Source of the DNA: Negaprion brevirostris
Taxonomy: Eukaryota
NCBI GenBank assembly: GCA_030324005.1
Contig: JARDVH010000132.1
Coordinates: forward strand, 73,930,919-73,994,918
Direction of reading: 5' to 3'
DNA: 64,000 bases
The position numbers and the translations under genes are program-made. Below are positions 1 to 64,000 of the stretch, one piece after another; the first letter of the stretch is position 1; each line of letters starts with the position of its first letter. Below the pieces are notes generated by a model that did not search any database, was not told where the DNA came from, and worked only from the letters and a program-made list of their open reading frames with translations.

Positions 1-419
1 ACTGTTAACGCAGCAAGTCAGAAAAGAAGCTGTTGATTCTTCTAAGCAATAGAGCAGTAAATACCATCAAAGCTGCTTGGAAAAGAAAATGACACAATAC
101 ACACACCAATCCTCGAAACTGTGCTTTGCATTGCAGGAAATAGGGGTAACAGTGGCGAATGCAATTTGATACAATGCACCCATCATTGTAATAGGAGTAA
201 TACCAGTCAGTTACAGAGGAGAGAGTTCTTGGACGAGTTGGTCAGCTATTGAACAAATTTTCAAGAGGCTCAAGCAAGGAATCATAAAAAGATTCAGTGA
301 AGTGACGGAAACTACAGAGCTGAAGAATCCACTGAACACAAAACAATAAATAATTGTGGGGAAATCCACAAAGCTGAAATCAATGAGCAAGATTACTACG
401 AGCCTCCAGCCCCTGTTGC

Positions 420-1200
420 CTAGAAAAATATTGAGAGAGTGTTTTATTGGCTGATTCTAAAGCATCCCCATTGAAACTGGCACTCATTGTTAAGTTTCCA
501 AAATTCTCTAGAAGCAGAAATTGGACCAAAGGACCAGATGATGATAAATATTACCCCTATTTTAAACAAAAGGAATCATGCCAACAAACTATAGTCTTCT
601 GTGAAACATTAGCGGTGGATGAAACTAGTAAACATTTGAGAAGGCATTAACTTACCAAGAACATTCAGTGTGGAATTATATCAAGCAGGTCACACTTGAA
701 TAGTTAGATGTTTAGAACAAAAATCCCTGACAGTCTGTCTGAAAAGATTTCAGAATGTACTGAATTTTATATATCAATCTTAAGAAAGCAATTGGTAATG
801 TACCACACGTGAGACTTGTTATGAAACTTAAGGCAACAGATATGTATGGTAATATAGCATCCTGAGTAACCGGGACACAGGAATTCATGAATAGGGAATA
901 ATTGAATATACTTCNNNNNNNNNNNNNNNNNNNNNNNNNNNNNNNNNNNNNNTCTAACGTCCTGGTTACTTCCACACTCATTTAGCAATCATATTTCATG
1001 TTGGTTGACTATTTTCTATTGACTTCAGTGGAAAACAAAATGGGGTGGGGTCAAAAATGAACTGCTAGTCTGATCACATCAGTTTCCCATCAATTAAAAT
1101 TGTTTGTGATTTGGTTAGTGAGCCCTTAAATGTACATTTCAATAAACGATTTTGATGCAAGAGAAGTGATCTTGATGTGTTGGTATACATCAAAGGAAGA
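420..1200 (+). mobile_element. Decayed CR1-type LINE reverse transcriptase fragment
   Basis: Frameshifted remnants resembling ANITPIFKKG (aatattacccctattttaaacaaaagg) and KKAxxxVPHxRLxxKLKA (aagaaagcaattggtaatgtaccacacgtgagacttgttatgaaacttaaggca). Confidence 0.6.
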
Positions 1201-1210
1201 GGCAAAGACT

Positions 1211-1519
1211 GGGCAGCATGGTGACACAATGGTTAGCACTGCTGTCTCGCAGTGCTAAGGACCCGGGTTCAATTCTTGGCTTGTGTCACTGCCTGTGCGG
1301 AGTCCGCACAATCTCCCTGCCTCTGTGTGGGCTTCCTCTGGGTGCTTCAGTTTCCTCCCACAGTCCGAAAGATGTGCTGCATTGGCCACACTAAATTCTC
1401 CCTCAGTGTATCTGAATAGGAGCCAGAGTGTGGTGACTAGGGGATTTTCACAGTTGCTTCATTTCAGTGTTAATGTGGGCCTACTTGTGACACCACTAAG
1501 TAAACTTAAACTTAAAACT
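1211..1519 (+). mobile_element. HE1-like V-SINE with alternative (type-ii) tail
   Basis: tRNA-like head (gggcagcatggtgacacaatggttagcact...gggttcaattc), V-domain (gtgggcttcctctgggtgcttcagtttcctcccacagtcc), tail gactaggggattttcacag...ctacttgtgac...(aaactt)n. Confidence 0.8.
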
Positions 1520-2074
1520 CTGAATAAGAGCCTGGAAATTGTAGGAAAACAAAAGTAGGTTTGTAGAGTGGGCAGATAGGTGTCGGATGCAACTAAGGGG
1601 CACTTGGCTATTTGGATAGAAAGTTGATTGGCGGAAAGCAAAGGGTAAAAGCCAAAGAAACATCATCAGACGACACAGGGATAGAGAGTGATAGTTCACA
1701 GGGTCCTGCTCAGTCGTGTTGAATGATTAGTAGTATTAAATATAGAAAATATGTGAAGTTATGCCTGTGCTAGAACTGAGAATAACCCTCGTCACTCATC
1801 TTAGCCCAGAAATTGTTAGTGATTTGGATAGTGAGCAGAGAAAAGAGGATTTAACCATAACTCACACAGGCTACAGATACAGTGATGGAGAAGCCTCAAC
1901 CTTTCATATTACCTAACTGGTTCAAGGTACTTGCTATTGGTTTGAATGAGAACACAGACTGCTGGGAGGATGGACAAATTGCTCATGATATTATGGCTCA
2001 AGAGGACCTGGATAGAATAGGCTTGGGAATTTAGAAGGCTATTGGTTAGAGACTCTCAGATTGTAAGATGCTGA

Positions 2075-2336
2075 CCATTTAGAATGATGTGGAGAAAATT
2101 TTCCTTATTCAGAGGGTTGTGAATCTTTGGAATTTTCTACCTTAAAAAGTTGTGGACACTCAGTTGTTGAGTATATTAATAGGATTGAGAGTGATGGAGG
2201 GAATCTAGGGATGTGGGAATAGGGTGGAAAAGTGGGGTTGATGTAATAGATCAAATAGGATTTGACTGAATGGTAGAGCAGGCTTAATGTCCAGATAGTC
2301 TACCATTGCTCATATTTCTCAGGTCCTTATGTTCTT
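2075..2336 (+). mobile_element. CR1 LINE 3' end
   Basis: cagagggttgtgaatctttggaatt... ending gaatggtagagcaggc...cttatgttctta, typical of shark CR1 tails. Confidence 0.65.
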
Positions 2337-2424
2337 AATTCAGAACAGAAATGAAACATAAATGTTGAGAATTAATAGGATTAGTGAAATACAGAAATTT
2401 ATAGCAGAAGAAGGAAACCATGCA

Positions 2425-2980
2425 ACAAATAACAATAACTTGTATCCAGATGGTAAATGTAACCTAGTAAGATGTCCCAAGGCATTTCACGGCAGCATTA
2501 TAAAACAAAGTATGACACTGAGCCACACAAAGGGAGGTAAGACAGATAGCCAATAGCTTAATTGGCCAAGGAAGTAAGTGTTAAGGAGCATCGTAAAGAT
2601 GGAAAGAGAGATTGAGAGAGAAAAGTTTAGCGAGGGAATTCCAGGACTTAGGACTTAGGCAACTGAAGGCATAACCACCAACGGTTAGCAATTAAAATCA
2701 GGGTATGCCCAAGAGACCAAAACTCTATGGATCGTTTTGAAAGATTGTAGGGCTGGAGGAGTGTACAGAGATAGGGAGGGATTTGAAAATGAAGATGAGA
2801 AATTTAGAAACAAAGTATTGCCTACAGAGGAGCCAATGTGGTCAGCAAGCAGGGGATGTTGTGTGAAGAACATTTGTTGTGAGTTAGGAGATGGACAGCA
2901 GAGTTTTAGATGACCTTAAGTTTACAGAGTGTAGAGTATGGGAGATTGACCAGGAATGTTTTATAATAGTTAAACCTAAA
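2425..2980 (-). mobile_element. L2-type LINE 3' fragment
   Basis: Reverse-complement of the L2 tail (aacaataacttg...gtcccaaggcatttcac...gacactgagccac...gggaattccagg). Confidence 0.55.
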
Positions 2981-3034
2981 GGTAACAAATAAACTGTGCT
3001 ACCGTGGAGTCTGGCAAGGTAATAGCCACTGTGA

Positions 3035-3167
3035 CGTGAATTTTCTGGTTGTACATGCCCCACAGCTGCTGACAGCGAGAACAGAGAATTTGGCACTCAG
3101 CCAAACTTCTTTCACTGTAGTGGGACAGGAGAATCCCAACTGCAAATGAGGTCAGAGAATCTGGCTC
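3035..3167. mobile_element. ~130-bp Harbinger-type MITE
   Basis: Ends gacgtgaattttct...agagaatctggctc. The internal sequence is similar to the MITE at 9305-9440. Confidence 0.55.
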
Positions 3168-3263
3168 ATGTCTCTGCCAGTTTTTAGCTAGAGCAATGAA
3201 AAACAAGTCATGTTGTCCTGCACTATCCCCATGGTCCTGTAGCTTTCTCTACTTTAAATATGT

Positions 3264-3573
3264 GGGCAACACAGTGGTTAGCACTGCTGCCTCATAGCTC
3301 CAGGGACCTGGGATCAATTCCGGCCTTGGATGACTGTCCGTGTGGAGTTTGCACATTTTGCATGGGTTTCCTCCAGGTGCTCCAATTTCCCCCCACAGTC
3401 CAAAGGTTAGATGGATTGCCATACTAAATTGCCCCTTAGCGTCTCAAGATGTGCAGTTTCAATGGATTAGCCATGTGTGGGTTTGCAGGGATAGGGTGAG
3501 GGTGATTGCCTAGATAAAATAGTCAGTGCAGACTCGATGGGCCAAATAGTCTCTTCTGCACTTTAGGAACTCC
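3264..3573 (+). mobile_element. HE1 V-SINE (CR1-type tail)
   Basis: acagtggttagcactgctgcctca...gtggagtttgcac...aaattgccccttag...gcagactcgatgggccaaatagtctcttctgcact. Confidence 0.85.
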
Positions 3574-5967
3574 AAGCTCTATCCTCTCTTTTAAAAAATG
3601 CATTAGTCACTGCCTAAATTAACTTCTGTAGTAGAAGATGCCATACTCTAACAATTATCTTCTTCAAAATAATCTCCTAACCTATTTTCTCACTGAAGTT
3701 CGGGATAACTTTAAGGTGTCAATGATTTCTCAATCAGAGGAAATAAGTAGGATTGATTCATTGGATTGCAGGCATTGTTAGGCACATATTAGGGAGCAAA
3801 AAAACAAGTGAGTAACATGGTTAATGAAAATGTGCTGGAACAACAAGAATATATGTTTCAGTTTCAATTACTAATAGTGCACAAGGTGAATGCACTCCAT
3901 ACTTTAATCTCTGGTGTAATAACAATACAGGACAAGAGATTGACTATACTGGAGGTCACCATGTAGGACTTATCATTAATTGGGCTGCAATGGAATTAAT
4001 AACGAGATAGAACTATTTGGAACCACGACTAGCTGCATTGTCATGAATTCCAGTTCAGTGTGATTGGAAAGATACTGTGACAAGATTAAGGGCATTCTTG
4101 TTTAATTTTAAATCCTAAATCAATAAATTTTTGCCAGGCAAGAGTACAGTCTGACAGAGATATCAAAACAATTGCAATGTTCAATGTCTCCCTCACATCA
4201 TCGTTAGGAAATCAACGTTCTGGGGAGTGACCCTGATGAACTTACACTTACGATCTCCTGGAGACATTAAGATCTCCAGTGAGACACTGCAATACATCCT
4301 GTAACCTGGTACACAGACATTACAGATTTCAACTTGTCCTTCAATCACTATTTTATCACTGGAAGAATGAAGATCAAAAGAATCTTTGATGAAGATTTTG
4401 ATTCATTAGCTATCATCATCTGAAAGTACTAGATTCACTTTCTTCTAATTATAGCTGTTAACACCTCCATGAATAGAGAAGGAGAACTTGATTCCAGCAT
4501 TATATCTAAAGGACAACACTGATAAGAGTGCAACATTTTTATTACAGTTTAGATGACATGTCAGGGACCTTTAGGCTTAACTTGCCAATTTTCTGATGCA
4601 AAGATAAGACTGTTGCCCAATTTATAAGGCTCTTTTCCCTGCAGCATTGTGGGAGCACTTTTATGGACATCAGAGATTCAGGAAATATCCACCACCACTT
4701 TCACCAGGAACAGGGGCAATAAATGACAACCCGATAGCGATACCTACATCCCAAGAGTAAATTAAAAAATGAAATCAAGGTAATGGTCAACGTCAGTCTG
4801 AACCAGTAGTGGACACCCAGGGGCTACATGCAGCCTATCTGAGTTCTGAGGGCAGCCCACAAGACATTCTGTTGACTGTTGCCCACAGTGGAGGGAAATT
4901 TTGAGCCCACACTTGCCATCCTTGCAAATATTGGCGGGGCTCAAGAGTCAGAAGTCACAGTTCTTGCCGTANNNNNNNNNNNNNNNTTACGTCTATAACA
5001 TGATGGCATGAACATGATTGACATGCATCTGAATAGAAATTTATACAATTGACCTGCCCCCTCACCAGATTTGACCCTCTGCCATGTATTGACACCATGT
5101 TGACATGACATTGACACACTTTACAACAGGTTCATCAAGTCATGAACCCATTGTGGGTGTTTCCTCAGGGATGCAAAGGTAAGTATAGCCTTAAGGGAGA
5201 GAAACATGGCCAGGCAGTGGTTTAGAAATGTCTCTGGCACTGCCCCTTGGGAAAGGTTGGCACTACCAAGTTGGCACCATGTTAATCTGGTAAAGACAAG
5301 CTGGCAGTGCCAATCTGTGCCAAGGGGTGGGCCCAATGGGGGGAGGATTCATTTAGATGCGGTGGTGGCTGGGAGCAGAGGGAGGAGCTGGGGGTGCCAC
5401 ATTGGCCTTTTCGGAAGAATGGGGGCGAGGATGGGTTGGAGGTAGGTGCCGGCTTAGACTGTGTGTGTGAGTTGGGGGGCGGTGGAGGTGAAGTGTCTGA
5501 TGATTGGAGGGGATGGGGACAATAATTGGGGGAGGGGGAGAAGGTGCTANNNNNNNNNNNNNNNNNNNNNNCCAGTGATCGAGGTGAGGGGGTGATGATT
5601 GCAGGGGAGTGGATGCAGGGCTGATGATTGGAGATGGGAGTACAGAAGTGCCAACTCGTATCGGGGTAGGGAGCGAAGCCTCTGAGAGCTCAGTGGTGGT
5701 TATATAGGTTATGATTGGAGTGCCGTTAAAAGATGGCACTCCGATCTCCGTGTAGCTGGGTTTCACTGGTGTGTTGAGGCTCCACCCTAATATGACCCCT
5801 TCATTTTTTCCTGGCAGCCTGTCGCAAGATTTGGAGAGAACATGCCAATTTTCTCACTGGAAACAACACTGCCATTTTTTGGTAAGATTTATTCCACTGA
5901 ATTGTCACATTCTGCTGGCTTCCATCCTTGTGACTTTTTCCAGTGGTGTGACTATAGTGATATCCAC

Positions 5968-6385
5968 ATGGAGTGAGGGCCCATGGAGGGAGGGCATGTG
6001 GAGTGTGAGCATTTGGAGTAAGGGTACATCGAGTGAGAGTGTGTGGAGTGAGGGAGTGTGGAGTGAGAGTGCATGGTGCAAGAGTGCATGGAGTGAGAGT
6101 ATGTGGTTTGATAGTACATGGTGTGAGGGCATGTGGAGTGAGACTGCGTGGAGTGAGAGTGCGTGGAGTGAGGGTGCATGAGTAAAGGTGCGTGGAGTGA
6201 GGGTGTGTGGAGTGAGGGTGCATGCAGTGAGAATTCATGGATTGAAGGTGTGTGGAATGAGGGTGTGTGGAGCGAGGGTGTGTGGAGCGAGGGTGTGTGG
6301 AGCGAGGGTGCTGGAGCGAGGGTGCTGGAGCGAGGGTGCTGGAGCGAGGGTGCTGGAGTGAGGGTGCATGGAGTGAGGGTGCATG
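5968..6385. repeat. Degenerate 14-15-bp minisatellite (TGGAGTGAGGGTGYR)n
   Basis: About 28 tandem units. It generates the spurious WSEGV / HPHST / LTPHT repeat ORFs. Confidence 0.92.
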
Positions 6386-9304
6386 CTTATTGCGCACAAC
6401 ATTCATTCTGAGAGCTGACTGCTCCCTCTGTATCCAATCAAACATAAATATTTATTCTGTTTTTAGTAATTTTGCTTGATCACAGTCCTCTCAATATATG
6501 AATAATTAAACATTTTCTGTAACTTGTTATGAAATATTAAATGTGTATTAAATGTATTTAAACTTATTCATGGGGTAATGGTTAGTGATAAGCCTGATTT
6601 CAATCCTGTGGCCCACTGAAATCGAGGAGGGCCACTCATGCGGCCCACTCATTGACCTAAGTTGCCCATCAGTGGTATGGATTAATTTAGTTTAGCTGTC
6701 CTTACCTTCATGTCTGCTGTCCTTCTTATCATGAGCAAGTACCTTCCTGAGACAGGAGTGGAAAGTATAGATGACTATTCTCCAATTACTCACATGGGTT
6801 AGTTTGACATGATTCGTAATAGTCAGTCTGAAAACAGGCCACCCAAGAGAGTAATTGGCTGAAATTCAACAGAAACATTGAGGTACTGTACCTTAAAGAG
6901 AGCACAAATCCTCAAAAGAAGTCCTGCTTCTGCTGTACGGTGAATGCCAGCTGTTGTCTATGAGATTCCTGGTGAAAATTATTTTTGTTTTCTAGTTTGT
7001 TTATTGCTGGCATATGATTGAGAAGTATTTGAATTAGTTGGGCAGTTGCTGGGAAACCGCAGCATCACATCATTTCCTGAAATATTCATTCATTCATTAT
7101 AAACCTTGTACCCAATGACAATTACAATGTCTGAGGGTAGACTACTCCTTTTGTAAGTCCTCTAAACAGATTAAACTCCTGCTTTTATTTGTTATATTTA
7201 AGGGTAATAGAAATAAAATCACCTACATGTAGTTGATTGGGGGGGAGAGGGTATTTTTACATGTAAAAGTTATAACATTTTTTATCAGAGTCTCCATATA
7301 AGTTAGCTGATGTAAAGCAGTTGGCAAAGACTTGTTATCTCTCACCCAATAAGTTGGGCAATATGGCCAGTTGAAACCAGCTGGATTCAGTTACCAAATG
7401 CCAGGATAGTTTTTTTTCCAGATTTCCTGTTTGACAAACTGAAGTGTTGGACTGTTTTGGCAATGTGTGAACACCAGTTTGAATTAAAGGCCTTGTTTAA
7501 TCGGCAGTAAAATTTTTAACTCCTCCATTGCATGAAATGCATTGCTTGAGCCAACAGTAAAACTCAATGCTCACGGTCAACTTTAGTCCTTTATACCCAG
7601 TGGATTTATTTACAGAACCATAAAATCTTACAGCACAGAAGGTAGCCATTTTGCCATCACACCTATACTGGCTGTTTGTGAGGGCTGCCAAATTCAGCCT
7701 CACATTTCAGCTTTTTCACCCATTATGCTGCAAATTAATCTTCCCTGGATATATAACAAATTGCATTTTGGGAGTTCTTATGGAATCTATCTCCACATCC
7801 ACTTTCAGAACTCTTTCCATGGGGCCTGAAGTGGGTGGGGCAGAGTAGGGCCATGGAGAGGGAGGGCATGAAGTGGCGGGGGAGCATGAAGGAAGGGGTT
7901 CATGAATGGGGTCATTAAGGGGACATGAAGTGGGGGCACATGAAGGGAGTTATGAAANNNNNNNNNNNNNNNNNNNNNNNNNNNNNNNNNNNNNNNNNNN
8001 NNNNNNNNNNNNNNNNNNNNNNNNNNNNNNNNNNNNNNNNNNNNNNNNNNNNNNNNNTGCAATTCTTTGTTGGGGAGGGGAAGGGTGGGGAAACATCCCT
8101 TCAAAGGTGGGGGAGGGGTGTTTACCCAATGTCCAAGGGGGGGGAAGGGTGGGAGTTCCTCAATTTCATTATGTGATTTAAAAATGGCACCTGATCTCTG
8201 TGAGACTGGGCTTGCCCCTCTCAGAACCAGTACAAAATTCACCCCTCTCCCAAAAAAATGACTAAGTGTGGGAAATTTGCGGTCTGATTTGCGCAACAAA
8301 CCTTTCTCTCATTCAAAATGACACTTTGGATATTCCTGAGTTGGAACTAAATCCATGCCAATGGGAAACCTGGAAGGTTAGCAACATTAACCATCGGTGG
8401 TGGGGGGAATTCTCCCAATTGATAGATGTTAATTTATTCATTCCGGACAACCCGAAGGTGGCGATTTTAAAATGGTGACCTCATCTCTATGCATGGAGAT
8501 AGGCCCCTCCACAACAAAAACAAGTGGTGGCCTCCACATTGACCAGTGGGGCATGACCAAATCCTTACCAAAGAGATGCATCCTCCTCCCCCCATGCCCC
8601 TTCCCCCGCGTCCCCCCCCTCCCCGCCGCCACAAATAGCGGGTAACAGGAGGAAGCAGGAGAATAGGGTTGAGGAACTTATCAGCCATGATTAAATAGCA
8701 CAGCAGACTTAATGGGCCAAATAGCCTAACTCTGTTCCTATATTTTATGGTCACCAGGCCATGTCAGTGCCAGGGGATAGTGTACTCTTGGCATTGCCAA
8801 AACACATGGCTTGTGGAAGGTCTGAAGGGGAAGGGGGCTAAGTTGGGGATATGGGAGAGAAAAGGAGTTGTGTGGGCTGTCTGAAAAAGAAGGGGACAGG
8901 CTGTGTGGGGAGTCTGAGGGGGGAGAGGAATTGATTGGGATAAACCTCATGCCTGAGTGGTGTAGGAGGGGGGAGGATGACTCTCATTGCAAAGGGGTTG
9001 GTGGTGCTTCCTTGATCCTCGGGGTTCTACACATAAGGTTCTCCCTTGTGAGGACCTGTGCAAAAATCCACCCAGTGCACATTCCGCTGGGATATATGAT
9101 CTAAGACCCTAAGAAATAGGAACAGAGGAGGCCAACTGGCCCTTCAAGCCCGGTTCACCATTCAATAGGATCATGGTTAATCTAACATTCCTCATGTGCA
9201 CTTTCCTGCCCTTTATTCTCAGAGTATGTCTATCTTCCTAGACTCTCCCACGAGGGGAAACATCCTCTCAGCATTTACAATATCAAGCCACTTAAGAATG
9301 CCAT

Positions 9305-9440
9305 GGGTGAGATTTTACTGGCAGTTCGTGCCAAGCTCCTGCTGCAGTGAGGTTGGAGAATTTGGGGCTAAACCATATTTCCATTCACTGCAGCAGGATG
9401 GGAAAATCCCACCGGGATGAATGGCTGTAACATTCCATCC
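9305..9440. mobile_element. Harbinger-type MITE
   Basis: gggtgagatttta...taacattccatcc, flanked by the 3-bp cat/tat, and cleanly splits the CR1 fragment. Confidence 0.65.
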
Positions 9441-9514
9441 TATATGTTTCAATGAGATCACCTCTCATTCTTCTAGATGCCAATGAGAATAGTCCCGGCC
9501 TGTTTACATTTCTT

Positions 9515-9811
9515 CATGGTGTCACAGTGATTAGCACTGCTGTCTCACAGCGCCTGGATTCGATTCCCAGCTCAAGTCACTGTCTGTGCAGTGTTTGCAT
9601 GTTCTCCCTGTGTCTGCGTGGGTTTCCTCCTGGTGCCCTGGTTTCTTTCCATAGTCTGATGATGCGTGGGTTAGGTGGATTGGCCATGTTAAATTGCCCC
9701 TTAGTGTCAGGGACTAGCTAGGTTAAATACATGGGGTCATGGAAATAGGGCCTGGATGGGATTGTGGTCGGTAGAGACTCGGTGGGATAAATGACCTCCT
9801 TCTGCATTATG
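9515..9811 (+). mobile_element. HE1 V-SINE
   Basis: cacagtgattagcactgctgtctcacagcgcc...gtgtctgcgtgggtttcctcc...aaattgccccttagtgtc...cctccttctgca. Confidence 0.85.
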
Positions 9812-10444
9812 TTTCCATAAGACAGACCATCCGTACAGGGAATCATCCTTTCGAACCATCTCTGAACTGCTGCCAATGAAATAATATCTTTTCTTAAATA
9901 AGAGGACCAAACCTATCTGTATGTTCTCAGGAAGTAAGCAAGGTTTCCTAAATCCCAGAACAAAATTACGAAAGAAAAATATAACCCCAATAGTTCTAAT
10001 GGGGAATTCACCTCATTCACAATGAGGACTTATAAAACCATACCAACCATCTCTACACCAAACCACCCACCTGCCACCCACTACTCACATAAAAAATAAG
10101 GTGAAGGATATTAAAAGTTGTAATACCTCAGTATAAATGCAAGGGTTACAACACATTAAAAAAAGCAAACACCAAGTACAGTCCCCAGTGGAAAGAAGGA
10201 GACTCCCAAACAAGCAAACTATGGCCTCCCCTGTTTCACTTTCAGAATGCCATCAAAAATAAAAAATCATCTCTGAGTTTCACAGTATAACAGGATTACT
10301 GGTGCCAAAAGCTTCAGTGATTATATAGCATACAACCTTGTCAGGAAAAGATATATCACAAAATCTGGGTTATAATCACAAAGGAACAAAGTTCAGCATT
10401 AATTCTGAACTGCAGCTTGAAAAGACCAAAAACATGTCAGCATC

Positions 10445-11212
10445 AAAGAACAAAGAACAAAGAAAATTGCAGCATAGGAACAGGTCTTTCGGCCCTCCAA
10501 GCCTGCACCAACAATGCTTCCCGACCTAACTAAAACCCCTTACTCTTCTGGGGACCATATCCCTCTATTCTCATCCTATTCAAGTGTTTGTCAAAATGCC
10601 CCTTAAAAGCCACTACTGTATCTGCTTCCACACCTCCCCCGGCAACGAGTTCTAGGCNNNNNNNNNNNNNNNNNNNNNNNNNNNNNNNNNNNNNNNNNNN
10701 NNNNNNNNNNNNNNNNNNNNNNNNNNNNNNNNNNNNNNNNNNNNNNNNNNNNNNNNNGTAATATTGAAGTTATTTTTGCAACCGGGCCCTATGCTGGTGA
10801 ACAATGCCTGGTGCTATTTCCCCAATAGGAGTGACTCTTCAGAGTAAGTTCACACACACAGGAGCGTAGGAGATAGGAGCAAGAGTAGGCCACTTTACTC
10901 CTCAGGCCCGGTCTGCAATTCAACACAAAGAACAAAGAAAATTCCAGCACAGGAACAGGCCCTTCGGCCCTCCAAGCCTGCACCCACCATGCTCCCGACT
11001 TAACTAAAACCCCCTACCCTTCCGGGCACCCTATCCCTCTATTCCCATCCTATTCATGATATTGCTGAGACACCCCTTAAAAGTCACTGCCGTATCCGCT
11101 TCCACTGCCTCCCCCGGCAATGAGTTCCAGACACCCACTACTCTCTGTGTAAAATATCTGCCTCGTACATCTCTTTTAAACCTTGCCGTTGCACTTTAAA
11201 CCTGTGCCCCAT
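10445..11212 (-). mobile_element. Two CR1 LINE 3' ends of one subfamily (10445-10657 and 10927-11212) plus a short tail fragment
   Basis: Both begin aaagaacaaagaaaatt..agcacaggaacaggcccttcggccctccaagcctgcacc and align to each other over about 200 bp. Confidence 0.75.
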
Positions 11213-11214
11213 TG

Positions 11215-12145
11215 AGCAACATCCAAGATCCATCCAGAGCTTCGTCAAAGCCTGTGTAATTGTGCCATATTGTTGTCCTGAAATCCTGGTAAAGAAAGAC
11301 CTAGGCCCCGGTGAGTGGCAAGGACCCAACAAGTCCGGCTGCCTCCGGCCCTCCTTGACAAATATTAAGGGCAAGACAACATAAGACCAGTGGTCAGAGT
11401 CTTCAACTGACTCCAAGCTTCAAAGACCGGATGCAGTGTGCTTCATCAAACTCAAGACTCTCAACCTCAAATTGAGATTTATAGAATATAGAATCCCTAC
11501 AGTACAAAAGGGTCTGCATTGACAACAATCTCACCTCGGCCCTACCCCCGCAACCCGACATATTTACCCCTCTAATTCCACTAATCTATGCATCCCATGC
11601 AATAAGTGGCATGCCAGCCTATTCTCAAATGTCCAGGAGTTCATCCCCAGCTCCCCTTGGGAGACTGAGCACACAGATACTCTTTCTCGCCTTATCTCCT
11701 GGAGTCAGCCAGGACGTACAATACACCAAGAACTGAAAGTGAGCACCACCGAGGAAACTGCCCTCTCCAGTAACAGGATTCTCTTCTCTGCTTCACCCAT
11801 TCTCTTTGGGATATCTTGCAGTTTATCGATGTGAGCACCAATAATCTGTGCCAGGGAGCCAAGAACATCGTTCACAACTTCAGCCACAACAATGCTATCG
11901 CCATCACCAAAGCCTGCGCCCACTCACCAATGAAATTGCCGTCACAGCAAGAATTGTTTTGATTTAATCTGGCTCCCCTTCACCAAAATTCAGCCAGGGT
12001 CTTCCAGGACTTTAGGAAGGGTTATACCCACCAGGAAAGGATAATTATGGGGTTGTGCATCAGGGTAAAAAATGGATTAAAAAATGAGTAGGGCTGGAGT
12101 TTGCAAAAACATTCCCACTCCCTCACTTCAATCACGTGACCTCTG
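11215..12145 (-). mobile_element. L1-type LINE 5' end / ORF1 remnant, split by an HE1 tail fragment (11484-11610)
   Basis: Coiled-coil peptide DKLQDIPKRMGEAEKRILLLE followed by LESVEDSDHWS (degenerate LEnrsRR) resembles L1 ORF1p. Weak overall. Confidence 0.45.
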
Positions 12146-14589
12146 GTTTGATATTTTTGACAAAGTTTTGTAATAAAAAAGGCAAGACAGTTAATTCTGG
12201 CACCACAGTCGTGAAGGAGGGTCAGGAATGGTCACCCTGATTCATGACTCATACCAGAAGGAGCAGTCATGTGGGAGTTCTAAGCATCTGAGGCACATCG
12301 GGGTCGATGTTTAAAGATAGTTTAAGAGTTGCAACTCGATCATGATGGGGTCTGAGTTGAGATGTGAGAAAAACATATGGTTTTTCCTGCGGTACTCCAT
12401 AGAGACTTTTTATTGATAAGTCATTGTTTCACATTTTGTGTAGCATCATTACACAGTTTAGGAATTTTTTTCTGTTAATATGAATATTTATGGTTGAGCT
12501 TAAAAGCCTGTTGTCTGCGTAAGTTTGCCCTTTATCAAATCCTAAAGTTAAGAACAAATGGTAAGGGTGAACAGGAGCATGCATCTCTGACATATCACCC
12601 AGTTCTATTGCCCATTAGGTGGTTGACAGAGCCAGCTTATTTCTCACTGCTGGGAATATGGTATGGCACCTTTCCTTAAGCCTCCCCTGGCCACTTTGCT
12701 GGTCCCTCACTTCCCAGCCCATCCCCGATCGATTGGGAAAATTCAGCTCACCTCTCCAGGTCAAAATCCATTCTGATGAGAAGAATTAGTCTGAAATGTT
12801 GGACTGAATTTTAATTTGTGGGAGCAGTGGGTTTGGAAGTGGTTGAGGGAAAATTGACAGCTGGCTGCAACATTATTTGACTTCAAGTTGAACTGCAGCA
12901 TGTTAGTCTCAGAGAGGCAGGTTGTCAATTTCAATATGCTAATTGTTCAATTGTAGCAATGTTAACAAAGCATTCGGGAATTTAACTGTGAGCACACAGG
13001 TTTCCTGGACTTGTGGAACTAGCCAGTAACAGGAAGGTGAGAACACAATGGCAATTCAGGAGACTGGGAGGCTGAACACATGGTAGACAAATAATCCAAT
13101 AACTACTGAAATTGCACAACTGCTTTGTTTCTTGCTTGTGTGAGGCTTTGTTCACAGCATTTGTACTGTGAAGTTACTTTGACAACTTTGAAGCTTGCTT
13201 TCACAACTTTGGAGGTTTGTTTGACAACGTTGAATGTCTGTATGTTTGATCTTTGCATTGGAGATCTGATCCGTCAGATCAGCATTTGTGTTTCGGACCC
13301 CCAGATGAGGACAAAGGAGACCAGCAGTATCAACAGCAGCATCAGCAGGGGCACCAGGAGTAGCAACAGCAGTAATACCACAGCTGGAGCAACAGCCAAC
13401 TGCTTGTAGACCTGCCACTCCACAGACAGGAGTGAAGCAAAGAAATACAGCTTACTGGGGCCCCATACCATAACAAAGGGTCTATAAGCAGAGGATAAGC
13501 TTCTTCATGAGTACTTCAGGAGGCTTATATTGTGTATTGGAAAACATGTGCAGCCTTCCGGAATAAGATTTGTTGCCAAATGATTCCGGTGGTCACACTT
13601 TAACAGTGGCTGTCAAAGTCATCAAGTATTTTGCCTCTGAATCCTTTAAGGACAGTTCTGGGGATATTTGCAGATCTTGCCATTGGTGGCCTATAAATGC
13701 ATTAGACAGAGGACTGACAGCTTGTTGACCAGAACAGTTATGTGCAATGATGCCAATCAGAACCATTGTGTATTCATTTTGTTCCTAGTTGGAATAAGGA
13801 CACTTAAGGGAGCAATTAAGTGACGTCCTGATGATGTCATCAGGTTCTTGTGTGGGCAAATGGGCAGTCTCTCCTAACAGCCTAAAAACACCTTTCCAAT
13901 AATGCTCTTGTTCCTTTGTACCTTCATAGCATGCAAGCCAATCCTTTAAAAATACCACAAGAACGAGCAGGCTTTTGGATTCGCAACTGTAAGAGGCATC
14001 CCACTGGTACCTAATATATTCAACTGCACACATGTAACAAGGCATCTCCAGATCACTCAGGAGTCTTCTTCAGCTTCTCAGGCTTCCATTGCATCAATGA
14101 GCAGTCGTTGTGCAACCACAAAACATATGTTTATGGAGCTGTGAACAAGATTACCAGGTAGCTGCTATTATACATTTGTTCTGCAGCAGTTCACCCTCCC
14201 TGATCTCCTTCCACCTCAAAGCAGTCTTACTGACTGGTTGCTTGAGTACAAAGGGTACGCCGTAAAATGTGCCTGATGTTACTGATGACAAGTGACCCTC
14301 AGTGAATGAAGCCCTGGAGCAATCAAATAAAAACCATATGACAACCTTTTGTGTAATTGAGCAAACTATCAGCTTGTGCAGGATGTCCTTCAGGAGAATG
14401 GGCACATCCAAAAGTGTCCTACAAAACACACGAGCTAGCGTCCCCAGAAAGGTCAAGGTGTGCTGTGGTCCATATAACATTGCTCAGCAGAGAGGGTTTT
14501 GACAGGTTAGAAGAAACAAGGCGCAGAGCACAGGGCCTCTAAATTGGGAGGCAGTGGCGCAGTGATATTGTCAATTGACGGGTAATCAT

Positions 14590-14700
14590 GTGGACGTTCT
14601 CCACTCACCTGACGAAGGAACACTGTTCCGAAAGCTTGTGGTATTTACTGTCAAATAAACCTACTGGAATTTAACCTGGTGTTGTGAGACTTCTTACTAA
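14590..14700 (+). mobile_element. Penelope-like element terminal fragment inserted in the tRNA-like head
   Basis: ccactcacctgacgaagg...ccgaaagcttgtg...aataaacc...cctggtgttgtgagacttcttact, the same family as 61763-62275. Flanked by the imperfect direct repeat tgacgggtaatc / tgactggtaacc. Confidence 0.75.
14605..14641 (+). ncRNA. Minimal type-I hammerhead ribozyme motif (Penelope type)
   Basis: cac-CUGACGA-a-GGAAC-acu-GUUCC-GAAA-GCU-U-gug: intact core, stem II, palindromic stem III and a 3-bp stem I. Confidence 0.65.
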
Positions 14701-17699
14701 GATGACTGGTAACCCAGAGACCCAAGATAATGCTCTGAGGACCCGGGTTCAAATCCCACCATGCCAGATGGCGGAATTTAAAAGCTCAATAAACCATCTG
14801 CAATTGACAGCCTAATGATAGCCATGGAACTATTATCGACTGCCATAAAAACCCATCTGGATCATTAATGCCCTTTAGGGAAGAAAACCTTACCCGGTTT
14901 GGTCTACATGTGACTCCAGACCCACAACAACATAGTTGACTCTCAAATGCCCTCTGAAATGGCTTGGCAAACAACAAAGGAAACAAAATGAATGAAAGTG
15001 AACAAACCATACAGCATCAACCTCAGCACGGAAACGACAACAGCAGAGCCCTGTCGACTCTGCAAAGTCCTCCTTATCAACATCTGGTGGTTTGCATCAA
15101 AGTTGAGAGAGTTGTCTCATGGATAGTCAAGCAACAACCTGATATATTCATACTGACAGAATCACAGTTTACCGATAATGTTGCGGACACCACCAGCACC
15201 ATTCCTGGGTATGTCCTGTGTCACCAGCAGGACAGACCAGCAGAGGTGGCACAGTGGTATACAGTCAGGAGGGAGTTGCCCTTGGAGTCCTTAACATTAA
15301 CTGTGAATCCCATGAAGTCTCATGGCAGTAAATCAATCATGGGCAAGGAAAGCTCCTGCTGATTACCATGGAGCATCTCTCCTCAACTGAAGAATCAGTA
15401 CTCCTCCATGTTGAACACCACTTGGGGGAAGCACTGAGGGCACAAAACTTATTCTGGCTGGGAAATTTCAATGTCCTCCAAAAGTGGCTTGGTAGTGCCA
15501 CCACAGACCAAGCTGGCTGGGTCCTAAAGGACATAACTGCTAGACTCGGACAGCAACAGGTGGTGAGGGAACCAACAAGAGGGGAAAACATACTTGACCT
15601 CATCCTCACCAACCTATCTGCTGCCGGTGCATCTGCCCATGACAGCATTGGTAGGAGCGGCCACCGCACAGTCCTTATGGAAATGAAGCCCTTTCTTCAC
15701 ATTGAGGATGCCCTCCAGCATGTTGTGCGGCACTACCACCATCCTAAATGGGATATTCTCCAAACAGAGTGAGCAACTCAAGACTGGGTATCCATGAGGT
15801 GCTGTGGCCAATCAGCAGCTGTATAATTGTACTCAATCACAATCTGTAACCTCATTGACTGGCATATTCCCCATTCTACAAGGCTGAGCATAAGATTGCC
15901 CATTCGTGTCAGGGGGATGAGTAAGGTTAATACATGGTGTTACAGGGGTATGGCCTGAGTGGGATTGGTATAGGTGCAGGCTCAATGGGCTAATCCTTCT
16001 GCATTATAGTGATTATATGATTTAATGAAACATTCAATTGCTCTATTACTGATAAATAGTGGCAGCAGTGTGTACCATTTACAAGATGCACTTGAGGAAC
16101 TCACCAATGTTCCTTAGGCAGCATTTTCCAAATACCACGGTCAGTACCATCAAGAAAGACAAGAACAACAGACACCATGAACACCAACAGCAGAAAGCTC
16201 CCCTCCAAGCCACTTACCATCTTGAGTTGGAAACAAATCATCGTTCCTACTGTCACTGGATCAAAATCTTCTTAGGCACTCCCTACCAGCACTGTGGGTG
16301 TATCTACACCTCAGAGACTGCAGCAGTTCAAGAAAGCAGCTCGCTACCACCTTCTCAAGGGCAACTAGGGATGGGCAATAAATATTGGCTTGCCAGCAAT
16401 GCCCACATCCTGTAAGTGCATTTTAAAAAAAGACAATTCCAAGGAGGGGAAGAGGAAGAGAAAGCAGAACACAATGTGGCTATGGCACCAGCAATGGTGC
16501 ACATTATGGCCTGAGATATATCCTCGTTATTACAAGGTTCACTTAGGGTCCATTGAACATGCAGATACTCCCATTGAACGTTCAGATACAAAAGTCACAT
16601 TCGCATAACCCAATCTTACCCAGAAACAAGGCAGTTCAGCAAACAATCATCCTTTACACAGCCATCCATGGCCCAACATCATTTTATGTCTCACCATACA
16701 TTGCAAGTGAAAGGCATGCTTCCAAAACTGTGCAATGTAGAGAGGTGGAAATAAATGATCCTTCTATGGTCCAAAAATAAAATACAAACTGAACAGTGTA
16801 ACATTGTATAGCAGATTCATGTACTTCCTCGTGTGCAACTGCAAGCTCTTACTTTTCCACTTCCTAATACTCATACATGGTGCAACCCCTATGATTTCAG
16901 CAGAGGTAGAGACAGGCTGCTTACATTCTTACTTGGACAATTGAGATGATCTTGGCCAATGTCCCCCAGGTTTTAGAGCCAGTGATGAATCTACCAAAGA
17001 CTGTTCTGGCTCTATGAGGGCAGATCACCATTCAGAATTTGGGCTAGTGACAGCAGGAGGGCTGGGGAATTTAATATGCCTTTAAGGGATTGCAGCATGG
17101 CATCACTAGAAGGAAGTGCATCTTCAAGTCTTATACTTCTGTATAAATATTGCATGTGCCTAATCACAATAAATGGATTGACAACATTTGAGAGTTTGGT
17201 GCCTTTATATCATTTTTAAAAGATAGCATGGTATGCAGCAGTAGTTTCTTTCAAAAAATATAGTATTCAGCCTGGTAGCAAAATTAAGTACATGTATGAC
17301 ATGATGATTGTGCTACATGGCATAAAAAGATCAGACTGCAGTGGAGTTGCAACTTCAGAGAATGCTGTTATCACAATGTGGGGACGGCACAGAGGAACTC
17401 TGAAGACAGTGCAGAGATAATGTGAAAGCAAAAAATTCATAAGTAACCCTTGTGGTGAGATTGCTGTGCATAGCCTGCCAATTCATGAGAGGGACATTGC
17501 ATCGAGAAGACCAGCATTGGGTTAGCACAGTTGGGAAAGGCAAGTGGCCAGGTTGTAGACCTGATTAATAGCAAACAAGGGAGAGTGAAACAAAAAAGAC
17601 AATGAACCCGTCATAAAAATTCGGCCAGTGAAAGTTGAGATTTTAATGGGTGGAATTTTGGAAACATGTGAAAATGCCTATGGGAACACTAGTGCCAGG

Positions 17700-18290
17700 A
17701 ATTGTAGAAGGAAGGTCAATGGGATATTGTCAAAATGTCCATAGAGTTCCACAGTTTAAATTGGGATGTGGGTGACCTACATACAAAGCTATGGCTACTT
17801 GATTCAGGGATGCTTGATAAAAATTTGCCAGGGTTAACAGAAAAAGGATCCCTAATGGACTACATTAGATAACCAGTTCTGAATTAGGCTAAATTTCCAT
17901 ACTCATCAACTAGAGTTCATGTTATTTTGAGAACAGCCTACAGAATCCTTAGGCCACTTAGCAAACACAGAAAAGGGTACGACCTCTGGATTTTCAAATG
18001 CAGAGCTAACAGTCAGAATTATTAAGTTGGTGACCGCATCCACTTCCATGGAAGTACGCCAGAAAGATCTGCTAAACAAACCCAAGATGTAGAGCATCAA
18101 AGAGTTACTCAAGGATGGACATGTGTACAAAGCCATCTGCACAGGTTAACAGAGCTCACAGGCCCTTACTAGAACGCAAGTTGTTGATGCAATTGCAAAA
18201 ACACCCAAACTGAGCAAGCCATGTTAAAGTTGTGGCCTCTGCCTGAACCAAGAAAATGTCAAGCTTTACGACAATTCTGAGAGACATGTG
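17700..18290 (+). mobile_element. Ty3/Gypsy gag remnant nested in the Harbinger element
   Basis: Broken peptides IRLNFHTHQLEFMLF.EQPTESLGHL, FSNAELTVRIIKLVTASTSMEVRQKDLLNKPK and a Cys-rich knuckle remnant near 18230-18260. Confidence 0.45.
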
Positions 18291-18859
18291 TCAGAAAGGG
18301 ACATTGACAGTGGCAGTGCACTAGAGCAAAAACTAATGCAGCTACAAAGAGCTATGCACTGATCTAGACAGACTGTAGATAACAGGTACCTTCTAGTAAT
18401 AAGAATAATTGTGCAGTATCCTGTCAAAAATATATGCATAAGGAGATTGACAGACCAGAATACACTAATTAGCATAATGAGACAAAGTGGTGAACATGTT
18501 TCACACCATCAGTTTTGTGGAAAACAAAGATGCCAACTCACTGTTGTCATTAGACAGTGTGTCATGCAATCCAGCTTTAGTTTCATTTTTGTTTTCAGCA
18601 GAGTACACACACACAGCTCTGAGGCTCTGATGTTTGCAAGCTTTACGCCTGTGTATAAATGTTCCCATGTTTCTCAATAAGTGAGCCCACAATGTGTTCA
18701 GCCAATCATTTATGAGTGCTTTTTATATCATTATAAAAACAGGGCAGGTGGGAAACAAGTGGGAAATGGAGCACTTTGAGCTAAGTCCTCACTTGTATGT
18801 TCCCCACTTTGATTCTCCTCTTTCTGCTCAATCACATTTCCCTGCTGGTAGTGAGAACA

Positions 18860-21027
18860 TTTTACTGCAGATCTAAGGGGTATAAATGGCATTTGCTGCT
18901 CCATGCTTCCCATAGATGAATAATCATTGTAAAACCTGTGACACGATGTGACTCGTGCCTGACACAAGCTCCTTTGGTCTCTCTGTAAGTATGCGCAGTG
19001 TGGGTGGAACACCTGCAAGTATGTTTACACACTCTTTGCTGCTGGTTCAGGAGTATCCTTTTCATTGGCAGCTCCAAAGCTTCAACATCTGCACCCCAAC
19101 CCTGTGACACTGCACTGTCAGAGTGAGTGACATCCTCTGAGGAGGTACCGTCGTCCTCCTGCACCACAATTTGCAGGAAGCCTGGGGGGGCTCTGTTGGA
19201 GATTAAAGACATGAGTTAAAACTGTCAAGGTAAGGATGAATGATCATTATGCACATGATCATAGTTCACTTGCTGCTGACATTAAGTCAACATGATTAAT
19301 GTGTCTATTTGGCTGTCTGACATTTAATTCTTTCACCAGGTAGCTGGGAGCCCCAATCTCTCCATCTCTGATGGTCAGGAATGCTGAGACTCCACTAAGA
19401 GAAAGATAGGAGTGAGAGTAATAGGTTATGTTGAATGAATAGGTGGACATTTGTTGTCATTATGCTGATTTTCCCAAAAAAAGGCTGAAATTTTNNNNNN
19501 NNNNNNNNNNNNNNNNNNNNNNNNNNNNNNNNNNNNNNNNNNNNNNNNNNNNNNNNNNNNNNNNNNNNNNNNNNNNNNNNNNNNNNNNNNNNNNNNNNNN
19601 NNNNNNNNNNNNNNNNNNNNNNNNNNNNNNNNNNNNNNNNNNNNNNNNNNNNNNNNGAGGCCATAAAACCCCACCCAAAGTGTCCAACCAACAGGAAACC
19701 TCCTGTTTCCCTGCCCATTTTTTGGGAAAGCTGAGTTTTATGAATTTATGGCACTCTTGCAATACAGAGGCCGTGAGGTGATTCACTGGGAGAGGTGGAG
19801 CCTAAACCTGCTGGAGAAACAAACTGCTCAGGGGGCCATCGGGCATGTACCGAACTCTGAGCATATTGGGAGATTGGATGACCTTTCATCTCCAGAAGTT
19901 GCCGGCCCCATCCTACCTTAGACGTCATCGGCCTCCTGAAGAGAGACCCCTGATGGCCTGTCCTGACCCCCAGTGGCTGGCCCCAACCCCCAATGGCAGA
20001 CCCTGATCCCAGATGGCCAGTACCCACCACTAGCCCAATGCTGACTCCCCCTTCCCTCCTTCCTAGCTCCCTCTTTCCACATCTGGTTCTTCAGCTGCCT
20101 AGCCTTGCCCCATATGTGAGGGTCTGCCCTCTTGGCACTGCCCAGTGCCCAGCAGGCACTGCCAGGGTGCCAGACTGACAGTTCCAGGGTGCCATGTCGT
20201 CAGTGCCAGGGTGCCAGGCCGACACTGTGCAAGGGCACTGCCCCCCCCCATGCCCTGACTTCCAGGAGACTTCAATGGCTCACAGTCCTACCAGCTATGA
20301 TCCCCACTGTTGTGGACTTCCCTTGGCAGCGTTGGGAATCCAAGTGAGCCTAGACAATTGCATGCGGAACTTAATAAATAGATTTAAATCAGCCACTGAA
20401 TATTAAAATCAGCTTCACACTGGTAAAAGTGTCATGAGAAGTTCACAACCAGCCAGACGTCGGTCACAAATCCCATTTTTGGCCTCCCACTTCCATTTCC
20501 CACCCTGCTACTCAACCAGTGTAGCAAGGAAATTGAGCACAATGATAATGATACCTCGAGCTGAGGCTGAGTTTGGTTGCTGGATGGATATTTGAGGGTA
20601 CGAGGGAGTGCATACATTGAGTGAGATGGGAGTATCTACATCATAGTTTGGTATGAGCAATGACGTGCTGGAGTAGGCTTGATGTGGCAGAGTGAGGGGT
20701 TTGAAATGATGCCTCACATCAGGATGTGTTGATTGTGCCACAGTACCCACTTTTCCTGCCCCACTTATCTCATTAAACTGCATGCAGTCATTGAATCCAG
20801 GAGCATTCCTGTTGCTGATTTCATGGACAAACCTCCAACCAGGTCTTCTTGGTTTCACCAACAGACTCCTTTGTCCCATCAGTAAGAAGCACTCTCACGC
20901 TTCCAGCCCTCAGTGTCACACTCAGAAAAGTGTCACTGAAATGAGACATAGCTTTTGAATCTGTGACCTGTTGATTCATTTTATGTTGCCCCCAAATCGA
21001 GAATCTAGCAAATTTCATGTTTGCCAT
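18860..21027 (-). pseudogene. Harbinger Myb/SANT-like accessory protein remnant (probably multi-exon)
   Basis: SHFSDTFLSVTLRAGSVRVLL.DG.K...TKKTWLEV / HEISNRN...CMQFNEI resembles the PRFS..L.VLL...W.EVA..S....QCRKRFNDL motif. An acidic/Ser-rich downstream part lies near 18860-19200. Confidence 0.6.
19482..20506. mobile_element. GC-rich non-autonomous Harbinger-type element nested in the large Harbinger
   Basis: Ends aggctgaaatttt...atttcccaccct, with internal tggcactgcc/gtgccaggg repeats shared with 5200-5330 and 54870-55020. Confidence 0.5.
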
Positions 21028-21274
21028 TCTCCGTTTAAATACTGAAGTTGGGATCCATTCATGTGGCTTGTTGTCACATCCACTAATCAGTCAGGAAATA
21101 GAAGTGCCGTAGAAGTGTAAAAAAGTCACTGATGGATATGTTGCACTCCTGGGTTATCCATGCATTACTGCACCTGCCAGTCCAGCTTCCAGTATGCCAG
21201 GAGCTTAAAATCCAGCCCATTAACTCTGTTTCTCCAAAGATGCCACTGAGCATTTACAGCACATTGTACAAATT

Positions 21275-21680
21275 AAAGACTTGCATTTATGTAGTGCCTT
21301 CCATGACTATCTCAAAGTATTTTTCAGTCAATGAAGTGCTTTTTGAAATGTAATCATTGTTATAATAAGCCAGCCAATTTGCACAAAGTTAGCTCCCACA
21401 AACAATAAAACGATAATTACCAAATCTAGTTTTATGAATTAGATTGAGGGATAAATCCAGGACATTACAGATAACTCCTCTGCTCTCCTTCAAAGCAGTG
21501 CAGAGATCCTCTGTGTCCACCCGACAGCATCTTATCCAAAAACAGCAACTCCAACAATGCAGCACTCCATTAGAACTGCATTTAAGTGTCAAGCCATAAT
21601 TTGTGTGCTCAACTCCCACATTGGGACTTGAAATTACAACATTATGACTCAGACAAAAGTACAGCTGAGCCACAGCTGAC
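21275..21680 (-). mobile_element. Deu-domain SINE (SacSINE1/AmnSINE-like)
   Basis: L2-type tail (acttgcatttatgtagtgcc), Deu-like core (caatgcagcactccattagaactgca...gtgtcaagcc...gtgctcaa) and tRNA-like head (gggacttgaa...ctgagccacagctgac). A related remnant lies at 50560-51130. Confidence 0.6.
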
Positions 21681-23230
21681 ATCTTTATGTAATATTTTTA
21701 ACATTATATATGTGTAATATACATACATTTCTCCTGTATGTTTGAATGGAAATATTATTAAGTTAATTTATAGTGGCTTTGGGTATTTCACAAAGAAGGA
21801 TGTACATGAACATCAAACAAAGTTAAAAGGCTGAGTTAAAATGTTAGCAGGTTGCTTTTGAGGAACAATACTGTAGGCATCTTGATTATCGTATTACATT
21901 CTATTTGAAGATGGTCCTCTTTATTGCATGTAATTCAACATGGCTGATTTCTGCATTTGACTTTGTGCAGTCTTAACCATGAAAGGAAGTTTTAAAGAGC
22001 AACCAATGCAGCAAAACCATTTCTGTTTAATCTAGGCAGATGATTCAGAAATGCAACCTATGATTTGTTGAAGGTCTCCAAAACTGCAATGTTTGTGACT
22101 GAAGACTTTGATAACCGAATTTCAAAACTCCACAAGGTAACATTTGTCAGTCTTTTCTTAATGTTCCATTTACAAATAATTGACAACAATGAAGTACAGA
22201 CATTACCATCAATAAATTATTTTTTTGCCACATAAGTATAATGGAAAAGTTATGCTTGTTATTAGTATGTTATTAACCAATACAAAATTTCTAACCAAAT
22301 TCTTTTAAGTGCATGTGTTGCCAACTGCTCCAATTGATGTATTCTCCTGACACAGTATATATGTCTTAGTCACAGTAGAAAAAATATTTGGATCTGCATA
22401 AGCCTAAAGCTTAGATCAAATAACCAGATTTTTCCATGTCGAGGCATTAGAATAGCTGTTGTGATTATATTTGTAAGAAACCGGAACAAGTTTCCATTGG
22501 GATCATTTTGATGTTGTGTCATACAGTGGTGTAAAATGAGTGCTAACCAATTGGTAGCTGTTTTGTAGCTCTTCCAAATGTTGGGAATTCCACTGACTTC
22601 ACCTGTTTTCCACAACTGCATAAAGTAAATATGAACCCTATTCTGTGTAAATACAGAATAGAGCAAGTTCAACATGTCAACGTGGGGATTTGAAGCCCAG
22701 TAGGTTAGCTCACAAAAGCTGATTGCACACATCTGATGGATATTGATGCTTCCTGAGAGCACACTGTGAATATGCAGTCCATAATTTTACCCCATTAAAG
22801 TTAATTGGCAGTAAATCACAAGCTCTGCACCAGCAATGCACTCCGTATTTTGATTGCAGGATCTGCCCCCAACTCCGGAGTCTGGACTCAAATCTAGAAA
22901 AAAATTGGAGACTTAATACGTGAATTTAGCAGTGCAAACACCAATTGGTGGTTCATGATTCATGCTCTCCTGGAATCTGACCTAAACCAGTACCTATATG
23001 AAAACAACTAAGACTATTCATGCAATCATAGAGGCACTTGGCAACTTTCCTGACAATAATTTATCTCAGCAGATTTTCATATAAAAAGAAGATTTTTAAA
23101 TGAAATTCAGTTGAAACCATTTAAATCCAATTTTGGATTTCGATCACTGGGGTATGGCAATAGTGTGGGAACGTGACATCGAGGTGGATGATCAGCCATG
23201 ATTATATTGAATGGTGTAGCAAGCTCAACG

Positions 23231-23356
23231 GGGCAAATTTTCCAGTTCTGCCCACCATGGGAATTGTAGTGGGTGAGGAGCAGACTGTGGAAAGGTCTGT
23301 TGACCTTGGGTGGTATTTTTCGGTTTCGGGGTGAGCGCGACCAAAAAATCTAGCCC
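23231..23356. mobile_element. Harbinger-type MITE inserted in a CR1 tail
   Basis: gggcaaattttc...aaaaatctagccc TIRs. It splits gaatggtgtagcaagctc|...|tggcctatgcctgttcc and is similar to 42606-42721. Confidence 0.65.
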
Positions 23357-23562
23357 AAATGGTTGATTGGCCTATGCCTGTTCCAATGAGATGCAGGACC
23401 TGACTATTTGCAAGGTAAAAAAGTGATAATATTTGGTTCAGCATTATTTGTATCATTTTAATTTACTTCTGCATCCTGTTCTGTGCATGCTGGTCTTTTA
23501 ACAGTACTCTTGGAATGTCCCCTTCCTCTTGGGCAGGAGTGACTTTGGCACCTCAAAAACTT

Positions 23563-23844
23563 GGCAGCATGGTGGCACAGTGCTTAGCACTGCTGCCTTA
23601 CAGTACCAGGGAGCCGGGTTTAATTCCTGGTTTGGGTCACTACCTGTGTGGAGTTTGCATGTTCTCCCCATGTCTGTGTGGGCTTCCTCCTGGTGCTTCA
23701 TTTTCCTCCAATAATCTGAAAGACATGCTGGTTAGGCGCATTGACCCAGACAGGTGCGATAGTGTGATGACTAGGGGAATTTCACAGTAACTTCATTGCA
23801 GTGTTAATGTAAGCCTTACTTGTGACTAATAAATAAATAAACTT
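23563..23844 (+). mobile_element. HE1-like V-SINE with type-ii tail
   Basis: ggcagcatggtggcacagtgcttagcactgctgcc head and V-domain, tail gactaggggaatttcacagtaacttcattgcagtgttaatgtaagccttacttgtgactaataaataaataaactt. Confidence 0.85.
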
Positions 23845-24194
23845 NNNNNNNNNNNNNNNNGTCCCAGGGACACTTTTGAAGGATGAGAGAGGTCTGCTGA
23901 GCAGCTGATGTTAAATATTAGAGGGAAAACAAAATCATCGTCAGAGAGTTGCTCAGGCATGTTTTCAAAGAATGAAAAGGTAAATAAGGTAATGTAGTTT
24001 AAATGGAATCCCAAAGTGATTGACAGTTTCTGATGATGAATGGTGAATTGTAATCCATATTCAAAGTAGTAGAGGTTCAGGTTAGGACATACTGATGAAA
24101 AGGCTTCTCCAATGCAGTGCAGCAAAACCCACAGAAGGCTTTGAACTTGATGACACAGACTTTTAAGTTGATCTGCTGAGGTTGTGTATGTTAC

Positions 24195-24582
24195 CCAATC
24201 CACCACACAAATCAGTCTCCCATCCATTGGTTGCCGACACTTCCTGCTGTCTTGGAAAAGCAGCCAGCATAATTAAGAACCCCACACACCCGGACATTCC
24301 TCTTCCACCTTCTTCCGTTGGAAAAAGATATAAAAGTCTAAGGTAGCGTATCAACTGACTCAAGAAGTTTCATCCCTGCTGCTGTCAGACTTTTGAATGG
24401 ATGTGCTTGCATTAAGTTGAGCTTCCCTACAACCCAGCTATGACTGTACCACTACATTCTGCACTCTCTTGTTTCCTTCTCTATGAATGGTGTGCTCTGT
24501 CTGTATAGCGCGCAAGAAACAATACTTTTTACGTTATGCTAATAACCCTAATATATGTGACAATAATAAATCAAAATCAAAA
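24195..24582 (+). mobile_element. Rex1/Babar-type LINE 3' end
   Basis: Remnant of KAASIIKNPTHPGH.LF.LLP.GKRYKSL..R.N.LK.SF.PAAVRLLN, with tail atgtgacaataataaatcaaaatcaaaa. Confidence 0.7.
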
Positions 24583-26479
24583 AGGGACACATGGGCCAAA
24601 ATTTGCGCTGAAAGTTACATGGACAACAGGTTTTTGGATTCATCAGTGTCTTTACAAAAATAAAGGTCAACAAGGGTCATACTTGAGAAGTTGATTCTTG
24701 ATTTAAATGAGGTGTGGATTAGGGTTTCTACGGCGACAGGACAGAGGTGAGCACAATGGGCACTGTTTCAGAGGTTAGTAACATTCCTGATTACATGATC
24801 ATCATACATTCATCCTGTATAAGTTACACATATATGTATAATGTATAATGCTATACATATATGTATAATGCTACACATTTTTAAAACATTCCTTTCAAAA
24901 GTGTGCATATATCTGACATGTATGTTTTCTTGGGTACTGATGACTGAAGTAATGTTGATGATACAAAATCTGGTGACACAAAGTATTTGCATGCACAATA
25001 AAAGTTCTCCTGACATTGCTTGGCTTGATCAGGGGAAAAAAAATGAAACCAAGATATTTCTAGATGACTCCATGCTTGTGTTCAATGCAGAAAATGACAA
25101 ATGAACCATAAGGAAAATCGAAGAGAACATTGCCAGAATATTTTCTTTGAAACTACGTATCTGAGTTCCTTAGGAATTGAACAGAGTTTATTATGCCATT
25201 ACATTTTTTTCGTAAAGCAAAAAAATCATAAAGCAATACAAGAAATCCATGAACCCTTCAAATTGCTCAAAGCCTTAGCTGAGGAAAATTAAACAACAAT
25301 GAGATATACATTATTAATCCAAATGCTACTTTGTGGCCATATAAAACCAAAACATACATGATAAATACAAAATTACAAAAATTTAGAAAATTTCTCAGAA
25401 ACAGCAGAAAAAATACTGTCCATCATTTACAGATGTCCCTCAATATTGTCTCTTTTTTTGCTACATTAGATTTCTAGATGGCCATCTTCAGGCAGATGCA
25501 GTAATTTGCTTTGCCTCCATCTTGTTTTGAGGACTCCTCAACACAATACCTGGTTCACCTGGCACAAACCTGGAGATGAAATGATGGCACTACGCACGAC
25601 ATATTGCGTAACCATAGGGAAAAGTTTTAAGCTCAATGTTGTAATGTCATCAAGTTATTATTACTGAAATAAAATCCGTGCCTAAAGTATTGTAACAACA
25701 AACAAAATGGTTTTTGACACAAAGTTCTACACATAAATACAGTAACGGTGTCACTATCAGGATGTTGTTGGAATTGCCATTATTGGTACTAGGGCTTTTT
25801 GGTTATTGTTTGGGGACTTAGTGGGAAAGGTATTTTAAAGTATTTGACCCTGATATGAACAATGAAAAATCTAATATACAGCTTGGGATAAAAGCAACTA
25901 AGTGAGAAGAATCACCATGCGTGAGTGTAGATAGCACAAGGTACAGGTTGATGTCCATTAGGTGTAAAATATACCAAATTAGCAAGTGAGGTGACCTGTG
26001 TTCAATCTATGCATATGTTGGCCTCACTGTTATATTCATGAGCCTCTTATAAAGTGTGCTGACCAGACCCGTAAACAACCCGTCTGAAATATAGAATGTA
26101 CTGATTATGTTAATCTGATTCAAAGGTCCATTCCCATTGTCCCAAGGAGCCCTTCCTCCACTGTGAGCTGGATCTGACTACTTTCTAGGTCCACATGTCC
26201 ACAAGCTATTTGACTTTGGCAGCTATCACAACCTAGTCCGATCTTTTACTCAGTTGGTGTCCACAAGAGTGCTGCAACACCAACACTGATAGCTGATAGA
26301 AGGAAACTCAACAGAGCATAGATCAAACCTAAAAAGTTTCTAGTCAGTTGGTTTCTGCTTCACATGTGCGGAAACACTGGACGAAATTTGACTCTTCAGA
26401 ACTCATTATTTTGCTGTGTTTAGCAAGCTGAGAAACACTAATGTTTGGTATCTATTCACTGAATCAGATCATGTAAAAT

Positions 26480-26999
26480 GGGTGGAATTCCCCCCAATCC
26501 ACTGTGTAAATTTCAGGGGTGAAACTGCCCCAGTTCTGGTGAAACACCAATATAACAGTAGGTGGCCATTGTTAGGACTGCATCCAGTTTCCAATGGAGT
26601 TCAATGCAGCTGCCAGATATTCAGGTGATTCACTATGGGGGTCATTTGAGGGAGGATGGGGAGGAAGGGGCTGTGGGAAGTATCACCAGGGTCAAGTTGG
26701 CAAACCTAAGCAAAGGGATTTCAAGGACATGGGGGGGTTGGGTGGACAGGTCAGGGTGGGAGGTCAAACATGTGGTGGTGGTGGTTGGTGACTAGGGGGG
26801 CGGGGGGTGGATGGAATGTAAATTTCAACCCAGTGTGTGTGAACAAATCCCACCAATGCCCNNNNNNNNNNCAACATCATATTCAGAAACGCAACTCATC
26901 TTGTGAAAAGCGTTCTGAAACAGGCCGCTTCTTTGCACTGGATCCCATAATACATCCAATCACAGATCTGAAATTCGCATTGCTGGAAAACTCTGCTAC
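26480..26999. mobile_element. Non-autonomous Harbinger-type element
   Basis: gggtggaattcccc...ggaaaactctgc ends around a G-rich core. Confidence 0.45.
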
Positions 27000-29698
27000 A
27001 AGCTTTGTGTAAAAAAAATAGAACAGGGTCCCTGAAAATACTACTAAAAGACAAGGGAGTATTTAGGATGAGTCATCCAAATCTGAACACTCTTAGTACT
27101 TGTTCCACGTGAACCAGGCATGATTGCACTTGATGCGAACTACAAGGAATAGAATTTAAGAAGAGAATCAGAAAGAGCAAGACAACAGATCCATCCATAT
27201 ATTAATATCCCAAAGTCACATCATGGAAATTCAGATTAAAGTTGACCATTGACCCTTTTATATATATTCTATATATGATAAGCATGGATGCAAGTGTTCT
27301 GTCAGTTACAACATCAAATTAGTGCGATTTCACTTTAGGACATGTTTCCAGCTATGAAGTAAGGTTGCTCAATCCCAAAATGGGATTTCACCATGACTAT
27401 ATGAAAGCTTTCCCCTCAGCAGAAAGGAGGTAATAAGGAAATGTGGGGAGTTTTTTAGACTTAGATATACTTTCAGCACTGTATGATAGCACTTCATGCA
27501 AGATTTATGCTCGCAGACTCTTTCTTTTGTCAAATTACCCAATGGTAATTTTCAAAAAGAGAACTGGATATATACTTGAAAAGGAACAAATATTCAAGAC
27601 TGCAGAAGAGCAGGAAAGTGGAGCTCCAAGATGCAGCATAGACATGATGAACCCGAATGGCCCCTTTCTGTGCTGTAAGATGCTTTGATTCTGTTAAACC
27701 AGTTGTCCAAATAGAAAGAAAAATGACCATAACCAAGTTGTGTTCCTGTTGAGGTGCACATTCCAAATCTGCACTGTTGTATAGTTTAGGCAAAAACCAC
27801 TATTCCTGACTGCTTCTCATATATGGGCAGTAATGAAGGGTTCCCAGCCACAATGTTAACTGTACTCTTTTCAGATACTGATGACCCTGCTGCCTATTTT
27901 GGTTTATGAGTTTTCATATATAAACAAGTTTTGTTGATTATTGGAAACTGCTAGTTGGTAGGGGTTATAGGAATTCACAATTCAAAAACCTAGCAGTCAT
28001 TGCCAGATTGTACTCATCAATGAAGTCCCAGTGAAGTAACCATTCCTTGCTTCTACCCTCTGAACCCAGAACATAGAGATGGACTAGAATAAAGTGGAGG
28101 TAAAAACTGAGCAAAATAAGAAAAATGTCACTGTGTACTGGTGAATTGGATAGGAACAGACTTGAAGCATTAAAATTACATTACTCATAACCTATTATTG
28201 TCCTTTTTTGACCGATTATTGCATATGTATTATTTTACTACAGTGAAGTTCAAGTTTTCTGGTTTTTGATAATGGTTTACTCCAGATTAATTCTCAAATA
28301 TACAGAGGACTTGACAATATTCAAATCAAAGGCTTCTTTATCTGGACGAATCATAGATTTTAAGTATTTTTTTCAAAAGCCCAGAGGATATTTTCAGAGT
28401 TCAGTGATCAGGGATTAAAAGCTGCACAAATTTCTTAGTTTCAGTTCATCATTCTGAAAGGATATTGAGGTGAAACAAATGCTTAGTGACACATGTTCTT
28501 TATATCTTAAATACAAAGATATTTAGGCTCCTAAAGTGATGCAGAATAGTCAGCTTTCTTATGAGAAGAGGCAAATGTAGATTTCTTCTCACAGCTGGAC
28601 TTAGCACTGGTTACTGATTGAAGAAAATACAAAGCTTCAAAAAGTCAAGAGAAATATCTCACACATCCGATGATTAGAACAAGGACAGAAATTAATCCTA
28701 GGTATATCTGTAACTTTGCCATTGTTATTCTGCCAGAAGTGATATAGAACGCATTTTTTGACAAATTTGGCATGCTTTCACATGTACACGTTCCGCGGTC
28801 TAAATATACCATCAGTACACTGGTGTAACTTTCAGGTATAGTACTCCAATTGCTATAGTGAAAAATTGCAATCAGAAAAAATGCAGTCATATGTGTGAGT
28901 GAGAGTCTTGATTTGATGAAAGGTTGTTTGATTTTGAGGACACTTTCCACTAGCATGGTTACTTACCAAGAACAACATTGAAATTATGCTGAATTATATT
29001 AGAGTAGGAAAGTTTAATGTGTTCATATCAAAATCTTCTGTCTAGCTGTTAACGTGTTTAAAATAAATGGGTTTATCTCTGTTGAGACAGTTGATATGAA
29101 TGTCCATATGCTAACACTGCTCAGTATAGCTCATGTGTTCTAAGCACCATCAAAAGGCAACTTGTCCTTTTTGCCAAGGTTGTATTCTTGTCATGGGTAT
29201 CATGTCTGGGCTATTTCAGTGCCTGGATTTGTGGGTGCAAATGAAATATTACCCCTGGATAGGTTATATTAGGTAGGTTTCCATTGATCTCAAAATCTTT
29301 TGCATAAAAATTTCCTTTAACAAGCTGTAGGTGAATAATCTTTTTACCAATTCCTAAAGTGTACAATTGCTTATAGTATAACTACAGCATAAGCTACATC
29401 CTAAGCAGTAAATGTTTTGAGTTGTCTATTCATTGTCCTGAAATACTACCTGGACTGAGAGCAATACTTCAAATTTCTTCAATAAACCCTCTGTTTAAAA
29501 GAATTTACAGAAAAGGAGACTGCAGCAGAAGCTTCAGCATATTCTAGTATTCATATATTTTTAACAAATATGACACAGCAGTAAAATGCTTGACTGTATA
29601 TTAATGTGTACCCTGACAAAAAAAGTACTATGTACCTACTCAGATATAGATTCTTAAAGAGTGTTGGCTGTGTTAACACAGCAATATTAGATATGCAA

Positions 29699-29709
29699 TT
29701 TATTTTATT
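29699..29709 (-). promoter_or_regulatory. Overlapping double polyadenylation signal AATAAAATAAA
   Basis: Plus strand tttattttatt, about 420 nt downstream of the ETV1 stop codon. Confidence 0.5.
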
Positions 29710-29957
29710 ACTGATATCAGCAGATTTCTTGTAAGTTTGACTTAGTAAGTTTTTAGCTGATATGAAACAAAAATCCATATGATAGCATCAATCAAACCAT
29801 TTAAATGTCTGTAATTCCCAACCCACCCATCCCTCCCTACCCATCAAAAAAAAGCATGAAGGCTAAAATGAAAACCATATCCTCCCCTCCCCCACCAGCC
29901 CAGCTCCCCACCCCACTCTGAAAAACAAAACATTTAGAACTCTAATGAGTCTTTTTA

Positions 29958-29965
29958 TAAAGTGC
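29958..29965 (-). promoter_or_regulatory. miR-17/20/93/106 family 8mer seed match (GCACUUUA) in the ETV1 3' UTR
   Basis: Plus strand taaagtgc = GCACTTTA on the mRNA strand, about 165 nt after the stop codon. Confidence 0.55.
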
Positions 29966-30129
29966 ACTGTCCCTGGCTTTGGACCATGGGGTTAATGCGA
30001 CAGGAACGTGTGGACCCACTGCTCGATGTCAGAGATGCTGAAGAGATGAAGTAAATCCTGGGTCACGGTCTACAGAGGAAAATAATAGAGACAAAGGAAA
30101 CACGGAGTGACTGCCCCAAAATGGTTGCA

Positions 30130-30351
30130 TCAGTACACATAGGCTTCATTGTATGGATGGGGATTGCAACAGCCACTATCTTGTATATAGGCCATGTTCT
30201 CATCAAAGTGGGAGAGAGGGACAGTGTCCTCTTCGTTGATGTGACGCTCGATATCAGTTTTCAGCACTGGCCTCTGGTTGTCCGGGAAAGCCATTGAGAA
30301 AAGCGCTTCTGGATCACAGACAAATTTATACACATATCTTTCTCCAGCAAC
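30130..30351 (-). CDS. ETV1: ETV1 last coding exon: VAGERYVYKFVCDPEALFSMAFPDNQRPVLK...CCNPHPYNEAYVY-stop
   Basis: tttcccttcttgcag|GTTGCTGGAGAA, TGA at 30130-30132. The C-terminus CCNPHPYNE.YVY is characteristic of ETV1 rather than ETV4/ETV5. Confidence 0.96.
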   Translation of the reverse strand, partial: VAGERYVYKFVCDPEALFSMAFPDNQRPVLKTDIERHINEEDTVPLSHFDENMAYIQDSGCCNPHPYNEAYVY

Positions 30352-30999
30352 CTGCAAGAAGGGAAAGAAACATTTTCCCGTAAAGGTTAACTATTCAAAA
30401 CAAATCAAAAGCACAGTTAAGCTGAAGTAGCTAATTGGCTAAAATTGTTTGCCAGTCCCAGTGGCTGGAATTTTCCACACCATCAGCGCCCGCCCCCCCC
30501 TTCCACCAACATGAAAGGCTAAAAAATTTCACTCCTACAGTTTGAAACCTTAATATTAAAAGGTTAAAAATTAACTTCAAACACTAGGAGGATTTTACTA
30601 ATGAGTTATTTTTTTCTATGAAATTATTAGAAGGTTTCATTAGTGATTGCAGGATAGGACAAACCAGACATGTTAATGATCTGAATTTTTTCTTTATTGT
30701 ATAACCTGGGGAACATTTAAATACCCAGCGGATATGGGGGATTAATTATTCTGCTCATCTACATAGTACAAAAATGCTAATTCAATTAGAGATACTAACA
30801 GGTTCATTGTAATTTTTCCTGCAGTGTTACATTTATGGGGTTTATAAGAATGTTGGCCTGAATTCTCTGGCCGTTCACACTGGCAGTGCACCCCTGCCCA
30901 TGGGTTTCCCGCAGCTGTAGGGTTATGGCAAAGGGTATTCTCATTGACAGCGGGATCAAAGGAAAGCTTAGGTTGTTTCACTGAGAAACTTGGAGATAA

Positions 31000-31778
31000 T
31001 GGCAACAGCCTATGTATTAACAATGGAGAATGCATCTTCAAAGTCCACGAAAATTGATGAAAGAATATTGGGTTATAAGCATTAAATTGGCTTTAAACTG
31101 TCCATTTACTTTCAATATGAAAGAGAGTTGGGTGTTCAAGGGTAGCTAATTAGCCTTTCTTCTCATGTACATGGCTAATGTGTTCATGCTAACATGGGGA
31201 GGATCATAGAAGTCAAATCTGAGATCAGGTTACTGGCTGCCCTATAAATCAACGAATATCAAATAGACACCAACTTTGTGTGGCTAGTAGAGAGAAGAGG
31301 TTGTTTCAGCTACCACAGCTTGATGCAGGAGAGAAACAGTTCCTAGTCAGAGAGGTTGATACATAGCCATCTAAAGATTCTGGCAGATTAATTTTGGCAT
31401 GGCCGGGGGGAAGAAGAAAAAGCTTTACTGTTGACAGTGGATTTAAGAAACTCTCCATAAACTGAGGAAAGCATCTGAAGATGGTCACTTGAATTTACTA
31501 CATGTGAAAATGAGGACACAAGAGCCAATTGGAAACTGGGGGAAACTGTGGACTATTTGCCAGAAGTCAAGAGTGCAATATGTGGTAAGTATTAAAAGGG
31601 GAATGTTCTTCTTTGTATTTTAAAGTATGAGCTGCCAAAAAAAAAATTAATTGTGTTTTTAGTTGTTTGTTGCAGTAAAAGGTTTTAAGCGTGAAATCTT
31701 GTATCATTCTTTCAACTATTAACTGGAAGTTTGAATCGTTTTTGAAAAATGTTATCAGTTTCTAGCAAGATTGTAATA
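31000..31778 (+). mobile_element. Possible solo LTR
   Basis: Ends aataaa-like agtaaaag...aaaaatgttatcagtttctagcaagattgtaata, resembling LTR U5 termini. The left boundary is unclear. Confidence 0.3.
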
Positions 31779-31997
31779 ATAGAGGTCCCTCTCTTACCAA
31801 AGCAATTGCCCAGTGAGTGTAACGACTGGGAGGAGCATTGATTGACTCCATAGAAAAAAAGTAGATTGCTGTTTTCCACTACTGGATTCTAATGGGAAAG
31901 CTCAGCAGTAACTAAACCAATATTTAATTTTCCAAGCTTTGGGTTTTGGGAGTAGAAGCCAATTGTGTTTCCATCGTTGAGGCTTCAGAGTGATACA

Positions 31998-32309
31998 TAG
32001 AATAGAATAGAATCCCTACAGTCGAGAAAGAGGCCATTCTGCCCGTTGAGTCTGCACTGACAACAATTCCACCAAGGCCCTACCCCTGTAACCCCACATA
32101 TTTACGCCACTAATCCCTCTAACTTACGCATCCCAGGACACTAAGGAGCAATTTAGAATGGCCAATGCATTTAACCTGCACATCTTAGGACTATGGAGGA
32201 AACCGGGGCACCTGAAGGAAACCCACGCAGACATGGGGGGAGAACGTGCAAACTTCACACAGATAGTGACCTAAGCCTGGAGCTGTGAGGCAGCAGTGCT
32301 AACCACTGT
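31998..32309 (-). mobile_element. HE1 V-SINE
   Basis: Reverse complement: tagaatccctacag...gggaggaaaccgg...acccacgcagaca...gtgaggcagcagtgctaaccactg. Confidence 0.88.
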
Positions 32310-35300
32310 TTTAGAGGACTTCTTGCTTGCTGTAAAGATCTTAAGTGAAATAAGTTTGAGTAGTTAATAGTGGGCATAAAAGCTCTGTTGATTGATATTA
32401 AATTAGGAATCCGCAGTGTCTGTTATCTGGAAATGTCAGAACAGTTTATTTAGGAAATGAGTATGGTTGGGGAGTTATTGTTCAGTGCTTTATATAAAGC
32501 CATCATTAAAAAATGCTGAGCTGAGAAACAGTGAACTCGAAGTGTAAAGGTTTTCTGTTGACAGTCGTTGTTAAAAGTAAAACTGTTCTATTGCCTAAAT
32601 TGACATCTCTCATTTAACATGAAGTTAAATTAAGGCACCAATGAAGTTATCCTTCATTTAAAATCAATGTTTCACTTACTGATTGCTATGGGATCTTATT
32701 TTGTTAAGCAGGGGAATGAAGTGCATAGTTTTTCAGTCAAGACCTCATTCCCACTGTTAGAAACATCAAAAATTATTGCTCAACAATCTGTTGGAGTTTA
32801 ATCAACTGTACCACACTATTATAAGCATTTCTAAGTTTTCCTGTTTTGGCAAATATGAAAATGCACAATTTAAAATTACTGTCGATCTGATATTCATTGC
32901 TTTGTAGGGAAGCCTGGAACCTGATCTTAAAATCAACTTCCTCTGCACTCCTCCCCATGGCAGCATGAAACACAATAGTCATGTATATAAGTTAAATTAA
33001 TTATCACACAACATGCCTGTGGAGTGTTTGCAAGTCACTTGTCCTGAATACACTGCAATGTTTCTAAACATATCTATTCAGACATAACGGGCAGAATTTC
33101 CTCAGTCCNNNNNNNNNNNNNNNNNNNNNNNNNNNGAGTTGGGCTGGCTCCCTAATGCATTAATTGCTGCCAGAAGGAAACTTTCAAGGGATGGCTGGGA
33201 ATATAATTGGTTGGTCATCCTATGGAGGCAGGCAGCCAGTTAAACTGGCCAAGATCCCAATTCAGGGCAATTTTGCAGTTTCGTTGTCATTTGGCTCCAA
33301 CATGTGCCAGATTAAATAGAGGCAACCTAAATGCAGCAGCTGCAGACACAGAGGTCGGAACCTCCGTGCCTCAATGATAGGCTGAAGACAGGAAAGTCCA
33401 CACTTGCAGCCCAATCAATATTCCCGCAGGAGATTTCCCTCAAATCCGAAGAGCTTATCAGTTTTGGCCTGTACGTAGGCTTGGGCAGCCAAATTTAGTC
33501 TTAAAATCAATCACTTAAATATTGTATTCACTTTAATAGGTAATGTCAAGGAAGTAATTTTATCATGAACATGTAGCTTCCTGCAGCCATTCCATATTCT
33601 GTACTTCATTCTGAATTAACTGCATGTATTGATTTTATATTAGAAGCCAGTCATGCAGCAGATGATTATGAAGTAATGAAACTTGATTAAGTTATAATTA
33701 GTGAGCTGAAGTAATGAACAGGTATAATCGAAAGACTGGATTTTATTTTAAATACTGCATAAACTTGAATGTTTCTGGAAAATGCAGTTAGCAGTTCAGG
33801 CAAATGGATCTTTCTAACTTTTGATAAGCTATAGGACACAATTGCCTGGTTTATTGTTCATAATCTGATCTCATTTCAGAAAATTTCAGATTACTAAGTA
33901 AGGAAGCATTTGTCTTCCATGGGTTTATTTTTTAACACAGCTGTTATTAGTCTATGATGTGATTAAAGTCCAATTAATTTAACTCATCAACAGTTGGAAC
34001 CAATCAATAAACTAAGAGAAGACTGACCTAACATGGCATGATGGCCACTAAAAAGGATCATAACGAGACTTTGTTAGGGTTTGTTGCTAGCCAAGATTTG
34101 AAAACATATGTGTACTAATTATGAGTCAATCTCCACAAGTGAATTCAAGATTGAAGAACAGAGACTTGAGAAAATATGGAAGTAATCAACACTTCAAACA
34201 GATTGTGCAACTAACTGAAGTTGTATGTCACTGTCCAAAAGTTTGATAACTATACCATTTCTGTGGTAAACTTTCTGAATTGCTATCCAAATGCTTTACC
34301 TTTATCAGTTAAGTCATGCATAAACTAAATTAATGTGAATTAATTNNNNNNNNNNNNNNNNNNNNNNNNNNNNNNNNNNNNNNNNNNNNNNNNNNNNNNN
34401 NNNNNNNNNNNNNNNNNNNNNNNNTTGATTTTCATCCACACTTCTGGGAGCACCTCCATTTTGAGGCACTCTCATGCTTCCCAAACTGCCTCAGCAGCAC
34501 CCACCTCTCCCTTCGGGGTGACTGAAGCCCCACAGCTGCCAGTCATGTGACTGATCCTGCAGCATCAAAAGCAAGCTCGTGCAGATGGTCAATTATAAAG
34601 CCACCTCTTGGAACATTGTGTCATTGATCTCACTACCAGCAAGCATGGACTCCCCATTGGGTCTTGATGCAGATGTCCTGAAGCAGTAAATTCCAGCCCC
34701 TTTGCTCATTTAGATATCTCTTGCAAGTTTCTTCTCATACTTCCTTTTTTGTGGCTCTTCTATCTGACTTGTCACTTGTTCTTTGTATCTCTTCCATTTG
34801 TCAGGATCTTCGCTGTGCTATGCATTTTTATATATCTTTTCTTTTTTTTTTTGCATGCTGTTTCTTACCTCATTAAACATTGTCTTTTTTTGTGCCAAAA
34901 AGAGCTCTTGTCTCTTTAGGGCATAAACTGATTTTGTGTCACATTGAGTTTTTTGCTGACATCCCTGGCTAATCTTCTGTGAGTTTATGAATGAACAGAT
35001 TTGGGTAGATAATGTAGTCAACCTCTGTCTCTTCTCAATGAAGTCAGCCTTACCCAATTCTTATTTTATGTTTCCCCCTCTCAAGCACTGCTTTGAGTTT
35101 GATCATATTATAATCATTATTAGACTGACAGTCATGGACTGTTACACTGTTAATAAAATTTGGATCACACCTCACTATGTAATCTAAGTAGAGCATTTAT
35201 ACAGAAGATGGCTTAGCATTTTAAAAGCCCCAGCTTACATCTTACTTGATAGATTATAGATGAATACTTGCCTTCAAATTATTTCATTTAAAATAATTTT

Positions 35301-36372
35301 CCAACAATACTCTATTTTCTAAAATCCATAAATATTCTGTACAGTTCAGACAGTCCTGTTTTATTCAGAATCCTTTTTATTTCTCCATACAGATCCATTT
35401 TAAAACTTCTAAACACTCAAACTTTTCAAAATATGTATAAATTGAAGAGGCATAGGTGGAATGTCTATATATGGAGATATATAGAAGGCATATAAGGATA
35501 GTCTTTACAGATTTGTTTCCAAGTTGTCACTTTATCCACTAGAAGCACCCCACAGCAGATGAGTGACAACTTTTAAATTGAAAAACTAAAAGCTGGTTCC
35601 TTTGGTTACTGACTGGCAGTCATCCCACTCATGTTGTGGTAAGTGCTATAGCAACATTGCTGATTTTCACAGGCCAGCACCTTAGGGCTGAAAATGGCAA
35701 CGTTGCAAACCTAAAATGTGCAAATGCCCTGAATTTGGGATTTTGGAAGGGGCAAAAAGGTACATTCATGTGCTGAGTGGAAGTGTTACTCCACTCCAGA
35801 TGCAGTAGAGACATTTTGGGGTTTTACTGTCTAACGTCAATGGTGTTGGCAGGTTGTTTAATTGTGAGGAGATCACTGTCGACCCTGATCGTGTCTTTGT
35901 CTGGATTTCCAATAGGCATGCTTCCAGTAGAAGGAGCTAAGTAAAATATCAGGAGAGGGAAACTTGACCAACTTTCTTCTCGTACATCAGTTATCTCAGC
36001 AAACATCTAACAGATCAAACAGATCATCTGTTGTGTATGATGTAGCTACTGACTAGTTGAACTGCTGGTGAATCCACTATGAATGAAGAAACAATCAGTG
36101 CTCAGGCGAGGCATTTAGATAATCATTTAACATACACGTAAATCCTGAAAATTGAAACAATGCAAATGTAGAGCTTTCTTGTCCCAATAAAAGCAAAAAT
36201 CTTCCTATAGAAGCAATGTTATTCTATGTTATTGCACTGAAATACATTAGGATGCAAGGATTCTTCTCTCTCGCTTCAATGAGCATACCATACACCTGTA
36301 TTTGTCATTTGGATGTTATTCAGCTCGTATTTGAAGATATTATCAGTAAGGTGACTCATGCTTATTGCTTAC

Positions 36373-36474
36373 TTTTTGCATGATGCCCTTCTCATAGTAA
36401 TAGCGCAGTGAGCGGCTCAGCTTGTCGTAATTCATAGCAGGACGATTTTTCTGGATTCCCCACCGTCGTGCTAC
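36373..36474 (-). CDS. ETV1: ETV1 coding exon (102 nt): [37 protein letters not shown] recognition helix
   Basis: ttttctgaatcag|GTAGCACGACGGTGG...ATGCAAAAA|gtaagc. Phase 0/0, with the invariant ETS motif [14 protein letters not shown]. Not in the ORF track. Confidence 0.97.
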
Positions 36475-36899
36475 CTGATTCAGAAAACATTGCCATTAAT
36501 ATATCATTTAGATAAGATGCACACATTTCAACAATAGCTCCATGAAATATAAAACTATCAATATTTCAGGCTAACGTCCTCATGCCATACGGTCCAAAAT
36601 CCACTTTCCAATGAACCTGAGGCTCCCGCACAAAATTGTTCACATCCTGGCAAAAAACTAGTAAACTCATCAAGACAAATTAGAAGATGTGAGAAATGTA
36701 GTCGCCAGTGTAGTATGAAATATCCACATCAGGAATTCAACCACATTGTTGGAACAGCACTAAAAGAAATTTAAAACTGAATCTAAGCCTCTCCAAAATG
36801 GGCTTGCTGCTATCATCAGAGGCAAGGAGGAAAATAACATGATTTTCTACATTGTCACGCTCAACTCGAAGAACATAAATTTCCGAGAAACAGTGAGAG

Positions 36900-37150
36900 A
36901 AGGTTTACTAGGCTGATACCGGAGTTGAGGGGGTTGAGCTGTGAGGAGAGGCTGAATAAACTAGGCTTGTACNNNNNNNNNNNNNNNNNNNNNNNNNNNN
37001 NNNNNNNNNNNNNNNNNNNNNNNNNNNNNNNNNNNNNNNNNNNNNNNNNNNNNNNNNNNNNNNNNNNNNNNNCATGATCTTACTGAATGGCGGGGCAGGC
37101 TCAAAGGGCTAGATGGCCTACTCCTGCTCCTATTTCTTATGTTCTTATGA
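36900..37150 (+). mobile_element. CR1 LINE 3' end (gapped)
   Basis: aggtttactaggctgataccgg...catgatcttactgaatggcggggcaggctcaaagggctagatggcctactcctgctcctatttcttatgttcttatg. Confidence 0.8.
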
Positions 37151-37474
37151 ATAACATAATCTAAATTACATTCTGGATCTCCAGTTACATTCAGATTAAG
37201 CATGTTCATTCAGTAATCGTTGGCCTTACATTGGTGACATGACTTCAGGTGGCTAAATTCCATCTTCTTTAGTCCCTCCCTATAACCCCCTCCAAATTAA
37301 GGTGCTTTTTAATCCATTTCTTTGATCACACTTCTTGTCATTCCATTTAATAGCTTCTGTGGCTCAAATTAGCCAAAGATTTTCTGTTATTACACTTCTG
37401 TAAAGCAGTTTGGGGCAGTTTTCTATATTAAAGATGCTGTATGTAGCAAGTTGTTGCTTTGGTTACATATAATC

Positions 37475-38062
37475 ATATAAATTTGGAGCAGGAGTTGTCC
37501 CATTCAATAGTTGATCAACTTCACTTCCCTGCCTAGCCCCTATACCCTTTGACTCCCTTGTTAGTGAAGAGTCTATCCGCCACTGTCCAAAAATAGTCAA
37601 TGACCCTGCCTACACTACTCTCTCAACAAGTGTCCTACAGACTCATGACTCTTTGAAAGAAAAAAAATCTCCTTATCTCTATTTTAAATGGGAGAACCTT
37701 TATTTTCTAACTATGTATCCTAGTTTTAATCTGTCCTGCAAAGAGCACATCCTTTCAACATCCATCCTGTCAAGTTCCCTCAAGATCCTACAAAATGAGA
37801 ATAATATTCTATAAGAATGTTTTTTCTCTTCTAAACACCAATGGACACAGGCACAACCTATCCAATCTTTCCTCGTAAGATCCCTTATCCCTGGAATCAG
37901 TCAAGTGAAACTTCTCTAAAATGCGTCAAGTACTCCTTTGTTCGTTCTTAAATATGGAGGCCAAAACTGTGCACTAAGTCTCACTAATACCATGTACAAT
38001 TGTGGCACAGCCTCCCTATTTTTATATTCCATTGCAATAAATGGCAATATTCCATTTGCCTT
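37475..38062 (-). mobile_element. CR1 LINE 3' fragment
   Basis: ggagcaggagt...ccattcaata...ggccaaaactgt...ccatttgccttc in reverse orientation. Confidence 0.65.
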
Positions 38063-38699
38063 CAGGAGCTTTTGAAACTCAGCCAAGCATTCATAACCAG
38101 ACAGCTATATTAACAAATCCTGTGATATCTAAATAGTCCATTGAAACTGAAACAAAAAAGGTCCATTTTTCTCTAAGCTACACAGATGTCCTATCAATCA
38201 AAGTAGTCCAGGAACAGTTGTGGACTTGTTCTCAAAATTAAAAACAAAGATTTATTTTCATTTTAAAGGAGCTCTTAGCATCTTGTAGCATTTTGTAGGG
38301 CAAGCTCTATAATCAACCACTGCAGTAAAAACACATCTTACTTATAGTATAGCTAACTTCTGAAACTTAAATAACAGATTTTTCTTATGTTTCAATGAAG
38401 TAATTTGAAGAACAGGCTGTTTTTTTTTAGTTCTCCACTTGGGACTGCAGATTCCCCTGTCATTGCAGTTCCTCTTAGGTGCCTGGATCCACAANNNNNN
38501 NNNNNNNNNNNNNNNNNNNNNNNNNNNNNNNNNNNNNNNNNNNNNNNNNNNNNNNNNNNNNNNNNNNNNNNNNNNNNNNNNNNNNNNNNNNNNNCCTAAC
38601 AAAATGGGTTAATGAAAATAGCCAGGTATCTAAAATGGCCATCCCCACAATGGGATAAACAAGGGTGGAATTGCAGATTTAAAACAAAATCAAGGAACC

Positions 38700-40981
38700 T
38701 GGGCTTTGCTGATTAGGCCAGCATTTATTGCACATCCCTAACTGCCCTTGAGATGATGGCGGTGGACCGACTGTGTTTGTTTACAGACTCAATGGTCTGA
38801 GCGGCTTCCTTCTGTTCCATAATAACCATAATGATTTTAAATGCCAGTGTTGTAAATCTATTTGAACACCTTGGCTAGAGGTGCGACTAACTCTGCAACA
38901 CCAGTCTTTGGTATTAAAGCTGGAATTTTTTGGGCCCATTGCCTTTATTGTATTCCCATTTCTTGATATCATGTGGGCTGAACTGAATTGGCCAAAGACT
39001 GGCATCTGTCATAGTGGGAATCTCAGGAGGAGCCCAAGATGTACCATGTACTCATCCAATCCACATTCTGGCTGAGGATGATTTTAAACACTTCAGCCCT
39101 GTCTTTTGCAATCACGCTGTGGGCTCCACCATTACTGAAGATGGGACTGTTCATGGAGTCTCCTCCTCTTGTTAGGATGCTTAACAGCTCATTGCCATTC
39201 ACTATTAGATATGGCAGGATGATAGAACTTTCATCTGATCCATTGCTTATGTGATCTCTGTCTATGTCGTCATGCTTCCACTGTTAGCATGCATTTAGAT
39301 TTGTATTGTAGCATCACCAGGTTGGTACTTAATTACAAGGTATGCCTGGTATTGCTCCTGGTATGCTTTCCTGCACTCCGCATTGAATTAAAGTTTATCC
39401 ACTGGCTTGATAATAAAGTGAAGGATATGCCGGGATATGTGGTTATAATGGTGGAATACAGTTCTGCTTGACCGGGAAGTCATGTTGTGCAATGGGTAGA
39501 GTCACTCTCTGAGACAGAAGCTCTGGGTTTGAGTCCCACTACAGCATTTGCTGGCTGAAGGCACATTCATAATGTGGCCAAACACCATCAACCTGCAAAT
39601 TCTTCCAATACACCAATGGTAACTGGTCAGCCATTTGATGAAAATAAATTTGGAGCCTCTGCCACCACCATTGAAAAGCTCAACCACATACATGGCACGT
39701 AAAAGTTTATATTGCCACTCCTTAAGTGAACTGTTACAAATACACTCAATTCTACTTCTGTTGATGGCAACTGCAGCCCATGCGTGGTCAGCTTTGAGTG
39801 GCAAGATCCGTTCTGAATTGATCCTATTTAGCATGATGATTGTGTCGAACATGATAAACAGTGTTTTCAGTGTGAAGATAAGATTTTGTTTCCTCAAGGA
39901 CTGTGCCATGATCTATCCAAGCAATGCTATCATGGAGAAATGTACCTGTGACAGATAAATTGGTGAGATTGAGCTCATGTCAGTTTTTCTCTCATGCTGC
40001 TTCTGTTGCCATCTGCTGCAGGCCCAGTCTGGATGATATGTCCTTCAAGACTGAATAGNNNNNNNNNNNNNNNNNNNNNNNNNNNNNNNNNNNNNNNNNN
40101 NNNNNNNNNNNNNNNNNNNNNNNNNNNNNNNNNNNNNNNNNNNNNNNNNNNNNNNNNNTGAATAGCTGGTCAGCAATGCTGCTACCAAGGCATTCTTGTT
40201 GACAGATATTGAAGTCCCTCACCCACTTACATTACATGTCCTTGTTATTCTTAGCGTTGTTTCCAATCAGTTCTCAATATAGATGAGTTCTGATTCATCG
40301 GTTAAGAAAAGGCCGGAGGACTCCTTGTTCACGTTTGATCTGATGACAAGACTTCAGCGAGTCCAAAGTCAATGTTGAGACCTCCCTCTAGACTGTCTAT
40401 CACTGTGTTGATACGTCTGGTTTGGCTATCATGCTGGTGGTGCAGAACCAACCAGGGGATGATAATCGAGGAATCTGGACATTGACTGAATGGCACGATT
40501 CGGTGAGAATAACTATGTCAGGTTGTTGGTTGACCAGTTCTGTTGAACAGCTCTCCCAGATGTTAGTGAGAAATAATTTGCAAGATCAACTGTATAGGTT
40601 GTTCCTATGTAATGTCTGGTGTCTACGTCTATTCAGTTTCATTCCTTTTTGACTTTTCTAGAGGTTTCATACAACTGAATGGCTTACTTGGCTGTTTCAG
40701 AGAGCAGCTATGATCCAACCACATTGGAATCACAGGTAGGTTAGGCCAAGAAAAGACAGAAGACCTCCTTCCTTAAAGGACCTTAAAAAACTAGGTAGGT
40801 TTTTACAATAATCCAGTGGTTTCATGGCCATTTGGCTAACGCTGGTTTATATTGCGTTTTATTTAATTCACTGAATTTAAATTCTTCAACTGCCATGGTG
40901 GGATTTGAATTCATCTCCATGTCATTCGACCAGGTTTCTAGATTGCTAGTCCAGTAAAATAGCCATTATGTTACTGTTCCC
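38700..40981 (-). mobile_element. tRNA-headed LINE, copy 2 (head + endonuclease + tail; most of RT missing)
   Basis: Minus strand gggaacagtaacataatgg...ctggactagcaatc...gaattcaaatcccaccatggcag head. The endonuclease region aligns to 15060-15880 and the tail ctcaagggcagttagggatgtgcaataaatgctggcc lies at 38716-38752. Confidence 0.75.
39469..39746 (+). mobile_element. Unclassified tRNA-like SINE inserted in LINE copy 2
   Basis: B-box-like gggtttgagtccc, flanked by the imperfect direct repeat cagttctgct / caattctact. The LINE sequence is contiguous when the insert is removed. Confidence 0.55.
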
Positions 40982-41374
40982 AACAAAAAATTGCAGCTGT
41001 TCAAACACATTATGGTTTGAAGCTGAGCTGAAGACTGTTATTGTAGATGTATTTTTTCATAACTGACTATTACTTCTTTTCATATTGTCCATAGCTGCCT
41101 TCTAATCTACTAACTGAAATTAGAATATTAATGTCGATGTGTACCTTTAAACTTCACTCATTGTTCAGGTTACATTCAGAAAGCAGTGGTTCAAATTCCA
41201 TCCCAGCTGAACCCATATGGAAATAATGCACTTCCATCCGGTTACAAGTAACTTGCTAAAATCAGTGACGATTATTTTGACGCACAAGTTTAAGCCCTTC
41301 ATGCAATACGATGATGCATATATATTGTTGTGCACTGTTAAAAGTAAATATGTGTAACACAATACAGGCTATAT

Positions 41375-41755
41375 AATTCTTATTCCTGTTCTCAAATCTG
41401 TCCATGGCCTTACCCCTCCTAATCGCAGTGATGTCCTCCAGCCCCAGAATCCTCCTAGATATCTATGCTCCTCCAGCCTTCCTTCTGCATTCCCGATTTT
41501 AATTGCTCCACCATCACTGGCTGGGTCTTCAGTTGCCTCACCTTAGGCTCTTGAAGTTCCACCCTAAAGTTCTCGGCCTCACTACCTTTCTTTCTTTATG
41601 ATGCTATTTAAAATCTACTGCTTTGACCAAGATTGTTTCTCATTTTCCTTAATATCTCCTTATATAACTCAGTGTCATATTTTGTTTTATAATGTCCCCG
41701 TGAAGCCATTTTTTTTAAGTAAATGGTGGTATATAAATATAAGCTGTTGTTGTTT
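41375..41755 (+). mobile_element. L2 LINE 3' end
   Basis: tcaaatctgtccatggcc...ctccagccc...tttgaccaag...tatataaatataagctgttgttg. Paralogous fragments lie at 51560-52055, 37200-37458 and 58600-59115. Confidence 0.65.
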
Positions 41756-42605
41756 TTTGTTGCAGAACCTACTGCACTTACAGTTACATTGGCCCCAGTT
41801 TGAATGCACAGAGCAGAAATCAGAAAGTTTGGTCCTGTTTGCCCCAGACTGAAACGTTAATACAGTACATTAAGGGCTACATTGTATCCTATTTCACAAC
41901 TTCTTCAGCCAATAATGTACAGTATAACCAAGGTATAACATCTTTAAATTTGCATTCTCTCCCTTACCATCCCTTTAACAAACAAGAAAAATAATAAATG
42001 CATAAATTATCATTTAAAAATAGTTATCAATTAAAATACTTTAAGGGTAGAAATACTTCCAATGTGTAAAATGAGTGGCATTAGGTTGGCTATGGTTACA
42101 TGTATTGCCTGACATTCAACTTCATTATCTGTCAACGGAACTAAGTCTCAGTTGCTGCAGATGGGCTGCTGTTGCCACCCATTTTGCGTCACTTCCTGAA
42201 ATGAATTTCTTCCCCTTTATAATACTATTGTTACATTAATATTCAAAATCAATCCAACATTTACTCTTGCAGCTTAATAGCTGCTAGACTGAATCACTGC
42301 TTGTATTTTGCTCCAGTCACTGACAATGCCCATTAACTTCTCAGTGTTACTAATTACCAATGCTTCTGCCCAGAAGAGAAGCAAGATGACAGAGATGCAG
42401 GAATTGCTGCAGCAGGTATCAGTGTCACTTCAAACTCAACCAGAGAAGAGGGGGCAACATTTCTCTGGGCTAGTCTGGATAAGTTTCTTCTCTTGCTTAC
42501 CTCTCAGTTTTCAGCAACCTCTCAACAACTCAGTTCAAAAAATAACTCACGCTGTAAAGGTATTTGGAACAAAGGTTTTGCATGGAACATAAACTTACGA
42601 GATGA

Positions 42606-42721
42606 GGGACAGAATTTTACCACAGGAATTGGAGTGGGTGAGGGATAGACCACGGAAAGGTTCATTGTCCTAAGACAGGATTTTATGGTTTCAAGACAAG
42701 TGAGGCTGTAAAATCCTGCCT
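42606..42721. mobile_element. Harbinger-type MITE
   Basis: ggacagaatttta...taaaatcctgcc TIRs, with internal similarity to 23231-23356. Confidence 0.65.
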
Positions 42722-43439
42722 GAGGTCTCTGCTTGGAGCCAATGCTACGGGGAGGGACAGCAGATAAAATAAATTGTTCGCAACTACAAATTTAGACTGA
42801 AAGTACTGAAATGGTGTTGAAAATACTGCTTTTGGTTTTTTGATTTCCTTCTGAATTCAGTGGAATTAATGCTAAGAGGTAAACATGACATATCAGTCAG
42901 CATTTTATTAATGAGAACAAACACACAATTATCTCACGTGAAGCCAGAAAATGTGGGAACGTTTTCAAAAATCAATGGTATTATTTCTAAAAAAAAGGAG
43001 ATTTTCTGCTCCAGTTTAGGTCTAACACTACAGAATTCCCACTGTTTAGCTTAGCATTAAATTGCTTTATTGAAGAATCTACTTTGGCGTCAACATTTTG
43101 TCAAGTTCCACCCTGATCCTACTAAGTTCTATTTAAATTTAAAAGTTTTATAACTTGGACATAGAGCATTCAAACGAGGCAATTAAACCAGATGGAGGAT
43201 GCTGCATCTACACTGAGTGTTTCCCCCACATGTATAATTATTGTTAGTTATATTGTTTGGTCAGAGTGAATGCCTCAGGAGCATGGATAAGCTAACACAC
43301 TCAACATACACATACGCCTGACCATAAAGTGGAGTTGTACATTGTAAACAAAATAGGCGCCATGACAGAGTCAATGCCCAATAAACATAAAAGCCGTGAT
43401 TCTGAACGAACAGATCTAAATTTGGAGCTGATGCTAATA

Positions 43440-43790
43440 CACAATGGTTAGCACTGCTGCCTCACAGCATCAGGGACCTGGGTTTAATTCCAGCCTCAGG
43501 TGACTGTCTGTGTGGAGTTTGCACATTGTCCCCATGTCTGTGTGGGTTTCCTCTGGGTGCTCCGGTTTCCTCCCACAGTCCGAAAATGTGCAGGTTAAGT
43601 GGATTCGCAATGTTAAATTGCCCCTTAATTCCCCAAGATGTGTTGGTTAGATGGGTTAGCCATGATAAATGTGTGGGGTTACAGGGATAGGGCAGGGTGG
43701 TGGGCCTGGGTAAGATAATTTGTCAGAGAACGGGTGCAGACTTGATGGGCCGAATGGCCTCGTTTTGAACTGTAGGGATTCTATGATTCA
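43440..43790 (+). mobile_element. HE1 V-SINE
   Basis: Near-complete copy ending gggccgaatggcctc...ctgtagggattctatgattc. Confidence 0.9.
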
Positions 43791-46299
43791 NNNNNNNNNN
43801 AGTGTTGAACATCGACAAACAGTAGTTCACAATTAGAATTCTGTCACTCTGTCCTCATTAATATTCTAACTACTGTTTGCTCTGCATGGCCAACTTGATG
43901 CACTGTGTAACTCCTGTAAATTGGAGGCCTGGCTGTGCATGTGTGCACCTAAAATGGAATGTTGCTTCTGTCTCGCCAGTTTGTTTCCTGCACAGGCTAT
44001 TCCCAATTGCTACACAGCAGTGTATGTATCCAGCTTAAAAGAAACAACGTTCTCATCTTGTTCACTCACTGCCATGCTGGCTAAATCAAAATAACAGATC
44101 CCCACATACTCACACAGATTGGGGCTGTTTTCTTAACTTCATGTTTTTGGGGTCTGACAGACAGCCAGGACAATGCCCCTTTTCTACTTGCTCTGCCNNN
44201 NNNNNNNNNNNNNNNNNNNNNNNNNNNNNNNNNNNNNNNNNNNNNNNNNNNNNNNNNNNNNNNNNNNNNNNNNNNNNNNNNNNNNNNNNNNNNNNNNCAA
44301 TGCCCCTTTTCTACTTGCTCTGCCACTTTTGGTTCAGCTCACGCCCAACCCCTGTTGCCCCTTGTGGCTTGTTGTCATCTTGTCCCCTAGCATTTTTCCA
44401 TTATTATCCATATTAGCCTTTTTGTGTGGAGTGGTAGACAGAAGGTGTTTGTGAGGTGGGGGAGAAAAGGAAATGTGTTCTTTTGTTCACGGGATACGTG
44501 GAGGGGTAGGAGGAAAACCTTGAGAAGATAAAGGGGGGGCCTGAGGGAGGGGTGCTTGTGTACTGCATTGGGTAGAATCCCAAAATATTCGGTAAATGCC
44601 TGGAGTGGTAACAGTTAACAAGGGAGATGTTTTTGGGGACCAGGCCGGAGGGTTATCCATGTGTGACAGAGCCTGGGCATTGTGAGAGTGATGAAAGAGT
44701 ATTTCTCTTTTTGGTTTCCCTCAGGGATATGACTGAGGTGTATAAAACTGTGGAGGGGCTCAGGTAGAGTGAGTAGGGACCAGTTGTTTCCCATGGTTGG
44801 GGAGTCCATCCCGGAGAGGTATAGTTTTTGGGTAAAGGTCATTAGATTCAGAAGTGATTCAAGAAAATACCTTTTTTATTCAGAGAGTGGTGGCTATCTG
44901 GAATGCATTGCTTGGGGAGGTAAATTGGGCCTAAAGTATTACCACTTTTCAGGTTATATTTGGGTAGGTCTTTGAGATCTCTTAATATTCCCTGATCTGG
45001 TTCAGGTGAGAAACGTTAATTCCCATTCTGGGCACATGGATGTTGGGTTGATTTCAAACCACTTTAAATGAATAGTGAGTAAGTTGCACCACCCAATTTC
45101 TGGGGTATAGTATTCAGTTAACAGCAAATCTAGGCACAATGAAATGAAATAGCACATGAGTCCACATTATTATAAATGGATTTGAGTTGTTTCATTGAAC
45201 ATTTCACACCAAAATTTCCACAATCTTCTATGTTGTTTCAAAAGTCGTTTTGCCACAAAACTATCCATGTTCTTAGGTCAGAATAGTGTGTTTCTGATAA
45301 TTGTGCTCATTTGGAGGTGGTCATCACATTCTTGCGTACAAAGACACCTGGATGCACAATAATCTATTGTTATTACTTTAAATTCAGTTTAAATTTGTTA
45401 TAAATTGACCTGGTCAAATTATGCTTCATTTTCTCACCATCCCATTCCCCATTGAGCCTCAGCCAGCTTAAGAACAATAATGCTAATTCATGGGAGATCG
45501 TACATTTGGGTTTATGCTAACAAATCTGTACAGAAACTTAGGGGTAACTTCACCTCTCAGTATTCAATACATTCTTGGCTCATTTTCCTGACTGCACATC
45601 TGGCAGAAATTCCATATCCTATAATGGGCATGAAAAATACTGTCCTTCAACATGATGACGTATCATATCTATTGGAGAATTTTAATAATTAGGGTAAGTC
45701 CACATTGTGTGACACTAGCAATGCATGCAGTGGTGCCTCAGTGTGAAATGTGTGTCTGCACCCAGGTAGCTAATATCTTTTTCAGAATTATTGAAAAATG
45801 AATTTTCTTTTATCAGTCACTGATACGATCCAGTGTGGAGTCAACAGGATCATCAACTGCTGACAGAAATGCTGCAGATGACTTTAATTATCAACTGCTG
45901 ATGACTATTAATTGATTCACCTCATCCCTTATACTCTCTTCTATCTAATGATTACACTGTAAGTTTTGACCATTTATCAAAATTGGTCCAGAACACATCG
46001 GAGTTGCAGGGCCAGTATTGTAGGGTCGGCCAGTGATCAAGAGGCTGGCAGTATGGGACTACTGCGCGTGTCCCAGTCTCGGTGCTGACACAACAGCGCA
46101 TGCTCAGTGGAACACTCAGCGCAATGCTGCCGATCTCTCCAGTAGGAACAGGCCCCGCATACTGATTTTTAATGAGAAACACGTCAGTGCACTCTGCAGT
46201 GCACAATGCAAGATTCATTTTGAAAAGACCAACAGGGATTTCCTTCAGTTTTTATACAAATTCAATACTTAAAATTTTTTTGGGAGAATTCCACCCGGT

Positions 46300-47309
46300 G
46301 GGGTCGATTCTCTCAAAAATATTCTAAGAGTCAAATTCGCGTGAAAACTGGAGTAAATCACACTGGTTTTTTTCAGAGTTTTTTCATACTCTGTTCACTG
46401 CAGAAATCAGAGGCCGGGGCCTATTCCTGTGGAAGAGGCTTTTAATTCCCCTTATCTCCACAGGAGAAAAGCATGTACAACCGCCATGAGGGGGAAAAGA
46501 CTGGTGGGCGGGATCCTGAGCTGCGGCTGTTGACGGTCTGTGAGCAGTGTGCCTGGCAAGGGGGACGCCGTGCCTAGAATGGTCACCGAGAACCAGGTTG
46601 GCGTCTGGCATGCAAGTGTGCATCAGCTTAACCCTATTTCTAAGTGGTCTTTGAACTAAGTGCTATGCTGCGTGGGCTGTATTCCCTTGCTTCCCTTAAC
46701 GTGTATTCTTTCTTACAATGCTGGATCCTGATGAACCAAGCCCTTCTGATGTCATTGTAATCCCTCACTATACCCCACAGAGAGAACAGTGGAACAACTC
46801 AGTGGCTGCAGACAGCAGCCTGACCAGCACTCAGTAAAGGACCTCACCCCGCCCCACAGAGCCAACATGGAACATCCCTGGGCCTGGGGAGCAGCACATC
46901 CAGCTCTTGAGGGACCTCCCCACAGCAAATAGAAATTTTCCAGCCCTGCCTCCAACCACCCCTACAATCCAGGCGCTGCAGCCTCATAACACTTGCCTCC
47001 TTACTCCTGTTCAACGCTACCATGACAGAGCAGTTGTAAACCCTGCCAGCATATTGTCGTGCCAGAGAGAAGGGAGAAGCTAGCAGAAGCAGAGAGTCTA
47101 GTTGCGTACTCGTTAGTTAGATGTTAAAGTGTATTACTGCATGCTAACGATCGTTATGCTGATTTCCAGCCTGGATCTGCCAATGCGATAAAAGTTAGGC
47201 TAGGAGACACGCCCAGCTGCCAAGCACGAATCCCACGAATCAGCCACCGTGAGAGTCTCCTGGCCTGCTGCGCTACAAAGCAGCACAGTGGGATAGGAAA
47301 ATGACCCCC
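46300..47309. mobile_element. ~1-kb non-autonomous Harbinger-type element
   Basis: TIR-like ends ggggtcgattctc / ggaaaatgacccc with a GC/CpG-rich interior. It abuts another element ending gggagaattccaccc at 46296. Confidence 0.6.
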
Positions 47310-47560
47310 AATATCTTTGCAATGTGTATTTTTTTAATATCACAATGTTAAATGGTCCAAACCTACACCTGCAGTTGTCATATTCAATTCATCTCAAAAG
47401 TAATGTGGAAAAAGTCTTTGCTACCATCCTGGAGATGAGCAAAACCTTCTTGTTCTGTAGTTTGTTCAGAAGTGGCCACATCTATGCAGCTAAAATCCCC
47501 AGGTAGTTTAAAGCCACTCATTCAACTTGACAAAATCAGTGAACAGAAATAAAAGAGTGA

Positions 47561-47718
47561 ATCACAGAATCCCAACAGTGCAGAAGGAGGCCACTCGGCC
47601 CATCGAGTCTGCACTGAGCACAATCCCACCCAGACCCTAGTCCCATAACCCCATTTATTTACCCTACCACTGAAGGGTAATTTAACATAGCCAAACAACC
47701 TACCTGCACATCTTTGGA
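47561..47718 (-). mobile_element. HE1 SINE 3' fragment
   Basis: agaatcccaacagtgcagaaggaggccactcggcccatcgagtctgcac...cctgcacatctttgga. Confidence 0.8.
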
Positions 47719-48569
47719 GAGAGTCCCTTATCCAATAATGGATTAGTTTCAGTGGCTGTGGGAGAAGGAACTGACCCTAAATACAAATATGGCCTTAGAA
47801 ACAGGCTGAGGAGAGCAATGAGCTACCTTGTGTGTATGGCATTGGCCTCATATTTATTCACAATGACTCAGCCATAACATATAGTTCTCTTTCAGAGATT
47901 GCATTTCCCCAGGCTTGGGTTCAATATTACAAGATTTCCAGTCAACATTTAGTGTATCTCATCTTCCCATCTCTGTCACGATAATGAGGCTGCAGTTGAA
48001 CATATAGCACAAATTCGGCATGTGGGCAAGCTGTCCACAGAAACACCTAAAGCTGTCTGATTAGGATCTCACTATGCTTGAGCACAAAATACTGTCTTAG
48101 TCTCTCAAGGTGAATACTTATTCCAAAGGGAATTTGTGACTAATGAGAATTAATATAGACTGGCAATTGGTCATCATCTATTTAATACTATTGCATAAAG
48201 ACAGAATCTAACCCTATAACTTTAATGGATACATTTTGTAGCATTTAGTGTCAGAGTTAACTGAAACCTCAAAGTCCAAATCAGCTCAGAGCCTCTTTTT
48301 TTATGCAACATAGCGACTTTCAGCAGAGCTGGCATTTATGAAAAATTCAGTAGATGATTAATGAACTGATTGGATTTTACATATTCGCATTTGGAATATA
48401 AAGAATTGGGAGCCAGAAGCAAATGTCAAAAAAGTGACCCTAATAGCTATTTGGAGCGTCACCGTCTTTTCAGCTGCTCCTTCAATGAATTTCTCTCCAA
48501 CATAAGGTGAGGAATGGAGCTGTTCACGGATCTACAGTTCCGTGCCATTTACATACAAACACACCACTT

Positions 48570-48944
48570 AGGAGTAGGCCATTTGGTCCCTTCAGTCTGT
48601 CCACCATTCAAAAGAATATGATTGATCTGATTGCAACTTCAACCCCACATTCCTGTCTACCCCGAATAACCTTTCACCCCATCTTGTTAATCAAAAATCC
48701 ATCTACTCTATCCTTAAAAATATTCAAAGACTCTTTTTCCATAGCTTTTGGGAAAGAGAAATCAAAAAGTTCATGACTCTCAGAGAAAAAAATTCTTCTC
48801 ATCTGTCTTATGTGAGTCGCCCTTAGTTTTATATTCTCCTACAAGAGGAAATATTCACCCTGCCAGGATAAGAACATAAGAAATAGGAGCAGAAGTAGGC
48901 CATCTAGACCTTCGAGCCTGCCCCGCCATTCAATAAGATCATGG
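48570..48944 (-). mobile_element. Two adjacent CR1 3' ends, the second running into a gap
   Basis: ggagtaggccattt...ccattca and taagaacataagaaataggagcagaagtaggcc...ccattcaataagatcatgg. Confidence 0.7.
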
Positions 48945-50038
48945 NNNNNNNNNNNNNNNNNNNNNNNNNNNNNNNNNNNNNNNNNNNNNNNNNNNNNNNN
49001 NNNNNNNNNNNNNNNNNNNNNNNNNNNNNNNNNNNNNNNNNNNNNNNNNNNNNNNNNNNNNNNNNNNNNNNNNNNNNNNNNNNNNNNNNNNNNNNNNNNN
49101 NNNNNNNNNNNNNNNNNNNNNNNNNNNNNNNNNNNNNNNNNNNNNNNNNNNNNNNNNNNNNNNNNNNNNNNNNNNNNNNNNNNNNNNNNNNNNNNNNNNN
49201 NNNNNNNNNNNNNNNNNNNNNNNNNNNNNNNNNNNNNNNNNNNNNNNNNNNNNNNNNNNNNNNNNNNNNNNNNNNNNNNNNNNNNNNNNNNNNNNNNNNN
49301 NNNNNNNNNNNNNNNNNNNNNNNNNNNNNNNNNNNNNNNNNNNNNNNNNNNNNNNNNNNNNNNNNNNNNNNNNNNNNNNNNNNNNNNNNNNNNNNNNNNN
49401 NNNNNNNNNNNNNNNNNNNNNNNNNNNNNNNNNNNNNNNNNNNNNNNNNNNNNNNNNNNNNNNNNNNNNNNNNNNNNNAAAGCAGGGCCGAGGCTGGGGG
49501 CTCTGCAGTGAATGACTGAAATCTTGACCCCTCTCCACAATTTACGAGTTTCAAACCTGAACTATGATAGAACACACTCCACTCACCTGTTTGAGTGTAG
49601 ATGCACCAGCATTCAGATAGCTCAACATTATCCAGGTCAATGCAATCCATTTGACTGCGCTCTAAGTTCAATATCAACAGCTCTCTACCATTAGCCCACT
49701 GTGCCTTCAATATGCACTTTAACATGCTACACTGCAATGAATCACCAAAGTTATTCTGACAATATTTTGTGGCATGTGATTTCCATAACCGAGAAGACTG
49801 AGAGCAGTAATATCATGGGAACACCATCACCTTCATTCACATCACATACCTGACATAGACATGTTTCGCTGTTCCTTCATTGTCACTAGGACCGTATCTG
49901 GGAATTTCTGTGTCACATCATTGTGGGCACATTTAAACCATAAATATAGCGATGGTTCAAGGAGAAGGTCAAATAAGTCACTTGCACAGGACTACTAGGA
50001 ATGGGCAATAAATGTGGCCATGACAGTATCTCACATAT

Positions 50039-50360
50039 GGGCAGCATGGTGGCATAGTGGTTAGCACTGCTGTCTCACAGCACCACGGACTCGAGTTTCA
50101 TTCCTGGCTTGGGTCACTAACTCTGTGAAGTTTGCACATTCCCCCCGTGTCTGCATGGGTTTCTTCCGCATGCTCTGGTTTTCTCCCACAATCTAAACAT
50201 GTGTGGGTTGGGTTGATTGGCCATGCTAAATTGCTCTTAGTATCAGGGAGACTAACAGGGTAAATTTGTGTGGCAGTGGGGATGGGGTTGTTGTTGGTGC
50301 AGGCTTGATGAGCCAAATGGCCTCCTTCTGCACAGTAGGGATTCTATGATTCTTCTATGA
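50039..50360 (+). mobile_element. HE1 V-SINE
   Basis: gggcagcatggtggcatagtggttagcactgc...tggcctccttctgcacagtagggattctatgattc. Confidence 0.9.
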
Positions 50361-51301
50361 TATCCTGGCAACAAGTATTTAAAAGAAGCTACTTTTAGAA
50401 CATGAACTAAATCTGCCACAGAAATGTTCAGGATGTAATTTTAAAATAATGGTCGCATATTAACTCTGCAAATGTAACAGAAAACTAAATATATATATAT
50501 AGTAAATTTTTGAATTTCTTTTAGGAAATACCATGAATTACAAGATATTTCAAAGAAAGGAAGAACCAATTTGTATTTGCATATGGTTTTTCACAATGTC
50601 AACAGGTCCTCAAAAGTTTCATAACTATTAATGTACTAAAGCGGAGTAATTTTATAATGTTGTAAATGCAGCAACTAATTCGTAAACAGCAAACTCTCAC
50701 AAACAGCCAGAAAATGCCCTAGAAATTAAGTTCGATTAGACCCTTTTTTCTCCATTTTCTCCTCCTCCCCTTGGACTTAACTAAAGGCCATAGCCAGCAA
50801 TGCAGCCAGGCCAAGCTGGAGAATCATAAGCAGGCAGCTTGCCTCCAGTAGTGAAAGAGATCTGCTACTGCTCAATTATTTTACAGTGAAGGCAATTTCA
50901 GATGCATCTCAGGCCATGGCTCCATGCCCGGAGCAGACCAAATATTTTGCTAAGAATTACTCAGCCACTCTGTTTTTGGCGATGTTGCTTGAGAGTTAAA
51001 TGTTGGTGNNNNNNNNNNNNNNNTAGGGCATTGCTTTAATATCTCAGCTGAAAGGTGGCACCTCTGAGAGCATAGCATTCCTTAGTACCGTTCAGAAGTG
51101 CCAGCCTGCATTATGTGTTCAAGTCTCAATTCCATCATTCAACATTTTTATTTGTGATTAGAAGTGCGGGATTAATTTTCCTGCACTTCTAATCACCATA
51201 TTCCATTAACCTCTTCTTCACTCCCTAAATCCCTAATCTCCCTTTGCCGATCAGGTGTCCTGTTTCTTTTTACTATAGATGTGCTGTCAGTGGAAACCCA
51301 C

Positions 51302-51471
51302 CTCCTCTGGCTCAATGAGCTTGAACTCCATGCCACGGCCCGTCCATGCAATAAAGTGCGAGTTTGCTGGATCATCCAGCAGAGCCACTAGGAACTGCCA
51401 AAGCTGGAGAGAGCCTCTGCGCTGGTAAGTCGGTCCTTCCCGATATACGCCTGGCTCCTGTTTGATGTCAC
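51302..51471 (-). CDS. ETV1: ETV1 coding exon (170 nt): DIKQEPGVYREGPTYQRRGSLQLWQFLVALLDDPANSHFIAWTGRGMEFKLIEPEE, N-terminal part of the ETS domain
   Basis: ttctgtttccacag|GTGACATC...GAGGAG|gtgggt. Contains the ETS signature LQLWQFL...FIAWTG...FKL, an IKQE SUMO consensus and an RRGS PKA-type motif. Confidence 0.97.
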
Positions 51472-52724
51472 CTGTGGAAACAGAAGCCACCTTGTTGCAT
51501 TAACAAGATGAACCAGTCCAAGTTTCATGTTTTTCACAAATCAGCACTGGGTCTCAATCTGGATTGAAACAGTCAAGCCTTGTTCTCCTGCCTGGCCTCC
51601 TATTTTGCACGCTCCAAGCACTTGAACATATTTACAACTCATAAGTTTGTGTTCTAACTCGCACCAAGAATGGCTCAGCCAACACTCCTGAACTTATTGA
51701 CCTTCACTAGTTCCCAGTGCAATGACCCCCTGATTTCAAATCTGTCCATGACTTTGTCCCTTTCCATTTCTGTATCCTCTCCACTAAACAACCCTCTGTG
51801 ATTTCTACACTCCTCCAATTCTAGTCTCTTGCACCTCTGTGATTGTCACCACTCTGTTAATGGCTGTGCCTTCAGCTGCCCAGGTCCTCTCTAAAACCCT
51901 CCACCTCTCTCCTTCTTTAAAATTCTGCTTAAGACCCATAACTGACCAAGCCTTTGGTCCCTTGCCTTACAATGTGGCTTATTATCAAATTTGTCTGTTA
52001 AGGCCTGTGTGGCATGTGACAAAGTTAACAGTGCTATATAAATACAAATTGCTGTATACTGCCATTGTTCCTCGAAGATTTGATTTCAAAACTTAAGAGA
52101 CGAAAGCGTCTTTGTGGCAGCTGCAGAGGGTGTAAACTGACTTTTCATTGGATGCGTATCCACACCGTAAAACTGTCTATAATTACAAGCTGGATTAACC
52201 TAAATTGGAAAAGACTTATGGTGACTGACAATGGAACACTGGAAAGGTTGGAGTGGGACAGTATTAAAGAGTGCAGAAAAAATGCCTAGCAAGAGCTTTG
52301 CTCTGCATCTAATTCCTATGGCATTATCACTAACTTCAGAATGTTTGATTTTAAAGTTAGATGAAAAGGTTACACAGAAATTTAACATAGAAAGATCCAT
52401 GCAGTGACACATGTGTTTGGACACACACATGCATTCACAAACATATGCAACACTACCAAAATTCTCAAGGGACTCGAAAGGCCCCTTAACCTTTAACTTG
52501 TATGAGGAAACTTTTACCACAGATTATTTCAATGGATGTATTCTTGGTGTTGAGAGCAAATCTATCAGGAAACCTATCAGCTAAATATTTGCGAATTCAG
52601 CCAGATAACAAAATGCATAAATTTACATATAATTTTTTTATATACACATCTGCAGCCAATTATATGACTATTATCTGGGACAGCTTGTTGCATGACCATT
52701 ATAGCATCAAAATCTCAACTCATA

Positions 52725-54078
52725 AAAATAAGGATGAATCCAACCCGGCCAATTATTGCCCCATCAGTCTACCCTGGATCCTCAGCAAAATGATGAAAGG
52801 TGTCATCAATGATGCTACCAAGCAGCACTTGCTCAATGATAACCTTTACATTGATGCTCAGTTTGGGTTCCACCAGGGCCACTGAACTTCTGACCCCATT
52901 ATAGCATTGGTTGCAACGAGGTCAGAAGCATGAACAAAAGAGCTGAACTCCAGAGGTGAAGTGAGAGTAACTGCTCTTGACATCAAAATAACATCTGGCC
53001 AAATGCGGCATCAAGGAGCTTTAGAAAAACTGAAGTCAATGGGGAAATCTCTCCACTGGTTGGAGTCATACCTGGTGCAAAATAAGATGTTATGGTGGCT
53101 GGAGGTCAATCATTTTAGTCCAGGGATACTGTTCCAGTTTGGGTCCTGTCCGAGGGCCCGATATCACCAGCTGCTTCATCAGGGACCTTCACTCCATCAC
53201 AAGGTCAGAAGTGGCAACGTTCACAGATGATTGCCCAATGAGCAGCAACATTTGCATTGCCTCAGACATGGAGGTAGCCCACGTTCAAATACAGCAAGAC
53301 CTGGACAATATTCAGGCTTGGCTGACAAATGGCAATTAACATTTGTGTCACATAAGTTTCAGGCAATCAGCAACCCCGACAAGGCGGAATTTAACCATCT
53401 CATCTTGACACTCAATAGCATTACCATCACTGAATTCCCCACTATCAACATTCTGAGGATTACTATTGACCAGAAACCGAACTTGACCAGTCACATGAAT
53501 ACTGTGGCTACAAGAGAAATCCTGAGATGAGTAACTCACCTCCTGACCCTTCAAAGCCTGCACATTATCTACAACTGTCAAGTCAGAATGTGGTAGAGTA
53601 CTCTCCACTTGCCTGGATAAGTGCAGCGTCAACAGATCAAGAAGCCTGACACCATCCAGAACATAGCAGCCCGCTTGATTTGGCACCCCATCCACCATTT
53701 TAGACACCCTCCACCACTAATACACAGTGTGTGTCATCTACAAAATGCACTGCAGCAAGTCAGCAAGGCCGCTTTTACAGAACCTTCCAAATCACAATTT
53801 CTATCACCTAGAAAGACAAAAACATCAGATGCATGGGAACATTACCACTTGCAAGTTCCCCTCCAAGTTACACTCCATCCTGACTTGGAACTATATTGAT
53901 GTTCCTTCATTACTGCTGGGTCAAAACCCAGGAGCTCCCTTCATAACAGCCCTGTGGCTGTTCCTATAACACATGGACAGCAGTGATTCGAGAAGGCAGC
54001 TTATCACCACCTTCTCAAAGGCAGTTAGGAATGAATAAACGCTGACATAGCGAGCAATATCAACAATCCAAGAACAAA
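52725..54078 (+). mobile_element. 5'-truncated copy of the same LINE family: RT domain + 3' tail
   Basis: RT motifs SNPANYCPISL, QFGFHQGH, RVTALDIK, GPDITSCFIRDL, TFTDD and QQDLDNIQAW. The 3' part aligns to 16060-16410, including the tail ctcaaaggcagttaggaatg-aataaa. Confidence 0.85.
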
Positions 54079-54574
54079 TTTTTGAAAAGCCTACAAATTT
54101 CATTTTGGAATCACATTGTTGATTTTACTATATTCGAAGGTGCTGGTTTGGGAGTAATTTTACAAGGCTTTTCTTCCAATAGAAAGTCTGCCTGGTAGCA
54201 AGGAAAAGCAGAATTGAAGATGTGGCTGGACCACTGGCGCTCCCATTCCCTGGAAAGGAAGGTTCCGTGCTGAGAATGGATTACCCACAATTCTGCACAC
54301 ATTCAGGGAATTCACAATTTGCCACATTGCTTGTTTGCGTCAGACCCTCTTTTTCGAGAGAGCACTGGACAGTTAATACTAAAAACAAGGCATATTTTGT
54401 CACTTAACTGGGGTTCACTCCAAGACTTGAAGCACTGAAGCTAAGCTGTGAAATTGTGATTTGTGAACACTTAATTGAAGGCATCCTTAAATTTTCCATT
54501 GAGCTAGGTTAGCACATAACTTCTGAGTGTAAAATAAGAGAAATTCAAATTTCAGCTGATGCATTAAGAGTTTA

Positions 54575-56410
54575 TGAGGCGATTCGCCGCGCTCGCTGTG
54601 CCATCAGTAGATTGCACCGGTTCTGGAGAAGACTGTCCAGGCCTAAAAATCCATTTTGTATCCAGTGCCAAACTGTCTGAGATTCTCTCAGCCGTTCACT
54701 AATGGCACAAACAGGATCACATCCTGAAAGGGCGAGGGTCTGATCAGCATATTTAAAATAATACTTAAATATGCAAAGCCTGTTCAAATCGCAACACATG
54801 GAATTTACCGGTCTTCGGATGCAGCATGGTAACAGCAAGAATCACTACTTGGTCTCCACTAACGGACAGCTGGCATGATGGTAATGGCTGGGCAGTGCCT
54901 ATCAGGCAGTGCCCACCTGGCACACTGGCGGTGCCCGACTGTGGCCACTGGAGAGCCTGGCAGTGGACATCGGACAGCCCAGTGGTGCCAATTAGGCACT
55001 AGTATTCTCGGCTTGTGCCATGTGGGTGGGGTCTGAGGGGGGCCATGATCATCAGATGCTGGGGTTGGGGAGTCCTTGAGTGCCTGCAGGCCATTCAATG
55101 CAGAGGGATGATAATGCTTCTGTTCCGACAGACCAGAGGAATGTTCTGTGATTCTCATCAGAGATACTGCTTGTGCCTGAGTCCTATTTGTCTGTTGCCA
55201 GCATGCTGACTTCTCAATTCATACTTGAATGAGGTTCTGCACTACATTCCTCTGTCATGGTACTCTAGAGAGGGATTAGGGGCAAGGGTCAAGGTTTCAC
55301 TGCGTTATGCCTCAGTCCTATCACTGTGAATGAAACATTCACACAGAGAGGGCCTAACTGTGTCGCGGCATGGAGGCCCTGTGAGAACAGTTGAGTTCTG
55401 ATGGGGAGATGCACCATGCCATTGGGAAGAGGGTTAAAGATTCTGAGACATTAAAGTGGAGAGCAACAGTAATATGTTGAAGATTTACAAGTGGCAATGT
55501 CCCTCAACCATTGGTGCCTAACTTCACCCATTGCCACCCTCTACCTGACAATTCCTTAGTCTTCCATAGCCTTCTGCTGTGTTTAGGTGGGTCCCCANNN
55601 NNNNNNNNNNNNNNNNNNNNNNNNNNNNNNNNNNNNNNNNNNNNNNNNNNNNNNNNNNNNNNNNNNNNNNNNNNNNNNNNNNNNNNNNNNNNNNNNNGGT
55701 TCTAGGGGGTCATCACGTAGACAGTATTGATGGGGGGGCATGTGGGGTTCTTGAGGAGGGAGCAGAGGGGTTGGGCTTGGGGATACTAGCAAACATGTCA
55801 GGGAAGGAGAACATGCCGCCGATGGGGAGGTGGGGTGAAGGGGGGAGAAGGGGTCCCTGACGTCCATGAGGTGAGGTAGAGGGGTCTACCAGTGCACTCT
55901 GAGATTGGGGTGCCATGTGAAATGGTGCCCAAGTTCTCTGAAGTTGGACTCACTGGCATGTTTAGGCCCTGCCCACCCAGCACTGGCGCAAAACTCCCAA
56001 CTCTCCATAAAAGTGACTGTGGGGAGGATTGCAGTGCAGAGCGTGCCTGAGAGGACTGCACAGATTACTCCATTATTCTCCTCCAAGGACTTCTGGGGAC
56101 AATTCTTGGAAATCCGGAGATAGAGGAATGGTTACTGATTGGTGCTGGGGATGGGTGGGAAAAGTTAGCAAGTGGGACTGGGGGCAGCCATTAATTGGCA
56201 AGTGGTCATCCTAATCTCCGAGGATTGCTGTAAAAGGCACCCAAGCTGTGGAGCCTGCATCTCCCACCTCAATTGCGTTTTGCGAGCCATTGGAAACCCG
56301 CAGTCAACCGTGAATTTTAAATTCGGTTCCCAATGGAACTGCGAGAACCTGATTTAAATATGCTAATGAAGCATCGCACATCTTCATGGATGACCTGGCA
56401 TCAAGAATCT
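54575..56410. mobile_element. Decayed GC-rich Harbinger-derived element
   Basis: Contains gggcagtgcc/tggcac repeats and tttaaatatgc subterminal motifs at both ends, as in the other Harbinger derivatives here. Confidence 0.4.
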
Positions 56411-57858
56411 TGGGCATTTGGCTATATTAAAGGCTATATTAAGCAAGTCGCTGTTGCGATCTGCAGTGATATAGGATTGGCATACTGGGTATGCCTTCCC
56501 TATATTTAACTGTGCAACATTAGCCTAACACTCCTGAGGCCTTTGAGAGGAGGTTTAATATCAAGGCCATTATTGGTTAAAATGCCACTATTTCATGAAA
56601 ACATCATTAACCCTTTCTTTCCCTTGAGATGCTGGCTGACCTGATATTCTGATCTAAATTTCAATATTTTCTGTATTATTTGCTTCTTATTGTTATTGAA
56701 TTCTATGTAGGATTTCATTAATGCTCATGTCAGTTCAATTTCTCCACAATCTCATCTACCCGAGAAAGTCAAAACTATTAGACAGGTGTACTGACAAAGA
56801 GAATGATGTACAGAAGCAAGCTATGTGGCCCTGTTAGTAACAGTCTGCCATAATGCTAGATAGATGCAAATGTCTAAATAGGAAATGGCCATCTTCCAAA
56901 GCAGTCTGATAAAAATCTTTAGGAGTGAGATTGAACTTGGATTGGCTGCCCATTAAATACCTTGTCCGATTTTTCTTTTGCATTGACTTCAGTACAGGAG
57001 ACTTAAGATGCCAAGCATATGACAGCAATATTATTAAGACAAGGNNNNNNNNNNNNNNNNNNNNNNNNNNNNNNNNNNNNNNNNNNNNNNNNNNNNNNNN
57101 NNNNNNNNNNNNNNNNNNNNNNNNNNNNNNNNNNNNNNNNNNNNNNNNNNNNNNNNNNNNNNNNNNNNNNNNNNNNNNNNNNNNNNNNNNNNNNNNNNNN
57201 NNNNNNNNNNNNNNNNNNNNNNNNNNNNNNNNNNNNNNNNNNNNNNNNNNNNNNNNNNNNNNNNNNNNNNNNNNNNNNNNNNNNNNNNNNNNNNNNNNNN
57301 NNNNNNNNNNNNNNNNNNNNNNNNNNNNNNNNNNNNNNNNNNNNNNNNNNNNNNNNNNNNNNNNNNNNNNNNNNNNNNNNNNNNNNNNNNNNNNNNNNNN
57401 NNNNNNNNNNNNNNNNNNNNNNNNNNNNNNNNNNNNNNNNNNNNNNNNNNNNNNNNNNNNNNNNNNNNNNNNNNNNNNNNNNNNNNNNNNNNNNNNNNNN
57501 NNNNNNNNNNNNNNNNNNNNNNNNNNNNNNNNNNNNNNNNNNNNNNNNNNNNNNNNNNNNNNNNNNNNNNNNNNNNNNNNNNNNNNNNNNNNNNNNNNNN
57601 NNNNNNNNNNNNNNNNNNNNNNNNNNNNNNNNNNNNNNNNNNNNNNNNNNNNNNNNNNNNNNNNNNNNNNNNNNNNNNNNNNNNNNNNNNNNNNNNNNNN
57701 NNNNNNNNNNNNNNNNNNNNNNNNNNNNNNNNNNNNNNNNNNNNNNNNNNNNNNNNNNNNNNNNNNNNNNNNNNNNNNNNNNNNNNNNNNNNNNNNNNNN
57801 NNNNNNNNNNNNNNNNNNNNNNNNNNNNNNNNNNNNNNNNNNNNNNNNNNNNNNNNNA

Positions 57859-57910
57859 GTGTTAATATAAGCCTACTTGTGACTAGTAAATAAACTTTAA
57901 CTTTAAACTT
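57859..57910 (+). mobile_element. Type-ii SINE tail emerging from a gap
   Basis: gtgttaatataagcctacttgtgactagtaaataaactttaactttaaacttt, matching 23800-23844. Confidence 0.75.
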
Positions 57911-59261
57911 TTCTATGATGTTTCAAAAGACTGGCATTACGCTATGAATGATAATAATAAGCGGTGGAGTACTTATTGTTTGATAGGCTCTTCTATAGGC
58001 ATTGAGGACACCTTTAGGAAAGCTGTTGTTTGCTGCAGTGGAGTTGAGTTTCATTTTATTTGTCCCTTTAAATGTCTAACTGTCGAGGACAGAAATTTAA
58101 CCTTTATTTTTGCAGGATTATCTTATAAATTTGGAGGAAGATCCACAGAAATCCAAGAGAAAGAGCAGATGAACCCCCAACAAGAGATGCAAGTATTTAT
58201 TTTATACCGGCTCCATTGTTCCCTGTGTGGAAGTTCTGTGATAAGGCAAATTTTGAGATGAAGTGTTTCCGACAAAGATGCTGCTTGTCATTGATAAAGC
58301 TGTTTATTTGTGATTTGTTGCTGTTTTTTGAAGATAATGTTTGAGCCAATTAGTTAGAAGTGTTACGTATAGTTTGCATATGTGATACTTTCAACTGTGA
58401 CTCTTCAAGAAATGATAGGTGTGAAAGATGGATGGATTTTTGCCATATTTCCATAGAAGTGTACAGTCACATATGGATGCATAGGATCTACATTTGTGGA
58501 AATCCTGTAAAAGGAGCCAAAAACTCTTGCAGACTAAATATGTTATTCCCAAAATAACATATTTTCAAAAGCATTTCATGACAGAATAGATTTTTACTAC
58601 AACGGAAAATTGTAATTTTGGGAATAGTACTGCAAATTATTCACCCTTCTCAACATTATCCTTTCTTTTTGAAAACTGGCAACAACAACTAGCCCTCAAA
58701 TAAATCCATGTCTCCCCATTCTCACTAGCTACTGCCAATGTCCAAACTCCTTCTCAAAGTCTCTCATTGTGCTGTCATCTCCCACATCCAAGCCAAATTT
58801 TCTTGCAATTCCATTTGATTCACACCAATCAAGTTTTCTCCCATTCCATGGGACTGAAATGCTCCTAGCCAAAATCTCTAGACCATTTTGTTCTCCTTTT
58901 GCTATACAGCTGTCAATAGCTGCTTTTTCGAACATCAAAGTGCCCCGCGGGGGAACCACCTCCCTCCACCCACTCCATTACTCTCTCTGCCTTCATGATG
59001 ATCTTTCAAATCATTTGATCAGCCCATATAAATCTTTTGTAGGTTTGGCTTCCATTTCTCCTTGCTCCTTCAGGATACAGCTGGAGCTATTTTCTAATGT
59101 TAAAAGTGCAATATAATTAGGTTGAGTTTTCCCGCAGGTGTTGGGATGCCAACATTTGGGACCATATATGGGTCCGAAGTCCAGTGTGTGCACTGAAGCA
59201 ACTGTATGGAAGACAGTTTTCTTAATTACCACCTCTGCATTTGCCATTTAATTAAGAATTA

Positions 59262-59545
59262 TTCAATGAATAAATCTTGAATTAAAGCTAATCTCAGTAA
59301 AGGTGACCATGAAACCAATATCAATCATTGTAAAAACCCATCTGGTTCACTAACATGTTTCAGGGAAGGAAATCTGCCGTCCTCACCCGGTCTGGCCTAC
59401 ATGTGACCCTTGACCCACAGCAAAGTGGTTGACCCTTAACTGGCTTCGAAGTGGCCTAGCAAGCCACTCAGCTCAATTTGCAATGGGCACAAATGTTGGA
59501 TCAGCCAGCGCTACCTACATCCCATAAAAGAATGAAGATAAAAAG
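59262..59545 (+). mobile_element. Short non-autonomous derivative of the tRNA-headed LINE (5' body joined directly to the 3' tail)
   Basis: aaaacccatctggttcactaa...agggaagg...ggtctggcctacatgtgac...tggcctagcaag aligns to 14850-14970 and is followed immediately by the tail atgggcacaaatgttgg...gccagc...acatccc + A-rich end. Confidence 0.75.
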
Positions 59546-59644
59546 AGGTGGAGAGGGAAGCGGAGGCTAGCAGCACTGCCCAGAGAGCAGTATCACTGGG
59601 AGAGTAGAATCCTGCTAGAAGAAAGGGAGATGGCATATTAGGAG

Positions 59645-59967
59645 GTGGCATGGTGGCACAGTGGTTAGCACTGCTGCCTCAAAGCTCCAGGGACCCTGGT
59701 TCAATTCTGGCCTCGGGTGACTATGTGGAGTTTTCACATCCTCCCCATGTCTGCATGGGTTTCCTCCAGATGCTCCGGTTTCCTCCCACAGTCCAAAGAT
59801 GTGCAGGTTAGGTTGATTGGCCATGATAAATTGTCCCTTAATGTCAGGGGAGTTAGGAGAGTAAATACGTGGGGTTATGGGGATGGAACCTGTGTGGGAT
59901 TGATGTGAATGCGGGGTCAATGAGCCAAATGGCTCACTTCTGCACTGTAGATTCTATGACTCTATGA
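59645..59967 (+). mobile_element. HE1 V-SINE
   Basis: ggtggcacagtggttagcactgctgcctca...ctccggtttcctcccacagtccaaagatgtgcaggttagg...ttctgcactgtagattctatga. Confidence 0.9.
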
Positions 59968-61396
59968 GACTGAGGGGGCATCTCAAAATGAGGGCACTCA
60001 AAAAGACTCCCTTTTCAATGGTGAAAAAGATGAACCTATGAGGGGCCTCAGGGTAGAGAGTTGGTCCCTCCAAAAGAGTGCCTCTCCTGGATGATCTTTA
60101 TGAGAACTGTGAACCTCTAATGCTGTTAATTATCTCAGTCACCTGTGATCCATCCCGATTTCCTGGCCAGAAGCCACCTCTGCAGCTTTACTGGGCTCCT
60201 GACACAACAAAAGAGGGGGGAGGGGGTTGCTGTGAGACAGCAGGAAATTTGTCATACTGGAGAAAATGACCTGTGATTGAGGCTTCAATTGGTTTTGGTG
60301 CCTGCCCACCTTGGTGGTGGGCTGCCGATTCCTGTGGCAACTTGCCCCTGGGAAAATCAGCTGGAGGTGGGACTGAATGGGGAGCTGTCCCAACAGGTTT
60401 TCCCACTGCTTTTCCCGGCACCCCCCTCTTCAAACCAACTCCTCAGGGTTGGGAAATTGACACAGTTTACCTCACAGAAAAATATAACCTGGCACCTATG
60501 AATGATACTTCAAATCAAAAATTAAACAATTGATATGTTTTGATCAATGTCAGCCCTAACAATGGGAGTTTGCCATTTGAAGAATAGAGCAGTGAGAGTA
60601 GAAGAACAAGGAAATTGNNNNNNNNNNNNNNNNNNNNNNNNNNNNNNNNNNNNNNNNNNNNNNNNNNNNNNNNNNNNNNNNNNNNNNNNNNNNNNNNNNN
60701 NNNNNNNNNNNNNNNNNAAATTGGGCCTGGCAAACTGTCGCTGCAGAATTCATCAGAAAATAACTTGTTTCCATCTCTCAAAATCATTTGATATGTACTG
60801 GGTTAAAATACTTCAATTGTATTTGAAACAGCAGATTGCTGACCTTCCTCGAGTATTCACACAGCAAAGCGAGGGTGTTTATTACTGGATTTTCTCAATT
60901 TTTTTAATGTCACATGTTTAAGAACTTGTAAATGCAAGCTTGTGAATTGCTGCTAACAAGATTCCATTCTGAAAGCTTCTGTTAGCCATTTATACTCAAT
61001 AATATTGCCATTTGTAAAATTCCCTTCCCTCATACAGAAAGGAAACAGTTCCCTTGTGCAGACTGAACGAACAAATAAGCAGACACAATTTTTGGAAATT
61101 TCCTGAGGCAACTACCCTTGATTAGCAGCCATAACTGCAGTGGAAGACCAATGGAGACTATTGTACATCGATCGGAGTTCCTACCAAACTTCTACTACTT
61201 GCTCAATAAAGCAACTTGGGCCATCTGGAGTAAAATATGTCTTGCAATGTGACAGGTACTCATAGTACTTGAATACATTTCAATTTTCCTAGGTTTTCAA
61301 TCTTTGTCCCAACACAGACCAATTTGACTTTAGAATCTGTGCTCGTCCCAAACTCCAGTTTATGACATAGTAGGATTAAAATGGAGATTCACTTAC

Positions 61397-61465
61397 TGTC
61401 AAACTTTTCAGGAACTACACAGGTGTCGTCGTAAAAATGCCTAGGACCTTTTTCATACATGCAAC
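61397..61465 (-). CDS. ETV1: ETV1 internal coding exon (69 nt): (G)CMYEKGPRHFYDDTCVVPEKFD(S)
   Basis: Minus strand reads tttctgtttccccag|GTTGCATGTATGAA...AAGTTTGACA|gtaagt. The peptide matches PEA3-family FYDDTCVVPEKF. It ends in phase 1 and joins the next exon in frame. Not in the ORF track. Confidence 0.95.
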
Positions 61466-61762
61466 CTGGGGAAACAGAAAAAAATAGAGGGGAATTATTA
61501 CAGGCTGATACCTTTGCAGTGACATATTGCTTTTAGTTTCAAAGAGACATCAGGGTACATGCCTTCTCCCAGTGCTGGGTAGCAGTCCAGATGAAGCAAG
61601 CCTGACAGCCTCCTGGTAGCCTCCGTGTTATGAGAGCCACATCTGCATTGACTACAGATTCATCGTCATTTCCACCTTACTGTAGACACACGTCCCAATT
61701 ATTACTGTTGTCCGACATTACAATGTGGGATAGTGCCTTCAAATATTGGCAAAATCACCATG

Positions 61763-62275
61763 GTAAGAATCTCACAACACCAGGTTAAAGTACAACAGGT
61801 TCACTAGGTATCACAAGCTTTCGGAGCACTGCTCCTTCATCAGGTGAGTGGGGTGTCGGGTTCACAAACAGGGCATATATAGACAAAGACTCAATTGCAA
61901 GATAATGATTGGNNNNNNNNNNNNNNNNNNNNNNNNNNNNNNNNNNNNNNNNNNNNNNNNNNNNNNNNNNNNNNNNNNNNNNNNNNNNNNNNNNNNNNNN
62001 NNNNNNNNNNNNNNNNNNNNNNNNNNNNNNNNNNNNNNNNNNNNNNNNNNNNNNNNNNNNNNNNNNNNNNNNNNNNNNNNNNNNNNNNNNNNNNNNNNNN
62101 NNNNNNNNNNNNNNNNNNNNNNNNNNNNNNNNNNNNNNNNNNNNNNNNNNNNNNNNNNNNCCTGTTTGTGAACCCAATTCTCCACTCACCTGATGAAGGA
62201 GCAGAGCTCCAAAAGCTCGCGCGACTAAATAAACCCGTTGGACTTAAACATGGTGTTGTGAGACTTCTTACTGTG
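61763..62275. mobile_element. Penelope-like element with inverted terminal copies around a gap
   Basis: 61763-61871 is the reverse complement of 62161-62271 (cctgtttgtgaaccc...cctgatgaaggagcag...ggtgttgtgaga.ttcttac). Confidence 0.8.
61811..61847 (-). ncRNA. Minimal hammerhead ribozyme motif, intact core, on the ETV1 sense strand
   Basis: UCAC-CUGAUGA-a-GGAGC-agu-GCUCC-GAAA-GCU-U-GUGA. Confidence 0.7.
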
Positions 62276-64000
62276 CCCGCCTCAGTCTAATGTCGACATC
62301 TCCACTTGAAGATCACTATGGTAGAAAGGTTCTGTACAAGAGGACAATTTCAAGCCAAAGTGGGTAACATGTAGCACGGTAAACTGTGCTGCATGTCCCC
62401 AAATCATCCATCAGTAAAAATGGAAGTGGTGAAAAAACACCTATTTTTTGACACACACCAGTTTGCCTGAAAGGCCGAATGCTTCCAATTTTTCTGATTA
62501 ATTTCTCACAAAAGTAGACCTTGTATTTCTCACAAAAGCAGACCTTGTAGTTCCTCACCATCTAGCTTTGGGTATTGAATCCTGACCTTTCCAGACTAGA
62601 GGTTCAGGTGCTAACTAAGTGCGTCCTTATGGTGATCCATATCCAATCTCTCGAAACCACCCACAATCTCTTCAGGATCTTTCCCTAGATATTTTGCTTC
62701 TGGGGTTAGAGTCTCATTCACAGCATCCCAGATAACTTAATTTGGGACCTTCCAATAATAAATACAAGAAAAATTATTGCAGTAGCACCAATCATGGCAT
62801 TATTAAAACTAAGGAAATACTATAAGTTAAATAAATATAGATTGATGGTTTTCTAGTGGATCGACTGAAAGCTTGTACTAGCATTTTAATTTTAGCCACT
62901 TCATCCAAACATNNNNNNNNNNNNNNNNNNNNNNTTAAGTCTGTTTTTCATTGTGATTTTCTGTCTGTACATTTTTAGTTACATTTAAAATTAACTAATT
63001 TGCTTTCAGTCAAGGAGAAAAAGCTTCACCTAAATCCACACAGAAGAAAAAGTGGAATCTATCCCCAAAAAGAAATATCCACATTGCCTGTGTTTTTAAT
63101 TCAGTTCTAATTATATGTTACCAACTTGAAATAATTCATCACTGTTTCACCGTCCAATGACAAACCTGATTAGATGGGTCAGATGGTAAATCACAGCGCA
63201 TTGAAACGTATCTACATGCATACCTCAGAAAGTAGACAGGCCATTTAAATTATACATACCCTCCAAACCTGCACAGTGAACACTAAATCATCGACATGCA
63301 ACAGAGCACAAGTTACACAGGCTCCACCTGCCACTGGAAAATCACTATTCATGGGAGCCCCTTCTACATAAACTTTACTCCCTTTAAAGTACACACCTAT
63401 TGGATTAAACACAGCAGGATTTTTTAAAAAGGGAGAAGTTTGATGAAACTGAATGCGCATTGTGATTTACTGGATCCATGCCATTATATATTCAACACTA
63501 ACCCTTGTCGAAACTATCAGTGCCCGGGTAAAGTAAACAGAAAATAGCTCAGCGCCATGTAAGGCACTTCAAGACTTCCTCCAAGTAAACAGGACATTTA
63601 GGAAAAAATGATGAGATTGTACAATATTTATTTCATTGTAATGTTTACATTCCTAAAGTGCCTCCTATTCAAAACAAGCACACAACAGTCACACAAATAC
63701 AAGACCCGAAAGCACACAAAAGGCAGAATAAGACAACATTAAATCTGGGTTTTTTTAACTTGCTCAAGAGATTTAAAATGTGTAGTCACTTCCTTCCAGA
63801 TAAGTATCAAGTTTGAAGCACATTGTTTTGACGCCATATTTCCTGTTGAAAGCAGATTACCAGATCCAGGAGTGGTAAACAATTGTGAAGACAGTAACTT
63901 GAAGTGGTCAAATTTATGTAATTGGCTTTGGGGACATGAGTCATTAGCAATTCTGTATTCATGTAGATGATTGATTTGTTCAATTCCATGACAAGTAGTT

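What the first reader, a model, noticed from the sequence alone, without database searches (positions are those of the whole stretch)
14546..16431. ORF1-less LINE whose 5' end is a tRNA-derived Pol III head, plus its own short SINE-like derivative
Seen: copy 1 starts with a tRNA-like head (A box 14555, B box 14746) and a ~250-bp SINE-like body. It then runs straight into the APE endonuclease N-terminus (KVLLINIW../KQQPDIFILTES) only ~400 nt from the 5' end once the Penelope insert is removed, which leaves no room for an ORF1. An independent copy in the opposite orientation (38700-40981) has the same head-body-endonuclease junction, so this is element architecture and not a chance SINE insertion. 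The RT half of the family is at 52725-54078. A short element at 59262-59545 joins the same body directly to the same 3' tail. Known: SINEs normally borrow only a LINE tail, and bipartite LINE deletion derivatives exist (Bov-A, RIME). Inference: an autonomous retrotransposon driven by a captured Pol III promoter, with its SINE-like partner arising by internal deletion. It may already be catalogued in repeat libraries, which I cannot check here.
Basis: partly seen in the sequence, partly recalled or inferred. Interest (0 to 1): 0.72.

Follow-up and report, generated by a model that had tools for sequence, protein, structure and literature searches.

The report
Shark jumping gene with tRNA-like start
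These are decayed copies of a known shark and ray jumping gene (Zenon) whose front end looks like a tRNA gene promoter, which would be an unusual way to switch on a protein-coding element, but nobody has yet shown that it is transcribed that way.

Summary
The architecture is real. Two independent copies (14546-16431 +, 40981-38680 -) start at the same base with a tRNA-like head. It runs through a shared body into the endonuclease after a leader of 319 or 339 nt. The family is elasmobranch Zenon (CR1 group). All 7 shark and ray Zenon consensus sequences in the supplement of PMC13343379 begin with this head; the 3 hagfish and coelacanth ones do not. That paper never mentions tRNA or promoters. 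Lack of ORF1 is an inherited Zenon trait, and a Zenon deletion derivative (Persaeus) is already published. What appears unreported is the A/B-box head on the long element. Pol III transcription is inferred, not shown. TTTT runs are not depleted (9 vs 11.9 expected), and Rfam and ARAGORN call no tRNA. Both headed copies here lack RT. The short element is a single copy with no recognisable head. Verdict: new variant of a known kind; Pol III drive about 45% likely.

The parts
14546..14770 (+). Copy 1 tRNA-like head (14546-14587 plus 14715-14770), split by a nested insert
   Evidence: homologous to copy 2 from the first base
14555..14565 (+). Pol III A-box-like motif, 9 nt from the 5' end
14746..14756 (+). 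Pol III B box inside a T-arm-like hairpin (14745-14757)
   Evidence: only perfect B box in the window; weak match to the T arm of the tmRNA model, E=4
14588..14702 (+). Nested 115-bp repeat with a 12-bp target duplication and a hammerhead-like core; Penelope-like (label recalled)
14771..14965 (+). Copy 1 body (rest of the leader), shared with copy 2 and the short element
   Evidence: 65-74% identity
14966..15880 (+). Linker, ATG at 14992, APE endonuclease and start of the EN-RT linker; frameshifts and stops
   Evidence: (profile positions 34-296)
15880..16040 (+). Nested 3' fragment of the abundant V-SINE-like repeat, at the internal deletion junction
   Evidence: 7 other copies hit
16045..16431 (+). 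Copy 1 ORF C-terminus (stop 16366-16368), 3' UTR with AATAAA at 16377, T4 at 16421 and A7 tail
38680..40981 (-). Copy 2: head, body, linker (ATG 40642), endonuclease and EN-RT linker, then the tail; no RT; 100-N gap at 40059-40158; nested SINE-like insert at about 39475-39730
52712..54084 (+). Copy 3: 5'-truncated RT half and tail
49501..50035 (+). Copy 5: older 3' fragment beside an N gap
4622..4770 (+). Copy 6: short 3' end fragment with A6
59224..59545 (+). Short element: body joined to the last codons and 3' UTR; no recognisable A or B box

Best explanation
This is the elasmobranch lineage of Zenon, a single-ORF (endonuclease plus RT) non-LTR retrotransposon of about 3.3 kb. Shown: its 5' end is a tRNA-like head with A and B boxes, then a conserved body, then the ORF. 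Inferred: before sharks and rays split, a Zenon gained this head by template switching onto a tRNA-derived RNA. The A/B boxes act as an internal type-2 Pol III promoter that sets the first base and is copied with every full-length insertion. The ORF is reached by internal initiation, because the leader holds many upstream AUGs. The protein recognises the 3' tail and inserts by target-primed reverse transcription (established for the class, recalled). Internal deletion between the end of the body and the last codons gave a short leader-plus-tail element, which is a ready-made SINE if it keeps the head. My estimates: architecture about 0.95; short form by deletion about 0.6; Pol III making the full-length RNA about 0.45.
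For: Both window copies start 8-9 nt before the A box, and homology stops there. By eye, 7 of 7 elasmobranch consensus sequences have an A box starting at nt 6-11, and 6 of 7 keep the B-box core, while the spacer between the boxes differs among species. None of the 7 has TTTT in its visible 400 nt (not independent). The head is lineage-specific: absent from 3 of 3 hagfish and coelacanth Zenon 5' ends, and 0 of 23 close relatives have an A+B pair or tRNA upstream. Of the 9 T4+ runs counted, 6 are private to one copy where another copy overlaps. None of 31 headless relatives is free of T4 (median 5.8 per kb, against 1.7 here). The leader has 9-10 ATGs in the decayed copies. It shows no tail remnant after the body (23, 153 and 155 of 200 shuffles reach the score). 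The short junction has a few shared bases on both sides, as in Persaeus.
Against: No transcript or promoter data. T4+ runs are not depleted against dinucleotide shuffles (9 vs 11.9, P=0.21), and the comparison with relatives is confounded because most of them are richer in T (mostly 0.27-0.36). One T4 column is shared by 2 of 3 copies (16124 and 49765), and one run (53113) cannot be checked. AATAAA lies 40-45 nt before the end in 5 of 6 copies, which fits ordinary Pol II processing. No tRNA call from Rfam or ARAGORN. No window copy holds head, EN and RT together. The published 5' consensus could be pulled by abundant short copies. Pol III RNA is uncapped and translates poorly (recalled).
Confidence: 0.45

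Rival explanations
1. The head is a working Pol III promoter only for the short element. The long RNA is made by Pol II, from a promoter in the same leader or by read-through, and the boxes persist by inheritance or exchange with the short copies.
For: AATAAA in 5 of 6 tails, and A tails. No T4 depletion. One shared T4 column. Some B2 SINEs carry an internal Pol II promoter (PMC7778262 passage). Kojima 2018 considers bipartite LINEs Pol II products.
Against: The long form starts at the tRNA +1 position in both window copies and in 7 of 7 consensus sequences. The boxes are kept while the spacer changes.
Confidence: 0.33
2. SINE first: a tRNA SINE that borrowed the Zenon tail already existed, and a Zenon cDNA switched template onto it. 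The short element is then the donor, not a derivative. This concerns origin and is compatible with either polymerase.
For: This is the normal SINE plan. SINE module exchange is common. The head and body match none of 71 relative loci (best E 7.6), so the body is not traceable to other Zenon leaders.
Against: The switch would have had to land exactly at the body-tail boundary, and the long leader keeps no tail remnant. Zenon yields deletion derivatives repeatedly in moths and butterflies.
Confidence: 0.3
3. The tRNA-like head is an RNA processing signal. RNase P-type cleavage would cut the 5' end out of host read-through transcripts, as self-cleaving ribozymes do for R2, RTE and Ingi.
For: Precise 5' end. 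Ribozyme-defined ends are known in other single-ORF LINEs (Kojima 2018). The copy 2 head folds slightly better than shuffles (z -2.1).
Against: The acceptor stem is poor and no tRNA model fits. The boxes look better kept than the cloverleaf.
Confidence: 0.08
4. Chance SINE insertion next to LINE fragments, a segmental duplication or an assembly artefact.
For: Draft assembly with many N gaps, one inside copy 2.
Against: Unrelated flanks. Head to EN is contiguous on one side of the gap. The same junction appears in published consensus sequences from five species.
Confidence: 0.02

Closest known systems
Elasmobranch Zenon consensus sequences (CarCar, RhiTyp, ScyCan, HypSab, SquAca Zenon; PMC13343379)
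   Same: Same family: head, body, linker and EN start match by eye; no ORF1; poly-A tail. Copy 1 resembles the CarCar/RhiTyp/ScyCan type; copy 2 and the short element resemble the SquAca type.
   Different: The paper does not describe the head, a promoter or a short derivative: 0 hits for tRNA, polymerase, promoter, non-autonomous or deletion (first four terms also checked in part).
Lepidopteran Zenon and its short internally deleted element Persaeus (PMC6740152)
   Same: About 3.3 kb with one ORF. EN motifs and C-terminal residues resemble ours by eye. The derivative is the 5' UTR plus the ORF end and 3' UTR, with short repeats at the breakpoints.
   Different: Persaeus has no tRNA homology and no Pol III promoter.
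SINEs built on bipartite RTE or Vingi LINEs (Bov-tA, AfroSINE, CoeSINE4; PMC5786205)
   Same: tRNA head plus LINE 5' part plus LINE 3' end.
   Different: There the head is added to the non-autonomous form. Here the coding element itself carries it, and it belongs to the CR1 group.
RTE-1_DAn and relatives
   Same: A LINE said to contain a tRNA-like sequence (one sentence in PMC5786205).
   Different: Other clade; position and function of that sequence are not given in what I read.
ZenoSINE and bivalve SINEs mobilised by CR1-Zenon
   Same: SINEs with Zenon tails.
   Different: They share only the tail with the LINE.

Membership tests
Zenon (CR1 group) | Single ORF with APE endonuclease and RT, no ORF1 | tested here: met
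   Leaders of 319 and 339 nt. Pieces tile profile positions 34-296 and 504-949; copy 2 covers the linker by translation. Pfam hits on the decayed pieces are below cut-off. No single window copy is complete.
Zenon (CR1 group) | Poly-A tail | tested here: met
   A7 (copy 1), A6 (copy 6), A5 (short), A4 (copy 3); none in copies 2 and 5.
Zenon (CR1 group) | RT groups with labelled Zenon sequences | tested here: inconclusive
   Tree of 66 of 149 RT rows. The window RT is inside a clade (support 0.998) that excludes the ORF1-bearing relatives, but its place within it is unresolved (0.32) and no row is a labelled Zenon.
Zenon (CR1 group) | DNA match to named elasmobranch Zenon consensus | tested here: met
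   A 12-nt body motif hits 6 supplement rows, all elasmobranch Zenon; the first 400 nt match by eye, not by computed alignment.
tRNA-derived SINE (SINE2), for the short element | tRNA-derived head with A and B boxes | tested here: not met
   The single copy begins around or after the B-box position; probably 5'-truncated.
tRNA-derived SINE (SINE2), for the short element | LINE-derived 3' tail | tested here: met
   0 of 200 shuffles reach the score against copy 1, 1 of 200 against copy 2, 11 of 200 against copy 3.
tRNA-derived SINE (SINE2), for the short element | Many copies with the same junction and target duplications | tested here: inconclusive
   One copy in the window; no convincing target duplication.
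tRNA-derived SINE (SINE2), for the short element | Pol III transcription | not testable with these tools
   Needs RNA data or an assay.
tRNA-derived type-2 Pol III head | A box and B box at workable spacing at the 5' end | tested here: met
   (64 nt apart without the insert); by eye.
tRNA-derived type-2 Pol III head | Recognisable cloverleaf or parent tRNA | tested here: not met
   No call by ARAGORN or Rfam. Relaxed ARAGORN gives 37 noisy calls in the window. Copies are decayed.
Persaeus-type short internally deleted element | 5' UTR joined to the ORF end and 3' UTR of the partner | tested here: met
Persaeus-type short internally deleted element | No tRNA homology or Pol III promoter | tested here: not met
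   The parent leader carries A and B boxes.
SacSINE1/Deu, Meta, UCON3 and V-SINEs | The family's own head or conserved body domain | tested here: not met
   By eye against printed sequences. The body has no hit to the V-SINE-like copies, and the heads share only box-level similarity. Not a computed library search.

The most novel reading that the evidence does not exclude
For the whole history of sharks and rays, an abundant protein-coding LINE has been transcribed end to end by RNA polymerase III from a captured tRNA promoter. Its uncapped 3.3-kb RNA is translated through the conserved body acting as an internal entry site, and a single deletion turns it into a complete SINE. It would be a direct case of a SINE head, body and tail all coming from one LINE.
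Probability: 0.3. Interest if true: 0.82.

Novelty: new variant of a known kind. Interest (0 to 1): 0.55.

Why it matters
LINEs are taken to be Pol II elements and tRNA heads the mark of non-coding SINEs. A coding LINE that keeps an A/B-box head across sharks and rays blurs that line and gives a clean test of whether Pol III can drive an autonomous retrotransposon. It also bears on the open origin of SINE bodies. PMC5786205 traced bodies only to RTE and Vingi 5' UTRs; this would add the CR1 group and a route in which the head comes first. In practice, repeat annotation of shark genomes will mix up the short and long forms.

Tried and rejected
SacSINE1/Deu, Meta and UCON3 identity for the body: considered from recall, not supported by the printed sequences. 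Formal tRNA calls: none; relaxed ARAGORN is noise. Ribozyme or other Rfam family in the leader: none. Folding of the body: no signal (z -1.4 and +1.4). Terminator depletion: not significant. That count stopped short of the extreme 3' ends and left out copy 6, which has 2 private runs. A terminal T4-T5 in 3 of 6 copies (P about 0.03, noticed after the fact) looked like a Pol III terminator, but headless relatives L001, L002 and L036 also end in T2-T3 plus poly-A, so I give it little weight. Target-site duplications: none convincing; the best is 8 bp in copy 2, not flush with the 5' end. In-frame ATG: present in both window copies and in SquAca-2, but out of frame in the HypSab consensus by eye, so the start codon is unresolved. 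A body motif scan of genome contigs found 0 matches. The first protein search gave only one distant hit. Source names for the closest protein fragments could not be obtained.
Full report
Observation. The window is repeat-rich draft sequence with 2811 N. Copy 1 begins at 14546, with an A-box-like motif at 14555 and the only perfect B box in the window at 14746 (0.41 expected by chance). A 115-bp insert (14588-14702) with a 12-bp target duplication splits the head; without it the boxes start 64 nt apart. The insert has two other copies near 61.8-62.3 kb and a hammerhead-like core; the label Penelope is recalled. Copy 2 (40981 downwards) aligns from its first base: 0 of 1000 random stretches match the first 42 nt as well, against 388 of 1000 for the 42 nt upstream. 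Head, body and EN are 62-67% identical between the copies. Their flanks are unrelated, and they carry different nested inserts and deletions, so they are independent insertions.

Coding parts. A profile built from 23 relatives maps copy 1 to positions 34-296 and 842-928, and copy 3 to 504-949. Copy 2 runs through EN and the linker, then jumps to the tail. So neither headed copy holds RT, and continuity from head to RT is not shown inside the window. Two more 3' fragments lie at 49501-50035 and 4622-4770. The leader before the nearest ATG is 319 nt (copy 1, insert discounted) and 339 nt (copy 2), too short for an ORF1.

Identity. Protein searches found EN-RT relatives of about 930-1000 aa, many on 3-4 kb contigs. 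Zenon-1_Hmel, printed in the supplement of PMC6740152, has similar EN motifs and C-terminal residues and one ORF after a leader of about 245 nt (read by eye). PMC13343379 reports Zenon in sharks, rays, coelacanth and hagfish, always without ORF1 and with poly-A, and says the elasmobranch ones were in no repeat repository. Its supplement lists 10 Zenon consensus rows, of which I could see the first 400 characters. All 7 elasmobranch rows (five species, 2886-3314 characters long) begin with our head and body; the 3 hagfish and coelacanth rows do not. By eye, the A box starts at nt 6-11 in 7 of 7 and the B-box core is intact in 6 of 7. Intact ORFs are rare (0 of 2313, 1 of 1419, 3 of 612). My RT tree (66 of 149 rows, no labelled Zenon) puts copy 3 in a clade with support 0.998 that excludes the ORF1-bearing relatives, with its place inside unresolved.

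What is inherited and what is new. A genome-contig scan returned 71 loci, which look like host-derived LINEs in metagenome bins (inference). Thirty had an EN start and at least 1 kb upstream. Of the 23 close ones, none has a separate ORF over 107 aa ending within 600 nt of EN, an A+B pair or a tRNA; 5 of the 7 distant ones have ORFs of 299 aa or more. Many of the 23 belong to a sister group with a longer C-terminus. Two bivalve papers report longer CR1-Zenon elements and ORF1 in most reconstructed LINE partners, so lack of ORF1 may not be universal. The head and body match none of the 71 loci. Lack of ORF1 is therefore inherited, and the head is specific to elasmobranchs in what I could sample.

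Short element. It runs from about 59224 to 59545: the body (68-74% identical to the long copies) joined to the last codons and tail. It is the only such copy and has no recognisable boxes. I recall a headed short form being abundant in shark genomes, but no call shows this. The long leader has no tail remnant, which favours deletion over capture of a finished SINE. Zenon-derived Persaeus has the same plan without a Pol III promoter.

Mechanism. For Pol III: the start sits at the tRNA +1 position, the boxes are conserved while the spacer varies, 6 of 9 counted T4+ runs are private to one copy, and 0 of 31 relatives are free of T4. Against, or neutral: no depletion against shuffles (9 vs 11.9, P=0.21), most relatives are richer in T, one T4 column is shared by 2 of 3 copies, AATAAA is present in 5 of 6 tails, and there is no formal tRNA call. 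The leader holds 9-10 ATGs in the decayed copies, so simple cap scanning is unlikely under either polymerase (inference). The start codon is unresolved. I put Pol III drive of the long RNA at 0.45 and Pol II with a vestigial or SINE-serving head at 0.33.

Literature seen. PMC13343379: passages, outline, methods, data statement and supplement rows cut at 400 characters; its preprint: term counts and two passages. PMC6740152: parts 2-3 of 5 and supplement parts 1 and 3 of 4. PMC5786205: parts 2-4 of 5 and supplement passages. PMC5499810: parts 1-3 of 6. PMC7245038: parts 1-2 of 4 and a supplement search. PMC4824008: part 2 of 6 and supplement part 1 of 4. PMC5804259: supplement only. Passages only: PMC3747384, PMC11481361, PMC10294476, PMC6685494, PMC10468316, PMC7778262 and bioRxiv 443036. 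Searches for a prior description of a tRNA-headed autonomous LINE or shark Zenon head returned nothing on point except one sentence on RTE-1_DAn. The library lacks most subscription papers, Repbase and Dfam. Unseen supplements and the Zenodo file may bear on novelty.

Verdict. Real, and a catalogued family with an apparently unremarked, testable feature. New variant of a known kind; interest 0.55.

Noticed in passing
window 39475-39730 (+), inside copy 2: A different tRNA-head SINE-like insert in opposite orientation; no second copy in the window. Its head loosely resembles the SacSINE1 head printed.
   Followed up: partly
window 61756-61872 (-) and 62161-62273 (+): Inverted pair of the Penelope-like repeat on either side of an N gap; one copy keeps a hammerhead-like core.
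   Followed up: partly
window 1203-1507, 3269-3567, 9515-9806, 23554-23844, 31992-32312, 43439-43790, 47559-47718, 50038-50364, 59648-59963: About nine copies of an abundant V-SINE/HE1-like repeat (label recalled). One sits directly on the 3' end of copy 5 and one about 100 bp after the short element.
   Followed up: no
window 597-856, 11052-11183 (-), 37644-38128 (-): Fragments of another, CR1-like LINE; used only as T-run controls.
   Followed up: partly
window 5968-6385: Tandem array with a 15-bp period, about 25 copies.
   Followed up: no
window 40957-40920 (-), head of copy 2: The stretch between the boxes looks like two similar hairpin arms in tandem, clearest in the SquAca consensus rows (by eye). 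This may explain the long box spacing.
   Followed up: partly
window 14546 vs 40981 and 59224: Two subfamilies seem to coexist: copy 1 resembles the CarCar/RhiTyp/ScyCan type, copy 2 and the short element the SquAca type (by eye).
   Followed up: partly
L001-L071: Many GTDB metagenome bins, especially symbiont bins, carry whole contigs that encode eukaryote-type LINEs, probably host contamination.
   Followed up: no
window 10450-10655/10925-11130 and 37073-37148/48868-48943: Near-identical repeats beside N gaps; possibly assembly overlap artefacts.
   Followed up: no
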